From IMG/VR virus record IMGVR_UViG_3300022920_000004, positions 1-64,000 of that record: a stretch of 64,000 bases of DNA; one strand, written 5' to 3'. Source of the stretch: a virus. How positions within the stretch are numbered: position 1 is the stretch's first letter; each line of letters begins with the position of its first letter. The notes under the pieces are model-generated. The model was not told the origin of the DNA. It searched no databases and saw only the letters and a program-made list of their open reading frames with translations. The position numbers and the translations under genes are program-made. Positions 1 through 64,000 of this stretch are shown here, piece by piece.

Positions 1-1185
1 TATGCTATTGAGGTAAATGGAACTAGTGCTTGGTTAATTGCTTGTAGCTTAAATAACATAATGAATAATGCAAGTCCTGCTGATGGTGGAACTTTCTCTA
101 ATACTTATGAAGCTACAAACATAGAGGACACTGCTCCTGTAAAAATACACATGGCTGTATTGAATACCACGGGAGATATTAGCACAGACGATATTGAAAT
201 TATTGATACTCCTACTCCTGCTCCAACTATTTTAACTAATTGGAATAAGGCAATTGACTTTAGTGGTGGTAATGAACACCTAAAGCAAGTCGCAACTGGC
301 AATGTTTATAACAATGCTTTAAGAATGGCTGGCTTAGGAGTAACTGTAGCAGCTAATAGTGATGGCTCTAAGACGAGTAACGCTAGTAATGCTAGACCTT
401 GGGCAACTGCTATTGTAGTCTCATCTGATGGTAACAACTCTAACCAGCACATCTGGAACTCAGGTGAAGGAGCTGGCACTGGAGCTGATAACATGTACCT
501 TAGAACAGACCAGTTTGGTGCGTTGATATACGGATGGGGTCGTGAAGGTACTGGCTATAACGAGCACCTGATTCTCTCAAATATGGGTGCTGGAACTTAC
601 GGTATTTATATTGCACATAGTGGAGCTAGATTCAACTCATCTGATGCTACAGCTGCTAACTTGACAGCTAACTTCCGCTTTAAGGTGATGTTTTATTCTG
701 GTGGTAGTTGGATATTCAACCCCAACCCTACCTTTGGCGGACAAGGTACATGGTTTTCTACAGGTTACAGAATGGATAGATATATTGGTGGTGACTTTAC
801 TATTGGTGGTAGAGGTGGTAACAGGAATTTTCACGGTAAAGTAGCTAGTATGGTTATAGCTACTCTAAAGGTAAATGACACTATGCCTAGTAATGCTGAG
901 ATTGAGTTAATGATAACAGACCCTAAGAAGTGGGAAGATGATTATAGAAATGGTAATACAGTAAGACAGTCTCATAGTGCTAGTGTTGTGACTTACAGTC
1001 CTCTTAGTATAACTGCTGGTTATGGTACAACTCAAATTTGGTTAATGGGAGATGGTTCTGTAGATGCTTATGCTCAAGGTATAAGAAACGAAGTTTACCC
1101 ATCAGAACAAAACTATGGTAAGCTACAATTCCAAAGTATGGTATCTAACGATATTGAGAATGTCAATATTGCAGGATTGAGTTAA
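1..1185 (+). CDS. Tail fibre / receptor-binding protein with ConA/LamG-like beta domain (5'-truncated)
   Basis: Frame 1 is open from base 1 (YAIEVNGTSAWLIACSLNNI then M at 61), so the gene starts upstream of the window. Gly/Asn/Ser/Thr-rich with LamG-like segments (AIDFSGGNEHL, FTIGGRG..NFHGKVA). Visibly more GC-rich than neighbours. Confidence 0.55.
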   Translation, partial: YAIEVNGTSAWLIACSLNNIMNNASPADGGTFSNTYEATNIEDTAPVKIHMAVLNTTGDISTDDIEIIDTPTPAPTILTNWNKAIDFSGGNEHLKQVATGNVYNNALRMAGLGVTVAANSDGSKTSNASNARPWATAIVVSSDGNNSNQHIWNSGEGAGTGADNMYLRTDQFGALIYGWGREGTGYNEHLILSNMGAGTYGIYIAHSGARFNSSDATAANLTANFRFKVMFYSGGSWIFNPNPTFGGQGTWFSTGYRMDRYIGGDFTIGGRGGNRNFHGKVASMVIATLKVNDTMPSNAEIELMITDPKKWEDDYRNGNTVRQSHSASVVTYSPLSITAGYGTTQIWLMGDGSVDAYAQGIRNEVYPSEQNYGKLQFQSMVSNDIENVNIAGLS

Positions 1186-1209
1186 AACAATGAGAAAAAT
1201 AAAAAATAA

Positions 1210-1611
1210 ATGAAAACAAAAATGTTATTAACAAGTTTTTCCCTAGGAGCCATGTTATCAGAAGTATTAGAATCTTTTATGATTGAAAAATATCAATTTC
1301 TTGCAATATTCTTTGTGGTATTATTAGATACTACATTTGGGATATTAAAAGCTTTTAAACTTAGAAATTTTGAAACAAAAAAAACATTTAAATCTGTTTA
1401 TATGTTAGTAGGTTTTTGGGCTTTATTAGCAACGGTTTTAATTATAGAAAAAGGGTTTCCTTTTGCATCGTTTTTATCAGAATCAATATTATTACCAATA
1501 TTATTATTTCAATTGATATCAACTTTAAAAAATATGCAATTGTTAGGACTTTTAAATAATGATATATTATCAAAAATTTTATCAAATATTGATAGACATA
1601 AAGAAGTTTAA
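1210..1611 (+). CDS. Holin (phage holin 4_1-like)
   Basis: 133 aa with about 3 hydrophobic helices, LDTTFGILKA and LISTLKNM segments; directly upstream of the endolysin. Confidence 0.7.
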   Translation: MKTKMLLTSFSLGAMLSEVLESFMIEKYQFLAIFFVVLLDTTFGILKAFKLRNFETKKTFKSVYMLVGFWALLATVLIIEKGFPFASFLSESILLPILLFQLISTLKNMQLLGLLNNDILSKILSNIDRHKEV

Positions 1612-1625
1612 TAATTATAAATAAT

Positions 1626-2048
1626 ATGAAAATAAATTTTGCATTATCTGAATTTAATATTACTGGCAAACCTATACCAGAAGATGTTGCTGATAAAATA
1701 TTAAAATGGCATATAAGCCCCATGCAAGAAGTTAGAAATGAATTAGGTTATTCTATATGGGCATCACAAAAAAGTGGTTATAGACCTACAACTTGGGAGA
1801 AATCAAAAGGGAGAAGTGGTAACAGTCAACACACTTTTAAAAATAAAGGTGCTGTTGATTGGACATGTAAAGATTATTCAAATAATAAAAATGAATTTTT
1901 AGAAAGTATTATTAAACACACTGATTATACAAGAATTGCTATTTATAATAGCTTTATACATTGTGATTATAAAGAAACTAATTCAGGAAAAAGAGAGTTA
2001 TATAATTCTACACCTGATAGTAAATGGGAATTTGTAAAATTTATATAA
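1626..2048 (+). CDS. Endolysin, peptidase M15A (Zn D-Ala-D-Ala peptidase-like)
   Basis: SGYR, SQH...AVD and FIHCD zinc-ligand motifs. Confidence 0.8.
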   Translation: MKINFALSEFNITGKPIPEDVADKILKWHISPMQEVRNELGYSIWASQKSGYRPTTWEKSKGRSGNSQHTFKNKGAVDWTCKDYSNNKNEFLESIIKHTDYTRIAIYNSFIHCDYKETNSGKRELYNSTPDSKWEFVKFI

Positions 2049-2055
2049 TTAAATA

Positions 2056-2652
2056 ATGAAAGATAACTTAAAATATATAGTAATAGGTGTTATACTAATA
2101 TTTGGTATAATAAACTTTATTAATCCTAAGATAGAATATGTAGATGTTCCTGTTAGGATAGAAGTTCCTATACCTAGTATAAAAAAAGTACATGATACAG
2201 TGTATATACCTGTTCCATATAAAGTTTTAGTTAATTCACCTGTTAATAAAAAATTATCAGATAGTTTAGATAAAGCTAATACGATTATAGATTCATTAAA
2301 AGCATATAAAGACTTTGTTATTAAAAGAAAGTATACTCAAGTATTTGATGATTCAACACAGACTATTACAGTATTTGCTGAGACAACTGGTACATTAGAT
2401 GCTTTACAGGCTAGTTATAAAACTAAACCAAGAGTTATATCATTAGATACTATAATTAAGGTTGAAATACCTGCTAGAAGTATGTTCTTTTATGGTGGTT
2501 CTATAGGATTACCTGTATTTGATAATAATACATTAAATGTCACACCAGTTTTTAAAGCTGATTTATATTTAAAGACTAAAAAAGACTTACTTATTAATCT
2601 ATCTGTTGATACAGATGGTAGAGTATGGGGTGGTTATTCTATTAAATTTTAA
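2056..2652 (+). CDS. Membrane-anchored lysis-associated protein (spanin-like candidate)
   Basis: N-terminal TM helix, HDTVYI/DT repeats and a beta-rich C-terminus ending in F; follows holin-endolysin. Confidence 0.4.
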   Translation: MKDNLKYIVIGVILIFGIINFINPKIEYVDVPVRIEVPIPSIKKVHDTVYIPVPYKVLVNSPVNKKLSDSLDKANTIIDSLKAYKDFVIKRKYTQVFDDSTQTITVFAETTGTLDALQASYKTKPRVISLDTIIKVEIPARSMFFYGGSIGLPVFDNNTLNVTPVFKADLYLKTKKDLLINLSVDTDGRVWGGYSIKF

Positions 2653-2672
2653 TTATTATAAAAATAAGTGAT

Positions 2673-2710
2673 AAAATATTAGGAATTGTAAAATATTTTT
2701 CGTACCTTTG
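2673..2710 (+). promoter_or_regulatory. Bacteroidota-type primary sigma promoter (-33/-7)
   Basis: AAAATATTAGGA-N18-TACCTTTG. The -7 element matches TAnnTTTG, it lies 24 nt before the ATG at 2735, and it has a twin at 18468. Confidence 0.7.
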
Positions 2711-2734
2711 TACCATAATAATTAAATAACATAT

Positions 2735-3667
2735 ATGAAAACTATTGAAATTAAGAATTTTTTAAAAAATAAAGTTGGATATCAGAAGGAAGGAGCTAAA
2801 CGTTTAAGAAAGCACCTAATAAAAAAAGGATATCAAACTACGGTTGAACAATGTAGAATTGCTTTACGAGAAGTAAGACAAGAAGCTAAACAACCTAAAG
2901 ATGAAATTATCAACCCATTAAAAGTTCTTATATATGATATAGAGACTTCTTATAATATTGTAAAATCTTGGAGAGTAGGTTATAAACTTAATATCAATCC
3001 TTCAGATATTTTAGAAGAACGTAAGATAATTTGTATTTCTTATAAGTGGTCTGGTGAAGATCAAGTATATAATTTAACATGGGATAAACAACAGGATGAT
3101 AGATTTATGATTGAACAATTTATTGAAGTCCTTAATGATGCTGATCTTATAGTGGCTCACAATGGTGATCGATATGATTTAAAGTTCATTAAAACTAGAG
3201 CTATTTTTCATGGTTTACCAATGTTACTTAATTATCCTCAATTTGATACATTAAAAGTTGCTAAGAAGAAGTTTATGTTTAACTCTAATAAGTTAGATTA
3301 CATAAGTGAATTTTTAGGATTTGAAAATAAAATCAAAACTACAATGAAACTTTGGGATGATATTATATTACGTGATTGTCCTAAAGCAATGGATGAAATG
3401 GTAAAGTATTGTGATATGGATGTTATATTACTTGAAAAAGTTTATAATAAATTAGTATCATGGGAATTACCTAAAGCACATTTAGGTGTACTTAATGGAA
3501 AGAATATTCAAACATCTCCTATTACAGGAGGAATTAATCTTGAGTTAGTTAAATCAGTTACTTCACCTAGAGGAACAGTTAAGCATATAATTAAAGATTT
3601 AGATTCTAATAGGCTCTTTGAAATGAGTGCTAGTAATTATAAAAAATATCTTGAAATAAATAAATAA
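2735..3667 (+). CDS. DEDD 3'-5' exonuclease (RNase H-like, RNase_H_2/PolB-exo-like)
   Basis: ExoI YDIET, ExoII HNGDRYD and ExoIII YCDMDV motifs. Confidence 0.8.
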   Translation: MKTIEIKNFLKNKVGYQKEGAKRLRKHLIKKGYQTTVEQCRIALREVRQEAKQPKDEIINPLKVLIYDIETSYNIVKSWRVGYKLNINPSDILEERKIICISYKWSGEDQVYNLTWDKQQDDRFMIEQFIEVLNDADLIVAHNGDRYDLKFIKTRAIFHGLPMLLNYPQFDTLKVAKKKFMFNSNKLDYISEFLGFENKIKTTMKLWDDIILRDCPKAMDEMVKYCDMDVILLEKVYNKLVSWELPKAHLGVLNGKNIQTSPITGGINLELVKSVTSPRGTVKHIIKDLDSNRLFEMSASNYKKYLEINK

Positions 3668-3675
3668 ACATAAAC

Positions 3676-3717
3676 AAACCCACATTACAATAATAATATT
3701 TGTTTTGTGGGTTTTTT
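3676..3717 (+). terminator. Rho-independent terminator
   Basis: AAACCCACA...TGTGGGTTTTTT inverted repeat with T-tract after the exonuclease stop. Confidence 0.65.
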
Positions 3718-3732
3718 AATATAAACCAATAA

Positions 3733-4416
3733 ATGATTACAGCAAAATTAATCTACGATGTGCGTGAAGCACTAAAAGAATACTCAGATGATAGTGAGTT
3801 AAGTGATTCTTACATATTATATTTATATGATATAAAAAGATCTAAGTATCTTAGACAAGATATTAATAACTCACAAAGAAGTATTGATATATCAGTAGTT
3901 CAAAGTTTGTGTTTAGAACTTGAAGAAGTTAATTCAAATGAATGTGGTGTTGAATTAGGATGTGAAACTATTATTAGAACTAAACGTACTATACCAACAC
4001 CATTACAATTACATACTAAATCAGCATTAACTAGAGTTGCTCCAGCAGATAGAGTTTCAAGACCTTTTAATTTAATTACTAGGGATAAAGCTGTATACGC
4101 ATCAGGAGCACCATTTCCTAACGCTGTGTATGCATTTCTACACAATGATGGGCGTGTATATCTAAAAAGTGAAGGAAGTGCTTTAAAACTCTTAGAATGC
4201 ATTAATATAACAGGGGTTTTTGAAAATCCATTAGATTTAATTGAATATCAAACTTGTTGTTCTTGTGAAACAGCAACTTCATGTTTTGATATTGAAACTA
4301 CAGATTATCCAATACAACCTCATTATATAGATTTAATTAAAAATGAAATTGTAATGGAATTAGCTAAGTTAAAAGTTATTAAAGAAGACAAAACAAATGA
4401 TTCTGTAGATGAATAA
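3733..4416 (+). CDS. crAss-like tail ring/adaptor protein
   Basis: Position at the start of the tail module; QSLCLELEEV...C, GVFENP and DYPI patterns resemble crAss ring proteins. Confidence 0.55.
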   Translation: MITAKLIYDVREALKEYSDDSELSDSYILYLYDIKRSKYLRQDINNSQRSIDISVVQSLCLELEEVNSNECGVELGCETIIRTKRTIPTPLQLHTKSALTRVAPADRVSRPFNLITRDKAVYASGAPFPNAVYAFLHNDGRVYLKSEGSALKLLECINITGVFENPLDLIEYQTCCSCETATSCFDIETTDYPIQPHYIDLIKNEIVMELAKLKVIKEDKTNDSVDE

Positions 4417-4924
4417 AAGAAGCGAAGGTAAAATTAAATCTCATTTTGGGATGAGTGATTATTATAAATATTATAAAAATAATACAGATAATCCAGTAAG
4501 TTTATCAGTATATTCTAAAGTAATATCTACATATAATAATTCTCTCATTGATAAAGTGTTAAATGATAACTTAGAATATTTAATACCTCATATAGGTGTT
4601 AAACTAAGTATTAGGAAAGATAAACGTGAACCTAAAATAAAAGACGGTAAACTTTATATAAATAGACCTGTTGATTGGAGAGCAACTAATAGATTATGGG
4701 ATGAGGATCCTGAAGCTAAGAAAAATAAAATTAGAGTTAGATATTTAAATACACATACATCAGGTTATGTATTTAGGATACACTGTAGTAAATTTCTTAG
4801 TAGATTAAAAAACAAACACTTTTATAAATTTAAACCAAGTAGAAAATTTCAAAGAAGTTTAGCTGATAGAATTAATGATACTTCTAAAGATAAATTTGAT
4901 GCATTCTTACTACACAAAAAATAA
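4409..4924 (+). CDS. crAss-like IHF/HU-like protein
   Basis: Basic protein (IPHIGVKLSIRK, VDWRAT..LW, YLNTHT.GY, FKPSR) in the conserved position before the tail tubular gene. Confidence 0.6.
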   Translation: MNKRSEGKIKSHFGMSDYYKYYKNNTDNPVSLSVYSKVISTYNNSLIDKVLNDNLEYLIPHIGVKLSIRKDKREPKIKDGKLYINRPVDWRATNRLWDEDPEAKKNKIRVRYLNTHTSGYVFRIHCSKFLSRLKNKHFYKFKPSRKFQRSLADRINDTSKDKFDAFLLHKK

Positions 4925-4930
4925 ATAATT

Positions 4931-5662
4931 ATGTATAATGGCAAAACTCTTTCATTATCTTCTATAGTATGGAAGGTTATGAAAAACCCAATGGCATCTG
5001 ACTTATCTTATGAGGAAGCTGCAGAATTTTCACTTGAATTCATTAGATTAATAGGTGCTCCATTAGTATTTAGTGATATAATTAGTAAACCTATAGAACT
5101 TAATATGTATAAAGCTAAAGTACCTGATAACTTACTATATGTTAAAGGTATTAAATATATATGTGGTAATTGTGATGATAATTCATTTGATACTGCAATA
5201 GCTTTAACTCATGCTACAGATATATATCATTCTGGTAGCATGCCTAATGGTGTTGTTAGTCAATTTCAAGGTTACACTTATGTAATTGATAAAGGTATTG
5301 TTAAAACATCTTTAGAAGACGGTTATATAGTTATTTCTTATAAAGGATTAGCTGTAGATGAAAATGGTTATCCTTTAATACCAGATGATGAACCTTTTAA
5401 AATTGGATTAGAATATTATATTTTACATAGATATCTTGAACCAATGTATTTAATGGGTAAAATTACAGATAAAGCATTTGGTTATATTGAACAAAAAAGA
5501 CATTTTTATACTGCTAGAGCTAATAATTCATTACAGATGCCTGACGTAGATCATATGGAATCTATTATGAATGGTTTAAATAGAATTATTATTAATGATA
5601 CTGCTCAAAAGAATTTCTTTAGGACTTATGGAAGTAAAGAAAATACTAAACCATTTAAATAG
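4931..5662 (+). CDS. Tail tubular protein (crAss Ttub)
   Basis: ISYKGLAVDENGYPLIPD motif and gene order. Confidence 0.7.
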   Translation: MYNGKTLSLSSIVWKVMKNPMASDLSYEEAAEFSLEFIRLIGAPLVFSDIISKPIELNMYKAKVPDNLLYVKGIKYICGNCDDNSFDTAIALTHATDIYHSGSMPNGVVSQFQGYTYVIDKGIVKTSLEDGYIVISYKGLAVDENGYPLIPDDEPFKIGLEYYILHRYLEPMYLMGKITDKAFGYIEQKRHFYTARANNSLQMPDVDHMESIMNGLNRIIINDTAQKNFFRTYGSKENTKPFK

Positions 5663-5664
5663 TT

Positions 5665-8600
5665 ATGAATAAGCAAGCAAAATTTACAGTACAAGGGATG
5701 AGTCAAGATATCAGTAAGGCTAAACATCCTAATAATCTGTCTTTTGAAAATAGGAATATTCGTATTATAAATACAGATAGTCAAAGTTCATTAGCAGTAA
5801 CTAATGAAAAAGGAAATAAATTTTTATTACAAATACCAAATCCTCAATTAGATTTAAGTAATAATCAAGTAATATATAATGATAAAGTTTTACCTTACAA
5901 TAATAAAGCTGGTAATGAAATAACTAATGGTAGTTTACCAACAGTTTCGTTAGACCAAGTTATTATAGGTAAAATTGAAACTAGACAAGGTGTTATTTTA
6001 TTTACTACAGATAATAATGGTTTTGATTGTATATGGGAAATTCCTGATTTATTATCTGACTCTAATGATATTAATTTATTATACTGTAGAAATTTAGGTT
6101 TTTCTAATCAAAATCCTATACAAGCTATATTTAATTATGAAAATGATATTATACAGAAAGTATATTGGATTGATGGTAAAGCTCAATTAAGATTTTTAAA
6201 TACAAGACATAGTATTGAGAATGGTGATTTAGAAGAGTTAATTGATTTAAATTCTAATTCAATAAATACAGTTGGTGAATATTCATTATCACAAGCTGAA
6301 TTACAAGATATTTCTGGAGGGGGTTCTCATACAGCAGGTGTAGTTCAGTATTCATATAATTTATATAAATTAAATGGTGCTCAAACTACCATAGCTCCTT
6401 TAAGTGAACAAGTTAGTTTAGATAATGGTACTACTGGTGGTGGAGCTATTAATGAAATAGTAGGTGTTACACCATCTTTAATTATACCAAATTTAGATAC
6501 TAATTACAGCCATATTAAAATTTATGCAATAAAGTATACTTCGTATAATCAATCTCCTAGTGTTAGTTTAATTGAAGATAGAATTATTGATAGTTATACT
6601 AATTATAGATTTTCAGATGATGGTAATAATGTAAGTGATTTAACTTTATCAGAGTTTATATTTCTAGGATCAAATCCTATAATACCTAAACATATTGAAT
6701 CTAAAGATAATAGATTATTTTCAGCTAATATAAAAGATACTGCTTATACTCTTGATATTGATATGAGAGCTTATAGTCATGATAACACAGGAGCTTGTAA
6801 ATTATATACAGGTAATGTTTATTATGAGAATAATCAATTAAAAGGTCCTAATCAAACTTTTTCAGCAGGAACAGCCATTACTAATTATAATTATTTAGAA
6901 ACTGCTGATGCTATAAATCCTGATTACAATAAATATAAATATCAAAAAAATGGTTCTACTATAGGAGGTGAGGGTAAATTTATTAAATATGAAATATTAC
7001 AAAAATCATTTACTAGTGTTAAATATTTAAAGTTTTTAAAAGACGAAGAAATTTATAGATATGGAATTCAATTTTATAATGTATTAGGACAATATACAGA
7101 TGTTAAATGGATTGCAGATCATAAAGCACCATCAGGTAATTTAGAAGGTAATTATAATACTTTAAAAGTGACTATTAATGAAGTAGCTTTTAATAATTAT
7201 ATTAATGGGTTAAACTTACCAAATGATAAAAAACCTGTTGGTTATAAAATTGTTAGAGCTGAAAGAGATATTAGAGATAGAACTATATTATGTCAAGGTA
7301 GTTTAACTGGTATGATGGTTCAAACCGACCAAAGAGTTGATGAATACCAATATTGGAATATTGAGGAAAATAGAAAGAATCAAAGCTTACTTGAAGTTAA
7401 AATTCCAATACCAATAAGCAGAGGTTTTATTAATTTACCAAATGAAACATCTATATTTCCTACTAAGAATTTAATACAAATGAATGAAGGTAGGGATGAA
7501 AATAGTGATGAAATATATAGAGATAATGCTACTGGAAAGAAAACTCAACAATCATGGCAATATACTAAAATGATGCAAATGCATTCTCCAGATGTATTAT
7601 TTAATACTGGATTATCTTTTGGGAATGGTTTAAAATTGAAAGTGAAAGGTATATCTTTACATACAACTACTAACAATTGGTTTCAAAGTATTGTTAATTC
7701 TTCTAGTACTATAAATAGTACTTTTGTAAGTACTGATGTAGATGATATTAATATAAAAGATAAACCTTGGGGTATAATTGGACCAGTTGATAGAGGTGGT
7801 GATGACGATTTAACAAATCAAATTTTATATAATAGACAATATAAAGGATTTACTCCACTTACCACAACGTTAGAACCTCGTTCTATATTTCGTACTCCTG
7901 AAGTAACAGAAAGAGGTCAAGGAACAACTTCTTATGCGGGGGATTCTAATTTTAGATATAACAATTCATTAAAAAGTCTAATATCAGATAATCAAGTTGA
8001 CCCTACAAATCCATCTATTAAAACTGTTAATAGTTTAGGTGTAAAATGTCTTACTATAGTGGAAGGTATTGATACAATAGAAGAAAAGGATAGAAAAACT
8101 TTAGAAGGACTTATAGCTGGAACTAATTTATCTGGAACTAATGGGTTAATACTTAGTGAAGTAATTAAACCTACATCTTATATATATGAAGGTGGAATAT
8201 ATGGTGGTAATTCTATTGAAGATAAAGCTGTAACAACTTATACAGAAATAGGTGTTTATAATGATATAACTACTTATGTTACTCAAATAGATTCTCCTGG
8301 TGATACATTTGTACAAACATTTAATTTAGGAAGAATTTTAAAAGATGATACTTCTATTTTAAATAAAGAAACTATACAACTTAGTGAAACTATTGAATTT
8401 AATGTTGAAACAACTATTAATTTATTAAATAGAAATGATTTATCATTGTTTAGTTGGGATAATAAATTTCAACCTCGTTATGATGAATATCATGAATATA
8501 ATAGAGTTTATAGTCAAACATCTAATTTAATATTCCGTGCTACAGATAGTTCTTCATTTAAACCTGTAAGTAATTTTGATACTAGAATAATATCATCTAA

Positions 8601-9627
8601 ATTAAAAACTCCAGGTGAATTAATTGATAGTTGGACAGATTTTTTAGAGAATGAAACAATGGACTTAGATGGTAAATACGGAGCTATAAACGCTTTAGTA
8701 AACTCAAAGGATCAAATATATGCTCTACAAGATAAAAGTGTCTCTAGACTAGCTATAAATCCTCGTGTGCAGACACAAGGTAATGATGGTATTGGTATTG
8801 AACTTGGTAAAGGTTCTGTATTGTATGATTATAATTATTTAACTACTGAATCAGGTACAATTAATAAATGGTCTGTATTTCCTGCACCAGAAGGTTTTTA
8901 TTATTTAGATGCTATAAACAAAAACTTTGGTAAAGTACAAGGTGGTGTTTATAATTTAAGTGATGATAATGGTTTCAATGCTTATTTTAAAAACAATATA
9001 AACTTTGATTTAATTAAGCAAGATAACCCATTAATAAATAAAGGTGTAACTGGTATATATGATGTTGTAAATAGGCAAGCTTTAATTACAGTATTACAAG
9101 ATGATAATAATTTTACAATGTCTTTTAATGAAAAGTTAAAAGCATTTGAAACTTTTTATGATTTTACACCAAGTTTATATGTTAACAGAGGAACTAAATT
9201 ATTAAGTGTTGATTCTTTAAATAAAGACTTGTATACACATAGAGAAGGTAATTACAATGAATTTTATGGCGTTTATTATCCAAGTTATGTAATACTACAA
9301 GTAAATCCTGAAAGTGACTTAGATTGCGTATTTAATAATATTGAGTTTAAATCAGAAGCTTACATTGATGGTGTTGACCAACCTTTAACTACTATTAATT
9401 TTTTACGTGCTTATAACGAGTATCAAGATACTGGTAGAGTACCTTTAATAGTTGGTAGAAATAAAAATCTTAATCGTAAGTTTAGAAAGTGGAGTGCTAT
9501 TATTGCAAGAAATCAAGGTACTAGGGATAGAATTAGAAATCCTTGGATATTTTTAAAACTTGAATTGAATAAAACTGATAACACACAGTTTATTCTCCAT
9601 GATATAATAGTTAATTACACTGTTTAA
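5665..9627 (+). CDS. Tail stabilization / muzzle protein (crAss Tstab)
   Basis: 1320 aa, GMSQD..K N-terminus, KVYWIDG, YRYGIQFY, GDTFV, DSWTDF...LDGKYG.IN and RIRNPW C-terminus. Confidence 0.8.
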   Translation: MNKQAKFTVQGMSQDISKAKHPNNLSFENRNIRIINTDSQSSLAVTNEKGNKFLLQIPNPQLDLSNNQVIYNDKVLPYNNKAGNEITNGSLPTVSLDQVIIGKIETRQGVILFTTDNNGFDCIWEIPDLLSDSNDINLLYCRNLGFSNQNPIQAIFNYENDIIQKVYWIDGKAQLRFLNTRHSIENGDLEELIDLNSNSINTVGEYSLSQAELQDISGGGSHTAGVVQYSYNLYKLNGAQTTIAPLSEQVSLDNGTTGGGAINEIVGVTPSLIIPNLDTNYSHIKIYAIKYTSYNQSPSVSLIEDRIIDSYTNYRFSDDGNNVSDLTLSEFIFLGSNPIIPKHIESKDNRLFSANIKDTAYTLDIDMRAYSHDNTGACKLYTGNVYYENNQLKGPNQTFSAGTAITNYNYLETADAINPDYNKYKYQKNGSTIGGEGKFIKYEILQKSFTSVKYLKFLKDEEIYRYGIQFYNVLGQYTDVKWIADHKAPSGNLEGNYNTLKVTINEVAFNNYINGLNLPNDKKPVGYKIVRAERDIRDRTILCQGSLTGMMVQTDQRVDEYQYWNIEENRKNQSLLEVKIPIPISRGFINLPNETSIFPTKNLIQMNEGRDENSDEIYRDNATGKKTQQSWQYTKMMQMHSPDVLFNTGLSFGNGLKLKVKGISLHTTTNNWFQSIVNSSSTINSTFVSTDVDDINIKDKPWGIIGPVDRGGDDDLTNQILYNRQYKGFTPLTTTLEPRSIFRTPEVTERGQGTTSYAGDSNFRYNNSLKSLISDNQVDPTNPSIKTVNSLGVKCLTIVEGIDTIEEKDRKTLEGLIAGTNLSGTNGLILSEVIKPTSYIYEGGIYGGNSIEDKAVTTYTEIGVYNDITTYVTQIDSPGDTFVQTFNLGRILKDDTSILNKETIQLSETIEFNVETTINLLNRNDLSLFSWDNKFQPRYDEYHEYNRVYSQTSNLIFRATDSSSFKPVSNFDTRIISSKLKTPGELIDSWTDFLENETMDLDGKYGAINALVNSKDQIYALQDKSVSRLAINPRVQTQGNDGIGIELGKGSVLYDYNYLTTESGTINKWSVFPAPEGFYYLDAINKNFGKVQGGVYNLSDDNGFNAYFKNNINFDLIKQDNPLINKGVTGIYDVVNRQALITVLQDDNNFTMSFNEKLKAFETFYDFTPSLYVNRGTKLLSVDSLNKDLYTHREGNYNEFYGVYYPSYVILQVNPESDLDCVFNNIEFKSEAYIDGVDQPLTTINFLRAYNEYQDTGRVPLIVGRNKNLNRKFRKWSAIIARNQGTRDRIRNPWIFLKLELNKTDNTQFILHDIIVNYTV

Positions 9628-9671
9628 TTATATTTTATAAATAATAATGTTATAAAATATAGAGTTAAAAA

Positions 9672-9706
9672 CTTGACTTTTATAATAAAATATATTATAT
9701 TGTAGT
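9672..9706 (+). promoter_or_regulatory. Putative leaderless promoter of the cargo operon
   Basis: CTTGAC-N18-TATATTGT-AGT-ATG; same 3' half and spacing as the promoter of the EndoVII gene. Confidence 0.5.
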
Positions 9707-10516
9707 ATGAACGATGAATTGAAAAAAATATTAGACATAATAATCAAAGAAAAAGGCGGTAGTTATAAAGACTATCGCCTTTTAATGGATAAAATAGGAT
9801 ACCACGAATCAAAGTCTGATTACAAAGCTGTTCAAGCTGAAGGAGGACCTGGTAGGGGTAAATACCAATATGAGATAGGTGAAAACAGAGGTGCTAACAC
9901 TGCTGTTAATAGATTATATGGGTACTATAGAGATAATAAATTACCTATTCCTAAATGGGTTAAAAATATTCCACCTGGTAAATCAGTAGATACGTCTAAG
10001 TTAAAAGATTATCAACAAGATATACTATTTTTAGCTGATAAAATGGGACATCCTAAAGCTGATTTTTCTAAAGTTATAAATGGAGAACAATCAACTACAG
10101 ACTTTTGGTTAAAAAATCATTGGTCTGGTAAGGATAAAGATGTTGCTAAAAGAACTGAAAGTTTTAATAGAGATTTAGAATCTTTTAAAACACAAAAACA
10201 GCCTCTATATAAAGAACCTACACAAGAAGATTTATATTCATATTTAGCTAAACCAAATGTTGGTAAATTCCCAAGTGAAGATCCTAATGAATATTCAAGA
10301 GGTGGTCAAATGGGAGATACTAATTTAAATAATGGTGAATTTAATCAGTTTAACGTTGGCGGTTCACATCAAACTAATCCTCATGGTGGAATTCCAATGG
10401 GAACTGGTAATAATGGTAAGACAAATACAGTAGAACAAGGAGAGTCTTCATACGATTTTGAAGATGGTAAATATATATTTAGTGCAAGATTAGGACTTAA
10501 TACAAAAATAAAATAA
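9707..10516 (+). CDS. Virion cargo protein with N-terminal lysozyme-like (muramidase/transglycosylase) domain
   Basis: IGYHES...GRGKYQY lysozyme-fold pattern; C-terminal GGSH...GG...VEQGE...YIFSARL segment. Confidence 0.5.
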   Translation: MNDELKKILDIIIKEKGGSYKDYRLLMDKIGYHESKSDYKAVQAEGGPGRGKYQYEIGENRGANTAVNRLYGYYRDNKLPIPKWVKNIPPGKSVDTSKLKDYQQDILFLADKMGHPKADFSKVINGEQSTTDFWLKNHWSGKDKDVAKRTESFNRDLESFKTQKQPLYKEPTQEDLYSYLAKPNVGKFPSEDPNEYSRGGQMGDTNLNNGEFNQFNVGGSHQTNPHGGIPMGTGNNGKTNTVEQGESSYDFEDGKYIFSARLGLNTKIK

Positions 10517-12291
10517 TGGAAGATATTACAGAACAATTTAATTTGCCAAAATACACAAGAGGCAAAAGTTTCGCAGATGCTAGCTCAATGATAATGGATA
10601 AATTTAGAGAACGTAAAGATCCTGAATCTAAACGTACTATGACAGAAATGTTAGATAGATTACGTCAAGCACAAGAGTTTGTTAAAGAACAAAACAAAAC
10701 TCCAGAGGAAAGACAACAAGAGCAAATGCAGATGGAACAACAGGCTCAAATGCAAGCTGAACAATCTCAACAACAAGTTGATCCTCAAATGCAACAACAA
10801 GCACCTCAAGAACAACCTCAACAAACACAATTTGCTGAAGGTGGTTTAATGGAATTTATGAAAGGTAATGCTGGTGGAATAGCTAGTGCCGGAGCTGGTG
10901 TTATGAATATGGTTGGAGATTTATCTGGTGAAGGAGTTTCTACAAATGCTGCAACTGCTGGATTAACTGGAGCTGCTAAAGGAGCTATGGCTGGAGCTGA
11001 GTTAGGACCTTGGGGAATGGCTGGAGGAGCTGTATTAGGAGGCATTACAAGTTTAATAGGTTCTGGTAAAGCTAAACGTGAGTTGCTAGAAAAAGAGCGT
11101 AATGAAACTCAAGGGGCTAGAAATCAATCTTTAAATACTTTTGCTGAAGGAGGTCAATTAAACCCTGATCCAACTTACCCACAAAACCCAAGCGATTTAA
11201 TTAAATCTTTTAAAACTAATCAAGAAGGTTTAGATTATAAAAATCCTTATCCTAATAGATCAAATAGGTTTCATAAGTTTGATGATTATCAGAAACGTTT
11301 AAAAAATAGATCTTTTGGGATATCACCAGTTACACCTAATTACGGGAGTAAATTACCTTTTGGAGATGGAACTGGAGGAGCTTCCCCTATTAAAGATGAA
11401 ATAAAATTAAAAAAAGCTTTATTAACAAGACCTGTTGTAACTAATACTAAAGAAGATTATAATGAGCAAATTAACAATGCTGTTAATAATTCATTTGCTA
11501 AAGGTGGTAAAATAACTGATACTAACCAATATGCTTTAGGTGATTGGTTAAAAACAGCGGGTAAAAATGTAGGAACTGCTGCTACTAAAACAGGTCAATT
11601 TTTAAATGAAAATAAAGGTGATATATTAAGATATGCACCAACAGCAGTTAATGCTTTTCAATTAGCTACATTACCAAAAGCTGAAACTGAAAGTTTAAAT
11701 AGACTTGATAATAGATTTAAACCTAATTATGTTGATGAAGCTGCTTTACAAAATATTAGTAGAGAAAACTATAATATGTCTAATCAAGCATTAGCTGGAG
11801 CTTCTGGTGGATCTACATCAGCATTACGTTCTAATATATTAGGTGCTGGTTTAAATAGAAATAAAGCATTATCTAGTGCTTATTTAAAAGCTGATGATAT
11901 TAATAGAGGTCAAGATAATACAGCGCAACAATTTAATGCTGGAATTGATAAAGTTAATTTACAACAATCTAATTCTGAGAAAGATATTAATGCTAGAAAT
12001 AGAGCTGCTAGAGATAATGAAAAATCTAAATTATTATCTGGAATTGGTACTGATATAGGGAGTATTGGTAAAGAAGAAAAGTATAAAGATATTATTGAAA
12101 AAATATCTGGTTATGATAAAGATGGTAAATTAGTTGCTGCTAAAAAAGCTAAGAGAGAAGCTGCTGAAAAGGATAGGGCAATTAAAAAGAATACAAAGAA
12201 AGTTATGAAATCTGTTAAAAAATCTCCTATTAAGGCTATTCAACGTAATGATTTTAATTTGTATAATAATTTAGAAACTTATAACGTATAA
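10516..12291 (+). CDS. Virion cargo/ejection protein (membrane-inserting candidate)
   Basis: Q-rich linker, Gly/Ala-rich hydrophobic hairpin (GAMAGAELGPWGMAGGAVLGG), FAxGG repeats and no Cys. Confidence 0.6.
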   Translation: MEDITEQFNLPKYTRGKSFADASSMIMDKFRERKDPESKRTMTEMLDRLRQAQEFVKEQNKTPEERQQEQMQMEQQAQMQAEQSQQQVDPQMQQQAPQEQPQQTQFAEGGLMEFMKGNAGGIASAGAGVMNMVGDLSGEGVSTNAATAGLTGAAKGAMAGAELGPWGMAGGAVLGGITSLIGSGKAKRELLEKERNETQGARNQSLNTFAEGGQLNPDPTYPQNPSDLIKSFKTNQEGLDYKNPYPNRSNRFHKFDDYQKRLKNRSFGISPVTPNYGSKLPFGDGTGGASPIKDEIKLKKALLTRPVVTNTKEDYNEQINNAVNNSFAKGGKITDTNQYALGDWLKTAGKNVGTAATKTGQFLNENKGDILRYAPTAVNAFQLATLPKAETESLNRLDNRFKPNYVDEAALQNISRENYNMSNQALAGASGGSTSALRSNILGAGLNRNKALSSAYLKADDINRGQDNTAQQFNAGIDKVNLQQSNSEKDINARNRAARDNEKSKLLSGIGTDIGSIGKEEKYKDIIEKISGYDKDGKLVAAKKAKREAAEKDRAIKKNTKKVMKSVKKSPIKAIQRNDFNLYNNLETYNV

Positions 12292-12293
12292 AC

Positions 12294-14459
12294 ATGGGAG
12301 TAAATAGATATTCTAACTTATCACAAGCTAAGTTTAATCCACTTAGCTTTCAAGAGTTATCAGCATTACCATTTCATCAAAGAAAGCAACATGATGCTAT
12401 GTCAGCACAAGCTGAAGAAGCTGGTATTATAGAATCACAAAGAATGGCTGCTGATGAAGAAGCTGTATCTGGAGCTATTAATGATTTTCAAGCTAAAACT
12501 GATGATTATATTAATAGATTAGATTCAGAAGGTTTCAACAATACTTCTAAATCAGAAATTAGAGAATTAGCTAGGGAACGTAAAGAATTAATGTCTACTG
12601 GTATTGTTGGTAGAAAACAAGCTCAATATGATAGATATGCTGCTAATATGAAGCAACTAGATAAGCGAAGAGATAAGGGTGATATTGATGTACTTAAACA
12701 TAGATTATTACAACAAAAAGCAGTTGAAGATTATAATACAGCTATTAAGAATGATCCTAACTCTACTTATCAAGACGTAATGGCTGTTAATGATTATGAT
12801 TATCAAAAAGAAGCTACTAAAATAGCTAAAGATGTAACATCTGCTATGCATACTAATAACTTTACTAAGTTTGGTTTTGAAGCTATTAAAGGAGCTCCTG
12901 GTCAATATATGCATGCTAAAACTCAAACTAAATATAAAAAAGCTGATGCTATTTCAAAAGCAATACAAGATATATTAGGTGCTAATAAAGATGTACAAAT
13001 GGATTTAGCACAACGTCAGCAACTTGGAATGTTTGGAGAAAAAGGTACTGGTGCTGATTACTTGAAAAGTGTTGCTGATAAAATTGGAAATGCTTATGAA
13101 GTTAATCAAACGACCATAACTAAAACAGGGTTTACACATAAAGCTCAGTTTGAAGAATACAAACGTAATTTAGATGATCAAACTAAACTTCAATTTGTAA
13201 GAGCTAGTCAAGGTGTTAGTACAACATTAAATTCTGGTAATTTACAAGATATTGAAAATTTAAATCAATCTGCTATAGTTGAGTTGAGTGGTTTGAAGAA
13301 AAAAATAGATACTTTTTCTGGTGATGTTAATAGTAGGGAGTATCATCTTTTAAAAACACAATATAATGAAAAATTTGCAACTCAAGCTAATTTAAAAAGT
13401 AGACTATCAGGAATTAAACAAGTTGCATTAAGTAATTTTAATACTGATGAAAAAACTTTATATAATGCTCACAATACAGTTTATGCAGGTGTTGATACTT
13501 CTTCTGAATATGACACGAGATATTCATTACAAGATAAAGTTGAAAATTTAGAAGATTATCAATCATTAATAAACAAATCCCCTATTCTAAAAAGAATAAT
13601 GTCTACTGGTGGTATGACATATTCTGATGAAAAACTTATAGATGTATTTAGTTCAACTATATTAGAAAGTAATAATAATAGATTACGTAAACAATTTGAT
13701 AATGGAGATATTAGTCAGAAAGAATTTGATGAAAGTTACACAAAACTTAATTTAAATAAAGATGGTTATGATCCCAATATTGAAACTAAATTAAATGCTA
13801 CATTTGCTAGAGGTAATAAAGCTATTGATACACATTTAAAAAATAGTCCTTACGCTGAATCATATGTTAGTTTTGCAGGACCTTCAACTGGAAAATATGC
13901 AACTTCTATAGGTGCTATCAATTCTAATTTAACTAACTCATTTACAGGAGCTGGTTATTCAACTGCGTATGATAATCAAGATCTTAATTTAAAATTACAA
14001 GAAATTGAAAAAGAAGCTGGTAAAAAAGTTAACAAATCAATTGAAGTAACTGATGGGTTTACTCCAGAAGGATATCCTATAGAACATTTAGTTTTAAGTG
14101 TAGATGGAAAATTAATTGATAGAATGCCTGTTACTAGAGGTAGTTTAGTTAGATCTGAATTTATGCAAGTTGGAAGAGAGCTTATGAAATCTTCTGATCC
14201 TGATAAATATTCAAGAGGAAAACAAATGGTTGCTAATTTACAACTACTTCCTTATGTTAACAAAGCTGGATTATTAACTTCTGCTAAAGAAGGAATTATA
14301 CCTATAAATTTAAAAGATGCTAAAACCAAAGAATCTATGGAAGTTTCATGGAAAAAAGAAGGTGATGGTTGGACTATTAAAATTGGAGATAGACCTGAAT
14401 CTATTAAATTATATAGTAAAAATGAAATTGTAAATTACTTATTTAATAAAAGTAAATAA
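12294..14459 (+). CDS. Virion cargo protein
   Basis: 721 aa, helical, N-terminal NRY..FNPLSFQEL, no Cys, position in the cargo operon. Confidence 0.55.
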   Translation: MGVNRYSNLSQAKFNPLSFQELSALPFHQRKQHDAMSAQAEEAGIIESQRMAADEEAVSGAINDFQAKTDDYINRLDSEGFNNTSKSEIRELARERKELMSTGIVGRKQAQYDRYAANMKQLDKRRDKGDIDVLKHRLLQQKAVEDYNTAIKNDPNSTYQDVMAVNDYDYQKEATKIAKDVTSAMHTNNFTKFGFEAIKGAPGQYMHAKTQTKYKKADAISKAIQDILGANKDVQMDLAQRQQLGMFGEKGTGADYLKSVADKIGNAYEVNQTTITKTGFTHKAQFEEYKRNLDDQTKLQFVRASQGVSTTLNSGNLQDIENLNQSAIVELSGLKKKIDTFSGDVNSREYHLLKTQYNEKFATQANLKSRLSGIKQVALSNFNTDEKTLYNAHNTVYAGVDTSSEYDTRYSLQDKVENLEDYQSLINKSPILKRIMSTGGMTYSDEKLIDVFSSTILESNNNRLRKQFDNGDISQKEFDESYTKLNLNKDGYDPNIETKLNATFARGNKAIDTHLKNSPYAESYVSFAGPSTGKYATSIGAINSNLTNSFTGAGYSTAYDNQDLNLKLQEIEKEAGKKVNKSIEVTDGFTPEGYPIEHLVLSVDGKLIDRMPVTRGSLVRSEFMQVGRELMKSSDPDKYSRGKQMVANLQLLPYVNKAGLLTSAKEGIIPINLKDAKTKESMEVSWKKEGDGWTIKIGDRPESIKLYSKNEIVNYLFNKSK

Positions 14460-17400
14460 TGGGAGATGAAGAATTTATTATAGAACATGACAATTCTATA
14501 TCAACTGATTATGATAAAGAATTTATTATTGATCATGGTCCAGATATAAAATATGATAATAGAATACAAGGATTAGATACCTCTAAATATACTAAATATT
14601 TAGGGGATAATATCTTTGTACCTACAAGTGGTATAGATGGTCTTAACAGTAGTAGAGCTTCTATGCAACCTATTACTCATAAATTAGGGAATGCTTTAGG
14701 AAGATTAACTAATATAATTCCTGAAGCAGTTGGGTCTGTAGCATCAGCATTAGATTTTGAAGATTATTTTAATCAAGATGATGAAGTTGGTAACTGGTTA
14801 ACTGATATAACTGAAGAGTGGAAACAATCTACTAATGAAGCTTTACCTATTTATAGGCAAAATCCTGGTAAATCATTAGATTTTGGAGATAGTGGATGGT
14901 GGATTGAAAATGGTTCAGCGTTAGTTAATTCTATAGGTGGTTTTGCTATAGGCGGTGGAGTTATTACTAAGGGTTTAACAGGACTTTCTAAGTTAACCAA
15001 AGCTAAGAAGTTAGCTGAATTAATGCTTACTACAAATAAAGCTGAAAGAGTTAATAGAGGTATTCAAACCGGTATAACTGCTACAATGTTAAATCAGTCA
15101 GAAGCTATTTTAGAATCTATGTCAGTTTATGATGATATATATAATGAAACTTTATTAAAATTAAACGAAGAAAATCCAGGTTCTGCTGATTTACCTGGAC
15201 AATTAGAAGAAAATAAAGCTGCTGCAAGACAAAAAGCTGCTGATGCTGCTAGTGCTACTGTAATGGCTAACAGAGCTAATATATTATTAAATATTACTTC
15301 TGCAAATATGTTTTTAAAAGCACCTAAATTAAGTAATAATTTACTTAAAAAAGAGACTTTTAGAACAAGTGCTAAAACTGGACTTATTGAAGGTGTACAA
15401 GAATCTGCTGAAGAATCTATAAACTTTTTAGCTGGTGAATATGGTAGAGCTGTTGGTAGAGATCAAGAATATGGTGTTAAAGAAATCTTAAATGATTTAG
15501 GTAAACCAGAAGCTATTGAAGCTGCTTTATTAGGTTTTATAGGTGGTATGGGACAAACTATTGTAACTAAAGAAGGTGTCAATAGAGTTCAAAAAACTGT
15601 AGATCCTATAACAGGTGAAAAAATGTCTGTTAAAGAATACAACAACCAAGCATATAATAAGCAGAAAGATATAATTGATGAAAATGAAGCTAATGCTAAA
15701 AAATCACAAGTTAAAAGTTTTACAAATTCTTTTAACAATGTAGCTGAAAATTTAAAGATATTAGACGCTGTTAAAAAAGCTAAAGCTGAAGGTAATACTG
15801 AAGAAGTTAAACGTTTAAAAGATTTACATTTAGACAATACAGCTTACTATAATTTTCAAAATGGTACAACTGAATCATTAATTAAATTATATGAAGAACT
15901 TCGTGATGGTGAACAGAAGGAAGATATGTCTAAAGATTATAAAGAACTTGCTAATAAAGCAATTACTAAAATTAAAACTTTAGAAAACTTTTATAATGAA
16001 TCAGGTAAATATAATAATCATCAACAAGTTTATATTAATAGATCTAATAGATATAATTTAGAAAACTATATTGATGAAGTTGGTGTTGAAGTTAGTAAAG
16101 TTAGTAATAATTTAAATGGATTTATAAGTAAGATAAGTGAATTATCTACTGGTGTTAAAAGTGATACTAATATAGGTGGTTATTTTTTAGATATAAATAA
16201 CATTGAGTTTAATCCAGCAAAAGAAGCTGGTGATACTAAAGCTGCTAATGAACTTGAAGAATTAAAAACTGTTATTAAAAATAGTGGTGATTATAAATCT
16301 TTATTAGAATTAAAAGAAGCTAAAGTTAAATTAGCAAAAGAATTAAAAGATAATATAATTGAAAATAGTCTTATAACATCTAAGGAATATCAACAAGCTT
16401 TTAAAGAACGTGTAGATAGTGTTAGACAAACTGCTGAAGAAAATATTGATAAGCAAGTTAAAAATGTTGAAAAAGAAATTAAGAACGATGAAGTTATTAA
16501 AAATGAAGCTGATAGACAAGCTGAAATAGCTGCTAAAAATGCTGAAACTGAACAAGCTATTGCTGATAAAAAAGCTGAAGTAGCTCAAACTACTGAAAAC
16601 TTAAATAATTTAGCTGATAACTTTAATGTAGGTGAAACTACTGATTTAGAGAATATGTTTGGTGAAAAGTATAAAGGTGTTTCAGGTGAAATATTATCAG
16701 TTGAAGAAAATGCTGATGGTACTAGAACTATAGAAGCTATGCTTGATGACGGTACTACTATTTCTACAAATGATAAAGTAGAACCAAACTTTAAAAATGA
16801 TAACATAGAAGACGTTTATAACACTGATGGAAGTGTTGAAGAGAATACTTCTAATGAGGAATCTGTTAAAAAAGCGGATGAAATAGCTGATACTAAAGAA
16901 GCTGAAAAAGATGGTAAGAAATTATCTGATGTTAAGCTTATGAGTACTTATAGAGATAGTGGTAAGACTTTAAAAGGTATACCACAAGCTTATATTGATT
17001 ATGAAAGAGAACCCATTAATAAAGTAGGTACAAAAGTTTATTTTGAGATTAATAAATCTATAGGGGATGGTTTAAAGAAAGGAAATAACTTTACAAAAGC
17101 AACTGAATTATATAATGATTTTATAAGTGGTAAAGAGTTATCTGCTGAAGATAAAAACTTTATGGTAGATTATTTACCATTTAAAGCTAAAATAAACAAC
17201 TCTGAGACAGTTTATACATTTTTAGAAAGTAAACCTAATTCAACTAATCCAAAGTCTTTAGAATCCTATAATAATAGAACTAGACCTCTTAGAATTAGTT
17301 TAATTAATCATTTAAAAAATGGTAGTGATATTAACTCACTTTATACAACTGTTAAAGGACAATATGGTGGAAGTATACAATTAGATACTAAAGGTTCTGA

Positions 17401-18640
17401 AAATAGCATATTAGATTTAGATGGTATTGATAGTTTAGAAGATATTGAATTATATGTAATAGATCAATATGGACAGCTTAAAGATATTAGTGGTATTCAT
17501 GCTAAAGATTGGACTAAAACTAAAAAGAATTGGAAAGGTTCTATTTATATGAAAACTAAATTATCTAATGGTAATCCATTTTATTTAAACTTAAACTTTG
17601 GTAAAGTATCTACAAAACAAGCTGAAATTATATTTGAAGTATATAGAAGTTTATTACAAAAAGGCAATAGACCAACTTCATTGATTAGTAATTTAGCACC
17701 TAATATACAATCATTAATTAAAAATAATTTAAAGAAAGAAATTGATTTAATTACAAAGACTGAAAATAAACCTTTTAATGAAATTATTATATCTGAATTA
17801 TTAGATTTAATATTTTGGGATGGTTCTAAAACAACAATGTCTGGTGATAAAAATGTTAAAAGTAGACTTCGTATTAATTATGAAACTAAAAGTGTTGAAT
17901 TTGGTGATAAATCTTATAAATTAAATGAACTTGGTGATGATAAAAAAGCTGAGTTTGTTGATTGGGTTTCTAAAAATAAAAATAGAAACTTTAAATTTAA
18001 ACCAAAACCTAGTGATATTAATCAAGCTTTAAATAGTACAGGTATAGACTACTTAGAATATGCTATTGCTGAGAAAGTTATTAATACAAATGCTAAAGTT
18101 AATCAACCATTATTTGAAGGTTTTACTAATTTATATTTGACTAATAGTATTGGTGGAGAAACTGCTGTACCAAAACCTAAAGCTGTTAACAAAGGTTTTA
18201 ATAAATCTACAGATACTAATTTAAAATTTGCTGAAGTAGATGGTAAAAGATATTATGCTAGTGCTGATAGTGGTAGAGTATTTGTAAGTAAAGATTTAGA
18301 TAAAGTAGATGGTAGAACTCCTTATGTACATGAACAAGTTGGTGCTTTAATTACAGATGTTAATTTAATTAATAAAATTGAAGCTAATATTCGTGGTAAT
18401 ATGTTTGCTGGAGCACCTGATATTAAATTAAATAAAAACTTTTCAAATAAATCTGAAAATAATGATGAAAATATTAGGATATCTCAAAATTTTATTGTAC
18501 CTTTGCAGGAGAATCCTTTATCTGATGAAGCTAAAACTATTGAAGATAAGCCTCTAAAGAAAAAAAGAGTTAAATTATCTAAAAAAGAAGCACAAGCTAG
18601 AGCATTAGCAGCAGCTAATAAATTAAACAAAAAATGTTAA
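14459..18640 (+). CDS. Large virion ejection protein (first of RNAP-associated trio)
   Basis: 1393 aa with EGVQESAEESIN...AALLGFIGG segment and coiled coils; its only Cys is the last residue. Confidence 0.65.
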   Translation: MGDEEFIIEHDNSISTDYDKEFIIDHGPDIKYDNRIQGLDTSKYTKYLGDNIFVPTSGIDGLNSSRASMQPITHKLGNALGRLTNIIPEAVGSVASALDFEDYFNQDDEVGNWLTDITEEWKQSTNEALPIYRQNPGKSLDFGDSGWWIENGSALVNSIGGFAIGGGVITKGLTGLSKLTKAKKLAELMLTTNKAERVNRGIQTGITATMLNQSEAILESMSVYDDIYNETLLKLNEENPGSADLPGQLEENKAAARQKAADAASATVMANRANILLNITSANMFLKAPKLSNNLLKKETFRTSAKTGLIEGVQESAEESINFLAGEYGRAVGRDQEYGVKEILNDLGKPEAIEAALLGFIGGMGQTIVTKEGVNRVQKTVDPITGEKMSVKEYNNQAYNKQKDIIDENEANAKKSQVKSFTNSFNNVAENLKILDAVKKAKAEGNTEEVKRLKDLHLDNTAYYNFQNGTTESLIKLYEELRDGEQKEDMSKDYKELANKAITKIKTLENFYNESGKYNNHQQVYINRSNRYNLENYIDEVGVEVSKVSNNLNGFISKISELSTGVKSDTNIGGYFLDINNIEFNPAKEAGDTKAANELEELKTVIKNSGDYKSLLELKEAKVKLAKELKDNIIENSLITSKEYQQAFKERVDSVRQTAEENIDKQVKNVEKEIKNDEVIKNEADRQAEIAAKNAETEQAIADKKAEVAQTTENLNNLADNFNVGETTDLENMFGEKYKGVSGEILSVEENADGTRTIEAMLDDGTTISTNDKVEPNFKNDNIEDVYNTDGSVEENTSNEESVKKADEIADTKEAEKDGKKLSDVKLMSTYRDSGKTLKGIPQAYIDYEREPINKVGTKVYFEINKSIGDGLKKGNNFTKATELYNDFISGKELSAEDKNFMVDYLPFKAKINNSETVYTFLESKPNSTNPKSLESYNNRTRPLRISLINHLKNGSDINSLYTTVKGQYGGSIQLDTKGSENSILDLDGIDSLEDIELYVIDQYGQLKDISGIHAKDWTKTKKNWKGSIYMKTKLSNGNPFYLNLNFGKVSTKQAEIIFEVYRSLLQKGNRPTSLISNLAPNIQSLIKNNLKKEIDLITKTENKPFNEIIISELLDLIFWDGSKTTMSGDKNVKSRLRINYETKSVEFGDKSYKLNELGDDKKAEFVDWVSKNKNRNFKFKPKPSDINQALNSTGIDYLEYAIAEKVINTNAKVNQPLFEGFTNLYLTNSIGGETAVPKPKAVNKGFNKSTDTNLKFAEVDGKRYYASADSGRVFVSKDLDKVDGRTPYVHEQVGALITDVNLINKIEANIRGNMFAGAPDIKLNKNFSNKSENNDENIRISQNFIVPLQENPLSDEAKTIEDKPLKKKRVKLSKKEAQARALAAANKLNKKC
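18468..18505 (+). promoter_or_regulatory. Intragenic Bacteroidota-type promoter upstream of the RNAP gene
   Basis: AAAATATTAGGA-N18-TACCTTTG, identical in elements and spacing to 2673-2710. Confidence 0.6.
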
Positions 18641-18643
18641 ACA

Positions 18644-21600
18644 ATGAGTTGTTTTATAGAAGTAAAAATTAATGGAAAACCAGTTGTATCTCAATTACAA
18701 CCTAAAATCCTAGAAATCCTTAAAAATAATCCTCATATTGTGTTAGAACAGTATGGGGATTTAAAGTATGTGGATGAATTAACAGATGAACAATTTGAAG
18801 AAGTTGCTGGTAAAAACTTTAATTACTTTGAAGACCCTTCTTTTTTAGGTGATTTTGGTGATTGGAAAAATAGTGACTCTAATATTAGACCTGAAAATGT
18901 TTATGACAATGGAGAACCTAAACTACATCAAGATAAAAATAATAAGAAATATTTTTATAGAAACAAGTATAATGATAAAGTTTACTTTCCATTAGAACAA
19001 AATGGTTTAAATTACATATATTCTAGTGAAGAGATACAAGATGGTACTCAATTACTAGCATATAAGCTGTTTACACGTAACTTTAATAATGACTGGAATG
19101 ATTTATCATTTATGAATGATAAAGCTACTAAAGAGGTTATTAAAGAGTATATGGAAGCTAGGATTGATACTTTAAGAAATATTGATTATGAATACGAAGC
19201 TGATGCTGTAGAAGATTCTTTAATTTATATTGATGAATGGGTTGATAATGTTAATGAATACTTTGAAAAGTTAGGATTTAAAATTGAAGAAACTGATTCT
19301 GAAATTCAAGATGAAACTGCTGATAATTCTAGAGGTTGGAGTAAAACATCACATGAAATGTCACCTAGTAGTAGTGTTGGTAGAAATATTTGGGCATTTT
19401 TATCTTTTTTACCAACTAGTAAATCTGCAGATCTTGTATTTAATGAATATGGTTTTGAAGATGTAAATGATATTTATAGTACATTAATATCTGAATTAAA
19501 AGATTTAAGTCCTACTATTATAGGTGGTCAAGTTGAAGATGTTTTTCAAACTATGCTTGATAAAATAGGTGAATTAGCTCATAAGAAACCTTATTTTAAA
19601 GAACTTTTAAATATATTAAATAATCCAAGTTTATCAGAAAATAGAAAGTCTGAATTTACACAAGCATTTAATTTAGTTAAAAACCCATACTTTGTTTCTG
19701 AAGTTGATTTTAGTGGTAAAAATAATATTAAACATACAGTTAAAGATGTAAGTCAAGTTAATGCTAACTTTAATTCTATTAAACGTGAATGGGGTTTCAA
19801 CTTTGAAACTATGTTTATAGATAAAGGTGTTTTAGATACTGTTAAACTTACTGAAATTAGAGACAGGACTAAAATGATTAGATCTGAAGTTGATCAGCTT
19901 AGAAAGACTATAAAGACTCCTGCAGATCTTGTACCAGCTATTAATAAAATACTTACAGTATTACATGATTTTGGTGCAGTAACTACAGAAGAAGGTTTTA
20001 AGTCTTATATAGGACAACTTGAAGATGTAATTATTCCAAATGAAGAATTATTAAATAATGTAAATGATGTATTATCTATTGTAGAGAAATTTGGTGATAA
20101 TTTACTTACTAAAGATCCTAAAAATAAAATTAAAGTATTTGATTATGATAAGTTTATTAATCCATTTAATACACAATCTTTATTTAGTGATTTAGCTAAA
20201 GAAGAAGCTTTTTATAAAGCTGATGGTTCTGATGCAAGTATTTATAGTGCTAAAAAATCATATTGGGTTTATAGCTTACCTTCTTATTTAGGTGGTGAAA
20301 TTAATAAATGGAAATCTAATATAGATGAACTTGAAAATTTATATAGAGAACCTGGTAATGAATCATCTAAAGTATTACAATATTTACTTGGTTATGAAGT
20401 AAATAGACTTGATAAAGTTAGAATACCAATTGCTGAAGCTAGAATTAAAGCTATTAACTTTGGTATATTTAATGTATTTCAAGAAAAGAAAACTGATGAC
20501 AATAGTTCTGACCCTAAGAATAATGGTGAATTATCTAAGACAGATGCTAATGTTGATAGTATGAATAGAGTTTTAGCGTATGTTAAAGGACAACAAAGTT
20601 TATTTAATACACCAACTCCTGCAGATAAATCAACTGCATATTTATTATCACATGGTTATTTTTTAAATACAAACATTAATCAAATTATAGATAAAAAAGC
20701 TGTCTTACCTTCTAAAGTAATACAAGTATTTTATGATTATTTTAGTAGTGAATATACTAGAATGATTAAAGCTGTTGAAACTATTAATGATCCTAATGCT
20801 AAAAAATATGTGCATTATCATCATAATAAATTTGGTGAAACTCATAAAAATGGTAAACTTATAGGTAATGCATTTAAATCTCAAATATTTGAAGGTTTAA
20901 GTTTTGAAAATATTAAAGATGTTTTACCTGAAATTGCTGATAAAATTTATCAAGATGATGGTAGACCAGCTTTAAAAACTATTGATTCATACGAAACTCA
21001 AATTAAAGATTATATACATAATATTTTAAAAGAAGGTATTGCTGATAAAGTTAGTTTTTTAACTAATGAAGGTATTATAACACCTAATAAAAATACTAAA
21101 GGTGGTTATGATTCAAATGGTATTGATGGTGCTATAATGAAAGCTTATGAAGCTTATGATTATCCAGTAATGAATGCTGTTAGTGATTATTATATTAATG
21201 GCTTAATTAGTAATGTTGAGTATTCTAAAATGTTTTCTGGAGATCCTGCATATTATAAAAACATGGTTGATTATGCTAAACGTATTCCATCTACTTATAC
21301 TGATGGTTTACAACTTAGATTAATGAACAATGATGAATTAACTTTTAACGCTGCAATTGTTACAGGTGTTGAAATTGCTGGTAGAAATCTTGCTGATATT
21401 AAAGAAATTGCTGGTGAAAAAATTGCTAATATGTATTCTAAAGGTAAAGTTAATACTACAGATGCACAAGCTTGGATTACACCTGCAAGATGGGAATTCT
21501 TAGTTAAAAGACTTGGTTTATGGAATAAATATCATGAATCAGCTTATCCTAAGATGTTAGGAACTGATAACACACCTTTTACTGATAAAGAAATTAAAGC

Positions 21601-24600
21601 TGTTGCACAACCTTTAAAAGGTGTTTATTTTAAAAGAAATAATGGTGTACCAACATTTTTAAAGTATTCTCAAGCTGTATTATTACCTGGTTTAATTAAA
21701 GGTACTGATTTACAGAGATTATATGATAAAATGGTTGAGAATGGTATTGATGAAACTATTACTTTTGATGGTATTAAAGTAGGTGCTACAACAACAGATA
21801 CTATTCATAATGAAGATGGTACATTATTAGAAGATTTTAATCTTACACCTTTAGAAATGGATAACAGAGGTTGGAAGTTACAACAAAATTTACCAACTAA
21901 AGGTATTAAAGATACTGATACAGGTTCTCAAATACAAAAGAATGTATTAGCTGGTATTGCTCATAATATGGAGAAACTATTTACTAAAAATGGTTCTGAT
22001 ATTACAGGTAAGGATTTATATAAAGATATTAATAATATTGTAGGTGCTTTATCACAAAAAGGTGTAGATGAGTTATCTAGAGAACTTGGTATAGATGAAG
22101 CAGGTAAAATAAATAATAAAGAAGGTCTTTATAAATTATTACTTGATGAAGCTAAGAAACGTAACATTAATGAAAACTTAATTAAATCTTTAGAGAAGGA
22201 ATTAACTATTTATGGTATTCCACAGGCTCAAAGTAAATTAATGAATATGTTTATGTCTATCGTTAAAGATAGAATTGTTAAAATTAAGACTAATGGAGGT
22301 TCTTTTATTCAAGTATCTAACTTTGGTATTGATAAATTAAATTATAAAGATACTCCAGGTGTTAAATGGTTTGTAGATCCTGTTAATGGTTTAAAACCAC
22401 CTCATATTGTTGATGTAGAAATTGATTTTAAAAATAAAGAAACTGGTGAAATTGAAAAACGTACTGTTAAAAAGATTAAACCTGGTCAAGTATTATTACC
22501 TGGTTCACTTTTAACTAAGTATATACCTAATTGGAAAGATATTCCTGCTGATAAATTAAAAGAAATGATATCTCCAGAGATATTAGAAAATATTATTGGT
22601 TATCGTATTCCAAATCAAGGTTTATCTTCAAATGATGCTTTAGAGATTGTAGGATTTTTACCTGAAGGTATGGGAGATGCTGTAGTTGCATATTCTGAAA
22701 TACCTACTAAAACTGGGTCAGATTTTGATATAGATAAAATGTTTATGATGATTCCATCATTCTCACAAGAGGATAATGGAAACTTAGTTTACGCTAAACC
22801 TATATTAGACGAAGAAGGTAATGAATTACCTCTATCAGAACAACCTAAAGAAGTATTGCAAAATAAATTAATAGAGTCTTATAAAGCTGTATTCTTACAT
22901 CCTGACGTTGTTAAAGATGTAATGACACCAATTGATTTTGATTATATTAAAAGAGATATTAATACTATATTTGAACAATCTGGTAAACAAAAAGACTTAC
23001 ATCATTTTGATGTTACTAGTCAAATTAATATAAAATATGATTTCTTAGCTGGTAAAGCTGGTGTTGGTCAAACGGCTAATATGTTAGTAGACCACGTAAG
23101 AGGAATGTTTACTAAAAATTCTTTAAGAGATACTTATATAGGTTGGGGACATAAAAATAATGTTAATGAAACATTATTTGATAAAGAATATTCTGTAGAA
23201 TTAAATGCTGAAGATTCTAAATATATATCTGAAACTGTTGGAATACCAATTGAAGAAGCTATTAAATATAAAATTAGTAATTCTATATCTGCAATTTTAA
23301 ATGCATTTGTTGATATTGCTAAAGATCCTTATATTACTAGAGGAAATTGGACTACACAGACTTCTAACGTTGGACTTATGATGTTAAGAGCTGGAATGCA
23401 CCCAATGTATGTTAATAGATTTATAGGACAACCTGTTATTAAAGAATATATTGATTTTGTAGTAAATGCTGAATCTAAATTTAATAATGAGCAGGGTAAT
23501 ATTAGAGAATTATTTTTAAAACATTATCTTAGAGAAAATGATGAGCCAGAACCTATGTATGATGAAAATCTTCAAGTACTATCATTAAAAGATTTAGATA
23601 AAGAGATTAAAAATTATACTTTTGAAAATCAATATCCAATTATACAAAAATTCTTTGAATTACAAGATCATTCTAAAAAAGTAGTACAAGGTATTAATGC
23701 TGCTAAACCTGATACACAATCATCAGGTAAAGATTTATCAAGTAGACTAATTGCTCAAAATATAATTGAAGAAATTGAAAATGCTGATTATAAAAAAGAA
23801 GTGGGGGCATTAACTAACTTTAGTGATAAATTAGTAGACCCAACAACTGGTGAAGAAACTATTTTAGGACATTATGTTAATAATTCTGTGTATTGGTTAG
23901 ATAGTGTAGTTAAAGCAAATCCTAATTTGTTTCAAATGGCTAATAAGAATGTTGAAAATACATTTAATGTTATCTCACAACAAATTAGAGGAACTAAATT
24001 ATTAAATCAAGATATTGCAGATTCATTATATAGTTCATATTATGCATACTCATTATCTGGTTTTGAAGCCCTTCAACTTAAAAATCCTGCTGTAGAATTA
24101 TTTGTTGAATTACCAAAACAATTAGCTGAATATAAACTTGAAGATGATACTAATTATTTATTAAACCAATTGGAAATTATATCTGATGGTGGTATGAGTT
24201 ATATTAAACTTCAAAATAAGAAGCGTTCTGAAGGTATACAAAATAAATTGTATAGAGGTTGGAAAGATTTATTTGAAGATAATAGAGATTTAGCAACTAA
24301 ATTAGTAAAGTATGCTTATTATCAATCTGGTTTTAAGAATAATATTAATGAATTTTTTAGTCATATTCCACATGAGTATTTAGTAGAAAATAGATTGAAT
24401 TATTACATTTATGATTTAGATGCTTCTACTAATAATATTCAAACTAAGTTTATAGACCAAATGTTTAGACATCAAGCTAATAATACATTACTTGTACCAA
24501 ACTTACCTAAGAAATTAGTTAGTGAATTAAAGGAAGGTATTTCATATAGATTTGAAAACACAGATTATGTTGAACTTAAACCTTTTGCAAAAGTTGGTGA

Positions 24601-25024
24601 TAATCTAGTAAAATTAGAAGGATATAATACAGATGGTAGTGGTATTTATGTTAAAACATTTAAATTAGGTATTGATAAAAACTTTATTGAATATAAATAT
24701 GATAAAGATGTTAAAATGTCTCAAATACCAAGTAATACTCCTGCTAATATGGAAGATATTAATAGTTATTTAAAGACTTTAAAAGTATCTAAAAAACCAG
24801 GTGAATTAAATACTAAGACTAAGAAAGTTAATACTGTACCAGCTCTTACAGAAGCTGAGAAGGAGTTTAATGATATTAATAAATCAGAAGCTTCAACTCA
24901 ATATCAAGAATTAGTAGATGAGGTTATTGAAACTGCTGGTAAAACAAATCAATTAGATTTGTTTTCTCAGGATATAAATGATAAGTTAGATGAATTTGAT
25001 AATGGTTGTAAAAATAATAAATAA
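18644..25024 (+). CDS. Virion-packaged single-chain two-barrel DNA-dependent RNA polymerase (phi14:2 gp66-like)
   Basis: 2126 aa; catalytic loop TKTGSDFDIDK (DFDID at 22721-22735), GYRIPNQG, TDAQAW, KYS and VDIAKDP motifs. Confidence 0.92.
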   Translation: MSCFIEVKINGKPVVSQLQPKILEILKNNPHIVLEQYGDLKYVDELTDEQFEEVAGKNFNYFEDPSFLGDFGDWKNSDSNIRPENVYDNGEPKLHQDKNNKKYFYRNKYNDKVYFPLEQNGLNYIYSSEEIQDGTQLLAYKLFTRNFNNDWNDLSFMNDKATKEVIKEYMEARIDTLRNIDYEYEADAVEDSLIYIDEWVDNVNEYFEKLGFKIEETDSEIQDETADNSRGWSKTSHEMSPSSSVGRNIWAFLSFLPTSKSADLVFNEYGFEDVNDIYSTLISELKDLSPTIIGGQVEDVFQTMLDKIGELAHKKPYFKELLNILNNPSLSENRKSEFTQAFNLVKNPYFVSEVDFSGKNNIKHTVKDVSQVNANFNSIKREWGFNFETMFIDKGVLDTVKLTEIRDRTKMIRSEVDQLRKTIKTPADLVPAINKILTVLHDFGAVTTEEGFKSYIGQLEDVIIPNEELLNNVNDVLSIVEKFGDNLLTKDPKNKIKVFDYDKFINPFNTQSLFSDLAKEEAFYKADGSDASIYSAKKSYWVYSLPSYLGGEINKWKSNIDELENLYREPGNESSKVLQYLLGYEVNRLDKVRIPIAEARIKAINFGIFNVFQEKKTDDNSSDPKNNGELSKTDANVDSMNRVLAYVKGQQSLFNTPTPADKSTAYLLSHGYFLNTNINQIIDKKAVLPSKVIQVFYDYFSSEYTRMIKAVETINDPNAKKYVHYHHNKFGETHKNGKLIGNAFKSQIFEGLSFENIKDVLPEIADKIYQDDGRPALKTIDSYETQIKDYIHNILKEGIADKVSFLTNEGIITPNKNTKGGYDSNGIDGAIMKAYEAYDYPVMNAVSDYYINGLISNVEYSKMFSGDPAYYKNMVDYAKRIPSTYTDGLQLRLMNNDELTFNAAIVTGVEIAGRNLADIKEIAGEKIANMYSKGKVNTTDAQAWITPARWEFLVKRLGLWNKYHESAYPKMLGTDNTPFTDKEIKAVAQPLKGVYFKRNNGVPTFLKYSQAVLLPGLIKGTDLQRLYDKMVENGIDETITFDGIKVGATTTDTIHNEDGTLLEDFNLTPLEMDNRGWKLQQNLPTKGIKDTDTGSQIQKNVLAGIAHNMEKLFTKNGSDITGKDLYKDINNIVGALSQKGVDELSRELGIDEAGKINNKEGLYKLLLDEAKKRNINENLIKSLEKELTIYGIPQAQSKLMNMFMSIVKDRIVKIKTNGGSFIQVSNFGIDKLNYKDTPGVKWFVDPVNGLKPPHIVDVEIDFKNKETGEIEKRTVKKIKPGQVLLPGSLLTKYIPNWKDIPADKLKEMISPEILENIIGYRIPNQGLSSNDALEIVGFLPEGMGDAVVAYSEIPTKTGSDFDIDKMFMMIPSFSQEDNGNLVYAKPILDEEGNELPLSEQPKEVLQNKLIESYKAVFLHPDVVKDVMTPIDFDYIKRDINTIFEQSGKQKDLHHFDVTSQINIKYDFLAGKAGVGQTANMLVDHVRGMFTKNSLRDTYIGWGHKNNVNETLFDKEYSVELNAEDSKYISETVGIPIEEAIKYKISNSISAILNAFVDIAKDPYITRGNWTTQTSNVGLMMLRAGMHPMYVNRFIGQPVIKEYIDFVVNAESKFNNEQGNIRELFLKHYLRENDEPEPMYDENLQVLSLKDLDKEIKNYTFENQYPIIQKFFELQDHSKKVVQGINAAKPDTQSSGKDLSSRLIAQNIIEEIENADYKKEVGALTNFSDKLVDPTTGEETILGHYVNNSVYWLDSVVKANPNLFQMANKNVENTFNVISQQIRGTKLLNQDIADSLYSSYYAYSLSGFEALQLKNPAVELFVELPKQLAEYKLEDDTNYLLNQLEIISDGGMSYIKLQNKKRSEGIQNKLYRGWKDLFEDNRDLATKLVKYAYYQSGFKNNINEFFSHIPHEYLVENRLNYYIYDLDASTNNIQTKFIDQMFRHQANNTLLVPNLPKKLVSELKEGISYRFENTDYVELKPFAKVGDNLVKLEGYNTDGSGIYVKTFKLGIDKNFIEYKYDKDVKMSQIPSNTPANMEDINSYLKTLKVSKKPGELNTKTKKVNTVPALTEAEKEFNDINKSEASTQYQELVDEVIETAGKTNQLDLFSQDINDKLDEFDNGCKNNK

Positions 25025-28000
25025 TGGCTTGTAAAATATTTAGAAATAAAGAAAATGAAATAGTTAATGTAGAGGCTCCTAATAAAAAGGAGTCTCTATT
25101 ATACAAAGCTATATTAGAATCATCTGAAATTAATGGTGATAAAGAATTAGCAATTAGACAATGGGTTACTGCTTATTTAGATGATTTTAAGAAGAAATTT
25201 GGAGATTGGGAAAATAACCCTGATGAATTTGTAGGTGATTTAGATGTTAATGGTGAACCAACTATAGAATTTTTTAATAAAGAATATGGTAAATTATTTG
25301 AAACTATTGAAACGGGTGATAAGAATATCTTAGAAGTTGATGAAAAATGGGTTGAAAGTAAGAAAAATATAATCTTAAAATCTATAACTGAAACTGTTGA
25401 TGATAATTATGATTCTAAAATAGATTTAACTACTGTTGAAGGTAAAATTACAAAAGTTTATAATAAACTACAAGATACTATTACTCATCAATTTAGACTT
25501 ATTAAAAGATTAGACGGTAGTGGTAAAGATTTTCAAAAAAATAAACAACAACGAATTGAAGAATTTGAAAAATTAACTAAAACTATTGAAAATTATAGAG
25601 ATGTTAATAAACTTAAAGGTGTTTTAACTTATTTAGAACATGCTCAAAAAAGTATTACAACACTTGAAAATAGCTTACGTAAGAAAGATAAATCAGTTGA
25701 TGATATAGAGCAAGTAATAAAAAATTATGAATCTTACAAAGCCATATTTAATATTATAGATGATATATCTGAATTATATCACGATTCTATACGTGCTGGA
25801 CATATCTCTGCTAAACCTGATATTTTAAAGCAAATCAACTATATTAAAAGTAAACATAATAACATTAATGGTGATATTAGTGGTTTAGTTAAAGATTATT
25901 TAAGACATACTTTAAATGATATTAAAAACTTTCCTAAAGTTGAAAGTAAATGGAAAGATACTTTAGAGAAAGAATATAATGAAACTGTTAGTAAAGTCTA
26001 TGGTAGTAAAGGTAAAACTCATAAAGAAAATTGGATTAATGAAAAATTACAAGAATTTAAACCTCAAATACAAAAGGATATAAATAAGGCTACAGATGCA
26101 TTAATTGATAACACTGCTTATGATATATCAGGATTTGCAAAAAACTTGATGAGTGGCTTTGAAATTAACTCTGACATAGTACAAATGTTTACTTCAATGG
26201 CTTTAGAAGTACGAGATAATATTATTGCTGACGTTACTGTTGTAGATGGTGAATTAGATGCATTATTTAAAGAATATAATAAAACTAATGGTGGTTATAA
26301 TCCTCGTAAACAATTTAAAGATATTATAGAAGTTGATTCTAAAGGTAATCATTTCTTTAAAGGTAAATATAAAACTGAATTTATGGAGAAGCATTATGAG
26401 CTTCAAAATAAATATAGTGAGATGTCAGCTATTAAAGAAAAATTAAAAGATAATCGTACAGATAAAACTCTTATAGCTGAATTAAAGGGTCTAAAAAAAA
26501 TTACTAAAGCTCTTAAAGATGATTTGTATATTTCAAGTCATTATAAAATATCTAAAGTTCATCCTAAATGGTTAAATGATTTTAGTAAAGTAAGTGAATC
26601 TAATATGAAAGTATTGAATGAAGCTTATAATAGATTAGAAACTGCTAATCTTAATACTAATGGATTTAGTTCTTTAATAATGGATGTTGGTTTTGTACCA
26701 GACACTTTATTTTATAAATTACCATCTATTACAGCTAGTAATTTTGAATTAGTACAATCTGGTAATACTAAAGGGTTGTTTGTAGATAAGATTAAAGATT
26801 TAACCACTATAAAAGCTGATGATATTGGGTATGCTACAGTTAAAACTAATTCTTCTGGTGAAATATTAAAAGATTTACCAATACATTTTAGAAATAAAAT
26901 TGATTCTAAAACTCAATCTTGGGATATTTTTACAATGTTAAAAATGGAATCTCATAATGGTATTGCATATAAACATCGTGCTAAGAAAGAGATTTATATG
27001 AATATGGTTATTGATATGGTTAGTAATAAAGATTTCTATGTTACTAAAGGAACTAGTGTTACTAAACAATTTTCTAAATATGCTAAACACAATAAAGAAG
27101 TTATTAAAAAAGGTGGTAGTAATATAGAAGATAAGTTACGTGATATAATGGATACTTTCATGTATGATATAACTAAGAAAGATGCTGGTAAACTTGGTCC
27201 TATTGATGTTCAGAAGCTAACAGGAATGATTAATGGTTATACTGGTATGATTGGTATGTCAATGAATTATCATTCAGCATTAGTCAATTTAGCAGGTGGT
27301 TATGCACAATTTATAATAAGTGCTGTAGCTAAAGACGTTATTAGTGTTAAAGATTTAAGAAAAGCATTTGCTGTGTATCATAAAAATACTGTAGATAATG
27401 CTAAAGATTTAAATTCTGCTGGTGAAGATTCATTTGTTAGTAAAATTAATGTAATGTTTGATACCTTTGGTGGACAACAAATTGGTACAGAATCATTTAT
27501 TAAAGATAAAGGTTGGAAGAAGTTTGCTAATATGCATGGATTAACATTTATGCATTCATTAGGAGAACATCAATTACAGTCTATTTTAACGATGGCTGTG
27601 CTTAATTCAACTAAAGCATTAGATAATAATGGAAGTGTCATTAAAGAAGCTAATAAAGAGCTTACTGTATTAGATGCTATTAAGTTAGAGGATGGTAAAT
27701 TAAAAATGAATCCTAAATTAGTTTATACAAGTCATTCACCTCTTACTAAATGGGAAGATGGTGGTAGAGTGCAAATGCAATCTAAGATTAAGTATAAAAT
27801 GATGGAAACTCTTGGTAGATATGATAATAATCATAAATCTGAGTTTGAAAAAACTTGGTTAGGTAGTTTATTATTTATGTATAAAAGATATTTCTTATCA
27901 ATGGGTGTTAGCAGGTTTAGAAATATTGGACACAGTATTAAAGATAAGGATAATATTGATGATGATTTAAAGTTTTATTCTAATGCTAATAAACGATTTG

Positions 28001-28524
28001 AAGAAGGTTATTATACTACAACAGCAAGATTTTTATTACAAAATGTTATAAAGAATGCTAAAATACTTAATTTAAAAAGTATAATTTCTGATTATAATAA
28101 ACTTACTGATTATGATAAAGGTAATATTAAAAAAGCTAGTATAGAAGCTGTATTAGCTCAAGTAATTGGTATAGTTTCTACTTTACTAGCTCAAGCTGCA
28201 GATGAAGATGATGATGAATTAGTATTCTTTTTAGCATATGAATTAAGACGTTTAGAATCTGAATTATGGCAATTTAGAGATCCAAATGAAGCAGTTATGA
28301 TTACTAAATCTCCATTTGCATCATTACGTACATTAGAATCATCTATAAGTTTATTAGGTAGAATAGCAAGTCCTTCAAAATGGGCTGAAGAATATGAAAC
28401 TGGTAGAAGAAAAGGAGAAATGAAAATTACTAAATTAGTTCAAGATTTAGTTCCTTTATGGAATAGAACTGATATTAGTAATGAAGAGAAATTTAATTAT
28501 TTGGATAATGTATTAACTAAATAA
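25024..28524 (+). CDS. Large virion ejection protein (third of RNAP-associated trio)
   Basis: 1166 aa; GEH..Q, G.Y...K...LGSLLFMYKRYF and EEGYY patterns; translationally coupled to RNAP (TAATG). Confidence 0.65.
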   Translation: MACKIFRNKENEIVNVEAPNKKESLLYKAILESSEINGDKELAIRQWVTAYLDDFKKKFGDWENNPDEFVGDLDVNGEPTIEFFNKEYGKLFETIETGDKNILEVDEKWVESKKNIILKSITETVDDNYDSKIDLTTVEGKITKVYNKLQDTITHQFRLIKRLDGSGKDFQKNKQQRIEEFEKLTKTIENYRDVNKLKGVLTYLEHAQKSITTLENSLRKKDKSVDDIEQVIKNYESYKAIFNIIDDISELYHDSIRAGHISAKPDILKQINYIKSKHNNINGDISGLVKDYLRHTLNDIKNFPKVESKWKDTLEKEYNETVSKVYGSKGKTHKENWINEKLQEFKPQIQKDINKATDALIDNTAYDISGFAKNLMSGFEINSDIVQMFTSMALEVRDNIIADVTVVDGELDALFKEYNKTNGGYNPRKQFKDIIEVDSKGNHFFKGKYKTEFMEKHYELQNKYSEMSAIKEKLKDNRTDKTLIAELKGLKKITKALKDDLYISSHYKISKVHPKWLNDFSKVSESNMKVLNEAYNRLETANLNTNGFSSLIMDVGFVPDTLFYKLPSITASNFELVQSGNTKGLFVDKIKDLTTIKADDIGYATVKTNSSGEILKDLPIHFRNKIDSKTQSWDIFTMLKMESHNGIAYKHRAKKEIYMNMVIDMVSNKDFYVTKGTSVTKQFSKYAKHNKEVIKKGGSNIEDKLRDIMDTFMYDITKKDAGKLGPIDVQKLTGMINGYTGMIGMSMNYHSALVNLAGGYAQFIISAVAKDVISVKDLRKAFAVYHKNTVDNAKDLNSAGEDSFVSKINVMFDTFGGQQIGTESFIKDKGWKKFANMHGLTFMHSLGEHQLQSILTMAVLNSTKALDNNGSVIKEANKELTVLDAIKLEDGKLKMNPKLVYTSHSPLTKWEDGGRVQMQSKIKYKMMETLGRYDNNHKSEFEKTWLGSLLFMYKRYFLSMGVSRFRNIGHSIKDKDNIDDDLKFYSNANKRFEEGYYTTTARFLLQNVIKNAKILNLKSIISDYNKLTDYDKGNIKKASIEAVLAQVIGIVSTLLAQAADEDDDELVFFLAYELRRLESELWQFRDPNEAVMITKSPFASLRTLESSISLLGRIASPSKWAEEYETGRRKGEMKITKLVQDLVPLWNRTDISNEEKFNYLDNVLTK

Positions 28525-28545
28525 TAAAGGGTCTTAAAAAAATTT

Positions 28546-28590
28546 AAAAAGGGTGAATGTTACAAATAAATGTAGCGTTCACCCTTTTTT
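28546..28590. terminator. Bidirectional rho-independent terminator between the two genome arms
   Basis: AAAAAGGGTGAATGTTACA-AATAAA-TGTAGCGTTCACCCTTTTTT, with A/T tracts on both sides, between convergent genes. Confidence 0.9.
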
Positions 28591-28593
28591 GTT

Positions 28594-29454
28594 TTAAAAA
28601 ATATATCTTATTTGATTCCAAGGTATTATACTATTATGTAATTTTTTAAAAGAATCAACATATTTATTTTTATTTTGCCATTTATATCTTAAATTTTCAG
28701 AACCATAAGAACTGACTTTAGATTCTTGTTTATCAGGTTGCCACAATAATTCTTCAGCTTCAGGATTATGGATTAAATTATATTCATGCATTTTTTTATT
28801 ATGTGTTAATAATATAACTTCTGATAATACATAAGGTTTAATTTCATCTAATACAATATCATTTACTAAATTAAATAATTCTTCATATAATTTTTTAGTA
28901 TGAGGTAAAATAATAACTGGGCTAAAATTTATATGTACATCATAACCAGCTTTATAAAAAGTATTAATAGCTTTAATTCTATCAATAATTAAGCTAGTAT
29001 TAGGTTCTAATATATTAGATAATTCTTGGGGCATTAAACTAAATCTAATTCTTATTTTACGTAAAGGATTAAAATTTAATAAATTATTATTAACATTTTT
29101 AGTTGCAAATGTTCCAAAAACATTATCATTATTTTTAAAAAAATTAAATATTTTTGTCCAATCATGATATTTAGCATGTAATGCAAAATCTTCATTACAA
29201 GATAAATCATAAGTCCAATATTTATTATGAGTTTGATTAGGTTTTTTAACACCTAATGTATTTACATGTTCATAAATACTATTAATTATATCATCTGTAT
29301 TTGTAGCAATTGTAAGACCTTTATTTACATGCCTTCTCATATAACAATAAGCACATTTATATAAACAACCGTAACCAAAAGATGGTGTTATATAATCACT
29401 ACTTCTTCCACTATATCTAATTTTTAATGATTTTCTTATTACACTTTTAATCAT
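28594..29454 (-). CDS. Spore photoproduct lyase-like radical SAM protein
   Basis: CxxxCxxC (GCLYKCAYCY), SCNED corresponding to the SplB H-donor Cys region, FATK, RIRFSLMP and NFSPVI. Confidence 0.85.
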   Translation of the reverse strand: MIKSVIRKSLKIRYSGRSSDYITPSFGYGCLYKCAYCYMRRHVNKGLTIATNTDDIINSIYEHVNTLGVKKPNQTHNKYWTYDLSCNEDFALHAKYHDWTKIFNFFKNNDNVFGTFATKNVNNNLLNFNPLRKIRIRFSLMPQELSNILEPNTSLIIDRIKAINTFYKAGYDVHINFSPVIILPHTKKLYEELFNLVNDIVLDEIKPYVLSEVILLTHNKKMHEYNLIHNPEAEELLWQPDKQESKVSSYGSENLRYKWQNKNKYVDSFKKLHNSIIPWNQIRYIF

Positions 29455-29469
29455 ATTATTATTTTAAAT

Positions 29470-29506
29470 AAAAAAAGTAGCTACAAATTAATGTAACTAC
29501 TTTTTT
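29470..29506 (-). terminator. Rho-independent terminator (bidirectional shape)
   Basis: AAAAAAAGTAGCTACA-AATTAA-TGTAACTACTTTTTT. Confidence 0.75.
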
Positions 29507-29516
29507 AATAATTTAA

Positions 29517-29630
29517 CTATTTTAACATTAACATTATAAAATACCCTAATGCTAATAATATAATTTCTATACTCATAGATATTCCTATAAACATAGAAAT
29601 TCCTCTTAAAAAATTTGATTTATTTTTCAT
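29517..29630 (-). CDS. Small hydrophobic membrane peptide (37 aa)
   Basis: Manual translation MKNKSNFLRGISMFIGISMSIEIIILALGYFIMLMLK; TAATG-coupled to the NAMPT-like stop. Confidence 0.45.
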   Translation of the reverse strand: MKNKSNFLRGISMFIGISMSIEIILLALGYFIMLMLK

Positions 29631-31231
29631 TATAAATTATTTATTTTATTTCTAATTTCAGTTAAAGTAATTTGATTATAAAATTTACCATCTTCAAATA
29701 TTACTTTTAAAAAACCTTGGTTTTCTTCATCCCAAGAAACTTGATCTTTTAATAAATAAGAATATTCATCTATAGCATCAGAAGTTTTTTCAACTTTTAA
29801 TAAACCTTTAGCTGATTTTTTAGTACCATCATCTGTAATAGGATCTTTGAAAATATTAATACCTTCTGTAAATCCAATTCTTCCATTATTTGATAAATGA
29901 GTAACTTCTTGATAAGTAGATTTCATTGCAAAACCAAATGTATCTCTAGTATTAAATTGATAAGTAAAACTACCAATACCAGCAACCCAATTTGTAGATG
30001 CAAATCCTTTAGCTTCTAATCTAGTATTAATTTCTTCAAATCTTTCTAAATTAATAGCATCTCCATAAATCATTCTAATTGATGGATGTAATACTTTATA
30101 ACCTTGGGCATTGGTTGTCCCACCAAATATATCCCAAAGTAATTCTATTACTCCTTTATGTTTAGATTTTAAACCTTCGCCTCCATAATCAACTCTTTCA
30201 CGTTTAGTTAATCCTCTACCACAAATAATATCAGCAGGATTACCACTGTCAGGTCTAATTACAACTGGTCCACCAGTTCTAGACATAATTTGTTCTTTCA
30301 ACTGTGGTAAAACTTCTGTAATTAATTTCCATAAATCAAAACCATCAGATACTATACCTAAAGGTCCTGTTGGAAATCTTTCAATTAAAGTTTTAACATA
30401 ATTATAATCAGTACTTTCTTTATGATAATAAGCACATTGAATAGAATGTTCTGTTGCTGGTATTGAACCAACTACAAATTCTTTTTCATCATAATACTCT
30501 CTAGCGGCATGAATTACAGGTAAACTATCTGAACCTAAAAATGATACAGCATGTCCTAAACCACTACTCATTGTAGCATATAAAGAATCCATACCTCTCA
30601 TAGAAAAATCGTGACAACCATATTGACTATGAAAATCATTACCTTTATCAGTTTTAGCAATCCATTTGTCATTAAGCTTTTTAAACTCATAACCTAATGT
30701 TGCAGATGTCATTGGTTTCCATAATAAATTAGAAATCATTGTTTCTAAGAAATTAGTTACCCAAGCAAATTCTGGTAATGTATTGTAAATTGTTAATACA
30801 GGAACTCCCATTGGGCAAAATTCACCTTCTGGTAAAGCTTTTACTTTAATAGGTAAATATCCTAAATCCCATAATGCTTCAATTTTAGATACATCATAAT
30901 CTGTATTAGAATACATTGAATATTCTTTTTTAATATTACCACATATTTCATTTTTAAGACTAAGAACAGCTTTTTCATATTCTTTATCCAATGAAATATC
31001 AGCAATAGTTTGTAAGTAATCTGTCATAAAGAAGTTTTCTTTAAAATTACTAACAATTTCTCTAATTGTCATTTGTGTTCCAAACACTAATACTTCATTA
31101 CACCCTTTAGGAGCGTATTTATTGCTCCTAGGTGTAAAGTTACTATAAATCATAGATGTTCCTTCAGGAGACATCTTTCCATGGTGAATTTTATACCCAT
31201 CCACACATAAAAAAGGGTTTATATTTTTCAT
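29630..31231 (-). CDS. Nicotinamide phosphoribosyltransferase-like (NAMPT/NadV family; likely NARP1 Namat)
   Basis: DGYK.HH, HDFSMRG, SIPATEHS, VSDGFD, VIRPDSG, IYGDAI, TRDTFGFAMK and KKSAKG motifs. Confidence 0.92.
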   Translation of the reverse strand: MKNINPFLCVDGYKIHHGKMSPEGTSMIYSNFTPRSNKYAPKGCNEVLVFGTQMTIREIVSNFKENFFMTDYLQTIADISLDKEYEKAVLSLKNEICGNIKKEYSMYSNTDYDVSKIEALWDLGYLPIKVKALPEGEFCPMGVPVLTIYNTLPEFAWVTNFLETMISNLLWKPMTSATLGYEFKKLNDKWIAKTDKGNDFHSQYGCHDFSMRGMDSLYATMSSGLGHAVSFLGSDSLPVIHAAREYYDEKEFVVGSIPATEHSIQCAYYHKESTDYNYVKTLIERFPTGPLGIVSDGFDLWKLITEVLPQLKEQIMSRTGGPVVIRPDSGNPADIICGRGLTKRERVDYGGEGLKSKHKGVIELLWDIFGGTTNAQGYKVLHPSIRMIYGDAINLERFEEINTRLEAKGFASTNWVAGIGSFTYQFNTRDTFGFAMKSTYQEVTHLSNNGRIGFTEGINIFKDPITDDGTKKSAKGLLKVEKTSDAIDEYSYLLKDQVSWDEENQGFLKVIFEDGKFYNQITLTEIRNKINNL

Positions 31232-31710
31232 TTTTTATATTTTTTTAAATAATTAATCGCACAATTTAATGCTTCTATATCATCATTAAATTGTCCTATA
31301 CCTTTATTACAACTACTGCATAATAAACCTCTTACTTCGCCTGTGTTATGACAGTGATCTACTGATAATACTTTATTTCTATAATGAGTTTCTTGCTTTG
31401 AACATATTGCACAAACAAAGTTGTGTTCTTCAGCCATTGTATTATATTCTTCAAGTGTTATTCCATAACTTCTTTTTAAATGAGCTCTTCTATTTATAAG
31501 AACTCCTTTTGGAGAATTATAATAAGCATCTCGTTTATCTTTTTTTCTTAGATTACGAGCTTTAGCTTTTTCAGGATTATTAGAATGTATTTCTCTAGCT
31601 CTTGCATTTTTACACTCTTTACAAGTATTTCTTCTACCATCAGGTCTTTGATTATCAATACCAAATTCTTCTACGTATTTATTGTCGCCACAAATATTAC
31701 ATTTTTTCAT
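31228..31710 (-). mobile_element. Free-standing homing endonuclease, endonuclease VII (His-Me finger) family
   Basis: N-terminal CxxC...CxxC; YGITLEEY..M; CAIC...LSVDHCHNTGEVRGLLCSSCNKGIG. Its stop overlaps the NAMPT ATG (ATGA). Confidence 0.88.
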
Positions 31711-31713
31711 ACT

Positions 31714-31745
31714 GCAATATACAACAAATAATTCATAATACCAAA
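31714..31745 (-). promoter_or_regulatory. Putative leaderless promoter for the homing endonuclease
   Basis: Minus strand TTTGGT-N18-TATATTGC-AGT-ATG. Confidence 0.5.
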
Positions 31746-31766
31746 TAAAATGATGGTTATTTTAAA

Positions 31767-31811
31767 TTATTTATAGCCATCAACAGCTAAAAATGGATTA
31801 ATTTGTTTCAT
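31767..31811 (-). pseudogene. Orphan 14-codon NAMPT 5' stub (MKQINPFLAVDGYK*)
   Basis: 12/14 aa identical to the NAMPT N-terminus MKNINPFLCVDGYK; starts 1 nt after the PRS-like stop. Confidence 0.9.
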
Positions 31812-31812
31812 A

Positions 31813-32667
31813 TTAAAATAATTTTATAATTTCTAAATTGTTTGGGGTATAACCAACTTTACCATCAACCCATATACCTGTTTTTTCACAACTATATTTA
31901 TCAAACTTACTATTAGTATTAAAAACCTTATCAAAGTAATTAGTTACAGGGTCTTTACCTAAATTCTGTACAGTCATATGACTTACAGCTAAGTATAATT
32001 TACCACAATTTCTTTCTCTAAGTAGTTTAGATAAACCTTTAAATGTTCCTCCATATACAGATATATCATCTATAATAAGAATATCTTTACCCTTAAAATC
32101 TTGTCTATCAACTAATTGTTTCATTCTTGTTTCAGAATGTCCAGTCAATCTAGCCTTACTAGCAGAATAGGTTTCTCCTTTCCAACCAATCTTATCACAA
32201 AGTTTCATTAAAGGTTTAAAACCTCCTGCATCTGAAGACATTAAAATTAAATCTTCAGTATTAAATGTAATATTATCAAAAACTTCTTTAACAAACTCAC
32301 TGTTATCAATAATTTCTACATTATCCATTAAAGCTTCTACAACTTCAGGATTATGTGGATGAAATATTTTAAAATCAGCATTCATAGAGTTTAATCTTTT
32401 TAATACTATTTTTAAACCACTACTTTGATTATCATTAAATCTTCTATCTGCTTGAGCATCTAATAGATTAGGTATTGTAATTAATGGTTCTAAACCATTA
32501 TGATTATACACATCTATAATTTGTTCTAAATGATGTAAATCTTCATAAGTATTAGTTTTAAAAGTAAATTTCATAGGATAATTTCCTCCTGTATCCCAAC
32601 TACTTTCTTCTACAATATTTTCTAATACTACATAACTTGTTCCATCTGGATATTTATTTATTTTCAT
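31813..32667 (-). CDS. Ribose-phosphate pyrophosphokinase-like (PRS family; likely NARP1 Adps)
   Basis: KYPDG, QADRRF, HPH, SSDAGG, PRTase loop ILIIDDISVYGGTF and LAVSH. Confidence 0.88.
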   Translation of the reverse strand: MKINKYPDGTSYVVLENIVEESSWDTGGNYPMKFTFKTNTYEDLHHLEQIIDVYNHNGLEPLITIPNLLDAQADRRFNDNQSSGLKIVLKRLNSMNADFKIFHPHNPEVVEALMDNVEIIDNSEFVKEVFDNITFNTEDLILMSSDAGGFKPLMKLCDKIGWKGETYSASKARLTGHSETRMKQLVDRQDFKGKDILIIDDISVYGGTFKGLSKLLRERNCGKLYLAVSHMTVQNLGKDPVTNYFDKVFNTNSKFDKYSCEKTGIWVDGKVGYTPNNLEIIKLF

Positions 32668-32969
32668 TATTTTTTATTTTCAATCATAATATTATAAGTC
32701 TTCTCAAATATCTTTGGTTCACAAGGATAATATTCACCTTCAACACCTCTAATAATTATATAACCTTCTGGTACATTGTAAGAAGCACCTTCTAAAGTTT
32801 TAACTTTTAATTCTACATTATATATTGTATTAATACCTTTTGATATAAAATTTTTTTCAAAACTATCTCCAAATGATTCAACCCAATCAGCTAAATCATA
32901 ATCTTTAGGGTTTTCCCATTTAAACCAATCTATTAATACTGGCTTTTTTGTTGCTGTTCCGTAATTCAT
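32667..32969 (-). CDS. PGDYG-like phage protein
   Basis: KTLEG...GYIIIRGVEGEYYPCEPKIFEKTY pattern. Confidence 0.55.
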   Translation of the reverse strand: MNYGTATKKPVLIDWFKWENPKDYDLADWVESFGDSFEKNFISKGINTIYNVELKVKTLEGASYNVPEGYIIIRGVEGEYYPCEPKIFEKTYNIMIENKK

Positions 32970-33253
32970 TATCTTTCTCCTTTTTTATGATTAATTCTAT
33001 AAAATTCATGTTCATATAAATCCTCATCTAATTCAGGACAATATCCAATATAACCATCTACTATACTAGGGTAAACATACTCATCAGTTCTATTACATCT
33101 ACCTATTGGTCTATTTACACATAATCTAATATTACCAGATTTATCGTGTGTAATATGTACAAAATCTCTTAGTTGCTCATCTGTAACAACTGCATCATCT
33201 TTAAATCCTTTTTGATTCGCAAATTCTCTTAAATCTTTAAATGTTAAACTCAT
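32969..33253 (-). CDS. Hypothetical protein
   Basis: Coupled ORF in the operon; C-terminal YCPELDEDLYEHE. Confidence 0.5.
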   Translation of the reverse strand: MSLTFKDLREFANQKGFKDDAVVTDEQLRDFVHITHDKSGNIRLCVNRPIGRCNRTDEYVYPSIVDGYIGYCPELDEDLYEHEFYRINHKKGER

Positions 33254-33254
33254 T

Positions 33255-34505
33255 TTATTTTATTTTATTTATACAATCTTCAATATTGTTACAATAAATC
33301 ATATTTAAGTTATTTAAATTCTCAAACATTTTATTAAACCATACTTCTTCTTGTGTTTCTTTAGTTACTATTATAAATACTTTACCAATAGTTCCATCAT
33401 CTCTTAAACGTCCTAAACGTTGCTTTAAATCCAATTCTTTAGAGAAGTAAGACATTATTATACAATTATCTAAATCCTTTAAATTAGCTCCTTGTTTAAG
33501 CTTTTTAAATGAACCTATAATTTGTATTCTATCATTGTCAAAATCATCTCTAATTTTATTATTTATATCATCTTTATTTCTAGAAGATACTACATTTTTA
33601 GTAACTTGTAATAAAGCATCTATATCATTACCAAATATAATTGTTTTACCTTTAACATATTTAAGTAATTCTCTTACAATTGGTATTTTAGAAGGTAATT
33701 TATATAATAATTTACTTCTTCTAGCTGCTGCATTTCTAATTTTAGCAGATTTAATTCCTTCAGACTTACTAATTCTAGATTGGTAAGCACTATTACTTTC
33801 ATTACTTCCTTTGCTATAATCTATAAATTCACTAACATTTTTAGTAAATACTTTATTCCAATAATCGTAAGCAGCTTGTTCAGTTTGCTTAAATGGTCGT
33901 AATTTACTTCCTGCAGATATACTTTTATCTTTATTATTTAGTTGGTTATATATAACATATATATCTAATTGTCTAGATGTACCATCTTTTAAACCATCAT
34001 CTAAAGAATAAGTAAAACATATTGGTGCAATGTCGTTTAAAATATCTATTTTAAAGCGTTTTATACTATCATAATATGTTTCCTTATCAATTGTAGCAGA
34101 TAAGCCTATAATAGCCTTAAAATGGTTGTTATAGTATAATTTAGAGTATTCTACAGAACAAAGTTCATGCACTTCATCCATTATAGCTAAACCAATTTTT
34201 TTATCTTTCCATTTATAAGCTCCTTGATATGTTTTAAAGTGTAAATTATAATCTTCTAATACATTTCTATCAAAGATTTCATTATATAATTTTATTTGCT
34301 TAACTAAATCTAATTTCCTATCTGTTACTTCAGCAAAGAAATAATGTTCTATACTCCAATCTCTAGGCATTTCATATAAAGCGTGTAAAGCTAAAAACGT
34401 TTTACCAATTCCAGTAGAAATTTCAACAGAACCTTTTTTACCATTTTCTAACCAAGCTTTTAATGCTGCTTTTTGAATTATATCTTTTTTTAATATATTA
34501 GTCAT
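33255..34505 (-). CDS. Superfamily 2 DExH helicase
   Basis: STGIGKT, DEVH, SAT and QRLGRLR motifs. Confidence 0.9.
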   Translation of the reverse strand: MTNILKKDIIQKAALKAWLENGKKGSVEISTGIGKTFLALHALYEMPRDWSIEHYFFAEVTDRKLDLVKQIKLYNEIFDRNVLEDYNLHFKTYQGAYKWKDKKIGLAIMDEVHELCSVEYSKLYYNNHFKAIIGLSATIDKETYYDSIKRFKIDILNDIAPICFTYSLDDGLKDGTSRQLDIYVIYNQLNNKDKSISAGSKLRPFKQTEQAAYDYWNKVFTKNVSEFIDYSKGSNESNSAYQSRISKSEGIKSAKIRNAAARRSKLLYKLPSKIPIVRELLKYVKGKTIIFGNDIDALLQVTKNVVSSRNKDDINNKIRDDFDNDRIQIIGSFKKLKQGANLKDLDNCIIMSYFSKELDLKQRLGRLRDDGTIGKVFIIVTKETQEEVWFNKMFENLNNLNMIYCNNIEDCINKIK

Positions 34506-34631
34506 TTAACTTTTTTAAATATTCATTCCATTCATCAGTAACATCAGTGTCTCCCTGATATCCAATTCTAATATTATTCATACCATCTCTATATAAAAAA
34601 CTTGGTAATTCTTTCATATTTTTATTTATTT

Positions 34632-34658
34632 AAAAAGGGTGACTTTTACATCACCCTT
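34632..34658 (-). terminator. Rho-independent terminator after nrdA
   Basis: Minus strand AAGGGTGA-TGTAAAAG-TCACCCTTTTT. Confidence 0.75.
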
Positions 34659-34666
34659 ATTGTTAA

Positions 34667-36391
34667 TTATCCTTCACACATTACGCATTCATCGTATAAA
34701 TCTCTTCTGCCTCCATCAGCTTTTAATATACTTTCACTTCTAAAATAATATAAAGCTTTTAGACCAACTTCCCAAGCTGTCATATGAACTTGATTTATAA
34801 ATTTAGCTGGTGCATCTTGTTGAAATGCTAGATTTAAACTTTGACCTTGGTCAATATATTGTTGTCTAATACCAGCTTGTTTAACTAATTCAAGTTGATT
34901 AATTTCTTTAAATGTTTTAAAAACATCTTTCTCTTCTTCAGATAAACACCTAATATTAATAACAGAACCTTTATCAGCAATAATTTGATCCCATACTTCA
35001 GGTATATTACGTTCTTTAGCTTCTAACACTTTAGTTAATTCAGGATTTCTTCTAATATGAAGTCCTTTAGCATCATCATCAACATACACATTAGCAGCAA
35101 TAGGTTCAATACCTTGTGATAAATTACCAGCAAGTTTTGAACTACTTCTATTAGGTGCTATAGCCATCAATGTTAAATTTCTCCTATTGTATCCTTTAGT
35201 CCATTCAGGTTCACCATACAATTCAGCTAATTTTGTAGTAGCTAATTCAGCTTGTTTACGAATTAAACCAAATATTTTATTAGTTTGCCCAATAGCATAT
35301 ATTGATATAAAAGGTATCTTTTTACTTTGTAAATAACTATGCCAACCTAAAGTTCCTAATCCTAATGCTCTTGATTTTTTAGCAAATCTAACAGCATCAT
35401 CAATACCTTTAATATGTTCACCTTTATTAATAAATTCTTGAATTACAGCATCTAAAAAGAATATTGCTAATTCAACTGTATCAGTATCTTTCCATTCATC
35501 AAATTTATGTAAATTCATAGAAGATAAACAGCATACTAAAGTATGATTTTCATCAGTGGGTAAAAATATTTCTGAACATAAATTACTATGATGAACTTTT
35601 AAATTATGCTTTTTCCAAAATTCAGGTAAATTTCTATTAGCATTATCTTTAAACATTGTATAAGGTTCACCTGTTTTAACTCTCTTTTTAAGAGTAGCTA
35701 ACCAACGTTTACGTTCTCTACCATTAGAAGCTTTTACAGCATGCATAAAACTATCAGAAATAACAGCCCCTTGATGTATATTATGACATTGCCTGTTTAT
35801 ATCACCTTTAGGTTCTCTAACTTCTAAAAAATCATCATAATCATTATGCTCAATATCAAGATACATTGCTACAGCTCCTCTACGAGTTGAACCTTGTTTA
35901 CTTGATATAATTGTACTATCATATGATTTCATGAATGGAATTACTCCATCAGATGTACCTAATAAACCATTTTTAATTAGTGTACCAGCACTTCTTAAAG
36001 GTGTAAAATCATAAGCAGTTCCTCCACCATGTTTAGATAACATTCTTAATTCAAGTTCTTTACGACCTATATCATGCATATCATCGCCAACTCTACCACT
36101 AAAACATGATATTGGTAAACCTTTATTTGTACCAAAATTAACCATAACTGGAGTTGAAGGAATTAACCAACCATTCCAAAATATATGAAAAAATTTACTT
36201 TCTAATTCAGGATTATTTAATAACTTACTAGCTGTTCTAGCTAATCTTTTATATGCTTGTTTAGGTGTTTCATCACCATTTAAATAATTACCTTGTATTG
36301 TTGTTAAATATAAATCATTATTCCCCCATTCAGGATAATCAACATTTACTTCCCAACCTCTGTCTTTACCTTTTTTATGTGTTTCTATCAT
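34667..36391 (-). CDS. nrdA: Class Ia ribonucleotide reductase alpha subunit
   Basis: PISCF, GGGT, RRGA, NLCSEI, IAPNRSSS, LYYFRS and C-terminal CVMCEG; no ATP cone. Confidence 0.95.
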   Translation of the reverse strand: MIETHKKGKDRGWEVNVDYPEWGNNDLYLTTIQGNYLNGDETPKQAYKRLARTASKLLNNPELESKFFHIFWNGWLIPSTPVMVNFGTNKGLPISCFSGRVGDDMHDIGRKELELRMLSKHGGGTAYDFTPLRSAGTLIKNGLLGTSDGVIPFMKSYDSTIISSKQGSTRRGAVAMYLDIEHNDYDDFLEVREPKGDINRQCHNIHQGAVISDSFMHAVKASNGRERKRWLATLKKRVKTGEPYTMFKDNANRNLPEFWKKHNLKVHHSNLCSEIFLPTDENHTLVCCLSSMNLHKFDEWKDTDTVELAIFFLDAVIQEFINKGEHIKGIDDAVRFAKKSRALGLGTLGWHSYLQSKKIPFISIYAIGQTNKIFGLIRKQAELATTKLAELYGEPEWTKGYNRRNLTLMAIAPNRSSSKLAGNLSQGIEPIAANVYVDDDAKGLHIRRNPELTKVLEAKERNIPEVWDQIIADKGSVINIRCLSEEEKDVFKTFKEINQLELVKQAGIRQQYIDQGQSLNLAFQQDAPAKFINQVHMTAWEVGLKALYYFRSESILKADGGRRDLYDECVMCEG

Positions 36392-36394
36392 ATA

Positions 36395-37363
36395 TTAAAA
36401 TAAATCATTATCGTTCCAATCTTCATTAGGTTTACTATAACCAGTTTCACGATTAGCAAAGAAATCTGTTTGCTGTTCACCTGAAACTAATATATAAAAC
36501 CACTCCATTTCATTTAATAATTGTTTATTTACATTATAAATAGGTTTTAAATTTAATTCTACTAATTTTCTATTAGCCCTATCATACATAAAATTCTTTA
36601 GTTGCTCTTTAGTAATTGTTTCTAAATCACCTAATTCAAAAATCTTATTAATATATGTAAATTCACTTTGTATTGCATAATGAATACCATCATAAACTGA
36701 TTTTCTCAATTCTTCAGTCCATAATTCAGGATTTTCCTCAATTATAGTTCTAAATATTTTACAACCAGCTTCACTATGAGTGCTTTCATCTTTTACACTA
36801 AAAATCATTTGTTGTCCTATACCAGTTAGTCTATTTGATTTCCTAAATGATAATAATACTGCAAATGAACTAAATAACTGTATTCCTTCTGCTGCTGCGC
36901 TAAATAGTGCTATACTTCTAGCTATTTCTGTTAAATTTGTTGTATCAGGATCAACATCCATTAATACTTTTAATTTAGCCATTGTAGCTTCATCTTCTAA
37001 AAATGCTTCAAAATTATCTAATCCTAATGTATCATTTAAATATGAATACGCATTAGCATGTATAGTTTCAAAAGCTCCAAAAGTTTGAGCCATCATTTTT
37101 ATTTCTGGAACTGGAAACCATTTTGGAACATAAGAACTCCAATAATCTCCAACTTCACATTCTGTTTGGGTAAATCCTTTTAAAATATTACCTATTACAT
37201 TTTTCTCTTCTTCATTTAAGTGCTCTCTCCAATCTGTAACATCATTTTGCATATTTATTTCAGTATGTAACCAATGTGCATTTTGTTGTTTAAACCAATA
37301 GTCATATGCCCATTGATATTGAAAAGGTTTGAAAGCAACTCTTCCTTCGTTAATTTTACTCAT
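36395..37363 (-). CDS. nrdB: Class Ia ribonucleotide reductase beta subunit
   Basis: ETIHANAY (radical Tyr), EGIQLFSSF, DESTH and DFFANRETGY. Confidence 0.95.
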   Translation of the reverse strand: MSKINEGRVAFKPFQYQWAYDYWFKQQNAHWLHTEINMQNDVTDWREHLNEEEKNVIGNILKGFTQTECEVGDYWSSYVPKWFPVPEIKMMAQTFGAFETIHANAYSYLNDTLGLDNFEAFLEDEATMAKLKVLMDVDPDTTNLTEIARSIALFSAAAEGIQLFSSFAVLLSFRKSNRLTGIGQQMIFSVKDESTHSEAGCKIFRTIIEENPELWTEELRKSVYDGIHYAIQSEFTYINKIFELGDLETITKEQLKNFMYDRANRKLVELNLKPIYNVNKQLLNEMEWFYILVSGEQQTDFFANRETGYSKPNEDWNDNDLF

Positions 37364-37419
37364 TATTTATTTTTTATTATTATAAGATTATCTTTTAACT
37401 CTATTTAATAAAAAATATA

Positions 37420-38025
37420 CTACCACATTTCTGTGTTTTTGTTTAATTTTGTTTTAATGTTTTCTAATACTTTAAAATCAAAAGTCTCATTTTCAATATC
37501 AATAATGTCACCTAATTCAGCTTCACTACTAATAACTATTTTTTGAGTTTTTGATGATAAAGATTGTTCTAATTTTTGTCTATATTTAGTTGTTTTAAAT
37601 AATATATCTTTAACTTTTGTCAAAAACGGTAATGAATTTGGATTCTCTCCATACATTACTGTCCAAAATTCTAATATCAATTCTTTTGCATCATCTTTAA
37701 ATTCTGAGTATTTACTGTTTTTTAAACAATTATATTCATGTAAATATTCTTCAGGAAATTTAAAAATGTACAAAACTTGATTACCTATATCGTACATATC
37801 TATAAATAATTCATTATTTATTAAATGATGTTCGTAGGTTGTAAATTTTGGATTTGACAAATCAAAATCATGTAATATATAAATACAATTTTCATATTTA
37901 CCTTCATTATCAACCATAAATGTGTTGTTAAGATAAGGTAAGTATTGTTTTTCTATATTTACAAGTTCTGATATTAGAGGTAAAAGGTAAGTTTTTGATT
38001 TATTGAACTTAACTTTTTTTACCAT
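37420..38025 (-). CDS. Conserved hypothetical protein
   Basis: Full ORF with KTYLLP and KYSEF motifs, next to the PD-(D/E)xK nuclease. Confidence 0.5.
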   Translation of the reverse strand: MVKKVKFNKSKTYLLPLISELVNIEKQYLPYLNNTFMVDNEGKYENCIYILHDFDLSNPKFTTYEHHLINNELFIDMYDIGNQVLYIFKFPEEYLHEYNCLKNSKYSEFKDDAKELILEFWTVMYGENPNSLPFLTKVKDILFKTTKYRQKLEQSLSSKTQKIVISSEAELGDIIDIENETFDFKVLENIKTKLNKNTEMW

Positions 38026-38029
38026 TTAA

Positions 38030-38161
38030 TTATTTTTTATTTGCTATATCTATAGTTGTAGGATATTTAAATAATCTACAAATATCATCAATAATGCAGT
38101 CTCCATATTCAGGATTATTATATTCTATTAATATATCTCTTAATAATTCATGTTTATCCAT
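38030..38161 (-). CDS. Small hypothetical protein (43 aa)
   Basis: Manual translation MDKHELLRDILIEYNNPEYGDCIIDDICRLFKYPTTIDIANKK; fills the operon gap. Confidence 0.45.
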   Translation of the reverse strand: MDKHELLRDILIEYNNPEYGDCIIDDICRLFKYPTTIDIANKK

Positions 38162-38162
38162 A

Positions 38163-39161
38163 TTAAATATTTATAAATTCATCATTAATTTTAACTAAAC
38201 CATTATTCTCGTATTGTTCTTTAGACATATTAAATACTTCATTTCTCCAATGCCATTCAATATTATCAACTAATTCAATTAATCCTCTATATTTATAACC
38301 AGCATTTGTTGTAAAGCCATTTAAAGCCCCTTTAAACCATTTATCAGTAAATTCTAATGTAGTAGGTATTTTCTCATATCTACCACAATATAAAAACTGA
38401 AATGGTAGTATTTCATAACTTTCTAAATCATTTGTTAAAGCGTAATATTGTAAAGCTAAACTATAAATAACTCCTTGTAAGTAGTATCTATATTTAATAA
38501 AGTTACTTAGAAATTCACTTACAGGTTTACTACCAGTTTTCAAATCAATACCTCTAATAGTTTTATTTACGTGGTCTATTTTAATATAATCTAAAAATGA
38601 TAAAAATTTAAAATTACCAATTTCAAAGTTAACTTCAACTTGATACTCCAAATCACCTAAAATAAAATATCTACTAAATTCATGTGTTTTTAATACACTA
38701 ACCATTTCTTCAGCTTCTTGTACTAATAAATTAGTTACTAGAGTTTTATTATATGACTCAATCATAGCTATAACATAATTATTAGCTTCTTTTGTATATT
38801 TAGCTAATAATTTAGTATCATCTTTAGTAGTTTTCCATAAACCTAGTTCTTTAATACAATTTAAAATAAAAGTATTTTCATCTGTGTTTATTTTACCTAA
38901 ATGTTCTACTAAATAATCACATAAAGTACCTAACATTGCTGTAGGTTTTTCACCATCAAATACATAATATTTATCTGTAATTTTAAAATCTGGTTGCAAC
39001 ATATCATCTACTAAACTACCAAAATCTAAAAATTCACCACTAATTTTTTTTCTATCAATTAAGGAACGTGGTCCATCCCTATCAAATTCAGATACTCTAC
39101 CAAATGAAAGTCTTAAATCTGTAATTAAATTATTTTCAATCATTGCATCATCTAACGTCAT
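38163..39161 (-). CDS. PD-(D/E)xK exonuclease (RecB/Cas4-like recombination nuclease)
   Basis: FGSLVD, LDYI.ID...IDLKTG and YYLQG..Y. Confidence 0.8.
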   Translation of the reverse strand: MTLDDAMIENNLITDLRLSFGRVSEFDRDGPRSLIDRKKISGEFLDFGSLVDDMLQPDFKITDKYYVFDGEKPTAMLGTLCDYLVEHLGKINTDENTFILNCIKELGLWKTTKDDTKLLAKYTKEANNYVIAMIESYNKTLVTNLLVQEAEEMVSVLKTHEFSRYFILGDLEYQVEVNFEIGNFKFLSFLDYIKIDHVNKTIRGIDLKTGSKPVSEFLSNFIKYRYYLQGVIYSLALQYYALTNDLESYEILPFQFLYCGRYEKIPTTLEFTDKWFKGALNGFTTNAGYKYRGLIELVDNIEWHWRNEVFNMSKEQYENNGLVKINDEFINI

Positions 39162-39175
39162 ATATTGTGTTTAAG

Positions 39176-39397
39176 TTAATAACCTAATTCATCATAAGCA
39201 ACTTCAATTTCATTAATTAAAGTATCTTGTACTTCATTTAAAACAGCATATTCAATACTGTCTTTTTCCATATCAATCATTTTTCTTTCAATTAATAGTC
39301 TTGCACTATTAATATTATCTTTTTTAATAAAATCATTAAATCTTATTAAATCATCTTCACCTAAAATTGGTGCTACTATTTTTGTTAATTTACTCAT
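39176..39397 (-). CDS. Hypothetical protein
   Basis: Tightly packed ORF. Confidence 0.5.
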   Translation of the reverse strand: MSKLTKIVAPILGEDDLIRFNDFIKKDNINSARLLIERKMIDMEKDSIEYAVLNEVQDTLINEIEVAYDELGY

Positions 39398-39865
39398 TTA
39401 AAATATTTTTATAAATACACCATGACCAATCTTGTCAACGCTGTACCATTGTTCTGTTCTTAAATTATTTTCATTTGGCAATTCCCCATTAATTGTCATA
39501 GGTATAGGAAATACATATTTTACATTATCATCTTCTATTATATTATGAGATGTTAATAAATCTTGTATTAATTCTACACTATTACTAAAATCAAAAAGAG
39601 CTTTAGTTTTTCTTACATGATGATAACCTATAAATATAGGATTTTCTTTACCAATCATCATTTCTTCAAACTTACTTCTAAGTTTTTCTATTTCATTAGG
39701 TTTATTAGGGTCTACATAACCTTTAACTTCTTTCTTTCTTGAGTTAAAATGTTGTATTCCTAATGTTCTGATGTACTTACTAACTGTTGGGGAATGAAAT
39801 ATTCCTCTACTAGTTTTGACTTTGCTGTTTTTTAAACTTGGTACTGAACCTGGTATAAAAATCAT
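39398..39865 (-). CDS. RusA-like Holliday junction resolvase
   Basis: VPSLKN, FDFSN...QDLL and IIEDDN acidic motifs. Confidence 0.7.
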   Translation of the reverse strand: MIFIPGSVPSLKNSKVKTSRGIFHSPTVSKYIRTLGIQHFNSRKKEVKGYVDPNKPNEIEKLRSKFEEMMIGKENPIFIGYHHVRKTKALFDFSNSVELIQDLLTSHNIIEDDNVKYVFPIPMTINGELPNENNLRTEQWYSVDKIGHGVFIKIF

Positions 39866-40086
39866 AATCGTATTAAATTATAATCATCTTCATAATCATT
39901 ATTTTCTAACCAAGTTTCTATTTCAGTTTCAGTGTTTTTAAAATTATAACTTTCAATTTCAGAGACTATAACTAACTCTAATAATGAAGTTGACACCTCA
40001 TAAAGTCTAATTAATTTACTACCTGTTGCAAATTCAAAATTATCATCAACACTAGTTTCCTTTTCTACTACATAATATAAATTCAT
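39862..40086 (-). CDS. Hypothetical acidic protein
   Basis: ATGA-coupled ORF. Confidence 0.5.
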   Translation of the reverse strand: MNLYYVVEKETSVDDNFEFATGSKLIRLYEVSTSLLELVIVSEIESYNFKNTETEIETWLENNDYEDDYNLIRL

Positions 40087-40098
40087 TATATTTTATTT

Positions 40099-40257
40099 TT
40101 AACAGGATTGATCACAAGGAGCACTCCCACAAGTTTCACATTCAGTAGGTGAAAATCCACATTGTTCGTAAGCATCACCTTCTACAGTTTTACTACCACA
40201 ATCTGGACATTCACCATCTATTTCATCTTCACTATAACCACTTCCATCAAAACACAT
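40099..40257 (-). CDS. Small Cys-rich acidic zinc-ribbon protein (52 aa)
   Basis: Manual translation MCFDGSGYSEDEIDGECPDCGSKTVEGDAYEQCGFSPTECETCGSAPCDQSC. Confidence 0.65.
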   Translation of the reverse strand: MCFDGSGYSEDEIDGECPDCGSKTVEGDAYEQCGFSPTECETCGSAPCDQSC

Positions 40258-40391
40258 TATTCATCTTTATTTTCAGTTCTACAAATACCACACACTTGAT
40301 TACCTTCTTTTAAAGCATCCATTTTAGGAATATGTGTAGTTTCTTTATTACATTTTTTACAACGTAAATCTTTTAATTTAACTTTTTTCAT
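40257..40391 (-). CDS. Small basic zinc-ribbon protein (44 aa)
   Basis: Manual translation MKKVKLKDLRCKKCNKETTHIPKMDALKEGNQVCGICRTENKDE; two CxxC; TAATG-coupled. Confidence 0.6.
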   Translation of the reverse strand: MKKVKLKDLRCKKCNKETTHIPKMDALKEGNQVCGICRTENKDE

Positions 40392-40845
40392 TATTATACC
40401 ATTTTATAAATTTTATTACTGCTTCGTAAGTGCTTTCAATTTTAGTGTTCAGTGTTGAATACAATTCAAAGTAATTTTTATCTAATACTGAATTACAATT
40501 AGTAGATAATCTACAATTATCTCCTTCTATTTCAATTATCATGTTACCGTTAAAAAGGTTTTCAATTTTTTCAACAACACCCATTAATAAATTCCAATCT
40601 GTATTATAATTTAAACTCCATTTATAATTATCATAAGGCTTTTTATCATTATAATAATCTTCATCTGCAAAACTACCAAACTTTTTCTGTTTTAGGAATT
40701 CTTCACTTGGATTTTTTACATAAATATCTGTAGTTTCCCAACCACCAGCTTTATCACCAGCTTCATATAAATCATTTTCATATTTACCATCAGGTATATA
40801 AATCCAACCATCAAATTCTGCTATTAATCTATTATTTTCTTCCAT
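40378..40845 (-). CDS. Hypothetical protein (paralog of 40832-41173)
   Basis: LIAEF...DWNLLMGVVEKIE...TYEAVIKFIKWYN. Confidence 0.6.
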   Translation of the reverse strand: MEENNRLIAEFDGWIYIPDGKYENDLYEAGDKAGGWETTDIYVKNPSEEFLKQKKFGSFADEDYYNDKKPYDNYKWSLNYNTDWNLLMGVVEKIENLFNGNMIIEIEGDNCRLSTNCNSVLDKNYFELYSTLNTKIESTYEAVIKFIKWYNNEKS

Positions 40846-41173
40846 TATACCATTCTATAAATTCAATTATTGCTTTATATGTATTATTAATTTGAGGTAT
40901 GTTATCAATAATTATATTATATTTTTCTAATTCATCTAATTCACAACATATTTCTAAAATTTTACTAATACAAGGCATTAACCAATCCCAAGATTCTTTA
41001 AATCTAAGTGATGTAACATACCAAGTTTCATCTTCCATCTCATCGTAAATAAGGCTATTTAATAAATTTAATTCACTACTTGGCATCCATAATTTAATAT
41101 ATGAATTTTCACATTTTAAATTCATAAAATTAGCTATTAATTCATCACCAGATAATTTTTTCTGAGCTCCCAT
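40832..41173 (-). CDS. Hypothetical protein (paralog of 40378-40845)
   Basis: LIANF...SWDWLMPCISKI...TYKAIIEFIEWYN. Confidence 0.6.
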   Translation of the reverse strand: MGAQKKLSGDELIANFMNLKCENSYIKLWMPSSELNLLNSLIYDEMEDETWYVTSLRFKESWDWLMPCISKILEICCELDELEKYNIIIDNIPQINNTYKAIIEFIEWYNGRK

Positions 41174-41834
41174 TGTTTTCTTCTATTATTTTATTAATAT
41201 CATTAAAATGTGTACAATTCCAATCAATGTTTTTTTTAACAGCATCATTTGGGTTTGTAAATTCTAAAATATAATTATTATTACTATTTATATATTGTTT
41301 AAATGATTGAGCTTGATTACCCCATAAACAGTATATAATACCTGTATTAACCTCGCTAAGAGACTTTAATAAATATTTAATAAAGTAACTCCAATATATA
41401 GAATGACTTCCTTGTTTTCCTCTAATTGCACTTAAAGATGTGTTAATACATAAAACACCTTGTTTAGACCAATTACTTAAACCATAATCCATAAAATATA
41501 AACCATCTTTAACATTATTAGTTATACATTGCTCTATTTTAGAAAGGGGTTCACTTATGTAAACCCCATGTTTTTCTTCATTAGCAAATGCAATACCAAT
41601 ATCTTTATCATTAGCGTAAGGATTATCTCCTAATATAACAACCTTTAATTTATTATAATCAGTATCTGTAAAAGCTTTAAAAATATCCTTTTTTAGAGGA
41701 AATACTTTTTTACCACTTCTATATTCTTCATTAATAAATTTAATAAGTTTATGCATATATTTACTATCTAATAAATCCTGTCTTAATAAACTATACCAAG
41801 TATTAAATACTTGTTTTTGTACATTAAAATTCAT
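41145..41834 (-). CDS. ung: Family-1 uracil-DNA glycosylase homolog with altered catalytic motifs
   Basis: VFP..DIFKAF, KVVILGDNPY, GIAF, WSKQGVLCIN and LWGNQA; GQDPY reads GDNPY and HPSP reads NPND. Confidence 0.85.
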   Translation of the reverse strand: MNFNVQKQVFNTWYSLLRQDLLDSKYMHKLIKFINEEYRSGKKVFPLKKDIFKAFTDTDYNKLKVVILGDNPYANDKDIGIAFANEEKHGVYISEPLSKIEQCITNNVKDGLYFMDYGLSNWSKQGVLCINTSLSAIRGKQGSHSIYWSYFIKYLLKSLSEVNTGIIYCLWGNQAQSFKQYINSNNNYILEFTNPNDAVKKNIDWNCTHFNDINKIIEENNGSSEKIIW

Positions 41835-43566
41835 CTTCTATTTCTAAATTTTCAATTAATGCATTTACAACTTCTTCTTCATTATTATGAACTGCTACAG
41901 GTGCAATTGGTGGATTTAAACCTTCTAAAAATATTTCAATATCCCTATTTACAATAGCTTCAACATTATTTCTTCTAATATGTCTTGATGTTTCCCAAGT
42001 AAATTCTTTAATTTCATCTTGAATTTCTTTATTTTTAACAGGAACACTCCAATCTATTCTAGAATATGCAGATATTGCACTTTCATCACCTTTAACATTA
42101 CCTTGACAGTTTTGAGAATAAGTAATATCTTTTCTATCTCTAACATAACTATAAATACAACTGTATAAATTAGATTTATAAGCATTACTAAGATGAATAT
42201 TATTGTAGATGCTTTTTTCTAAAATACTATATAAGTTATTATTTCTAAAAGTTCTTTTATAATTAGACAAAATAGCTGTAGTATTATCTTTAACAAAATT
42301 AATAATACTTCCACACATTACAATATAATTAATTACTTTATTGGCTTCAAATGTAGGTGTATGAATTCTAAATTCAACAGTTTCTTTATTATCAAATATT
42401 AAAGGTAACATATTAGCCCATAAATAACGTGTTTTCACTTGCCACTTCCTATTACCATTTGGGTCTGAAGGATGGGATTTAACATTATCTAATGAATTAT
42501 AATTACCTTTAAAATCAACACCTCCAGATAAATAAGCAAATAAAACATCAAAATTATCAACAATATTTTCATTATTAATAACTTTATCCATTTGACTTAT
42601 TAATTTGTGAGATGGTAATTGTTGAGTATAATCATTTTGTTTAACTCCAAAATTATATTTCTTATATAAAGGAAATAATTCATATACATCATCTTGAATA
42701 TGAACTAAAGTTTTATATAATGCTAAAATAAATTCCATTGTTCTAGGAATACCACCTATATGTAAATGTAATGCACAATTATCATCAAAATCAGTTCTAT
42801 CTTTTAATAATTTACAAGATTCTACTACAGTTTGCAAACCTTTTTTACCAGATAAAGGTATTGTTACATATTCAATACCAGTAATACTACCATCTCTTAA
42901 AGGAATTAATCCTAATGGTTTAGCTAATCTATCAGGAATATTACCTTTAGTAGTTTCAAATTCTAATCCAAAACTTAAACCTTTAATAACATCACCATAT
43001 CTTTCAATATTTCTATTAATTTCAAGATTATTATTGTTGTAATCTTCAGTATAATTACCTATAATATTTTTACAATTATATTCTAAACTTCTTTTATAAG
43101 AAGAGTTAGGTATATGTTTTTTATTAAATGATTTTGCTTGAATACTATTTATATTATAAAATATACCATCTTGTAAACGTTCTCTAAATTTATTAGTATT
43201 TTTAAAAACATCTGACGATAAACTAATAATACAACCAATATTATTATTAACATATACATTTTTAAATTTATTAGGTGTAAAATATCCATAAATTAAATTA
43301 CCATTTATTACATCAACAATACCATTTAATAAATTACAATTATTTTTAACTACATACTCTTCAAGTTCATAGTCATATGTTATATAACCAGTTTCATATC
43401 TATAATATTTATCATTAATATAATAACAATCGCCTGAATCTATTATTTTAACATCTCCTATAATATAATAATCTCCAGATATTCTACGACATTTTGATTT
43501 ATCAATAGAAACTCCATTGATTGTAGTAACCATAACTACTTTTTTTTCTTCTATATTTTCGTTCAT
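41824..43566 (-). CDS. Putative amidoligase (glutamate-cysteine-ligase-like, Amidoligase_2)
   Basis: FGLEFET, RDGSI.GIEYVT, CALHLHIG, RY.WAN and TVEFRIH. Confidence 0.8.
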   Translation of the reverse strand: MNENIEEKKVVMVTTINGVSIDKSKCRRISGDYYIIGDVKIIDSGDCYYINDKYYRYETGYITYDYELEEYVVKNNCNLLNGIVDVINGNLIYGYFTPNKFKNVYVNNNIGCIISLSSDVFKNTNKFRERLQDGIFYNINSIQAKSFNKKHIPNSSYKRSLEYNCKNIIGNYTEDYNNNNLEINRNIERYGDVIKGLSFGLEFETTKGNIPDRLAKPLGLIPLRDGSITGIEYVTIPLSGKKGLQTVVESCKLLKDRTDFDDNCALHLHIGGIPRTMEFILALYKTLVHIQDDVYELFPLYKKYNFGVKQNDYTQQLPSHKLISQMDKVINNENIVDNFDVLFAYLSGGVDFKGNYNSLDNVKSHPSDPNGNRKWQVKTRYLWANMLPLIFDNKETVEFRIHTPTFEANKVINYIVMCGSIINFVKDNTTAILSNYKRTFRNNNLYSILEKSIYNNIHLSNAYKSNLYSCIYSYVRDRKDITYSQNCQGNVKGDESAISAYSRIDWSVPVKNKEIQDEIKEFTWETSRHIRRNNVEAIVNRDIEIFLEGLNPPIAPVAVHNNEEEVVNALIENLEIEDEF

Positions 43567-43569
43567 TGT

Positions 43570-45414
43570 TTAATTTATTTGTAAAGTTGCTATTTTTTCC
43601 ATTTTAAGTGTTACATTTTTTAATATTTTAATAGAATCCATTGCTATTTTATTATCTCCATATTTCTCTAATTGACTTATGAAAGATGGTAATGAAATAT
43701 AAAAATTTATTAACATTTTATCTAAGTCAGCTCTTACTAAGTCATTAGTAAAATCTATTTGAGGTTTAGTTTCTTCCTTTTTATCATTTAACACTATTGT
43801 CATTAATGCAGTACTTGTTTTCAGTAAATCTTTATCTGAAACTAAATCCTTTTTCTTTTCAGGTTTAAAAGGAATTGTAGTTGCATTTCTAGCTGATTTA
43901 GTTTCTATTAAATTACCGTCTTTTATTTTATAAATTCTATCAGAACCTAACATACAATATATTCCTGTAAATAAAATACCATCTCTCATAATACCTTGAT
44001 TATTATAATGTGGAAATTTTTTTGTTATATCTACAATAGGATGTTTTGCAGCCCAAGATAATCTTTTTATATCAAGTATCATATCTCCATCTATCACAAA
44101 AGTATTTAATTGTGTAAAATCTAAATCAGTTTTAAGTTGAATACCATCAATAAAATAATATAAAGGTGGGTTAGTAATTTCTTTACCATCAATACCATGT
44201 ACAAAAGGTATAAAAGAATGTTGATCTAATTCAAACTCATCTTTTATGAAATCTCCTTGCCAAAATTCTTTATTTACAATATCATAAAATGCATCACTAG
44301 CAGCTTTAGGATCTTTTTCATCTAAAAAGTAATATCCATATCCTTTAACAAAAGTATAAATACCATTTATTAAATGACCATTTCTATAAAATCTAAGTTT
44401 ATTAAAATATACTCTACCATTATAATCATTTATATTTCTAATAGGTTTTTCATCATGAATACTAACTTTTGAAGAATTTTCAGAAGCTTTGAGCTGTTGT
44501 TTAGCTTTTCTAGCAAGTCTTCTAGTTGTAGCACCTCCTGTTATTAAATTTTTAACAGGTTCATGAGTTTTATTAAACTTATTACTATAAATTTGTTTAT
44601 ATTGATAATCATAAGTTTGCGTTGAATTAGATCTATCTACTTTAATTATAACAGCATTATCTACATCACCATCAGTAATTTTATATACTTTATTATGTTC
44701 AAATTCTCCTACATTTTTAATATCAGCACCTATAGCATAAAGTGAATCTTCTATAGAAGAAATATATAAGCTATTTTTAGATTCCTTATAATAATATAAA
44801 GGTCTTTCTTCAATATTTTCAGGAGTGTATCTATTTTTTTTACTTGCCCCATGATAACAATACATTACATTAGGTTCATTAACATTATAAAATATTAATG
44901 CTGCTGCTCCATTATAATCATTTAGTACTTTAAAATCGTTTTCTTGATGAATAATTTCTAATAATATTTCAGAATCAATTTTATTCCTATAAGTGATTAA
45001 TTCTTGTCCATTTTTTAATTCAGAAATGTCTCTAACATTTTTTTCAATACCATAATTTTCAGCAAGAACATCTTCATTATGTAAAGAGCCATTATGTACT
45101 CCAATAAAATCTAAAGTACCATCACCATTACCAAATCCAAATGGATGAGCATTTGTTTCATTATGAGCTCCACCTGTAGCCCATCTTGTATGCCCTATAA
45201 CAATTGGTATTGTTACAGGGTTTATATATTCTCTATTGTCAGCAACAAAATCTCTAAATAGTTTTTGTCCTGCTGTACCGTATTTTATAGTACCATCTAC
45301 AGTAATTCCACAAGAATGTTTACCTCTTGTTTCATTAATTATTCCTAATATATTAAATTTATCTACGTTAAAATCTTTAACGTCTTTACCAGCAAATGCT
45401 ATTACTCCGCACAT
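43570..45414 (-). CDS. Class II (Ntn) glutamine amidotransferase
   Basis: N-terminal MCG, RGKHSCG, GHTRWAT, NAHPF, HNG, DSE and ERPL. Confidence 0.9.
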   Translation of the reverse strand: MCGVIAFAGKDVKDFNVDKFNILGIINETRGKHSCGITVDGTIKYGTAGQKLFRDFVADNREYINPVTIPIVIGHTRWATGGAHNETNAHPFGFGNGDGTLDFIGVHNGSLHNEDVLAENYGIEKNVRDISELKNGQELITYRNKIDSEILLEIIHQENDFKVLNDYNGAAALIFYNVNEPNVMYCYHGASKKNRYTPENIEERPLYYYKESKNSLYISSIEDSLYAIGADIKNVGEFEHNKVYKITDGDVDNAVIIKVDRSNSTQTYDYQYKQIYSNKFNKTHEPVKNLITGGATTRRLARKAKQQLKASENSSKVSIHDEKPIRNINDYNGRVYFNKLRFYRNGHLINGIYTFVKGYGYYFLDEKDPKAASDAFYDIVNKEFWQGDFIKDEFELDQHSFIPFVHGIDGKEITNPPLYYFIDGIQLKTDLDFTQLNTFVIDGDMILDIKRLSWAAKHPIVDITKKFPHYNNQGIMRDGILFTGIYCMLGSDRIYKIKDGNLIETKSARNATTIPFKPEKKKDLVSDKDLLKTSTALMTIVLNDKKEETKPQIDFTNDLVRADLDKMLINFYISLPSFISQLEKYGDNKIAMDSIKILKNVTLKMEKIATLQIN

Positions 45415-45415
45415 A

Positions 45416-46243
45416 TTATATCTTTATTTTTTCTTTTGTTAATATTGTTACTATTTCTTTATTTATTTCTGTATATAATTCTTTAGCTAAATCTACATTA
45501 GATTCATTTATTGCTAATTGTATATTATCACCATACTTTTCAAATATCTCTGATAAATCATTGTTTAAAGCTAATTCTACAGCTTTAATAGTTTCATTAT
45601 AAACCCATTCAATAGTTTCATCAGATTGTATCCAAAAGTTAGATAATATTCTACATTCAACACCAAAATCTTTAAATCTAAATGCCCCTGCTTTACCATA
45701 CATTCTTCTACGTCTTGTATCAGGATCTAACCATACTGAAGGTAAACCTAGTAATATATCAAAAGCTTTAACAACGTTTTCTTGCTTCTCTTGAGTTACA
45801 TTAGGGAAACCTATATGAACGTGCCCTCCAGCACTTCTAAGTCTTCCTTTAGATGCTGGTGGTGTATTAGCTTCACGTTTCCAAACATTAAAATCAGGTT
45901 CGCAACCAAATCTTTTAGCTTGTTCAGTTTTAAGATACTTTTTATCCAACATTGATGAAGCTGAATAATTTAAAGATATATTATTTTTTTCAAACTTCTC
46001 ATTTAAATAATTTTTTACAAGGTTAATGTTATCTTTAAATTCATCCATTGTATTTGATGGTGGAATATTAAACTCCACCATTACGTTATCTTCTTGTACA
46101 CAATGTCCTTTATCTGTAATAGGTAAAGGTTCTTCTTTTGTACCACCAACTAATCCTTCTGCTGATATAATTTGACCATCTTTTTCTAAGAATAATTCTG
46201 GGTCACATCCTAATGTTATTACTGTTCTTTTATTATTTTTCAT
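45416..46243 (-). CDS. phiEco32-like COOH-NH2 ligase type 2
   Basis: LGCDPELFL, QEDNVMVEFNIPP, FGCEPDFN, RSAGGHVHIG, RRRMYGKAG.FR and GVECR.LSNFW. Confidence 0.9.
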   Translation of the reverse strand: MKNNKRTVITLGCDPELFLEKDGQIISAEGLVGGTKEEPLPITDKGHCVQEDNVMVEFNIPPSNTMDEFKDNINLVKNYLNEKFEKNNISLNYSASSMLDKKYLKTEQAKRFGCEPDFNVWKREANTPPASKGRLRSAGGHVHIGFPNVTQEKQENVVKAFDILLGLPSVWLDPDTRRRRMYGKAGAFRFKDFGVECRILSNFWIQSDETIEWVYNETIKAVELALNNDLSEIFEKYGDNIQLAINESNVDLAKELYTEINKEIVTILTKEKIKI

Positions 46244-46441
46244 TTATTTTCTAATTTTATTCAATATCTATATTCACTTTGTCAACTAACATCCACTCAC
46301 AACTATCTATAATAAATCCAAATTCTGTTAAAAATTCTAAGATATCATCCCATTCATTTAAATCATAATTTTTTATATAAATTGTATTGTCTGTTTTATC
46401 TAAAATAATTAACTTTTTCATTTATTGTTATTTGTTTTTCA

Positions 46442-46822
46442 CTATTTTATTAATTCTAATGCTTTTTGTAAACCTTTTTCTAATGCTTGTTCGTATGTGT
46501 TCCAGCAGCCTGATTCATTAGGTCCTGAAAATTCAGAATCAGCAATATGAGTTCCTCCTCTTTCAGGTGTATAATGCGATTCCCAACAATACCCTGATGC
46601 ATTAGCATATGAGTTTACAATTATTTGATACTCTTCTCTCAACCAACGTTGTAATAAACTTTGTGTTGGTCTTAGTATAACTCTACTTACGTCTATTTGA
46701 GAATCTTCATAAACTAACCATTCATAAAAAAATTCACCATCTTCATAAAAGTAAGACATCCAATCAAATCCTTTTTTCTTAGCTAATTCAGCAACTTCAA
46801 AACTTACTAATTCATCTTTCAT
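46442..46822 (-). CDS. Hypothetical protein (Bacteroidota phage family)
   Basis: VSFEVAELAKKKGF, PTQSLLQRWLRE and TYEQALEKGL. Confidence 0.6.
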   Translation of the reverse strand: MKDELVSFEVAELAKKKGFDWMSYFYEDGEFFYEWLVYEDSQIDVSRVILRPTQSLLQRWLREEYQIIVNSYANASGYCWESHYTPERGGTHIADSEFSGPNESGCWNTYEQALEKGLQKALELIK

Positions 46823-46834
46823 TTTTCTAATTGT

Positions 46835-47311
46835 TTAATTTGAATAATATTTATCAAAAGCATCCATTACTAAATTATAATTATGCTCATTGTAATTAGG
46901 ATATTCTTTTATAAATTCTGAAATTGGTTTTATTTTAATATCTTTTAAAAATTCAAAATTTCTAATTACTATTGCTCCCTTCGTACCTATTATATCTTCA
47001 ATAGCGTAATATTTACTACTACCTCTACCCATTGATGCTATTTCATCATAAGCATCCATTTTATCATAAGATTCACCTAGTATTTTTATAATATTTAAAA
47101 TAGAGAAATCTGAAGTGTAAATGTCACCATACAATATTACACCTTCTTCAATATTTCCTTGCATTTCACCTTCTAATCCAAATAAACTATTGTAATCACA
47201 AGGTTTTTCATTTACTAAAAAACATTTTTGTATATCATCATATTTTAAAGTAACAGATTTTAAATTTTCTATCATTACTTGCTTAATAAGTTTCTCACTA
47301 AATCTAAACAA
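46835..47311 (-). CDS. Hypothetical protein
   Basis: ORF; the true start may be the downstream Met (MIENL). Confidence 0.5.
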   Translation of the reverse strand: MFRFSEKLIKQVMIENLKSVTLKYDDIQKCFLVNEKPCDYNSLFGLEGEMQGNIEEGVILYGDIYTSDFSILNIIKILGESYDKMDAYDEIASMGRGSSKYYAIEDIIGTKGAIVIRNFEFLKDIKIKPISEFIKEYPNYNEHNYNLVMDAFDKYYSN

Positions 47312-47955
47312 TAATTAGAAGTTTCTGTATCACAACTACTAAATTCAGGATGTCCTTGTATAGCTAAAGCATTTGTATTTTTATAATATACAATTTCAGG
47401 TTCTAAAAACTCTCTAGGAATTTCCATTTCTTCATTTCTACCATTTAAATAAGTATCACTTTTAAAATAAGTAGACCAAGCTATTAAATCATAAGCATCT
47501 TTACTTAATTCATTAGGATACATCATTTGATGGTGTGTAGAAGTCATATTTAAAATAAGATTTTCTTTTGTACTAATAGTATGTTCACCTCCATGTCCAT
47601 TAACATGTTGTATTAAACTACCACCAGAAAGTGCTGTTAAAAACTGAGCTCCTCTACAAATTCCAATTTTAACTACAGATTTAGGTAATCTTTCCCAAAT
47701 ACTAACTTCAAAAGCATCTCTTTCTTTATCAATATGTGTAAATTTACCAATGTTTTGTCCATAGTAATCAGGATTAACATCTGAACCACCAGTAAATACG
47801 ACTAAATCAATAGTTTCTTCTTTTTTAACTAATTTACTAAAATCCGTTAAACTATTAATAACTTTAATGTTAAAATCTTTTAATTTTCCTAACCAAGTTA
47901 AATAATCGTTGTTAGAATTTCCTACTATAATAATATTTTTTTTAATTTTTGACAT
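47275..47955 (-). CDS. Class I glutamine amidotransferase / peptidase C26 (gamma-glutamyl hydrolase-like)
   Basis: FTGGSDV.P, GICRGAQ nucleophile, STHHQ and QGHPE. Confidence 0.9.
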   Translation of the reverse strand: MSKIKKNIIIVGNSNNDYLTWLGKLKDFNIKVINSLTDFSKLVKKEETIDLVVFTGGSDVNPDYYGQNIGKFTHIDKERDAFEVSIWERLPKSVVKIGICRGAQFLTALSGGSLIQHVNGHGGEHTISTKENLILNMTSTHHQMMYPNELSKDAYDLIAWSTYFKSDTYLNGRNEEMEIPREFLEPEIVYYKNTNALAIQGHPEFSSCDTETSNYCLDLVRNLLSK

Positions 47956-47966
47956 AATTTTTTATT

Positions 47967-48161
47967 TTATTTATTTTCTTTAATTGATTCTATTATTGTG
48001 TATTGACTTGGGTAACTTGCTACTAATATACGAGGTAAATATTGATTAGAATTTTTTTTATAAAAATCAATTCTAAGATTTTTCATAGTAACTTCATCAG
48101 CTATAACATCCGTACCAAATTTACTACTTGGCATACTTACGTATAATCTATAAGTTTTCAT
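47967..48161 (-). CDS. Hypothetical protein
   Basis: Short overlapping ORF in the cluster. Confidence 0.45.
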   Translation of the reverse strand: MKTYRLYVSMPSSKFGTDVIADEVTMKNLRIDFYKKNSNQYLPRILVASYPSQYTIIESIKENK

Positions 48162-49002
48162 ATTTATCTATTAATAATTTAGGTAACTCTTCTATATACT
48201 TTTCAGAGGTTTTATCTCCAAATGAGGCGGCAGAATTTATTTCCACTACTATAAATTTAGGTGCTTCTCTCAAGTCACCGTCTTTATTTTTAGCAGATTG
48301 TATTCTTAAATCTACAGCTCCCATATCTAATCCTACAGCTTTTAAAGCTTTTACAGATTCGTCAATAACTTCATCCCAATTAACTGGTTTATCAAATAAT
48401 TCATTATCTTCTAAAATCCAATTGCAATGAGCATCATTTCTATACCATCTAACGTCTTGAGGAGCATCAGCTTGTAACATCTTTCTACAAGTATAGAAAC
48501 ATCCATTCTTAGAAATATGTAGTCTGTATTCTCTGTTATAGCTGTAATACTTTTCAAAGATATATTTACTTAAATCTTTACCTTCCATCCAAGCTTCTAA
48601 TGATTCTTGAGTATCGTGTTTTTTATTACCAGTTCCTCTACTACCAAATATATGTTTAGATATAATTGGATAAGGTAATTCTTCTATATTTTTATTTTCA
48701 CCAGTAAAGCTCTCCATAAAATTATCACCAGTATTTAAATACCAACCAGCAGTTTTAACTTCATCTTCAGTAAAACAAGTTTTCATTAATAGCTTATTAC
48801 TACTATTTTTAATAGCTTCAACAGTATTTAATTCAATTCTACCATCTGTAAATTCTTTACTACTACCAAATCTAATTACAGATTTAAATGGTAACAATGG
48901 TAATGTTTTATTTTCACGTCTTAATATATCGTGAGAAGGGTGGCGACTTCTAATAGCTGGTCTCCATCTTGTAAATCTATTTCTAATAGGCATGTTGTGC
49001 AA
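48148..49002 (-). CDS. ATP-grasp ligase (RimK/GshB-like)
   Basis: NKL.MK, YPIISK..GSRG.G, EKY...EYRLH, GAVD and EINSA. Confidence 0.85.
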   Translation of the reverse strand: MHNMPIRNRFTRWRPAIRSRHPSHDILRRENKTLPLLPFKSVIRFGSSKEFTDGRIELNTVEAIKNSSNKLLMKTCFTEDEVKTAGWYLNTGDNFMESFTGENKNIEELPYPIISKHIFGSRGTGNKKHDTQESLEAWMEGKDLSKYIFEKYYSYNREYRLHISKNGCFYTCRKMLQADAPQDVRWYRNDAHCNWILEDNELFDKPVNWDEVIDESVKALKAVGLDMGAVDLRIQSAKNKDGDLREAPKFIVVEINSAASFGDKTSEKYIEELPKLLIDKYENL

Positions 49003-49396
49003 GGCTTTTTTTAAACATTAAGTGTTCTTTCCAATCGCCACTTTTTACGATTTCTTGTTTATTTAATGGTGTATTATAAATATAACCAATAGCTTCTCCA
49101 AATGGAGTTTCAATAGTTGTTTTTAAATACATGCTCATAAAAGGATTATCTTCATTAAAACCTTCTAAGTTATCTAATTCAGCTAATGTATGATCATCAA
49201 CTTCATATACTTCCATATTTACAGAAGTGTTACCATTTTCATATAATCCAGGATAACTCCCTAAATCAACTAATGTAAATTCAGGTTCAGTTATAAAAGA
49301 ACCTTTAAATTCACTATCTTCTAAATATATATGATTATGTAATCCTTTCATTAAAGAACCATATACAGCTACTAAATATTTTTTATTGTTGTTCAT
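48983..49396 (-). CDS. Gamma-glutamylcyclotransferase (GGACT/YtfP-like)
   Basis: VAVYGSLMKGLHNH, LGSYPG, EVYEV and LDNLEG. Confidence 0.9.
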   Translation of the reverse strand: MNNNKKYLVAVYGSLMKGLHNHIYLEDSEFKGSFITEPEFTLVDLGSYPGLYENGNTSVNMEVYEVDDHTLAELDNLEGFNEDNPFMSMYLKTTIETPFGEAIGYIYNTPLNKQEIVKSGDWKEHLMFKKSLAQHAY

Positions 49397-49552
49397 TGTT
49401 TTTAATTGTTTTAACTGTAAATTTTAGTTATACCAGCAGATTTAATTCTTTGTTTACGTGGTAAAACTTTGTTATTATTAGTGTACTTACATTTAGGTTC
49501 AAATATCCAAAACATTAAACCTAGTATTATGTTGTATTTAAATTGTATCATT

Positions 49553-50596
49553 TTAAAAAGGTAATATATTATTAAGTTCTTGTTCTAAAATTGTAATAGC
49601 TTCTTCTTTATTAGTATTTTTAATTAAATCAGAAAAATCTTTACTTTTATAAATTGTAGGTATAAATACATTTTCAATATCAAATTCTTTTGATAATTTT
49701 TCTGCAAATATTTGTCCCCAATTTTCTTCTTTATCAAAATCATTATCATATAATAAATAAACATTAAAAAATCTATTTTTAAGTTCTGCAATTATATGTG
49801 TTTTAGGTGTTACACTTTCAGCTTGTAAACTAACAGCAGGTATTCCATACACCTCAGTTATAGCCATAACATCTTTTAATGATTTAGTAATTATCAAATG
49901 TGTACCACTTTCAGGTAATTGTTCCCAACCTTGCCAAGTAGAATAATCGTGGTTATTTAACCATTTATATTTTTCATTAAAAGGTTGATATATTTTAAAT
50001 GTTTCTAATCCATCTTTATATTCTGTAAAACAATAAGCATATTTATCAGCTTTTATTGGTTTATCATTTATAAAAATATAATCAATTGGTCTTACATGAT
50101 ATTTATCTAAAGTTTTTTTAGTTACACCAAAATCACTCCAAAATTTAATATCATACATTTTCCAATCTCTAGAACGTTTATTTAAATTAATTGGTCCACC
50201 TTCTTTAATTAAATTAGTTCTATCTTGTTTATCATAAGTAGTTTCGTGTACAACATTATCATATTTTTTATATACAAAATTATTTTGTATATTAAAATCT
50301 ACAATAATCTTAGATAAAGCTTGTATAAAATCAATATTAAATTTCATTTGAACAAACTTTACAAAATCTCCACTACCTTTGACAAAATCTTTAAAACATA
50401 CTTCACCATCTTTACCTATAAAAAATCCAAAGGAAGGGTTAGGGTCTTCTCTTAAAGGGGAATGTAATCCTCCTCTAAGTTCAACATCTTTACCATCCAT
50501 ATATTTTTTATAAACATCAATATCTTGTATATATTCAAGAATACCTTGTTTTGTAACTAATGGTTTATCTAAATATTTTTTATCATTTAAATTCAT
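49553..50596 (-). CDS. DNA primase (crAss-type DnaG/TOPRIM)
   Basis: SPLREDPNPSF, KIYQP, ITKSLKDVM, YDND and KDFSD. Confidence 0.88.
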   Translation of the reverse strand: MNLNDKKYLDKPLVTKQGILEYIQDIDVYKKYMDGKDVELRGGLHSPLREDPNPSFGFFIGKDGEVCFKDFVKGSGDFVKFVQMKFNIDFIQALSKIIVDFNIQNNFVYKKYDNVVHETTYDKQDRTNLIKEGGPINLNKRSRDWKMYDIKFWSDFGVTKKTLDKYHVRPIDYIFINDKPIKADKYAYCFTEYKDGLETFKIYQPFNEKYKWLNNHDYSTWQGWEQLPESGTHLIITKSLKDVMAITEVYGIPAVSLQAESVTPKTHIIAELKNRFFNVYLLYDNDFDKEENWGQIFAEKLSKEFDIENVFIPTIYKSKDFSDLIKNTNKEEAITILEQELNNILPF

Positions 50597-50956
50597 TTAG
50601 TAGTCATTCCATTCTTGACATTCACTAACATCGTAAGATTTAATTTTTTTTCCATTTTTGTCAGCAATTATTAATTCAATATTAGAACCATAATAACCAT
50701 TATTAGAACCATAACCAGGTACTTTTACAGAATGTCCTTTAATTGGTTTTAATTCAATACCATAATCTTCAATTCTATTAAAAAAGTTTTCATCTGTTAA
50801 ATCAAATTCCAAACCTTCAAAATCTTTTATTGTAGAATCACTAAAATCTAAATAATGGTGTTCACAACAATCTTGGTCGTGGTCAGAATATATTTTAAAA
50901 CCATTATCAAATTCAACATCATCACTAGTTACTTTTACTACTTTTAAATATTTCAT
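50597..50956 (-). CDS. Hypothetical protein (start reassigned to MKYLK)
   Basis: HDQDCCEHHY and SNNGYYG motifs; the upstream ATG at 50998 lies inside a terminator hairpin. Confidence 0.6.
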   Translation of the reverse strand: MKYLKVVKVTSDDVEFDNGFKIYSDHDQDCCEHHYLDFSDSTIKDFEGLEFDLTDENFFNRIEDYGIELKPIKGHSVKVPGYGSNNGYYGSNIELIIADKNGKKIKSYDVSECQEWNDY

Positions 50957-50976
50957 ATTTATAATTTTTAAGTTTA

Positions 50977-51006
50977 TTAAAATAGGGGCTGTTTCCAACC
51001 CCTATT
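50977..51006 (-). terminator. Rho-independent terminator after ssb
   Basis: Minus strand AATAGGGGTTG-GAAA-CAGCCCCTATTTT (GAAA tetraloop). Confidence 0.8.
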
Positions 51007-51014
51007 AATATTAA

Positions 51015-51557
51015 TTATACCCAATCATCATCAGCTCCTGCATCAGAAGCCTTGGTTGTTGGCGCATCTTGTGCTACTTTTTCAAGTAAATCACCATTTT
51101 TAACTCTCAATCTTGTATTTTCAGTATCTGCTGGTTCAATAAAATCAAAGTATCTAATATTTAAATACTGAGAAGGTTTATAGTTAGCACTTCCGTAAGT
51201 ACAGAAAGTGTTAAATAATTTACCTTCACTATTATCTTTAATTAGCTTCATAATTTTATTCAAAGCATCTTTAGCAGATTCTGCTGGAGGAAACTTATAG
51301 TCTGCTCCTAAAACAGCTCTACCAACGTGTAATGCTCTACTAATAAGAACTTGTTCATTACCTTCGTAATAAAATCCTGCACTTGCAGAAGCACCTTCAC
51401 TATCTGTAAATACCACATTGTAATCTGGAGCATTTACATGTCCATCCAATGACTTTTTTTCTACTTTTATTGTAACATTGTCAACTTTCCCTCCTACACC
51501 GTTATTAAATACTTTAACAACTTTCTCTGCGAAATCTACTCCATTCAAATCGATCAT
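51015..51557 (-). CDS. Putative single-stranded DNA-binding protein
   Basis: Follows the AAA ATPase, has an acidic/aromatic tail (ADDDWV) and is followed by a terminator. Confidence 0.55.
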   Translation of the reverse strand: MIDLNGVDFAEKVVKVFNNGVGGKVDNVTIKVEKKSLDGHVNAPDYNVVFTDSEGASASAGFYYEGNEQVLISRALHVGRAVLGADYKFPPAESAKDALNKIMKLIKDNSEGKLFNTFCTYGSANYKPSQYLNIRYFDFIEPADTENTRLRVKNGDLLEKVAQDAPTTKASDAGADDDWV

Positions 51558-51616
51558 AATCTATCTTCGTTTTTAATTATTATTATTGTTTACTATTAAT
51601 TTTACTATTTTACTTA

Positions 51617-52378
51617 TTAGTCTAAAAATATTTCAGACCAATCTACTTTAATATTGTTATCATCATCAGATTCAATCAATACTACTTTTTTGTTTACTAA
51701 ATGTGCACATCTACCACCGCAAACTAATGATTCAGTTGCTGTAAAGTCTACTATAGTTTGGTTGTCCTTTCTATAGATATAACCTACCGCATCTACTTGA
51801 GAAGCTACAATTCTAGCCATTTGACCAGTTAATGCTAAACCTCTTTCATTCATTTCTTCACCACCTTTACCTACTAATTTCTCTTTCATATGTCCTAAAA
51901 TAATTAGAGTATCACAAATCTCTTCTAATTCATTTAAAACCATACTTAAAGCCATTCTCGTAAATCTGTAACCAGCTCCGTTAGCTAATAAAGTTACATC
52001 ATCTCCATCCCAATTTTTACCCATATTGGTATTTTTATATAATTTATTTGCAAGTGGAAGCACAATATCTTCCAAAGAAGATGCTGTATCTACTGCAATA
52101 TATTTATATAAATAAGTACCACTTTCTTTATTACGGGCTTTAATTGAATTAATAACATCCTTTAATACTATTAAAGGTGATCTATCAGATTCTCTAGCTA
52201 ATTGAAGTACATTTATTTTTAATGCTTCTACAAAATTACTACCATCTTCTAAATCTATAGTTAAACAATTATCTAATTGAGCTGTTGCGACTGTTTTACC
52301 CGTTTTAGGATTACCATAAATGATAATCTTTTTAGGGTTAACTCTACTAGCTTTTTCTTTTTTTATTGGTAATTCCAT
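51617..52378 (-). CDS. AAA_24 / Sak4-like ATPase
   Basis: YGNPKTGKT, IDLEDGS, VDT, GAGY and ILGH. Confidence 0.85.
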   Translation of the reverse strand: MELPIKKEKASRVNPKKIIIYGNPKTGKTVATAQLDNCLTIDLEDGSNFVEALKINVLQLARESDRSPLIVLKDVINSIKARNKESGTYLYKYIAVDTASSLEDIVLPLANKLYKNTNMGKNWDGDDVTLLANGAGYRFTRMALSMVLNELEEICDTLIILGHMKEKLVGKGGEEMNERGLALTGQMARIVASQVDAVGYIYRKDNQTIVDFTATESLVCGGRCAHLVNKKVVLIESDDDNNIKVDWSEIFLD

Positions 52379-52411
52379 CTTTCATCATCATCCGTCCATC
52401 CACCACTTTAA

Positions 52412-52870
52412 TTAATCTATATAATCTATTATTTTTACTTTACAACTTGGAAATCCTTGATGTTTAAAAGTATTTCTAAAAAAATCTTTTTCTAAATAAT
52501 TCGAGTAAGGAGTAAAACCTCTAAAATTAGTTTTTCTAATATTAGGACAATATCCAAAGTAAAAATATTGTTCAAAAGTTTTTTGATATTTTAATATACT
52601 TTTTATTATTTGTTTAACTGCATGTTTAGGAAAATAATATTTACATACTCTAATAATATCATCTAAACTTCTACTTTTGTCTTTATGACAATGATGCCCT
52701 TCTCTAGAAAATACAGTTGCTTCAGATTCTCCATCTTGATAGTCTAATATCCTTTTTAAGATACTTCTAATACTTTTTGGTACTTCAGTATCTTTTCTAA
52801 ATTTAATCTTTCTACAAGTGTTATAATAATTCTCTAAATCTTCTTTTGTATTTACTTCACTTTTTTTCAT
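52412..52870 (-). CDS. Hypothetical protein (paralog family with 55239-55739)
   Basis: C...RSLDD...YYF...YCPNIRK. Confidence 0.55.
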   Translation of the reverse strand: MKKSEVNTKEDLENYYNTCRKIKFRKDTEVPKSIRSILKRILDYQDGESEATVFSREGHHCHKDKSRSLDDIIRVCKYYFPKHAVKQIIKSILKYQKTFEQYFYFGYCPNIRKTNFRGFTPYSNYLEKDFFRNTFKHQGFPSCKVKIIDYID

Positions 52871-52889
52871 TGTTTTAATTTAATTATTA

Positions 52890-54020
52890 TTAACTTGAAT
52901 ATGGTAACATTTCTGCTGGTATTGCTGATTGCTCAGTATGATTAGATAATGTAAAATCATTTATATCAAAATTTTCAAATATATCATTAAATAATATATT
53001 TTCTTTTTCATATTCATCTATTACTTCAATAGCTGAATCACCTATTAATAATTCACATTCACTATTATGCATATTAGTACTTCTACTTAATTGCTCTTTA
53101 ACAGCATCTAAGTGGGGTTCATAAATATGTACATTACTTAAATCACCTATAATACTTTTAGGAATCATATTAGTCATTTTACCTATAATCTGTGCTAAAA
53201 GTGCATAAGAAGCTATATTAAATGGAATTCCTAAATAAGAATCACATGAACGTTGATGCCATTTTAAAGTGAATTGATATTTGGGAGTACTAAAATCCCC
53301 TCTATTCTCTAAAGTTTCATAATAAGGTTGTATTTTAAATCTCTCGTTATCATTTAAAGGTTCAACCAATATCTCAAAAGACCAATGACAAGGTGGTAAA
53401 GCCATATTATCTAATTCAGCAGGATTCCAAGCTGTAACTATATGCTTAGTACCCATAGGATTTTCTTTTAATCCTTTAATAAGATTAGATATTTGGTCTA
53501 ATTTTTTACTAGGAAAATCTTCATCATAAACAGGTAAACCTTCTCCAGCTTCCAGTCCTTGCATATAACCAGCATCTCTTTCCTCAAAAGGAATACTCCA
53601 TTTTCTCCATTGAGCTCCATATATCCTACCCAAATCTCCTTTTATAGTTCCTCTGCCATCTTTAACAGCATCAACAAAATTATCTAATGTAAATGGTGTA
53701 AAATCAGTATTAACTATATTTCCAGAATATTGATTTTTATAATAATTATAAGCATCTTTATTCCAAATATTAATACCATTATCTACAAGATATTTAATAT
53801 TTGTATCTCCTCTTAAAAACCACAAAAGCTCCCCTACAACACCTTTCCAATATAACTTTTTAGTAGTTATAGCAGGAAAACCATCTTTAAAATCATGTTT
53901 AAATGTATAAGATGGTATTTGAATTCTATTTATACCTTTTCTATTAGGATCTTCATACATAAAACCATCATCTAATATTGTCTGTAAAAGATGATGGTAA
54001 GTTTTATCTATAACGCTCAT
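52890..54020 (-). CDS. thyA: Thymidylate synthase
   Basis: TTKK, ELLWF, YGAQWR, AWNP, LPPCH, QRSCD, dUMP-specifying PFNIASY and HIYEPH. Confidence 0.95.
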   Translation of the reverse strand: MSVIDKTYHHLLQTILDDGFMYEDPNRKGINRIQIPSYTFKHDFKDGFPAITTKKLYWKGVVGELLWFLRGDTNIKYLVDNGINIWNKDAYNYYKNQYSGNIVNTDFTPFTLDNFVDAVKDGRGTIKGDLGRIYGAQWRKWSIPFEERDAGYMQGLEAGEGLPVYDEDFPSKKLDQISNLIKGLKENPMGTKHIVTAWNPAELDNMALPPCHWSFEILVEPLNDNERFKIQPYYETLENRGDFSTPKYQFTLKWHQRSCDSYLGIPFNIASYALLAQIIGKMTNMIPKSIIGDLSNVHIYEPHLDAVKEQLSRSTNMHNSECELLIGDSAIEVIDEYEKENILFNDIFENFDINDFTLSNHTEQSAIPAEMLPYSS

Positions 54021-54022
54021 GG

Positions 54023-54412
54023 TTATAAATTGTGTTTATTACGATAATTATCTAAATAATCTATTCTGTGTAAAATACTAATTTCTTCTAAGATATCATA
54101 ATTCAATCTATCTCCAAATTTCTCATTAACAACAGGTTCAGAAGGTGTTAAACCTAATTCAATGTCATCAATCATATCATCAATAGAAACTTCATGTTTT
54201 AATCTCATACCTGCTAAAGTACGTTCTCTAATTTCTTGGTTTTTTATAGATGCTTTATTAAAATTATGCATTCTATCTCCCCCACGAGCATATTCTTTTG
54301 CTTTAATTTTAAGAACATTTTTAGTTCTTTCCATTATTTTATCAAAGTATTTATCAAAATCTTCTTGTGATAAATCTTCTAAAAATAAATTATGTAATTT
54401 TTGTTTACTCAT
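54023..54412 (-). CDS. Helical nucleotide-metabolism-associated protein (DUF1599/MazG-like candidate)
   Basis: KAKEYA..D.MHNF...KH..SI.D...EK.GD..NY pattern; adjacent to thyA. Confidence 0.4.
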   Translation of the reverse strand: MSKQKLHNLFLEDLSQEDFDKYFDKIMERTKNVLKIKAKEYARGGDRMHNFNKASIKNQEIRERTLAGMRLKHEVSIDDMIDDIELGLTPSEPVVNEKFGDRLNYDILEEISILHRIDYLDNYRNKHNL

Positions 54413-54547
54413 AATTATTGTTTTAAAATATTATATTTGCTGTTAACATACCACCTAAATAAACTAATATCCAAGCTATGTTCCATTGTAGTCTACTATA
54501 ATGTGTTGTAACATTATGTTCATTATCTTTTAAAGTATACTTTTTCA

Positions 54548-55246
54548 TTACACTAAAATTTTATTAATTTCACTTATTGCAAATTCACAATTAAATTCTT
54601 CAGGATGATATTGAAAAGCAACTATAGGTAAATTTTTATGTTTAAATGCTTCTGTAAAACTAATATAATAATTTTTACCATACTTTTTTTCTGTTAAAAA
54701 CTCAGGTTCTAATAAAGAAGGACATCCTGAAATTACTGGACTAAAGCCAATAGCTTCTAAACCATCTCCTAATTTTTTAGCTGATTGATGATGAATAGTA
54801 TTAATTTTAAAAATACCATTTTCAGTCCATAAATCATCTTTAGTTTCAGATCTTGCACCATAACCTTTAGTTTGATTATGCCCTTTAACATCTTGAAATA
54901 AAGTTCCACCAAAAAAAGCATTTAAAGTTTGAAAACCTCTACAAATACCAACTATAGGTTTATTTGCCATTATAAAAGCAGGAATCATTACTGAATCTAA
55001 ATACTCATATTGAACATTACATCTACCTGTAGAATGATGAGGTATTTCATTATATCTCATTGGATTAATATCAGCACCTCCAGGAATTAATAACATGTCA
55101 CATTGTTCAGCTATTTTTTCTGGGTCATCATATTGTGTAATTAATCTTGGTATACCAAAATTTAATATAAAATTAATATAAGGTGCAGTTTGTTTCATTT
55201 CACCACCAATACTATCTGCGTAAATTCCTATTGTTTTTTTATTCAT
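54548..55246 (-). CDS. Second peptidase C26 / class I glutamine amidotransferase
   Basis: PGGADINP, GICRGFQ, TIHHQ and QYHPE. Confidence 0.9.
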   Translation of the reverse strand: MNKKTIGIYADSIGGEMKQTAPYINFILNFGIPRLITQYDDPEKIAEQCDMLLIPGGADINPMRYNEIPHHSTGRCNVQYEYLDSVMIPAFIMANKPIVGICRGFQTLNAFFGGTLFQDVKGHNQTKGYGARSETKDDLWTENGIFKINTIHHQSAKKLGDGLEAIGFSPVISGCPSLLEPEFLTEKKYGKNYYISFTEAFKHKNLPIVAFQYHPEEFNCEFAISEINKILV

Positions 55247-55739
55247 CTTTAGTTTTTAATTTTGTAACTTGTTTTTCAATTTCTTCTGTTGTGTAACCTA
55301 ATTTTTTATATAAATAATATATAGTAAATTTATCTATTTCTTTAATTTCATTTTTACCAAATAATCTACGATAATCATAATAAGTTTCATTAAAAGCAAC
55401 TTTATTAATTTTATCTTCATCATCTATTACCCAATCTCCTGTATATAATACAATTTTATGAACGTGAGGACAATATATTAAATTATAATAATCATTATCT
55501 GTACATTTATCAATTATAATTTTTATTAATTGCTTATGTGTAATTTTAGAATAATAAGTTCTCATTAACTTATATAAATCAGAAAATGATCTTTTAGCAC
55601 CACATCTACATTGTTGTTTTGTACAATTTTTATCATAAAAAGTATAGGGAAAATCATAATCACTTTCATATAATCTATTAAAAAAATCTTCAGGTTTTTC
55701 ATTAACCTTTCTTTTATCTCTTACGTATAACTTATCCAT
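55239..55739 (-). CDS. Hypothetical protein (paralog family with 52412-52870)
   Basis: QC...RSFSD...TYY...YCPHVHK. Confidence 0.55.
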   Translation of the reverse strand: MDKLYVRDKRKVNEKPEDFFNRLYESDYDFPYTFYDKNCTKQQCRCGAKRSFSDLYKLMRTYYSKITHKQLIKIIIDKCTDNDYYNLIYCPHVHKIVLYTGDWVIDDEDKINKVAFNETYYDYRRLFGKNEIKEIDKFTIYYLYKKLGYTTEEIEKQVTKLKTKDE

Positions 55740-55740
55740 T

Positions 55741-56040
55741 TTAAAGATTTTTAATATACATTGTTAAATCTCCCATTTTAGGATAACCAACTCTTCTTTC
55801 AAAAGTATGTACAGGTTTAAATCCTACAGTTTCTAAATTTTTAGCAAGTATGTCTTCTCCAGGACTTACAATAGTAAATATTGCAGTTTGTCCATTACCA
55901 GTTGTAATACCTACTTCAGTATTAGCAAGTTTTTCTGCTGTTAATTTTATAATAGCTCTTGTTAAATTATTTAAAGAAGTATCATTATCAACTCTACTTA
56001 ATTGCATTAATGCACAACAATCTGTTCTATGTTTTTCCAT
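55741..56040 (-). CDS. Hypothetical protein
   Basis: ORF overlapping the DnaB stop; DCCAL and LETVGFK. Confidence 0.55.
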   Translation of the reverse strand: MEKHRTDCCALMQLSRVDNDTSLNNLTRAIIKLTAEKLANTEVGITTGNGQTAIFTIVSPGEDILAKNLETVGFKPVHTFERRVGYPKMGDLTMYIKNL

Positions 56041-57154
56041 TTTGTTTATCTTTTTTTCTTATGTTTTCTATTTTTCTATACACTTTTCTTAAATTTAATT
56101 CATCATTTGGTAATGGTAATTCTTTAAAAATGTTTACAGCTCCGTCAAAATATAATGGGCATATTGTACCTGCACCACCTTCTCTACCACCTAATATCTC
56201 TAAAAATCTGATAAAATCTTTAAAGAATGTTATATCGTAGTCAAAATGTGTTGGTATTCCATATCTAAATGGACTATGTAAACCTAATATTACATTAAAA
56301 TCTCTTTGAGTTGTTTTATTGTCACCTAAACCATCAAGAGTAGGTTTATTATTTCTAGCTTTACCATGTTCAATTGATTCACTAGCAGCAGCTTGTTGTT
56401 GAATTACAACAGGTATATAATTATACCTATTTCTAAGTCTAACAAAATACTTTGATGATAATAATGAAATTGACTCCCTTAATGATAGTTGTCTACCCTG
56501 TTGTTTCTCTTCTGAAATCAATCCGATATGATCAACTATGCACATTACATACTCTTCAGGATCATTTGGTTTATAATAATCAAACGTATCATGTTCCTGA
56601 CCATCAATAGTTATCTTTTTAGTTACAATAGTTCCATTTTTCCTAGCGTAAGTCTCTAATACAGCATTTATACCAGTCGGATTTCGTATATCATCTATAA
56701 AGGTAACAATTTCTTCAACTTTATCAAAATAAGGTTTATACTTAATAATTAACTCTAATATCTCTGGAGATACTGGAGCATCTTTTTTAGTACTTCTTAA
56801 ATCTTTAGGTGATACTCTTACACCTTCTTTTAGATATAATATATTAGAAAATATTGACCTCATTAATTCTCCTGATGTCATTTCTAAACTAAAATAAAAT
56901 ATTTTTAATTTAATATCTAACCCTTCATCTATAATTTGTCTAATTGGATTAAATACAAATAACCAGTTTGTTATCTGTGACTTCCCAATTTTACTTGATG
57001 CAGTTGCTAAATAAGATTTACCTTGTTCAATCCCTGGAGATTCTTCCTCAAATCGAGGTAATCCCCAAGGAATACAATTTATTTTGCCTGATAGAATTCT
57101 TTTACGACGATCTATCAGGTCTTCATATACTCTATTAAATAATTTATCGCTCAT
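56027..57154 (-). CDS. dnaB: DnaB-like replicative helicase
   Basis: Walker A ASSKIGKS, FSLEM, IVDHIG, IQQQ and REGG...LYFDGA. Confidence 0.88.
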   Translation of the reverse strand: MSDKLFNRVYEDLIDRRKRILSGKINCIPWGLPRFEEESPGIEQGKSYLATASSKIGKSQITNWLFVFNPIRQIIDEGLDIKLKIFYFSLEMTSGELMRSIFSNILYLKEGVRVSPKDLRSTKKDAPVSPEILELIIKYKPYFDKVEEIVTFIDDIRNPTGINAVLETYARKNGTIVTKKITIDGQEHDTFDYYKPNDPEEYVMCIVDHIGLISEEKQQGRQLSLRESISLLSSKYFVRLRNRYNYIPVVIQQQAAASESIEHGKARNNKPTLDGLGDNKTTQRDFNVILGLHSPFRYGIPTHFDYDITFFKDFIRFLEILGGREGGAGTICPLYFDGAVNIFKELPLPNDELNLRKVYRKIENIRKKDKQNGKT

Positions 57155-57181
57155 ATTATGTTTTCACATAATACTAAAAGT

Positions 57182-57634
57182 TTAATTTAAATAATTGTTA
57201 ATTGCGTAATATGATTTAATCATTGGGTTATAATTTCCATATTTAACATAGTTAATATTACTTTCATTACAGTCATCTTCATCATAATCATTTATAAAAT
57301 AATAAGTACTATGATTACTTTCTGTAGATTCAAATACAATTTGGTTAATATTACCACAATATAATGTTTGAATAGAACCTTTTGAAAGTAAATCTAGTAA
57401 TACATAACTAATCATATATATGCTATATTTTTTATTAAATAAATATTCTCTAAGATATTTTACAGTAACTCCACTATAACCTTTTAAACAATAACCACAA
57501 TAATCATCAACATATTTTCTAGAATCACCATCTAATATGTCTAACCACATTGAATCATTTTTATTAAAATAATGTAATAAAGTAACCTCAATATCTTTTA
57601 AACCATTAATTATTTTTTGTCTATTCATAACCAT
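57182..57634 (-). CDS. Hypothetical protein
   Basis: ORF; LYCGNINQIVF resembles the YCP.I.K motif of 52412 and 55239. Confidence 0.5.
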   Translation of the reverse strand: MVMNRQKIINGLKDIEVTLLHYFNKNDSMWLDILDGDSRKYVDDYCGYCLKGYSGVTVKYLREYLFNKKYSIYMISYVLLDLLSKGSIQTLYCGNINQIVFESTESNHSTYYFINDYDEDDCNESNINYVKYGNYNPMIKSYYAINNYLN

Positions 57635-58271
57635 ATTGTTTTAATACTGGTAATACATCGTATTCATGTGTTTTAGCTTTTCTAATTTTAGATAACAAAT
57701 TACTATTTCCATAACTAGAGTTAGTAAATCCAAATACACCAATACCTTTATATCTTCTATAATGCCAAACACCTTTTAAATCTTCAACTACAGCACATAC
57801 TAAAGAATGCCCCCAACCACCTGCATGGGTAGTACAACTATTTGCAAGTAATATAGCTTTTAATGGGTCTATATTAGGTTTTAAATCTAATATGTTTTTA
57901 GTTAATCTAGGTATGCAATCATAATGATTAGTACCTTCCCATAAAAATCTTATAGCTGTTAATATAATCATTGTTTTACCATAACCTAAATTAGGTATAA
58001 CTAAATAATCATTTTCTATAGTAATTTTAGGTTCAATTTTAATCATTAATTTAATCCAAAACTCTATTAAATCTTTATTCATTTCAGAACATTTTAATTT
58101 AAGTTTTAATTTAAACCACTTATTATTTCTAGGTAATTCACTAAAACAAGCTGTATTAACAGAAGATTTTAATAATCTATTATATTTACCATACAATTCA
58201 TAGGTTACGCACATTCTACTATTTATTTCAACAATATCAATAATCTTTTTTATTTTTTCATCATTTGTCAT
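57621..58271 (-). CDS. Hypothetical protein
   Basis: ORF with ACFS, IRFLWE and GWGHSL. Confidence 0.55.
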   Translation of the reverse strand: MTNDEKIKKIIDIVEINSRMCVTYELYGKYNRLLKSSVNTACFSELPRNNKWFKLKLKLKCSEMNKDLIEFWIKLMIKIEPKITIENDYLVIPNLGYGKTMIILTAIRFLWEGTNHYDCIPRLTKNILDLKPNIDPLKAILLANSCTTHAGGWGHSLVCAVVEDLKGVWHYRRYKGIGVFGFTNSSYGNSNLLSKIRKAKTHEYDVLPVLKQYGYE

Positions 58272-58318
58272 TTTTATTCACTATTTTTAAGATTAAATTA
58301 AACTTTTAGTATTATATT

Positions 58319-58957
58319 TTAATTTAAAGTGTTAGTCCAATTTTCATTTTTATTTCCTACTAAATCTATTTCATCTATAAATGCAGATAGCCTAGAAGAT
58401 TCTTCTTTACCATCTCTTTTAAATATAAAATAATCAGCTTGTTGTAAAAATCTGTAATCACCATTAAATTGATTAATATAAATACTTACAGCTTTTAATA
58501 TATTTTCAAAAGTATATTCAGGATTTTCAAGCATCCAACGCTTTAATTTATCTTTACAGCTCTTTGGAGAACCCATTGAGCCAGGTTTTAATCCTTGCCA
58601 TTGTTTACGATATTCATCAATACCATTTTCAACAGCTTCGTTTATGTATCTTTGAGATAGTTTCTTTTTAATACTATCTTTTTTAACAGAAACAGTTTTA
58701 TCTGTAAAAGAATTTTCAATCAATACTTTAGATTTTTCTCTTAGTATATATTTTATCTCTTTTCTTTCATTTTCTTCTTTTATTGTTATTTTTATAAATT
58801 TTTTACTTTCTAAACTTTGATAATGAAAATATAAATCATCATAATCTATATTTTCATTTAATTCACTAAAGTATATCTTTAGTAAACATAAAAATTCATT
58901 TATAGACAAATTATTTTCTGCTAATACTTTAACATCTAATATAATTTGTTTATTCAT
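58319..58957 (-). CDS. Putative replication protein (winged-helix-like initiator/loader)
   Basis: LESKKFIK wHTH-like segment, then YI...ADYFIFK...SRL; lies between PolA and DnaB. Confidence 0.4.
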   Translation of the reverse strand: MNKQIILDVKVLAENNLSINEFLCLLKIYFSELNENIDYDDLYFHYQSLESKKFIKITIKEENERKEIKYILREKSKVLIENSFTDKTVSVKKDSIKKKLSQRYINEAVENGIDEYRKQWQGLKPGSMGSPKSCKDKLKRWMLENPEYTFENILKAVSIYINQFNGDYRFLQQADYFIFKRDGKEESSRLSAFIDEIDLVGNKNENWTNTLN

Positions 58958-59093
58958 AAATTTATTTTAATTTTTTAATACGTAATATTCTTTGTTATTA
59001 TTTTTAGCAATTTCTTCATCATACCTACTAAATTTTATAAATAATACTGAGTGTGTAAAACCATACTCAAAATTATCTTTTAATACTACTAAA

Positions 59094-59285
59094 TCACCAT
59101 ACTTTGGCGTTTGTGTTAATTCTACTGTTGGCATAATTTTCTATTTTTAAATGTTTTAATATATCATTAATATGTATTTCCATATCTAAATCTTCTTCAA
59201 TTTTATCTTGTACTTCAAATGGTTCACTTATATTATAAGTGCTTGTTACTAAATCTACTGCTAATTTAATATGGTTATATTTCAT
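59094..59285 (-). CDS. Hypothetical protein
   Basis: ORF downstream of polA. Confidence 0.45.
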   Translation of the reverse strand: MKYNHIKLAVDLVTSTYNISEPFEVQDKIEEDLDMEIHINDILKHLKIENYANSRINTNAKVW

Positions 59286-59307
59286 ATTTATTTTATATTA
59301 TTAATTA

Positions 59308-61281
59308 TTAATGAGTCCAATAGTCTGTAATTACAGCATCTGCTTTTAATGGTATAGTTTTACACCATATTTCACCTGCTCTTTGCATACAATCTTCTAA
59401 ATTTCTTGCAGCAATTTCTGTATAATTTTCTAATACTTCTAAGTTTATTTCATCATGTATTAAATTAGTTATAAAAATATAATCATTTAAGTTATTATCA
59501 TTTAACCATTTCCTAAAAAATATAGCTGCTAATTTAGTAATACTACCTGCTGCACCTTGTATAATATAATTAAGACAAGCTCTTTCATATTTACCTTTTA
59601 AAGAATAATAACGTTTCCAATCTTGGTCTTTTTTATATTCTCTTAATTTATCAAAATCACCAAAATAAAACTTTCTTTTGGTTACTGGGTCTATTTCTAT
59701 AAATCCTTGATTCATAGATTTTTTAATAGATTCATCAAAAAATAGTTTTAATTTTGGAAATGCATCAAAATAAGCATTATAAATATTTTCACCTTCTTCA
59801 GGAGAAACACCTAAATTATTAGAGATAGTAAAACCATTTCCTCCATAAGCTAATGCAAATGAAACTGATTTAGCAATTTGTCTTTTTTCTGGATGTTGTT
59901 TTTTAATCTCAGGTAAAGATAATTCTTGTAATTCAGGATATATTTTTTGAGCATTATAACTATGCATATCTAAATGTCCTTCATAATAAAAATTAAGAAT
60001 ATCTGGGTCTAATGATGTATTTGCTAAACAAATATTTTCTTGTCCACTATAATCAGAATTTACAATTTTATAACCTTTTGGAGCATCAAAAGCTCTTCTA
60101 AAATTATCATTACTTGGTATATTCTGTAAATTTGGATTACTACTAGAAATTCTACCAGTATTTAATATTTGCTTATAATTACTGTGTAATCTTTTAGTTA
60201 TTGGATTAATATATTTAAAGAAAGCAATTCCAAAAGTTGTACAACATTGTTCTAATTCTTTATACCTTAAATATATATCTAATAAATGTTTATATGTTTC
60301 AGGTATATCTTTATTCATTGTTTTTAAAGAAGCTTTTACAACTGTTGCATTAACAGTATAACTTAATTTTTTAGTGGATTTAGAGACTTCCTGTGGGCAT
60401 ATTTCTAAGTACTTAAATAAATCAATTACTTGTTTAGAACTTCCCCAATTTATACTACATTTTAAACCTGTTTCAAATAAATTTAATTGTTTATCTACAA
60501 ATCTAGTATCTTTAAAGCTATTTAAAATATATTTATTTAACTCAATTTCTAAAGTAGAATATGTAGCTTTATTATTATTATAGGTGTTTTCCCATATATC
60601 TGTATTAAAATTAATACCTTTATATTCTATATCACCTAATACTTGTAAGAATAACATTTCTAATGATACACATTTAGATAAATCTTTTCTAACTATATCT
60701 TCAGCTTGATGCTTTTCTATCATTAAAGGATATAAAATATCTTCAGCTCCATAGAGTATTTGTTTTTTAGTAAATGGTTTATCACCAATTGTTAAAAACT
60801 CTAATCTTGTTGCTTTCTCTACTTCAATTCCTAAATACTTTTCATTTAAATCTTTTAATCCTAACTTTGGTGAATAACCATTAAATAATATTTGTTCTAC
60901 AATCATAGTATCATAAACATTATTTAATTTAATTCCATTGTTGTGTAGAATATGTTTATATTCAAACTTTATATTATGACCAAGTTTGACTATGTGATTT
61001 GACTCAAGTATCTCTTTTAGGGGATTTATATCAACATATCTGTAATCTATTACATATTGTCTATTTATATCACCTACTTGAAACATTACAATATTTGATA
61101 AGTATGGGTCAAGTCCTTCTCTTTTACCATACTTACCATTAAATTTCATTGTGGTTTCAATATCTATTGCAATCAAAGCTTTATTCTTTAAATACTCTAC
61201 ACAATCTTGTATAGTTGTTGTATTTAAATCAAATAAATTATTTGGTCCAATATAATATATATTTTTTTCATTCTTCATCAT
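59308..61281 (-). CDS. polA: Family A DNA polymerase with 3'-5' exonuclease
   Basis: IDIET, HNIKFE, TGRISS.NPNLQNIP, motif A DYSGQE, motif B RQIAKSVSFALAYG and motif C IHDE. Confidence 0.95.
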   Translation of the reverse strand: MMKNEKNIYYIGPNNLFDLNTTTIQDCVEYLKNKALIAIDIETTMKFNGKYGKREGLDPYLSNIVMFQVGDINRQYVIDYRYVDINPLKEILESNHIVKLGHNIKFEYKHILHNNGIKLNNVYDTMIVEQILFNGYSPKLGLKDLNEKYLGIEVEKATRLEFLTIGDKPFTKKQILYGAEDILYPLMIEKHQAEDIVRKDLSKCVSLEMLFLQVLGDIEYKGINFNTDIWENTYNNNKATYSTLEIELNKYILNSFKDTRFVDKQLNLFETGLKCSINWGSSKQVIDLFKYLEICPQEVSKSTKKLSYTVNATVVKASLKTMNKDIPETYKHLLDIYLRYKELEQCCTTFGIAFFKYINPITKRLHSNYKQILNTGRISSSNPNLQNIPSNDNFRRAFDAPKGYKIVNSDYSGQENICLANTSLDPDILNFYYEGHLDMHSYNAQKIYPELQELSLPEIKKQHPEKRQIAKSVSFALAYGGNGFTISNNLGVSPEEGENIYNAYFDAFPKLKLFFDESIKKSMNQGFIEIDPVTKRKFYFGDFDKLREYKKDQDWKRYYSLKGKYERACLNYIIQGAAGSITKLAAIFFRKWLNDNNLNDYIFITNLIHDEINLEVLENYTEIAARNLEDCMQRAGEIWCKTIPLKADAVITDYWTH

Positions 61282-61302
61282 CTTTCTTCATTAATATATT
61301 AT

Positions 61303-61980
61303 TTATATTTCTAATATGTTACCATTACTACTTAATTCTCCAAATTTACCATCTGTTAAAACACTTCCATTACTAAATATAGTATTATATCCAGCTAATT
61401 TAGTTGTCCCAGCATTTATAATATCCTTGTTATTATGTATATGACCAAATAAACATAATTTAGGTTGTATTTTAAGTAATCTTTTTTTAAGAGCACTACA
61501 ACCACACATTTCTACATTATGATCTACACTATAAGATAAATCTAATATTCCTTTAGGTGGTCCATGTACTACAACTATGTCAGTGTCATCAGGTATAGAT
61601 TGCCAAACTCTGTCAAGTTTACTTCTATTTTTCATAAAATACCAATTACCAAATTGAGGTGTATGAGGACTTCCCCATATTTTAATACCTTCTATTTCAA
61701 TTGATTCATTTTCTAAATAATCTATAGAATATTCTTTACAAAGTTCTTTAAACTTTTTACCTTCGTGAAATGCTAAAGCATCGTGATTACCAGATATTAA
61801 TACTTTACGTTTAATAGGTAAACAAGCATACCAATTTAAGAAATCTCTAGTTTCAGGTTCATTTTTATATACATCATAATAGTTACTAAAATCACCAGAA
61901 TGTATAACTATATCTATATTATCAGGTATTTTTAATAAACTGTGATATGAGTGAGTGTCTCCAATGTGCCAAATTTTCAT
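61303..61980 (-). CDS. Calcineurin-like metallophosphoesterase
   Basis: GDTH, HSGDF, GNHD, HGPP and FGHIH. Confidence 0.92.
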   Translation of the reverse strand: MKIWHIGDTHSYHSLLKIPDNIDIVIHSGDFSNYYDVYKNEPETRDFLNWYACLPIKRKVLISGNHDALAFHEGKKFKELCKEYSIDYLENESIEIEGIKIWGSPHTPQFGNWYFMKNRSKLDRVWQSIPDDTDIVVVHGPPKGILDLSYSVDHNVEMCGCSALKKRLLKIQPKLCLFGHIHNNKDIINAGTTKLAGYNTIFSNGSVLTDGKFGELSSNGNILEI

Positions 61981-62120
61981 AATTAAATTGATCTATATTT
62001 TCTCTTGCTTCCCCATAATTGTCTATAAGATTTATTTACTAATGAGTATTTAGAGATACTTTTATTAATTGATTCTCTCGATTGTTGGGTTGTATTTTTG
62101 TTATTCATATTTAATATTTT

Positions 62121-62152
62121 AAAGGAGAGCTACTAATATAATAACTCTCCTT
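62121..62152 (-). terminator. Rho-independent terminator
   Basis: Minus strand AAGGAGAGTTA...TAGCTCTCCTTT hairpin after the 93-aa ORF. Confidence 0.6.
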
Positions 62153-62159
62153 GATTTTA

Positions 62160-62441
62160 CTATTTTGTTGGAAATAATTCTTTAATTAAATCTTCTAAAC
62201 GTTTTTGACCTTTAGTTAAAGCTTCAACTTCATTTTCAGCAGATACAATATCAACAAGTGATAATGTTTGCGACGATTTCAAACTTTCTAATTTGGCTTT
62301 TGACGCACTTACCGCTTGCTTTGTTGCCAATAAGTCTGCTTGCGCTTGCAATTCTTCCTGTGATAACTGGTATCCTAATACTTGCTCCTCTAATTGTGCT
62401 TGACTCTGGTTTAATCTTTGTTCTCTTGTTAACTTGCTCAT
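62160..62441 (-). CDS. Small coiled-coil protein
   Basis: Heptad-like Q/L/A/E sequence, A-rich upstream context and a downstream terminator. Confidence 0.65.
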   Translation of the reverse strand: MSKLTREQRLNQSQAQLEEQVLGYQLSQEELQAQADLLATKQAVSASKAKLESLKSSQTLSLVDIVSAENEVEALTKGQKRLEDLIKELFPTK

Positions 62442-63135
62442 AATTATTGTTTGTATTTAATTTAATATAATTTAAAATTGTTTCTTTTTTAATTGGTGTA
62501 TTAACTTTACTGAAAAAATCTTTTTCATCAGGCATTTTAAAAACTTTATTATTAATACTAACACCTAAACCAAAAGCTTCTGTGTATTGTACTTTTGTAG
62601 GTCCTGATATCCACTTGTAACCTAAACTAAATAAAAAAGTTTGTATAATTTTATGGTCTTCAGGTGTTAAATTACCTATTTTACATTTCTTTAAATCACC
62701 TATTTCAAATGGTTTACTAAACATTATATCTCTATCTACTGTAGGTTTAATAGGTGGTTTGTATGAGTTACTAAATCTAGTTATAAATGTACTAAATAGA
62801 TGACTATTACCACCAAATTCTTTGGTTGTTATCCAACCTGTAGATATATAATCAAATCCTGTAATAGTTCTAAGATCGTTATCTACGTTTAAATAAGTAC
62901 CACCAACTTCAGGTATTTGATTAATATTTGTTATACCTGCTTCAAACCATTTAATTTCATTATTTGTAGCTTTTCTAACTTTTGAAGAATGACTTAGCCC
63001 ATCTTGGTAATATGCAGAGTTTTTAGTAAATTTAGTTAATTTATTAATTTCCCATACATCACCTTTTTTACCACCATGTCTACTACTTGTAACAGTTGTA
63101 ATTATTTTTACAACTATATCTCCTATTTTAAACAT
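62251..63135 (-). CDS. Hypothetical protein whose C-terminus overprints the next gene
   Basis: FKIGDIV and RKATNNEI motifs; the last ~63 codons overlap 62160-62441 in another frame. Confidence 0.55.
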   Translation of the reverse strand: MFKIGDIVVKIITTVTSSRHGGKKGDVWEINKLTKFTKNSAYYQDGLSHSSKVRKATNNEIKWFEAGITNINQIPEVGGTYLNVDNDLRTITGFDYISTGWITTKEFGGNSHLFSTFITRFSNSYKPPIKPTVDRDIMFSKPFEIGDLKKCKIGNLTPEDHKIIQTFLFSLGYKWISGPTKVQYTEAFGLGVSINNKVFKMPDEKDFFSKVNTPIKKETILNYIKLNTNNNYEQVNKRTKIKPESSTIRGASIRIPVITGRIASASRLIGNKASGKCVKSQIRKFEIVANIITC

Positions 63136-63138
63136 AAT

Positions 63139-63999
63139 TTATAATTTAGTAGTTCTAATATAATTAAGTATAATATCCCATTGTATTTGACTTATACAAC
63201 CTGTATTTTTTAAATCTTGCATACTTAAACAAGGTTTATTCATCATAATATATTCTTCAGCTTTTTCTTTTGTTGAGAACCCTTTAATATCTTTATGTTT
63301 TTCAATTAATCTTGTATCTCTACTAGTACATAATCTTTTAAAACATTTAAAAGAATCATCTTCAGCGTCTAATTCTACAAAATAATATTTATCACCTTCA
63401 AAAATATCAACACCATCTTCTGTTTTAAATAATGGTTTTTTAATATGTGATAATTTATTTATTTCTTTCAACCAAAACTTTAAATCTTGAATAGTTGTTT
63501 GTTCACTACAAGGGTTTGATTTTGCACTTATTTTTACATTATCACCAACAGTAAATACTTCACCATCACTAAGTCTTTTAACTGAGTGTATTTTAAATCT
63601 ACCATTTAAACAATGTTTTAAACTTAAATGTGCTTTTGTAAAACTAGCCTCATATTTACCATCTGTTTTTAAAGTAAATGTTATACCATCATAATTACCA
63701 CCATCTCTTTTAAAAGCCAATATCTCATAATCTCTATCAACTATTTCTCTTATTAATTTATAAGAATCTGTAACTATACCATTACCACTATTATCTAATT
63801 TTTCCATCCAAGGATATCCACCACTTGTAATTCTAGTAATTATAGCTTTAAATGGTTTAGATTTACAATGAATATATTGTAATTCATAAGTTTTACCTAC
63901 TTCTAATTTTAGAGGATTTTTATCAACTATTTCCTCCCAATACTCAGGGTTATTTTCTACATTTTTTGCAGAAAATACAATATTTAAAGTATCTGTTAA
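63139..63999 (-). CDS. Hypothetical protein (5'-truncated; extends past window end)
   Basis: Frame is open upstream of M at 63807 to the window edge (LTDTLNIVFSAKNVENNPEYWEE...); IHSVKRLSDGEVFTVGD and PLFKTEDGVDIFEGD. Confidence 0.6.
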   Translation of the reverse strand, partial: LTDTLNIVFSAKNVENNPEYWEEIVDKNPLKLEVGKTYELQYIHCKSKPFKAIITRITSGGYPWMEKLDNSGNGIVTDSYKLIREIVDRDYEILAFKRDGGNYDGITFTLKTDGKYEASFTKAHLSLKHCLNGRFKIHSVKRLSDGEVFTVGDNVKISAKSNPCSEQTTIQDLKFWLKEINKLSHIKKPLFKTEDGVDIFEGDKYYFVELDAEDDSFKCFKRLCTSRDTRLIEKHKDIKGFSTKEKAEEYIMMNKPCLSMQDLKNTGCISQIQWDIILNYIRTTKL

Positions 64000-64000
64000 T

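Follow-up and report, generated by a model that had tools for sequence, protein, structure and literature searches.

Cysteines at the facing ends of giant crassvirus cargo proteins track gene fusion and suggest an end-to-end chain that includes the virion RNA polymerase

No phages are more abundant in the human gut than crassviruses. The loading and delivery of several megadaltons of their protein, including an RNA polymerase (RNAP), is treated as an open question in recent structural papers (PMC10172136, PMC13434306). The atlas of crAss001 places RNAP proteins in the cargo zone of the capsid and describes disulfides at the tail and portal vertex of the particle (PMC10172136); cysteines of the cargo are mentioned neither there nor in the preprint on the structure of the phi14:2 polymerase gp66, in which Drobysheva et al. 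suggested that crassvirus polyproteins are cleaved. A terminal disulfide between two ejection proteins is already known from an unrelated phage, cyanopodophage A4 (Anabaena phage A-4L), for which cryo-EM resolved a bond between gp27 Cys1715 and gp26 Cys5 (PNAS 2025, PMC12002296). The C-terminal helix of one protein sits in a cleft of the next, and helix and disulfide together act as a structural staple within a symmetric pentameric core (PMC12002296). The statement of the first-pass annotation of our locus, that no such system had been described, was therefore too strong. In A-4L these two residues are the only cysteines of both proteins, and in four relatives with about 25% identity the sole cysteine lies 2-3 residues from the C-terminus of the gp27-like protein and at position 5 or 8 of the gp26-like protein. 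Another relevant system is that of the N4-like ejection proteins of Schitoviridae (the virion polymerase gp50/gp71 and its partners), in which strong suppression of cysteine is documented (PMC11445570), as the same annotation had presumed.

The window analysed here is the whole of a 64,000-nucleotide stretch (positions 1 to 64,000 of IMG/VR record IMGVR_UViG_3300022920_000004), and the record behind it is a crassvirus of 99 kb that is 98% complete. Pfam matches in the window are CrAss_Ring_1, CrAss_Ring_2, crAss_MUZ and crAss_CARG1, and a megablast search of the phage collection with the region gave no match. The muzzle, cargo and polymerase-module genes of the window lie on the plus strand. 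The muzzle protein (positions 5665-9627; 1320 aa with six cysteines) was recognized by Pfam crAss_MUZ (E=1e-191) and PHROG 28748, and its gene opens the cargo block, an arrangement also found in crAss001. Two cysteine-free ORFs of 269 and 591 aa (9707-10516 and 10516-12291) share one crassvirus cargo-protein-1 domain (PF25725, crAss_CARG1), with profile positions 13-71 in the first and 76-130 in the second; they overlap at TAATG (10516) in the raw sequence and have phi14:2 g070 and g069 as homologues. The next ORF encodes a cysteine-free cargo protein of 721 aa (12294-14459; BLASTP to phi14:2 g068, gp68, E=2e-37), which corresponds by position to cargo protein 2 of crAss001.

Downstream of the ring, muzzle and cargo proteins lies the virion RNAP, flanked by two giant proteins that we call A and C. 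Protein A (1393 aa, 14459-18640) is an orthologue of phi14:2 gp67 (BLASTP to g067, E=4e-23) and p-crAssphage gp45 (E=3e-16) and, by position, of crAss001 gp47; it has no sequence match in Pfam, PHROGs or the PDB. The RNAP (2126 aa, 18644-25024) matches phi14:2 gp66 (phmmer, PDB 6VR4, E=1.9e-277) with 32% identity over 95% by tblastn, and carries the catalytic Asp triad D1360/D1362/D1364 (about 22721-22735), whose DxDxD columns are invariant in an alignment of homologues. Protein C (1166 aa, 25024-28524), the start of which overlaps the stop of the RNAP by one base (TAATG), is an orthologue of phi14:2 gp65 (BLASTP to g065, E=7e-102) and crAss001 gp49 (E=6e-24). None of the three has a family in PHROGs or Pfam, and phmmer searches of the PDB with A and C returned nothing.

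Together A, RNAP and C comprise 4685 aa and have four cysteines in all, each located at an end that faces a neighboring protein. The sole cysteine of A is its last residue, Cys1393 (TGT, 18635-18637), which is followed by TAA; the RNAP has only Cys3 (TGT, 18650-18652) and Cys2122 (TGT, 25007-25009); and the sole cysteine of C is Cys3 (TGT, 25030-25032). The three upstream cargo ORFs (269+591+721 = 1581 aa) contain none. Across the 6266 aa of the six cargo proteins there is no internal cysteine, and the four terminal ones are present and conserved. The first-pass annotation had given the four positions and their coordinates, all of which proved exact upon translation, a tally of all window ORFs and inspection of the raw sequence, as did its claim that the upstream 1581 aa are free of cysteine. 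Given a mean cysteine content of 1.29% in the other 50 proteins of the window, about 60 cysteines would be expected in 4685 aa, compared to the four observed (Poisson P = 3.5e-21), and four cysteines would occupy the four facing ends of 5 residues, one per end, with a chance of 3e-11. Among those 50 control proteins a cysteine is found within the first 10 residues in 4/50 and within the last 10 residues in 5/50.

We surveyed 82 loci, 80 of them among approximately 540 IMG/VR matches, which were de-duplicated to 61 lineages; a junction was scored as paired when each of its two facing ends had a cysteine no more than 10 residues away. Gut lineages fit the pattern with TAG read as Gln, and two lineages (L040 and L076) were read with table 11. 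The first-pass annotation had predicted that the terminal cysteines would be conserved at facing ends throughout Crassvirales and lost where genes are fused, and both were found: among the matches listed in the 61 lineages, both facing ends carry a cysteine at 31 of 33 split A-RNAP junctions and at 54 of 57 RNAP-C junctions, and the pair occurs in 0/15 fused A-RNAP proteins. This amounts to 85/90 junctions among the matches listed, against about 0.8% expected by chance for any one junction from the 50 control proteins. Ends that do not face a partner are nearly free of cysteine (1/31, 0/17 and 1/50 among the matches listed), and internal cysteines of the surveyed proteins number 71 in 305,329 aa (0.023%), again among the matches listed. 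The two non-facing ends that do have a cysteine are themselves extra junctions, and these additional splits carry pairs: L062 encodes a 962-aa protein with Cys961, one of 1281 aa whose cysteines are Cys3 and Cys1281, and one of 3728 aa with Cys4, and in L035 protein C exists as two pieces, the first of 1167 aa (Cys4, Cys1166) and the second of 1308 aa (Cys4). The rule is also followed by the cultured phages. In phi14:2 the only cysteines of the three proteins are Cys1797 of 1797 in gp67, Cys3 and Cys2179 of 2180 in gp66, and Cys3 in gp65; crAss001 has only Cys2339 of 2341 in gp47, Cys5, Cys1334 and Cys2404 in gp50 (2412 aa), and only Cys5 in gp49.

Across the lineages the terminal cysteines lie 0-8 residues from the C-terminus (mostly 0-3) and at positions 2-7 of the N-terminus (mostly 3-5). 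This leaves no room for intein halves and rules out a split intein with trans-splicing; no Hint or intein match was found with Pfam. C3 and C2122 of the RNAP are at least 90% conserved in the same homologue alignment as the catalytic DxDxD. Within the last 260 aa of the RNAP (44 sequences, mean identity 11%) no column but that of the cysteine is invariant, and the same holds for the first 720 aa of C (mean identity 10%); across 31 full-length homologues of C just two columns are invariant, C3 among them. The surrounding sequence is poorly conserved, except that a Lys lies near the C-terminal cysteine and that protein C often begins with a Cys-Pro-Asn. Several exceptions were seen: in L003 and L054 the cysteine of A lies further inside, 32 and 18 residues from the end, respectively, the RNAP of L050 is split with no cysteine pair, the cargo-protein-1 domain in the window is divided over two ORFs that have no cysteine, and some gut lineages have several internal cysteines.

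The cysteines co-vary strictly with gene architecture. On a tree of the RNAP core, a polymerase split from A has the N-terminal cysteine and a fused one lacks it in 54/54 rows; the architecture changed six times, at least four of them on well-supported branches, and the state of the cysteine followed each change. Independent pairs on the tree were concordant in 4/4 cases, which with so few events gives p = 0.125 in a phylogenetically corrected sign test. In fused sister lineages some 190-390 aa are missing at the site of the former junction, which would be expected of terminal arms that serve as tethers and become dispensable upon fusion. The counterpart of the 721-aa cargo protein has a C-terminal cysteine in 0/15 relatives with fused A-RNAP, and the 721-aa protein is outside the cysteine-linked chain considered below. 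In crAss001 the gene of gp47 (protein A) runs opposite to those of gp50 and gp49, yet gp47 retains its terminal cysteine, and in five lineages (L004, L015, L018, L020 and L033) the partners are set apart by gaps or inserted genes of 0.36-6 kb. The terminal cysteines are therefore not a nucleotide signal of the gene junction, and a motif of translational coupling is ruled out by the crAss001 arrangement.

We consider it probable that the facing cysteines of A, RNAP and C pair, most likely as reducible disulfides, and join the three proteins into one linear chain. The C-terminus of A would bond to the N-terminus of the RNAP, and the C-terminus of the RNAP to the N-terminus of C, which would yield a chain of approximately 4700 residues and so achieve after translation what many relatives achieve by gene fusion. 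That the crassvirus link is a disulfide we infer, in part by analogy with A4 and in view of the tail and portal-vertex disulfides of the crAss001 particle (PMC10172136). Bond formation would follow the packing of the three proteins into the capsid and would probably come once the particle has left the reducing cytoplasm. The cysteines may be so close to the ends because a junction with minimal overhang could pass the narrow tail channel as a thread; the chain could secure 1:1:1 loading, ordered ejection or both, and reductants of the host cytoplasm would part the proteins after entry. Two facts run counter to a disulfide: virions assemble in a reducing cytoplasm, and the gut habitat of crassviruses is anoxic. 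A scan of 26 window proteins for a thiol oxidoreductase revealed nothing similar to thioredoxin, DsbA or Erv, and the only CxxC redox-like motif in the window is a CGYC in an ORF at 57182-57634 that has no Pfam match. The end-to-end linkage proposed in the first-pass annotation is partly supported: the comparative rule agrees with it, but not every split does, since the cargo-protein-1 ORFs of the window and the L050 polymerase are unpaired.

Structure prediction bears on the flexibility of the ends. The AlphaFold2 model of protein C (pTM 0.74) has pLDDT below 50 over residues 1-137, which is consistent with a flexible arm bearing Cys3, and a few terminal residues of phi14:2 gp66 are unresolved in the crystal (gp66 structure preprint); flexible ends of this kind would fit a linkage. 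A Foldseek search of the PDB together with VIA-align returned only generic alpha-solenoid, spectrin-like and helical-bundle matches for the model of C, with no A4 chains among them. Complex prediction with the C-terminal 260 aa of the RNAP and the N-terminal 720 aa of C, both given as alignments, yielded ipSAE values of 0.00 and 0.02, which we count neither for nor against the pairing.

A further step, which we offer tentatively and hold to be possible at best, is that of a redox-zippered polyprotein: a train of 4,700-7,000 residues would be pulled through the tail unbranched and in gene order, and the reducing cytoplasm would unzip it and free the RNAP. Since the same signature occurs in unrelated cyanopodophages, such a zippered chain would be a general, convergent solution to serial delivery by short-tailed phages.

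An alternative that we regard as rather unlikely accepts the disulfide as real but gives it only the role of a static staple in a capsid-internal core or pre-ejectosome, with no threading of a chain and with links that break or are irrelevant at ejection. The A4 structure, where helix, cleft and disulfide form part of a symmetric pentameric core (PMC12002296), is the precedent for it, and the position of RNAP proteins in the capsid cargo zone of crAss001 (PMC10172136) agrees with it; however, a staple has no need for cysteines so extremely close to the ends (offsets mostly 1-4 residues), nor for flexible and poorly conserved arms. Equivalence to an in-frame fusion fits a thread and a staple equally.

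It is improbable, in our estimate, that each terminal cysteine acts alone, in a homotypic dimer, with another virion component or as a site of modification, and that the neighbors are unlinked. A few upstream cargo proteins that have a solitary terminal cysteine and no obvious partner are in keeping with it, such as a 598-aa protein of Flavobacterium phage FpV4 whose only cysteine is Cys5 and p-crAssphage gp47 with Cys784 of 785 beside the cysteine-free gp46, but this explanation accounts neither for the near absence of cysteine from outer ends (1/31, 0/17 and 1/50) nor for the joint loss of both residues at fusion (0/15) and the gain of two with each new split. Coordination of a metal ion (Zn, Cu or Fe) by the facing cysteines, in place of a disulfide, appears very improbable. 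Four cysteines in the window equal the ligand number of a tetrahedral site, and metal bridges had been allowed for in the first-pass annotation, yet the unit is a pair and not a quartet, with two cysteines at one junction and six at three, no His, Asp or second Cys is conserved nearby (the 12 terminal residues include a His in 1/31, 4/36, 5/53 and 7/52), and the same arrangement in A4 is a disulfide. A site of the Zn-Cys4 type would call for 3-4 conserved ligands, compared to two cysteines per junction here. A single Zn(Cys)4 knot that joins A, RNAP and C is ruled out, as the count of cysteines scales by two per junction. Lastly, that the pattern merely reflects general depletion of cysteine combined with chance, or a nucleotide signal where stops and starts are coupled, has a negligible probability and is refuted by the survey: ejected proteins are known to be poor in cysteine (PMC11445570) and the window genes abut or overlap, but neither the placement in the window nor the 85/90 paired junctions among the matches listed are compatible with chance, and the pattern survives both the reversed A gene of crAss001 and the insertion of genes between partners.

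The linked chain of A, RNAP and C, if true, would be a conserved covalent tether, from which one would expect the three proteins at 1:1:1, a defined order of exit and release of the polymerase by a redox switch. A cysteine pair at each gene break and none at a fusion is also of use in the annotation of these difficult giant genes, as an indicator of true protein ends, start codons and recoded stops.

With respect to known systems, the module of the window is another member of the group that includes gp67-gp66-gp65 of phi14:2 and gp47-gp50-gp49 of crAss001, which are orthologous, are ordered alike within the virion block and have the same terminal cysteines. The fused forms (p-crAssphage gp44, a 4287-aa protein of FpV4 and those of many uncultured lineages) have the same domains in the same order within one chain and differ from the window module in that the junction is a peptide bond, both cysteines are gone and terminal arms of about 190-390 aa are missing. 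N4-like phages resemble crassviruses in that giant virion RNAPs with suppressed cysteine are ejected via a short tail (PMC11445570); however, their proteins have no cysteine at all, ends included, whereas the window has four terminal ones, and the N4-like domains are in one polypeptide with a polymerase fold unrelated to that of crassviruses (PMC13434306). A4 and the window are alike in having giant capsid-internal ejection proteins, encoded by adjacent genes, whose sole cysteines are at facing ends, and the A4-type pair, in which the upstream protein has its cysteine at the very C-terminus and the downstream one at position ~3-8, recurs in the window. A4 has one link and no RNA polymerase, in contrast to the proposed chain of two to three links in crassviruses, and the A4 paper reports no evolutionary rule and no co-variation with fusion or splitting (PMC12002296). 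BLASTP between crassvirus proteins and A4 gp27 and gp26 gave no match better than E=0.04 over 18 aa, and hhalign found no relationship (probability 0.2% for C and the gp26 family, 0.07% for the RNAP tail and the gp27 family); with no homology detected, the evidence from A4 carries over by analogy only. The same signature is thus present in a second, unrelated family of phages with a structurally solved disulfide, which suggests a wider principle for ejection proteins.

The window has a G+C content of 26.6% and covers the first 64 kb of a virus record of 99 kb with an estimated completeness of 98%. On sequence grounds, the plus strand between 2.7 and 28.5 kb carries a crassvirus virion module of typical layout, in which Pfam matches place ring proteins 2 and 1 ahead of the muzzle protein (5665-9627), and a cargo-protein-1 domain (PF25725) is divided over two ORFs (9707-10516 and 10516-12291), followed by a gp68-like cargo protein (12294-14459) recognized by its sequence match to a phi14:2 protein. 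The cargo-protein-1 ORFs share one base (TAATG at 10514-10518) at an A-rich junction; profile positions 13-71 close the first ORF and 76-130 open the second, and this domain is also divided over two genes in phi14:2 (g070/g069). Next on the same strand come three giant cargo proteins: A (14459-18640), RNAP (18644-25024) and C (25024-28524). Sequence comparison shows the RNAP to be clearly homologous to gp66, the virion RNA polymerase of phi14:2 (E=1.9e-277 against PDB 6VR4; 32% identity across 95% of length), and A and C are orthologues of gp67 and gp65. An HExxH (zincin) motif is present in the N-terminal portion of most C homologues; the window protein has none, its alignment to gp65 begins only at gp65 residue 364, and the protease domain seems to be missing. 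Directly past the cargo block, the minus strand (28594-32667) encodes a radical SAM protein resembling spore photoproduct lyase (with CxxxCxxC in residues 30-37), nicotinate/nicotinamide phosphoribosyltransferase, endonuclease VII and a phosphoribosyltransferase, a set that suggests roles in NAD salvage and DNA repair.

The only Cys of A (1393 aa) is its final residue, those of the RNAP (2126 aa) are Cys3 and Cys2122, that of C (1166 aa) is Cys3, and the upstream cargo proteins (1581 aa together) have none. At the 1.29% Cys content of the other 50 window proteins, about 60 would be expected in the trio; four were found (P = 3.5e-21 for four or fewer), and the chance of their landing one at each of the four termini that meet at the gene junctions is about 3e-11. 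Translation and the raw sequence reproduced every cysteine count and coordinate that the first-pass annotation gave for the cargo proteins, and the terminal-Cys observation is confirmed as far beyond chance.

In order to follow this pattern in relatives, two IMG/VR scans and several GenBank records were combined, which yielded about 90 loci among the matches listed; gut lineages were translated with TAG as Gln and the loci collapsed to 61 clusters. In gut-derived loci L066, L069-L075, L078-L084, L087, L088, L090 and L091 the RNAP module is open only with this reassignment, and breaks into many short ORFs under table 11. Cysteines lie within 10 residues of both facing ends at 31 of 33 split A/RNAP junctions and 54 of 57 RNAP/C junctions, usually at position 3-5 on the N-terminal side and in the last four residues on the C-terminal side. 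Internal Cys amount to 71 per 305,329 aa (0.023%). Among 44 sequences with 10-11% mean identity, Cys is the only invariant column both in the last 260 aa of RNAP and in the first 720 aa of C. The N-terminal Cys of C is followed by Pro at +1 in 19/52 and by Asn at +2 in 24/52 (e.g. L021, L046, L057, L070).

Fusion and splitting of the genes are accompanied by corresponding changes in Cys. A and RNAP form a single ORF in 15 clusters with a usable upstream neighbor, among them Flavobacterium phage FpV4 and many gut lineages; the former junction carries no Cys, there is none at the fusion's own N-terminus or at the preceding protein's C-terminus, and the RNAP/C pair is kept. Conversely, RNAP-C fusions (p-crAssphage gp44 and locus L062) keep the A/RNAP pair. 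Fused lineages have about 190-390 aa fewer around the junction than split sister lineages. Cys occurs at non-facing ends in only 1/31, 0/17 and 1/50 cases, both positives being extra junctions. L062 reads 962 aa (Cys961), 1281 aa (Cys3, Cys1281) and 3728 aa (Cys4), and in locus L035 C is in two pieces of 1167 aa (Cys4, Cys1166) and 1308 aa (Cys4). On the RNAP-core tree, Cys state matches architecture in 54/54 rows. The architecture changes six times, and well-supported branches require at least four of these changes; independent pairs are all concordant, but there are four, giving only p = 0.125. Both comparative expectations of the first-pass annotation, enrichment at facing termini and loss where genes are fused, are thus borne out at the sequence level.

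There are exceptions. The Cys of A is set back 32 residues from the end in L003 and 18 in L054, L050 has a split RNAP without a Cys pair, L055 is complex, the split cargo-protein-1 domain of the window has no Cys at its break, and several Cys occur internally in some gut lineages. A single Cys near one terminus is found in upstream cargo proteins of FpV4 (L013:2228-4024, Cys5 of 598 aa) and p-crAssphage (gp47, L012:20-2377, Cys784 of 785 aa), and the end of the neighbor that faces it has none. L050:17451-19172 and L055:13191-16676 are related ORFs inserted in the RNAP module (with the similar starts MSKNIEVEG and MNKHIEAEG); both contain two internal Cys close together and adjoin unusual RNAP splits, and L055 also has an 871-aa piece with Cys3 and Cys871. 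The RNAP gene of L021:7545-15581 and L043:9902-17804 is split inside the catalytic GSD/FDVD motif by some 0.9 kb resembling an intron or other mobile insertion, and gains no Cys there. The RNAP motif scan also found an ORF (L089:3770-18778) whose only Cys are internal (2130, 2533); its length of 5002 aa is identical to that reported for the tape-measure/RNAP fusion of Thermus phage P23-45, and it is a P23-45-like siphovirus fusion.

From these sequence patterns we consider it fairly likely that reducible disulfides between the facing Cys link A, RNAP and C head to tail in mature virions, a post-translational counterpart of the fused, polyprotein forms. A metal site is disfavored, since the unit is one Cys pair per junction with no conserved His or extra Cys close by. 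A split intein is rejected because the Cys are too near the chain ends to leave room for intein halves. Stop/start coupling sequence as the source is ruled out by crAss001, where gp50 (Cys5, 1334 and 2404/2412) and gp49 (Cys5 only) lie on one strand and gp47 (only Cys2339/2341) on the opposite one; phi14:2, also a cultured relative, repeats the window's pattern, and the only Cys of its three proteins are gp67 Cys1797/1797, gp66 Cys3 and Cys2179/2180, and gp65 Cys3. The terminal arms are flexible, judging from predicted pLDDT <50 for C residues 1-137 and from gp66 chain ends not resolved in the crystal (gp66 preprint). With the Cys placed so close to the termini, a joint would have hardly any side branch, which fits the unfolding and threading through tail constrictions <50 Å proposed for crAss001 (PMC10172136). 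Such a chain may help to order ejection, to load the proteins in equimolar amounts or to stabilize the core, and cytoplasmic reduction could free or activate the polymerase.

In the literature searched, including the gp66 preprint, the crAss001 atlas (PMC10172136) and a 2026 N4 paper (PMC13434306), neither Cys nor disulfides of crassvirus cargo proteins are described. Purified crAss001 particles are reported to contain disulfides in their tail and at the portal vertex (PMC10172136), and Cys suppression is documented for N4-like ejection proteins (PMC11445570). Within that literature, pre-ejectosome and disulfide are linked solely in cyanopodophage A4, where cryo-EM revealed a disulfide between gp27 Cys1715, at the tip of the C-terminal helix, and gp26 Cys5 in the capsid-internal pre-ejectosome (PMC12002296). 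The A-4L genome encodes no other Cys in gp27 (1717 aa) or gp26 (1114 aa). Pf-WMP3, Pf-WMP4, TR020 and CHP58 (about 25% identity) have a gp27-like protein with its sole Cys 2-3 residues from the end and a gp26-like protein with Cys5 or Cys8. The gp26-like protein of the unrelated cyanophage TR020 (L096:6468) begins MTLNCPT; its Cys-Pro likeness to C starts could reflect convergence or a very remote relationship. Sequence and profile comparisons detected no homology between the crassvirus proteins and A4 gp27/gp26, and structure searches with a model of C matched only helical repeats and bundles of a generic kind, therefore the likeness is one of analogy, possibly convergence. In the one family looked at, the Cys signature seen in crassviruses corresponds to a real disulfide; disulfide-linked ejection proteins are already known as a single link in another phage family, so the proposed crassvirus chain is not categorically new.

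Follow-up and report, generated by a model that had tools for sequence, protein, structure and literature searches.

The N-termini of two consecutive virion cargo proteins of a crAss-like phage, the virion-packaged RNA polymerase and the gp65-type protein encoded next to it, are confirmed to be one homologous domain of approximately 85-95 residues. This module appears to consist of two separable pieces, a cysteine-bearing hairpin and a small leader, and it probably represents a Cys-hairpin attached to a leader that is shared with the ART-PolyVal units of polyvalent proteins. The leader is a portable, conserved and hitherto undescribed domain, and it is very common.

The window, that is, the whole analysed stretch of 64,000 nucleotides, is a crAss-like phage. 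The relevant features are listed below; the cysteines and the pentapeptide were placed by translation.

14459..18640, plus strand: P0003, upstream cargo protein, 1393 aa.
18635..18637, plus strand: Cys1393 of P0003, C-terminal and its sole cysteine.
18644..25024, plus strand: P0001, virion-packaged RNA polymerase of 2126 aa; its DFDID motif is at residue 1360.
18644..18928, plus strand: N-terminal module of P0001, residues 1-95, Cys-hairpin and then leader, with FGDW at 71-74 and NGEP at 89-92.
18650..18652, plus strand: Cys3 of P0001, one of its two cysteines.
24950..24964, plus strand: QLDLF pentapeptide in the C-terminal tail of P0001.
25007..25009, plus strand: Cys2122 of P0001, fifth residue from the C-terminus.
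25024..28524, plus strand: P0002, gp65-type cargo protein, 1166 aa, with the conserved family body at residues 85-1166.
25024..25281, plus strand: N-terminal module of P0002, Cys-hairpin at residues 1-15 and leader at residues 16-86.
25030..25032, plus strand: Cys3 of P0002, the sole cysteine in 1166 aa.

P0001 matches the phi14:2 gp66 structure (PDB 6VR4) with phmmer E-value 1.9e-277 and is 31.9% identical to gp66 over 95% of the length. P0002 is an ortholog of phi14:2 gp65: in jackhmmer searches its residues 86-1164 align to gp65 residues 340-1419, crAss001 gp49 is matched as well, and the gp65-type body (about 1,000 C-terminal residues) is detected both in P0002 and in the downstream proteins of all loci. 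P0003 occupies the position of phi14:2 gp67 in the gene order, and phmmer gave no link between it and the proteins of other lineages in which the upstream protein and the polymerase are fused. Pfam and PHROGs searches with four proteins returned nothing relevant, no usable match to residues 1-90 was obtained by the ESM Atlas feature search, and searches for related loci with P0017 and P0013 found none. The zincin motif HExxH is present in seven of the nine related downstream proteins that were checked; it is missing in P0002, in crAss001 gp49 and in the downstream protein of locus L002, and was not found in P0001 or P0003 either.

The sequence-only reading of this region had noted a common series of motifs at the two N-termini, and the quoted strings are indeed found in the translations (MSC...FGDWKN...NGEPKL in P0001 and MAC...FGDWEN...NGEPTI in P0002). 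As was also claimed, the remainder of the two proteins shows no similarity and P0003 lacks the module; in addition, P0003 has no N-terminal cysteine. The pairwise alignment of the first 120 residues of P0001 with P0002 is weak when taken alone (18.9 bits, E-value 0.014, 14 identities in 36 positions); the profile evidence, however, settles the question. An HMM built from the polymerase N-termini of other phages and scanned over 294 ORFs assigns 18.0 bits to P0002 (E-value 5e-5) and 21.2 bits to its homolog from locus L002, with the next match at 7.4 bits. Profile-profile comparison by hhalign of the P0002-family N-termini with the polymerase N-termini yields 97.6% probability and E-value 2.9e-12 over 46 columns, and the module HMM recognizes the head of P0001 with E-value 3e-24. 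Thus the suggested profile search, and likewise the suggested structure prediction, came out in favour of homology.

Modelled by AlphaFold (pLDDT 86) from an alignment that included polymerase heads and left out phi14:2, the P0002 module takes the fold of 6VR4 residues 2-98, with Z-scores 7.6-8.0 and rmsd 2.4-2.8 A over 74-76 residues. This is the sole match among 48,161 PDB representatives, the next best Z-score being 3.2, and the module profile independently matches the 6VR4 sequence with E-value 5e-7. The model of P0001 residues 1-210 (pLDDT 89) matches 6VR4 residues 2-195 with Z-score 10.7. Hence the N-terminus of phi14:2 gp66 carries an equal domain by both sequence and fold, including the MxC start, although the preprint describing gp66 gives no function for its N-terminal region and passes over both the motif and the cysteines. 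The next phi14:2 protein, gp65, has a cysteine but, unlike P0002, a different head. Chance or compositional similarity of two Lys- and Asn-rich proteins from an AT-rich phage (G+C content just 23-33% per 2-kb window), for which the weak BLASTP score might speak, is refuted by these independent profile, profile-profile and fold results and has a negligible probability. Finally, the P0002 module scores higher against gp65-type heads (152-224) and polyvalent leaders (84-118) than against polymerase heads (53-86), and therefore it is not a recent copy of the head of its own polymerase.

The first piece of the module, the Cys-hairpin, consists of the pattern M-x-C-K/T-I/V and a beta-hairpin, and was seen solely at the heads of crAss-type proteins. 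The second piece, the leader, is small and helical, with the pattern APNG..S.L[FY] ... F..FGDW ... D.NGEP. The leader is under purifying selection: in distant relatives of P0002 the module retains 59-60% identity, compared to 31-33% in the next 250 residues and 47-51% in the body. A more diverged copy of the leader is present in every stand-alone polymerase examined, across lineages that are 31-45% identical. In gut-phage heads Cys3 is followed by a 40-residue extension and only then by the leader. Portability, the remaining structural claim of the sequence-only reading, is borne out, as the module occurs on the polymerase, before ART domains and, with differing downstream regions, on gp65-type proteins from several lineages.

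A profile search across 1.84 billion proteins produced 1,628 matches at E-value 1e-3 or below, counted as cluster representatives. Among the best 149 matches, 117 cover only profile positions from about 37 to 94 rather than the full-length N-terminal copy; these copies are mostly internal, usually occur two to six times per protein (at most 6-7 times) and are not accompanied by a terminal cysteine. The leader (LAPNGKPSNLT..QY.LVRT..FK.WFGDWENDP...VVDENGEP) stands before each ART-PolyVal unit (PF18760) and is homologous to P0002 residues 16-86 and to the polymerase head. Of 242 leader copies, 163 are followed by xHG[ST], and Pfam places ART-PolyVal immediately behind the leader, the Pfam model starting inside the VD.NGEP segment. 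The leader is not described in that model. Comparison of gp65-type heads with polyvalent leaders by hhalign gives 99.8% probability and E-value 2.7e-28 over P0002 residues 16-86; for polymerase heads and leader-ART units the values are 97.5% and 5.7e-12, and the alignment ends just past NGEP. The crAss copies differ from the polyvalent leaders by a 16-residue helix insertion and by the N-terminal Cys-hairpin. Intermediates exist: the crAss-type proteins P0149, P0167 and P0160 have the order MxC, hairpin, leader, with ART-PolyVal starting at residue 70-71 and scoring above the Pfam cut-off.

Membership in ART-PolyVal was judged by three strand residues (His of strand 1, Tyr of strand 2, Asp of strand 5) and by a Pfam score above 31.2 bits. 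Unlike the ART-PolyVal units, P0001 and P0002 have no detectable ART core: there is no PF18760 match at E-value 0.1 and no H-Y-D strands, and NGEP is followed by KLHQDK and TIEFFNK, respectively, and not by ..YHG[ST]. In the window ortholog of gp65 the leader would have been kept, and the two domains that relatives have behind it, the ART core and the zincin domain, would have been lost. No solved structure of a leader-ART unit was found by sequence search. Iyer et al. (2017, PMC5512222) predict packaging or transfer of polyvalent proteins and their subsequent injection, and the carriers of the leader in both systems are packaged and injected, or predicted to be so. The ART section of the same paper does not describe the leader.

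Cysteines in the crassvirus cargo proteins follow a terminal-only rule, which is real and conserved. The window cargo contains four cysteines in 4,685 residues, against 53 expected from the other ORFs (P = 2e-18), and all four are at junction-facing ends. The single cysteine is at residue 3 in 10 of 11 database relatives of P0002 and at residue 5 in the remaining one. In 129 distinct giant proteins, totalling 304,265 residues, there are 157 terminal and 105 internal cysteines, and the rule is obeyed in phi14:2, crAss001 and dozens of loci. Contrary to what had been claimed, the donor cysteine in the polymerase tail is not the C-terminal residue but residue 2122 of 2126 (...DNGCKNNK). A DNA- or RNA-level cause of the paired junction codons can be rejected, since the rule also holds in crAss001, where gene 47 and genes 50 and 49 lie on opposite strands. 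A disulfide between consecutive cargo proteins is not reported in the crassvirus literature that we found, and the cargo proteins are not shown in crassvirus structures.

One possibility is that the module serves as a receiver for the C-terminal Cys tail of the protein before it, the partners docking first and the cysteines then locking the pair, in an ordered chain from the upstream protein through the polymerase to the gp65-type protein. The junction-facing cysteines agree with this, as does the presence of Cys at residue 3-5 in all 32 N-terminal copies of the module. Moreover, as docking would predict, the fused proteins of loci L009, L011, L050 and L072 have neither a junction cysteine nor a detectable leader at the junction; with no more than 24-30% identity among these fused lineages, however, a leader could be present there yet undetectable. 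However, we consider the receiver role unlikely. The leader core resides mainly inside proteins, in multiple copies and without a terminal cysteine, and many gp65 orthologs (head types B, C and D) have an N-terminal cysteine and a Cys-tailed polymerase upstream but no detectable leader; the type C heads share just the first eight residues. Since the leader also stands before the enzyme units of well over a thousand proteins, the examined ones being injected polyvalent proteins, a dedicated role as a socket for the Cys tail of a neighbour is improbable. On the other hand, since all 32 N-terminal copies have the cysteine, the hairpin and the leader may function jointly in these copies.

In the compared loci, tail type and the type of head that follows it do not covary. 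The tail type of the window polymerase (QLDLF...C) precedes the leader head in the window itself, and in loci L003, L006, L038, L041 and L047 it stands before type C heads; more generally, QLD[LI]F...C tails are found upstream of both leader and type C heads, and IIKNC-type tails upstream of both leader heads and, in locus L037, type B heads. Conversely, the tails upstream of leader-headed polymerases are very different from each other. The QLDLF pentapeptide, which begins the tail that the sequence-only reading had named the acidic donor tail, fits the beta-clamp-binding consensus. The suggestion that charge orders the chain holds at the first window junction (tail +8, head -9), but not at the second (-3 and -6), and over 65 junctions there is only a weak trend (Spearman rho -0.26, p 0.03, uncorrected for kinship); we do not retain it as a code.

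Two further known systems are comparable. Docking domains of polyketide synthases, with which the module had been compared, are likewise short elements at the ends of giant proteins that follow one another in the order of their genes, and their pairs are cognate and covarying. Here, in contrast, tail type does not follow head type and the supposed receiver lies mostly within single polypeptides. In cyanopodophage A4, the C-terminal helix of gp27 docks in gp26 with a disulfide between Cys1715, near the C-terminus, and Cys5 (PMC12002296), which is the very geometry that had been proposed, a precedent for docking and the sole structural precedent for such a bond. However, the receiving site in A4 is a cleft between domains in an all-alpha protein, unlike the module, and gp26 is not a detectable homolog of the module either by profile or in the list of fold matches. 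Overall, the module described by the sequence-only reading is real, selected and portable, whereas its assignment as a receiver for the upstream Cys tail was not upheld.

Alternatively, the leader could be an N-terminal accessory subdomain of ART-PolyVal involved, for example, in substrate or NAD handling, and on the polymerase and P0002 a leftover of a lost ART fusion retained as structural packing alone. This combination is rather improbable. It would agree with the position of most leader copies directly before the ART core, with the start of the Pfam model within VD.NGEP, with the presence of both leader and ART in close relatives of P0002, and with the described ART fusions to N4-like virion RNA polymerases (Iyer et al. 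2017, PMC5512222). However, the P0002-family leader, with no ART behind it, is better conserved than the rest of the protein, and the leader is kept in all examined stand-alone polymerases. Behind the polymerase leader a hairpin and long helices are modelled (residues 1-210), with no ART chain among the top 50 PDB matches listed, although such a list may miss an ART fold; together with the end of the profile alignment at NGEP, this gives no support to a decayed ART in the polymerase.

More speculatively, the leader might be a general unit-start domain of injected proteins whose task is to hold the C-terminal segment of the unit before it, within the chain in polyvalent proteins and between chains in crassviruses, where the Cys-hairpin would add a disulfide lock. 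This is doubtful; if true, the cargo would leave the capsid as one ordered thread and disassemble in the reducing cytoplasm.

Returning to the two-piece reading that we favour, the leader would be an autonomous domain marking the start of an independently acting unit in an injected protein. There it may act as a cap for folding or handling, or may have a conserved binding partner; the latter is suggested by its high conservation across unrelated carriers. The junction disulfide, likely between the terminal cysteine of the previous protein and Cys3, would belong to the system of hairpins and terminal cysteines and not to the FGDW/NGEP leader. The junction function is thus to be sought in the first 8-15 residues, which are conserved in every Cys-bearing head, unlike the FGDW/NGEP part, and this bears on the proposed disulfide-linked ejection chain.

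The leader, found in more than 1,600 cluster representatives and covered by no Pfam or PHROG model, now receives a name and boundaries. It ties the N-termini of crassvirus virion RNA polymerases and gp65-type proteins to polyvalent proteins from phages and from conjugative elements, and lends support to the idea that a polyvalent protein has been divided up into the crassvirus cargo block.

The cargo block of the window has the gene order of phage phi14:2 (g067-g066-g065) and contains the following features.

12294-28524, + strand: four large proteins
18644-25024, + strand: P0001, crAss-type virion RNA polymerase (RNAP), 2126 aa, matching PDB 6VR4
24950-24964 of the window: QLDLF, residues 2103-2107 of P0001, in the RNAP C-terminal tail
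25024-28524, + strand: P0002, gp65 ortholog, 1166 aa

P0001 matches PDB 6VR4 (phi14:2 gp66) with E 1.9e-277, shares 31.9% identity with gp66 across 95% of its length, and carries DFDID at residue 1360. P0002 has no match in Pfam or PHROG. It is the gp65 ortholog, since in an iterated search its residues 86-1164 align with residues 340-1419 of gp65, and also match crAss001 gp49 and every downstream protein of the related crAss-like loci. Its N-terminal region is shortened to about 85 residues. In the N-terminal region the zincin motif HExxH was found in 7 of 9 related gp65 orthologs inspected, and it is absent from all three cargo proteins of the window (14459-28524). If this protease is needed for cargo processing, this phage either manages without an HExxH zincin or encodes one elsewhere.

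The sequence-only reading had noted a common motif series at the starts of P0001 and P0002, and it is present as quoted. BLASTP of the first 120 residues of the two proteins gives only E 0.014, and no similarity was found elsewhere in the pair, as had been claimed. An HMM trained on N-terminal RNAP sequences from other phages, the window sequences being left out, assigned 18.0 bits to P0002 and 21.2 bits to its homolog in a related locus (L002), the next match among 294 ORFs scoring 7.4. The P0002-family profile matched the RNAP-head profile with 97.6% probability (E 2.9e-12). Structure prediction, proposed earlier as a check, gave an AlphaFold model of the P0002 module (pLDDT 86.1) whose top Foldseek match is 6VR4 (rmsd 2.5 A over 74 columns). 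Against residues 2-98 of 6VR4 the model reaches Z 8.0, and when all 48,161 PDB representatives were scanned no other match exceeded Z 3.2. The HMM, the profile-profile comparison and the fold match thus confirm the N-terminal similarity of P0001 and P0002. The cargo protein upstream of the RNAP, P0003, lacks the module, again as claimed, and has no N-terminal cysteine.

Among 1.84 billion representative proteins, the module profile (alignment A1) matched 1,628 at E<=1e-3, including 173 at E<=1e-10. The best 149 of the 1,628 matches were analysed in detail. The full-length module is found at the extreme N-terminus in 32 of these, all with a cysteine at residue 3-5. This group is made up of gp65-type proteins and of crAss-type RNAPs, the RNAPs having a further cysteine among their last 1-3 residues. 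None of the remaining 117 is a full-length N-terminal copy; as a rule they match only profile positions about 37-94, that is, the leader. The first copy lies <=60 residues from the N-terminus in 46 proteins and deeper in 71, and re-scanning found 2-6 copies per protein (the search itself listed as many as 7 matched stretches). All four examined among the 117 are classic polyvalent proteins, multi-domain proteins of phages and conjugative elements that are predicted to be injected. The database protein P0020 contains six ART-PolyVal domains, LPD23 and MuF_C. The element matched in polyvalent proteins is a nearly invariant LAPNGKPSNLT.EQY.LVRT.EFK.WFGDWENDP.NASKVVDENGEP ahead of each ART core, with xHG[ST] behind it in 163 of 242 copies.

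In profile-profile comparisons, gp65-type heads including P0002 match polyvalent leaders (99.8%, E 2.7e-28) over P0002 residues 16-86, the crAss version having a 16-residue helix insertion. RNAP heads match leader+ART units (97.5%, E 5.7e-12), the alignment ending a few residues past NGEP. Three intermediates (P0149, P0167 and P0160) have an MxC-hairpin-leader start and an ART-PolyVal domain from residue 70-71, above the Pfam cut-off. Because the leader alone matches polyvalent proteins and the intermediates join both parts to ART-PolyVal, the module falls into two parts: a Cys-hairpin specific to crAss-type proteins (residues 1-15) and a leader common to polyvalent proteins. The module shared by P0001 and P0002 is real, and it is portable, as the earlier reading proposed: it occurs on RNAPs, on gp65-type proteins and, as regards the leader, on polyvalent proteins. 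It is best regarded as a crAss Cys-hairpin followed by the leader found in polyvalent-protein units. The leader is described neither in the ART section of Iyer et al. 2017 (PMC5512222) nor in the Pfam ART-PolyVal model.

In a gp65 ortholog with another type of head (type C, L008:17656-19755), residues 135-203 match ART-PolyVal just below the threshold (28.7 bits, cut-off 31.2). Since the head before this match has no recognisable leader, ART units may accompany heads other than leader heads too.

In the more distant relatives of P0002, identity is 59-60% in the module, 31-33% in the 250 residues that follow, and 47-51% in the body. Because module identity exceeds that of both other regions, the module is under selection even without an ART domain behind it. 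The simplest history of P0002 is that a leader+ART head lost its ART core. Local alignment scores of its module are 152-224 with gp65-type heads, 84-118 with polyvalent leaders and 53-86 with RNAP heads, the last class including the head of its own neighbour. A recent copy of an RNAP head was ruled out as its source, RNAP heads being the least similar class.

P0001, P0002 and P0003 together contain 4 cysteines in 4,685 residues versus 53 expected from the other ORFs of the window (P 2e-18). P0003 has one as its very last residue, the RNAP has C3 and C2122, and P0002 has C3. The three proteins encoded ahead of the cargo block (9707-14459; 269, 591 and 721 aa) are free of cysteine. The terminal-Cys rule is also present in phi14:2 and across the related loci compared. 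In Bacteroides phage crAss001 (MH675552, L016; gp47 C2339 of 2341, gp50 C5 and C2404 of 2412, gp49 C5) it is kept despite gene 47 being opposite in strand to genes 50 and 49. The crAss001 head types are exchanged compared with the window, RNAP gp50 having a head of type B and gp49 matching the leader weakly (15 bits). The upstream protein of L003:5763-9998 breaks the tail rule: its only cysteine is residue 1380 of 1411, 31 residues from the C-terminus.

Fused cargo proteins do not have the junction cysteine pair. A 4,641-aa fusion (L009) has a single cysteine at 4640; an RNAP+gp65 fusion of 3,516 aa (L029) has only Cys7, and likewise the matching ORF of L045, which is ended by the locus end. 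L073 has the upstream protein, RNAP and gp65 in one 6,300-aa ORF, with tail and head both replaced. Here (residues about 4820-5024) the KQRRKECE tail of the RNAP and residues 1-109 of the gp65 head, both junction cysteines included, have given way to a segment with an ART-tail-like EPNQIK... piece and HEYAHH. The fused ORFs of L073, L029 and L045 may reflect an assembly artefact. Crassvirus papers, as far as accessible, do not mention the cargo cysteines. Structural disulfides are present in the crAss001 tail. Bayfield et al. analysed both reduced and untreated crAss001 virion samples by mass spectrometry (PMC10172136).

The sequence-only reading took the module for a receiver of the preceding protein's Cys tail, analogous to PKS docking domains. 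There is a precedent in phage A4, where the C-terminal helix of gp27 lies in a cleft of gp26, held by a Cys1715-Cys5 disulfide (PMC12002296). Moreover, all N-terminal module copies have the cysteine, every stand-alone RNAP examined has the leader, and no leader was seen at the junction of fused upstream+RNAP proteins, a weak point as these lineages are very diverged. However, most leader copies lie inside proteins that lack such cysteines, and they are repeated there. Nor did it track an upstream Cys tail: gp65 orthologs with the following heads have an N-terminal cysteine and a Cys-tailed RNAP upstream, and no detectable leader.

Type B heads: L007, L010, L018, L020, L037, L040
Type C heads (sharing the first 8 residues only, MsCxIk): phi14:2, L008, L021 and others
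Type D heads: L022, L028 and others

In five other lineages the RNAP tail type of the window (QLDLF...C) is followed by type C heads, and tails before leader-headed RNAPs are very unlike (...NKLNKKC, ...EIKKICGF, ...KEDDKKQPKCKK). In gut crAss-like phages a 40-residue extension separates the cysteine from the leader (96.4%). The suggested code of opposite charges holds at the first window junction (tail +8, head -9) and fails at the second (-3, -6); over 65 distinct junctions there is a trend with rho -0.26 (p 0.03), a statistic that ignores relatedness. On balance, we consider a putative docking role of the leader unlikely.

Still more doubtful is that the leader is a relic ART subdomain: a model of P0001 residues 1-210 (pLDDT 89) is a hairpin with long helices that matches 6VR4 residues 2-195 with Z 10.7, no ART chain is among the top 50 matches listed, and no ART fold is evident behind the RNAP leader. 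The leader is rather probably an autonomous domain that would start units of injected proteins, and the hairpin would carry the cysteine junction function.

The bacterial beta-clamp-binding consensus is QL[SD]LF, which the QLDLF of the P0001 tail fits. The pattern Q[LIM][DSEN][LIMT]F is found in the last 60 residues of 8 of 39 distinct RNAP tails from related loci (QLDLF three times, QLSLF twice, and QLDIF, QLDMF and QLDTF) and only twice in the other 332,848 residues of giant proteins. With such a tail, the injected polymerase might bind to the sliding clamp of its host.

Follow-up and report, generated by a model that had tools for sequence, protein, structure and literature searches.

A probable mobile homing-endonuclease cassette that resupplies the start of a phage NAMPT/Namat-like gene

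On the usual view, a homing endonuclease can occupy coding sequence without harm only within an intron or intein, and otherwise stays between genes. A locus in a 64,000 nt stretch of viral DNA (the window; positions 1 to 64,000 of IMG/VR record IMGVR_UViG_3300022920_000004) raises the question how such a gene can sit in the 5′ end of a conserved gene and still leave that gene whole. Our analysis indicates that the window very probably carries a mobile homing-endonuclease cassette in the 5′ end of a NAMPT/Namat-like gene, and that a replacement start keeps this gene whole without splicing (Table 1).

Table 1. Features of the locus, with positions in the window
Feature	Position	Strand	Basis or remark
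prs-like (PRPP-synthetase/Adps-like) gene	31813..32667	-	Pfam Pribosyltran, E 2.9e-8; PHROG 619 ribose-phosphate pyrophosphokinase, E 3e-35; borders the insertion on its left
Stub: putative displaced native NAMPT codons 1-14 plus TAA, MKQINPFLAVDGYK*	31767..31811	-	read from the sequence
Whole inserted cassette, 596 nt	31175..31770	-	ends set by endonuclease-free contigs
Cassette leader between stub and endonuclease ATG, 56 nt	31711..31766	-	read from the sequence
Putative free-standing homing endonuclease gene, 160 aa	31228..31710	-	Pfam PF02945, E 8e-26; PHROG 2633 endonuclease VII
Replacement start: cassette-borne NAMPT codons 1-19, MKNINPFLCVDGYKIHHGK	31175..31231	-	start codon and endonuclease stop overlap in ATGA
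Complete NAMPT/Namat-like gene, 533 aa, hybrid ORF	29630..31231	-	Pfam NAPRTase PF04095, E 2.5e-30

A first-pass annotation of the window had pointed to a mini-ORF 1 nt behind the stop of the prs-like gene, and to a second, similar start of the NAMPT-like ORF behind the endonuclease gene. Both are present. The prs-like ORF ends with TAA (31815-31813), the ATG of the mini-ORF (the stub) follows after 1 nt, and the distance from this ATG to that of the NAMPT-like ORF is exactly 580 nt. The annotated ATGA coupling of the NAMPT-like ORF to the endonuclease stop was seen as well. Twelve of 14 residues are identical between the two starts, five of them encoded by different codons (ATT/ATA, AAT/AAC, CCA/CCT, GTT/GTG, GGC/GGG).

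The NAMPT-like protein has SPbetaL1 Namat (9W5X) as its best solved relative (E 7e-121; human NAMPT about 1e-54). D11 and Y13 within its DGYK motif correspond in the alignment to Asp13 and Tyr15 of Namat, two residues in the wall of the nicotinamide pocket (PMC12774641). In IMG/VR the closest NAMPT reaches no more than 58% identity with that of the window. In the window the prs-like gene adjoins the NAMPT-fold gene, and a prs-like/NAMPT-like pair of the NARP1 kind rebuilds NAD+ against NAD-depleting bacterial defences (PMC12774641). As the annotation had claimed, the cassette supplies its own diverged gene start: the replacement start opens with an ATG of its own and encodes the full N-terminus, with the Asp and Tyr of the substrate pocket. 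The hybrid 533-aa ORF is predicted to be the functional form of the gene.

No sign of splicing was found. Only 56 bases of the insert lie outside ORFs, the endonuclease gene is a separate ORF with its own stop, and the stub ends with TAA. An Rfam search of positions 30800-32200 returned no family at E<=1. We therefore set aside a group I intron or intein, in agreement with the first reading of the locus. The promoter proposed in that reading is not supported: TTGGTA-17-TATATT (31744-31716) is one of six matches in the region, where 6.4 are expected from shuffles. The leader hairpin was no better than those of shuffled sequences (z -1.37; 19 of 200 shuffles fold as well). Patches of the leader are common to other cassettes described below, namely TGTTGTATNTT.GYAGTAT, found also in phage Lbo-JY46, and ATAWCCATNNNTTTAT, found also in contigs L010 and L079. 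The idea that CATCATTT in the leader is a relic of native codons 17-19, which would extend the stub to codon 19, was provisionally set aside because the same patch resembles the L010 and L079 leaders.

If the cassette is an insertion, genomes with an empty site should exist, and the annotation had predicted relatives in which prs is directly followed by a continuing NAMPT gene. Such genomes were found. Contigs from three seawater DNA runs of 2024 (X3, X4, X9), which are short (86-110 nt, with 29 nt on the shorter side), join position 31174 to position 31771 and skip 596 nt. At the joint they have 16 nt that encode K-IFHHL and link the stub directly to codon 20. In stub and prs end they do not differ from the window, and in the NAMPT body they are about 98.5% identical to it (flanks 98.5-100%). 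In the endonuclease-free TARA scaffold L091, prs is followed after 1 nt by MKQINPFLAVDGYKIFHH... / MKQINPFLAVDGYKIFHHLMSP, and NAMPT starts with MKQINPFLAVDGYK and continues IFHHLMSP. The cassette has replaced 16 nt of the native gene (G ATT TTT CAT CAT TTA), its codons 15-19 read IHHGK versus native IFHHL, and its right end coincides with the codon 19/20 boundary of the endonuclease-free contigs. The break right after DGYK noted in the annotation is therefore correct for the left junction, but the replaced tract reaches codon 19 and not codon 14.

The cassette is present or absent at one precise site among near-identical genomes (X3, X4, X9). Empty sites also occur in L091 and, for the L010 lineage, in L011 and L059, and uninvaded alleles of the same phage gene still circulate in seawater. 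The invaded form was recovered from a second independent sample, the RNA library X2 of 2025, as contigs that cannot show transcription. A further type of seawater contig, with a second joint, has an IHHGK-type start directly behind prs without an endonuclease; it may represent the donor lineage or a product of loss. Megablast of the locus against the phage collection gave no match.

Which of the two starts is the native one? The stub is identical to the gene start of endonuclease-free L091 in 38 of 42 nt (27 of 30 in the bases upstream of the start) and to the endonuclease-free seawater contigs in 41 of 41 nt, so its likeness to a NAMPT start is not due to chance. It matches the replacement start in only 33 of 42 nt. 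For the replacement start versus L091 the values are 30/42 nt, 9/18 for codons 15-20 and 39/60 for codons 1-20, against 80-93% from codon 21 onward. Of two relatives, P0003 has an N-terminus equal to the stub over 14 aa, and P0002 shares the 22-residue N-terminus of the window's replacement start; CVDGYKIHHGKMSP occurs only in the window and P0002, whereas the NAMPT clade throughout reads AVDGYKIFHHLMSP. These comparisons strongly suggest that the stub is native and the replacement start foreign. Respelled codons make up 7/13 and 8/15 in the new start, versus 26-34% in gene bodies. This excess is modest and can be explained by a more distant donor, so that selection for recoding is not required.

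The annotation had also suggested a search for the same arrangement in other phages, and the layout does recur. In five other phage lineages (L079, L157, L162, L174 and Lbo-JY46) a homologue of the endonuclease gene immediately precedes NAMPT, and L010 has a remnant; one element family is thus seen at corresponding sites of host genes that have diverged. The cultured Leptolyngbya phage Lbo-JY46, which gave the best endonuclease match (XAI97302.1, 48%) and the best NAMPT match in the phage collection, has an intact stub MSFKINSLYLADGYKK* and the new start MSFKINSLYWVDGYK; a search for its relatives in that collection found none. Gapped DHCH...DGYK patterns added L174 and re-found L157 and L079, while their remaining matches (L177, L178 and, in bacterial genomes, L184) proved to be false positives without NAMPT. 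Degenerate DNA patterns for the new start and the junction matched only the L010 contig or nothing. This contig contains stub, leader motif, endonuclease 3′ end and new start but has lost the endonuclease ORF, and its relatives L011 and L059 have the stub-type native start. Since the leader and the endonuclease 3′ end are retained, L010 appears to be a loss derivative of the invaded form. A stub without any endonuclease had been named in advance as an observation against the insertion; L010 outwardly fits this description but bears traces of the cassette, and the reading stands.

The distribution of the stubs bears on an alternative explanation, in which an ordinary intergenic, free-standing endonuclease left a scar in a one-off event of illegitimate repair (one-sided, with microhomology). 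The stub would then be accidental and without later role, and the layout would not be a propagating unit. L162 and L157 have a plain prs-endonuclease-NAMPT order and no stub, the stubs of L079 and L174 are decayed, and one-sided homing with illegitimate junctions has been documented in T4 (Parker, Belisle and Belfort 1999, according to the summary in PMC2988022). With stubs decayed or absent in four of six endonuclease-bearing loci, the stub is not kept by selection and is not a conserved functional part. We nevertheless consider a one-off scar unlikely. The window, Lbo-JY46 and L010 agree in the codon at which the left junction lies (0-1 codon behind DGYK), and the distance from the stub DGYK to the catalytic DHCH is nearly constant in three lineages (-434, -432 and -429 nt). 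L010 and L079 agree over some 30 nt across junction and leader, although independent scars should differ on the donor side. In the window's own population, moreover, the whole unit is one sharp-ended insertion/deletion polymorphism.

The gene start might also have been duplicated in tandem in situ and have diverged later, the endonuclease having arrived afterwards between the copies or being unrelated to them. Within each genome the two copies are indeed similar in protein (12/14, 13/15 and 12/13 residues). This explanation is nonetheless highly improbable. The whole unit is missing from genomes that match the window at about 98.5%, and their start equals the stub, yet the new start differs in 9/42 nt and by IHHGK for IFHHL; there was no time for the copies to diverge in place. 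In the polymorphism, duplication and endonuclease gene have exactly the same extent, the same pairing with homologous endonucleases recurs in unrelated phages, and L010, with two starts but no endonuclease ORF, retains traces of the endonuclease leader and 3′ end.

All this points back to a mobile cassette, and the properties of its protein agree with this. Pfam PF02945 (Endonuclease_7) covers residues 77-157 of 160. The catalytic motif CX2C...DHCH...R...CX2C-N is complete and lies C-terminally, with the protein reading ...CAIC...SVDHCHNTGEVRGLLCSSCNKGIG..., and the N-terminal half has a zinc-finger-like CNIC...CKEC (CxxC...CxxC). The DHHRN/F-CphI-like family is defined by a central DH(D)H, an N-terminal CX2-4C, a C-terminal CX2C, an Arg and a distal Asn, which correspond to D40, H41, H43, R54 and N62 in T4 Endo VII; the motif is C-terminal in the endonuclease clade and N-terminal in the resolvase clade (Fang et al. 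2018; PMC6083498). The window protein has both family features, the full motif and its C-terminal position. It aligns over its full length, with 35% identity, to a psbA-adjacent homologue (L086), and homologues are placed next to psbA (as is F-CphI) and between T7-like virion genes. We conclude that the cassette protein is a putative F-CphI-like homing endonuclease with an Endo VII (DHHRN) motif. A tree of 15 endonuclease proteins had no supported branch, and a single NAMPT-specialised lineage is neither shown nor excluded by it. The 99-kb genome has no other Endo VII, HNH, HNH_3 or GIY-YIG gene, and databases label the family 'endonuclease VII', but that this sole Endo VII-domain protein is the phage's Holliday-junction resolvase, a housekeeping enzyme, is hardly credible for a gene that is missing from near-identical genomes, has its motif behind a zinc-finger-like N-terminus and not N-terminally as in resolvases (PMC6083498), and has close homologues in classic homing positions.

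How could the homing-endonuclease cassette have come to its present layout? The insertion displaced native codons 1-14, leaving them as a dead stub behind prs, and exchanged IFHHL for IHHGK in codons 15-19. The gene stays whole without intron, intein or ribosome hopping. The enzyme is expected to cut the uninvaded allele in or next to TAT AAG ATT TTT CAT CAT TTA ATG, a stretch close behind the Asp and Tyr codons of the pocket, on their 3′ side. In active homing, the break would be repaired from an invaded genome, with prs and the stub as left homology and the NAMPT body as right homology, so that the recipient would acquire leader, endonuclease gene and new start. In an invaded genome the presumed site is interrupted at the stub and has a changed spelling in the new copy, and such a genome should therefore be immune. 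The origin was probably an ordinary intergenic prs-endonuclease-NAMPT layout, as in L162 and L157. Transfer without homology in the left flank would leave the recipient's own start in place, and the stub would then be a relic that decays afterwards, although it could act as a short homology arm.

A more far-reaching view, which we hold only tentatively and regard as somewhat doubtful, is that stub, leader, endonuclease and replacement start together form a self-contained portable homing unit, with the stub as its working left homology arm. Such a unit could jump between unrelated phages that share only the first NAMPT/Namat codons. That would account for the constancy of the junction, for stubs that are specific to a lineage and for the differing upstream genes (the latter differ among the window, Lbo-JY46, L010, L079 and L174). 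It would also amount to a general splicing-free route for endonucleases into coding sequence, which shuffles alleles of an anti-defence gene.

The locus suggests another solution in phages to the problem of entering coding sequence: the element resupplies the gene start, and the alleles 'before' and 'after' are both found in the sea. Lbo-JY46, cultured on Leptolyngbya boryana, has the same layout, which makes the mechanism directly testable. The target is likely to be a counter-defence gene; the cassette would give rise to hybrid alleles of it and may carry these from phage to phage. Where a short orphan ORF beside a nuclease gene repeats the start of a neighbouring gene, it is best taken for the scar of an insertion, not for a new gene.

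Among known systems, F-CphI of cyanophage S-PM2 has the same catalytic family and domain order (PMC6083498). In F-CphI and in T4 SegF, SegG and MobE, as here, a free-standing gene adjoins a conserved gene that is presumed to be cut (PMC6083498, PMC2988022). Double-strand-break repair with co-conversion of the flanking target, which confers immunity, is the mode of these enzymes and would be that of the cassette as well. However, F-CphI is found on the downstream side of psbA and is directed against an intron insertion site, and the Seg and Mob genes stand between genes and do not leave part of a gene in duplicate. In the cassette, by contrast, the tract presumed to be co-converted takes in the start codon, and what was the recipient's start persists as the stub.

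The MobA element of T4-like phages was reportedly described by Bonocora et al. in PNAS in 2011. It consists of mobA and an N-terminal extension of gene 60 (bioRxiv 10.1101/2022.08.31.505936). Like the cassette, it is a free-standing endonuclease inside phage coding sequence without intron or intein. Its insert deletes 55-75 nt of the target and carries a diverged copy, HomR (67-81% DNA identity), with the cut site; uninvaded near-identical relatives exist, and the endonuclease has been lost from some copies ('hit and run'). In contrast to the cassette, MobA divides the topoisomerase gene so that two functional polypeptides result, and it depends on a ribosomal bypass of 50 nt. The cassette lies near the 5′ end and resupplies the whole N-terminus with a new ATG, so that a dead stub of 14 codons is left and no translational recoding is involved. 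Nuclease subfamily and target gene also differ.

Searches of the literature turned up no published case, in any phage, of a displaced start stub together with a replacement start. Outside phages, endonuclease ORFs of fungal mitochondria insert in protein genes and bring a diverged homologous segment that yields a hybrid gene, with the original segment left as a leftover fragment. These cases are organellar, mostly involve LAGLIDADG or GIY-YIG enzymes and usually concern the 3′ end or are intron-linked, whereas the cassette is from a phage, has an Endo VII-motif enzyme and sits at the 5′ end with tight ATGA coupling. By analogy with the diverged target copy of T4 MobA and the replacement gene ends of fungal mitochondria, the design appears to be known in kind, and the cassette would be a variant of it.

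The NAMPT-like locus lies on the minus strand of the window, and all coordinates of the first-pass annotation proved correct when the sequence was re-read (see the table). A stub corresponding to NAMPT codons 1-14 is followed by an endonuclease gene and by the full NAMPT-like gene, whose ATG (the new start) lies 580 nt from that of the stub. Stub and new start share 12 of 14 residues and 33 of 42 nucleotides, and the five respelled codons pointed out earlier are all present in this alignment. A promoter had also been proposed for the locus; the promoter-like match is no better than chance. A leader hairpin was not significant when folded.

Features of the NAMPT-like locus of the window and positions of the (M)SFKIN codons in Leptolyngbya phage Lbo-JY46
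Genome	Feature	Position	Strand	Remarks
Window	prs-like ORF	32667-31813	minus	ends in TAA; PHROG ribose-phosphate pyrophosphokinase match
Window	stub mini-ORF, MKQINPFLAVDGYK and stop	31811-31767	minus	ATG opens 1 base past the prs-like stop
Window	leader, 56 nt	stub to endonuclease ATG	minus	read from sequence
Window	endonuclease ORF, 160 aa	31710-31228	minus	Pfam Endonuclease_7, E 8e-26, residues 77-157
Window	NAPRTase/NAMPT-family ORF, 533 aa, opening MKNINPFLCVDGYK	31231-29630	minus	ATG overlapped by endonuclease TGA
Lbo-JY46	(M)SFKIN, first copy	2157		opens ORF79
Lbo-JY46	(M)SFKIN, second copy	2379-2396		closes ORF79 (ESFKIN*)
Lbo-JY46	(M)SFKIN, third copy	2400		opens stub
Lbo-JY46	(M)SFKIN, fourth copy	2970		opens NAMPT

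The two closest of 120 NAMPT protein relatives (P0002 and P0003; 80% identity) differ exactly at the N-terminus. P0002 carries the type of the window's full gene (MKNINPFLCVDGYKIHHGKMSP), while P0003 begins with the stub type and continues from there (MKQINPFLAVDGYKIFHHLMSP); the remaining members of the clade likewise carry AVDGYKIFHHLMSP. In relatives lacking the endonuclease, prs was expected to be followed directly by a gene continuing the stub, and this is the order on the TARA Oceans scaffold L091: prs, one base, and a stub-type start running on into the whole gene, with the endonuclease absent. The window stub is identical to the L091 gene start at 38 of 42 nt (27 of 30 for the bases upstream). 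For the new start the match is 30 of 42 and for codons 15-20 only 9 of 18, and identity afterwards is 80-93%.

Seawater contigs from three metagenome runs (X3, X4 and X9, from three different 2024 studies) were mapped onto the window. In them 31174 is linked to 31771 with 596 nt left out, and the 16 letters at the joint, read on the gene strand (G ATT TTT CAT CAT TTA), give ...DGYK IFHHL MSP.... Against the window, these contigs show no mismatch in the 41 nt of the stub or at the end of prs, and about 98.5% identity in the NAMPT body. The insertion thus comprises 31175-31770 (leader, endonuclease gene and replacement codons 1-19) and takes the place of 16 native nucleotides, its left end being the last base of codon 14 and its right end the codon 19/20 boundary. 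The invaded form was found in a second, independent sample, a 2025 RNA library (X2). X2 contigs and other mapped contigs reaching 31174 from the gene body all stop exactly there, as expected where two forms coexist. These data demonstrate a sharply bounded insertion/empty-site polymorphism, in which the stub is native and the start of the full gene is not.

A second type of short contig from the same three seawater runs joins 31146-31225 to 31806-31835, skipping 580 nt. Here a new-type (IHHGK) start lies directly behind the prs end without an endonuclease, with 9 mismatches in 80 nt relative to the window. These contigs may stem from the donor or a donor-type lineage, or from cassette loss through recombination between the stub and new-start repeats; in the latter case the remaining allele is presumably cut-resistant.

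All residues that define the F-CphI-like DHHRN family in Fang et al. (PMC6083498), namely CX2C, DHCH, a conserved Arg, CX2C and Asn, are present in the endonuclease. The motif is located at the C-terminus in the endonuclease clade and at the N-terminus in resolvases (Fang et al., PMC6083498), and is C-terminal in the window enzyme. Homologues elsewhere are found beside psbA (L086, S-B05) and between T7-like virion genes. The 99-kb genome carries no other gene of the Endo VII, HNH, HNH_3 or GIY-YIG type, and the gene is dispensable, as near-identical genomes do without it. An unresolved tree of 15 endonuclease proteins neither supports nor opposes a single NAMPT-associated lineage.

Among solved structures, SPbetaL1 Namat matches the NAMPT-like protein best (9W5X, E 7e-121), with human NAMPT far behind. 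Judged from sequence, the prs-like and NAMPT-like pair (29630-32667) resembles a NAD+ reconstitution module of the NARP1 type (Adps + Namat). The nicotinamide pocket of Namat has Asp13' and Tyr15' in its lining (PMC12774641). D11 and Y13 of the window's DGYK align with these residues, which places the insertion point just 3' of the codons for indispensable residues and explains why the replacement start must restore DGYK. Insertion beside such codons is typical of homing endonucleases. Variable insertions, the longest of ~75 residues, sit at a single surface position in close relatives of this NAMPT (P0004, P0006, P0008 and others; 540-608 aa). The position corresponds to residues ~340-360 of the window NAMPT (columns 357-450 of alignment A1), and the best local alignments consequently span only ~63% of the query. 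The second gene after the NAMPT-like gene in the downstream direction (28594-29454, minus strand) encodes a 286-aa radical SAM protein resembling spore photoproduct lyase (Pfam SPL, E 2.7e-22).

The layout of stub, endonuclease and duplicated start, for which the first-pass annotation had suggested a search, recurs in other phages. By tblastn against all fetched NAMPT loci, endonuclease homologues were detected directly 5' of NAMPT on contigs L079 (45% identity), L162 (41%) and L157 (31%), and a gapped pattern scan revealed a further NAMPT-adjoining endonuclease on a 299-kb contig (L174). The best match in the isolated-phage collection (48%) is in Lbo-JY46 (PP438436.1), where the gene also abuts NAMPT and the order is an intact stub (MSFKINSLYLADGYKK and stop), a 56-nt leader, the endonuclease gene and NAMPT starting MSFKINSLYWVDGYKTSHKKM; 8 of 12 same-residue codons are respelled between stub and new start, with changes such as AGT to TCA and AGC to TCC. 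L079 retains a stub remnant (GAT TGA TAC AAA, D*YK), the L174 stub is full of indels (MQITKK... versus MSVITKQ... in the gene), and L162 and L157 show a plain prs-endonuclease-NAMPT order without space for a stub. The distance from the stub to the catalytic DHCH codons is almost equal in L079 (-429 nt), the window (-434) and Lbo-JY46 (-432). The upstream gene is prs in the window, ORF79 (without PHROG match) in Lbo-JY46, and a small ORF in L010, L079 and L174.

A row of units in Lbo-JY46 (2157-2990) contains four copies of the (M)SFKIN codons, alternating between two spellings (AGT TTT AAA ATW AAY and TCA TTT AAA ATW AAT). Possible origins are a nested insertion of earlier date or an unequal crossover, in either case at this same gene start.

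On contig L010, stub (MRINPLLLTDGYKT...) and new start (MKNINPLLLTDGYKTAHHNM) stand at a distance of only 82 nt. Between them, a leader motif common to L079 (TATATCCATATRTTTAT) runs straight into the final bases of an endonuclease gene (TTTRAAAAAACATAAA), which identifies L010 as a derivative that lost the endonuclease. Its relatives L011 and L059 use the stub-type start as the true gene start and read TGHHQQ at the place of TAHHNM in L010, and the replaced tract of L010 likewise ends near codon 20. About 30 nt from the last stub codons into the leader are common to L010 (3946-4000) and L079 (3446-3496; …CTTTWARTT.ATATCCATATRTTTAT); in L010 this tract is fused to the final ~20 nt of an endonuclease gene, an arrangement suggestive of deletion of the entire ORF through microhomology. 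Homologous enzymes recur at the NAMPT start, and loss derivatives exist.

Splicing or bypass is unsupported, in agreement with the splicing-free reading proposed earlier: there is no Rfam match, only 56 bases lie outside ORFs, the stub ends in TAA and the new start is complete and independent. In-situ duplication is ruled out by the near-identical uninvaded genomes; the second sample, together with an isolate whose genome is complete, rules out an assembly artefact.

The constant junction, lineage-specific stubs and differing upstream genes fit repeated homing with the stub as left homology. The enzyme would cut the native allele around codons 14-20, and break repair would copy the cassette into the recipient. 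An invaded genome would be immune, with the site split at the stub and altered in the new copy, which, compared with the 16 native nucleotides and the ATG that follows them (codon 20), differs at 7 bases (4 residue changes over codons 14-20). Same-residue codons are respelled more often in the new start (7 of 13 and 8 of 15) than in the gene body (26% and 34%); a more distant donor would suffice to explain this, without selection for recoding. That some stubs have decayed or are missing shows that the stub is no longer preserved after fixation of the element. Plausibly, an intergenic prs-endonuclease-NAMPT layout came first and gave rise to the present one through one-sided repair, a process described for T4 in PMC2988022.

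Our literature search found no phage case of a displaced start stub with a replacement start. The closest phage precedent is the MobA element, which removes 55-75 nt of a topoisomerase gene and brings its own 67-81% identical version of the removed stretch, and some copies of which subsequently lost the endonuclease (bioRxiv 10.1101/2022.08.31.505936). Deletion of a target tract, a diverged replacement and endonuclease loss are common to both, but in MobA the target gene is divided into two functional pieces, and ribosomal bypass is required. In design, the nearest parallels are endonuclease elements of fungal mitochondria, for example in Allomyces atp6, which bring along a diverged segment of the host gene and leave a remnant behind. 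The NAMPT case adds a new target and a new enzyme family, and it is very well documented, with a cultured phage among its examples and empty sites found in nature.
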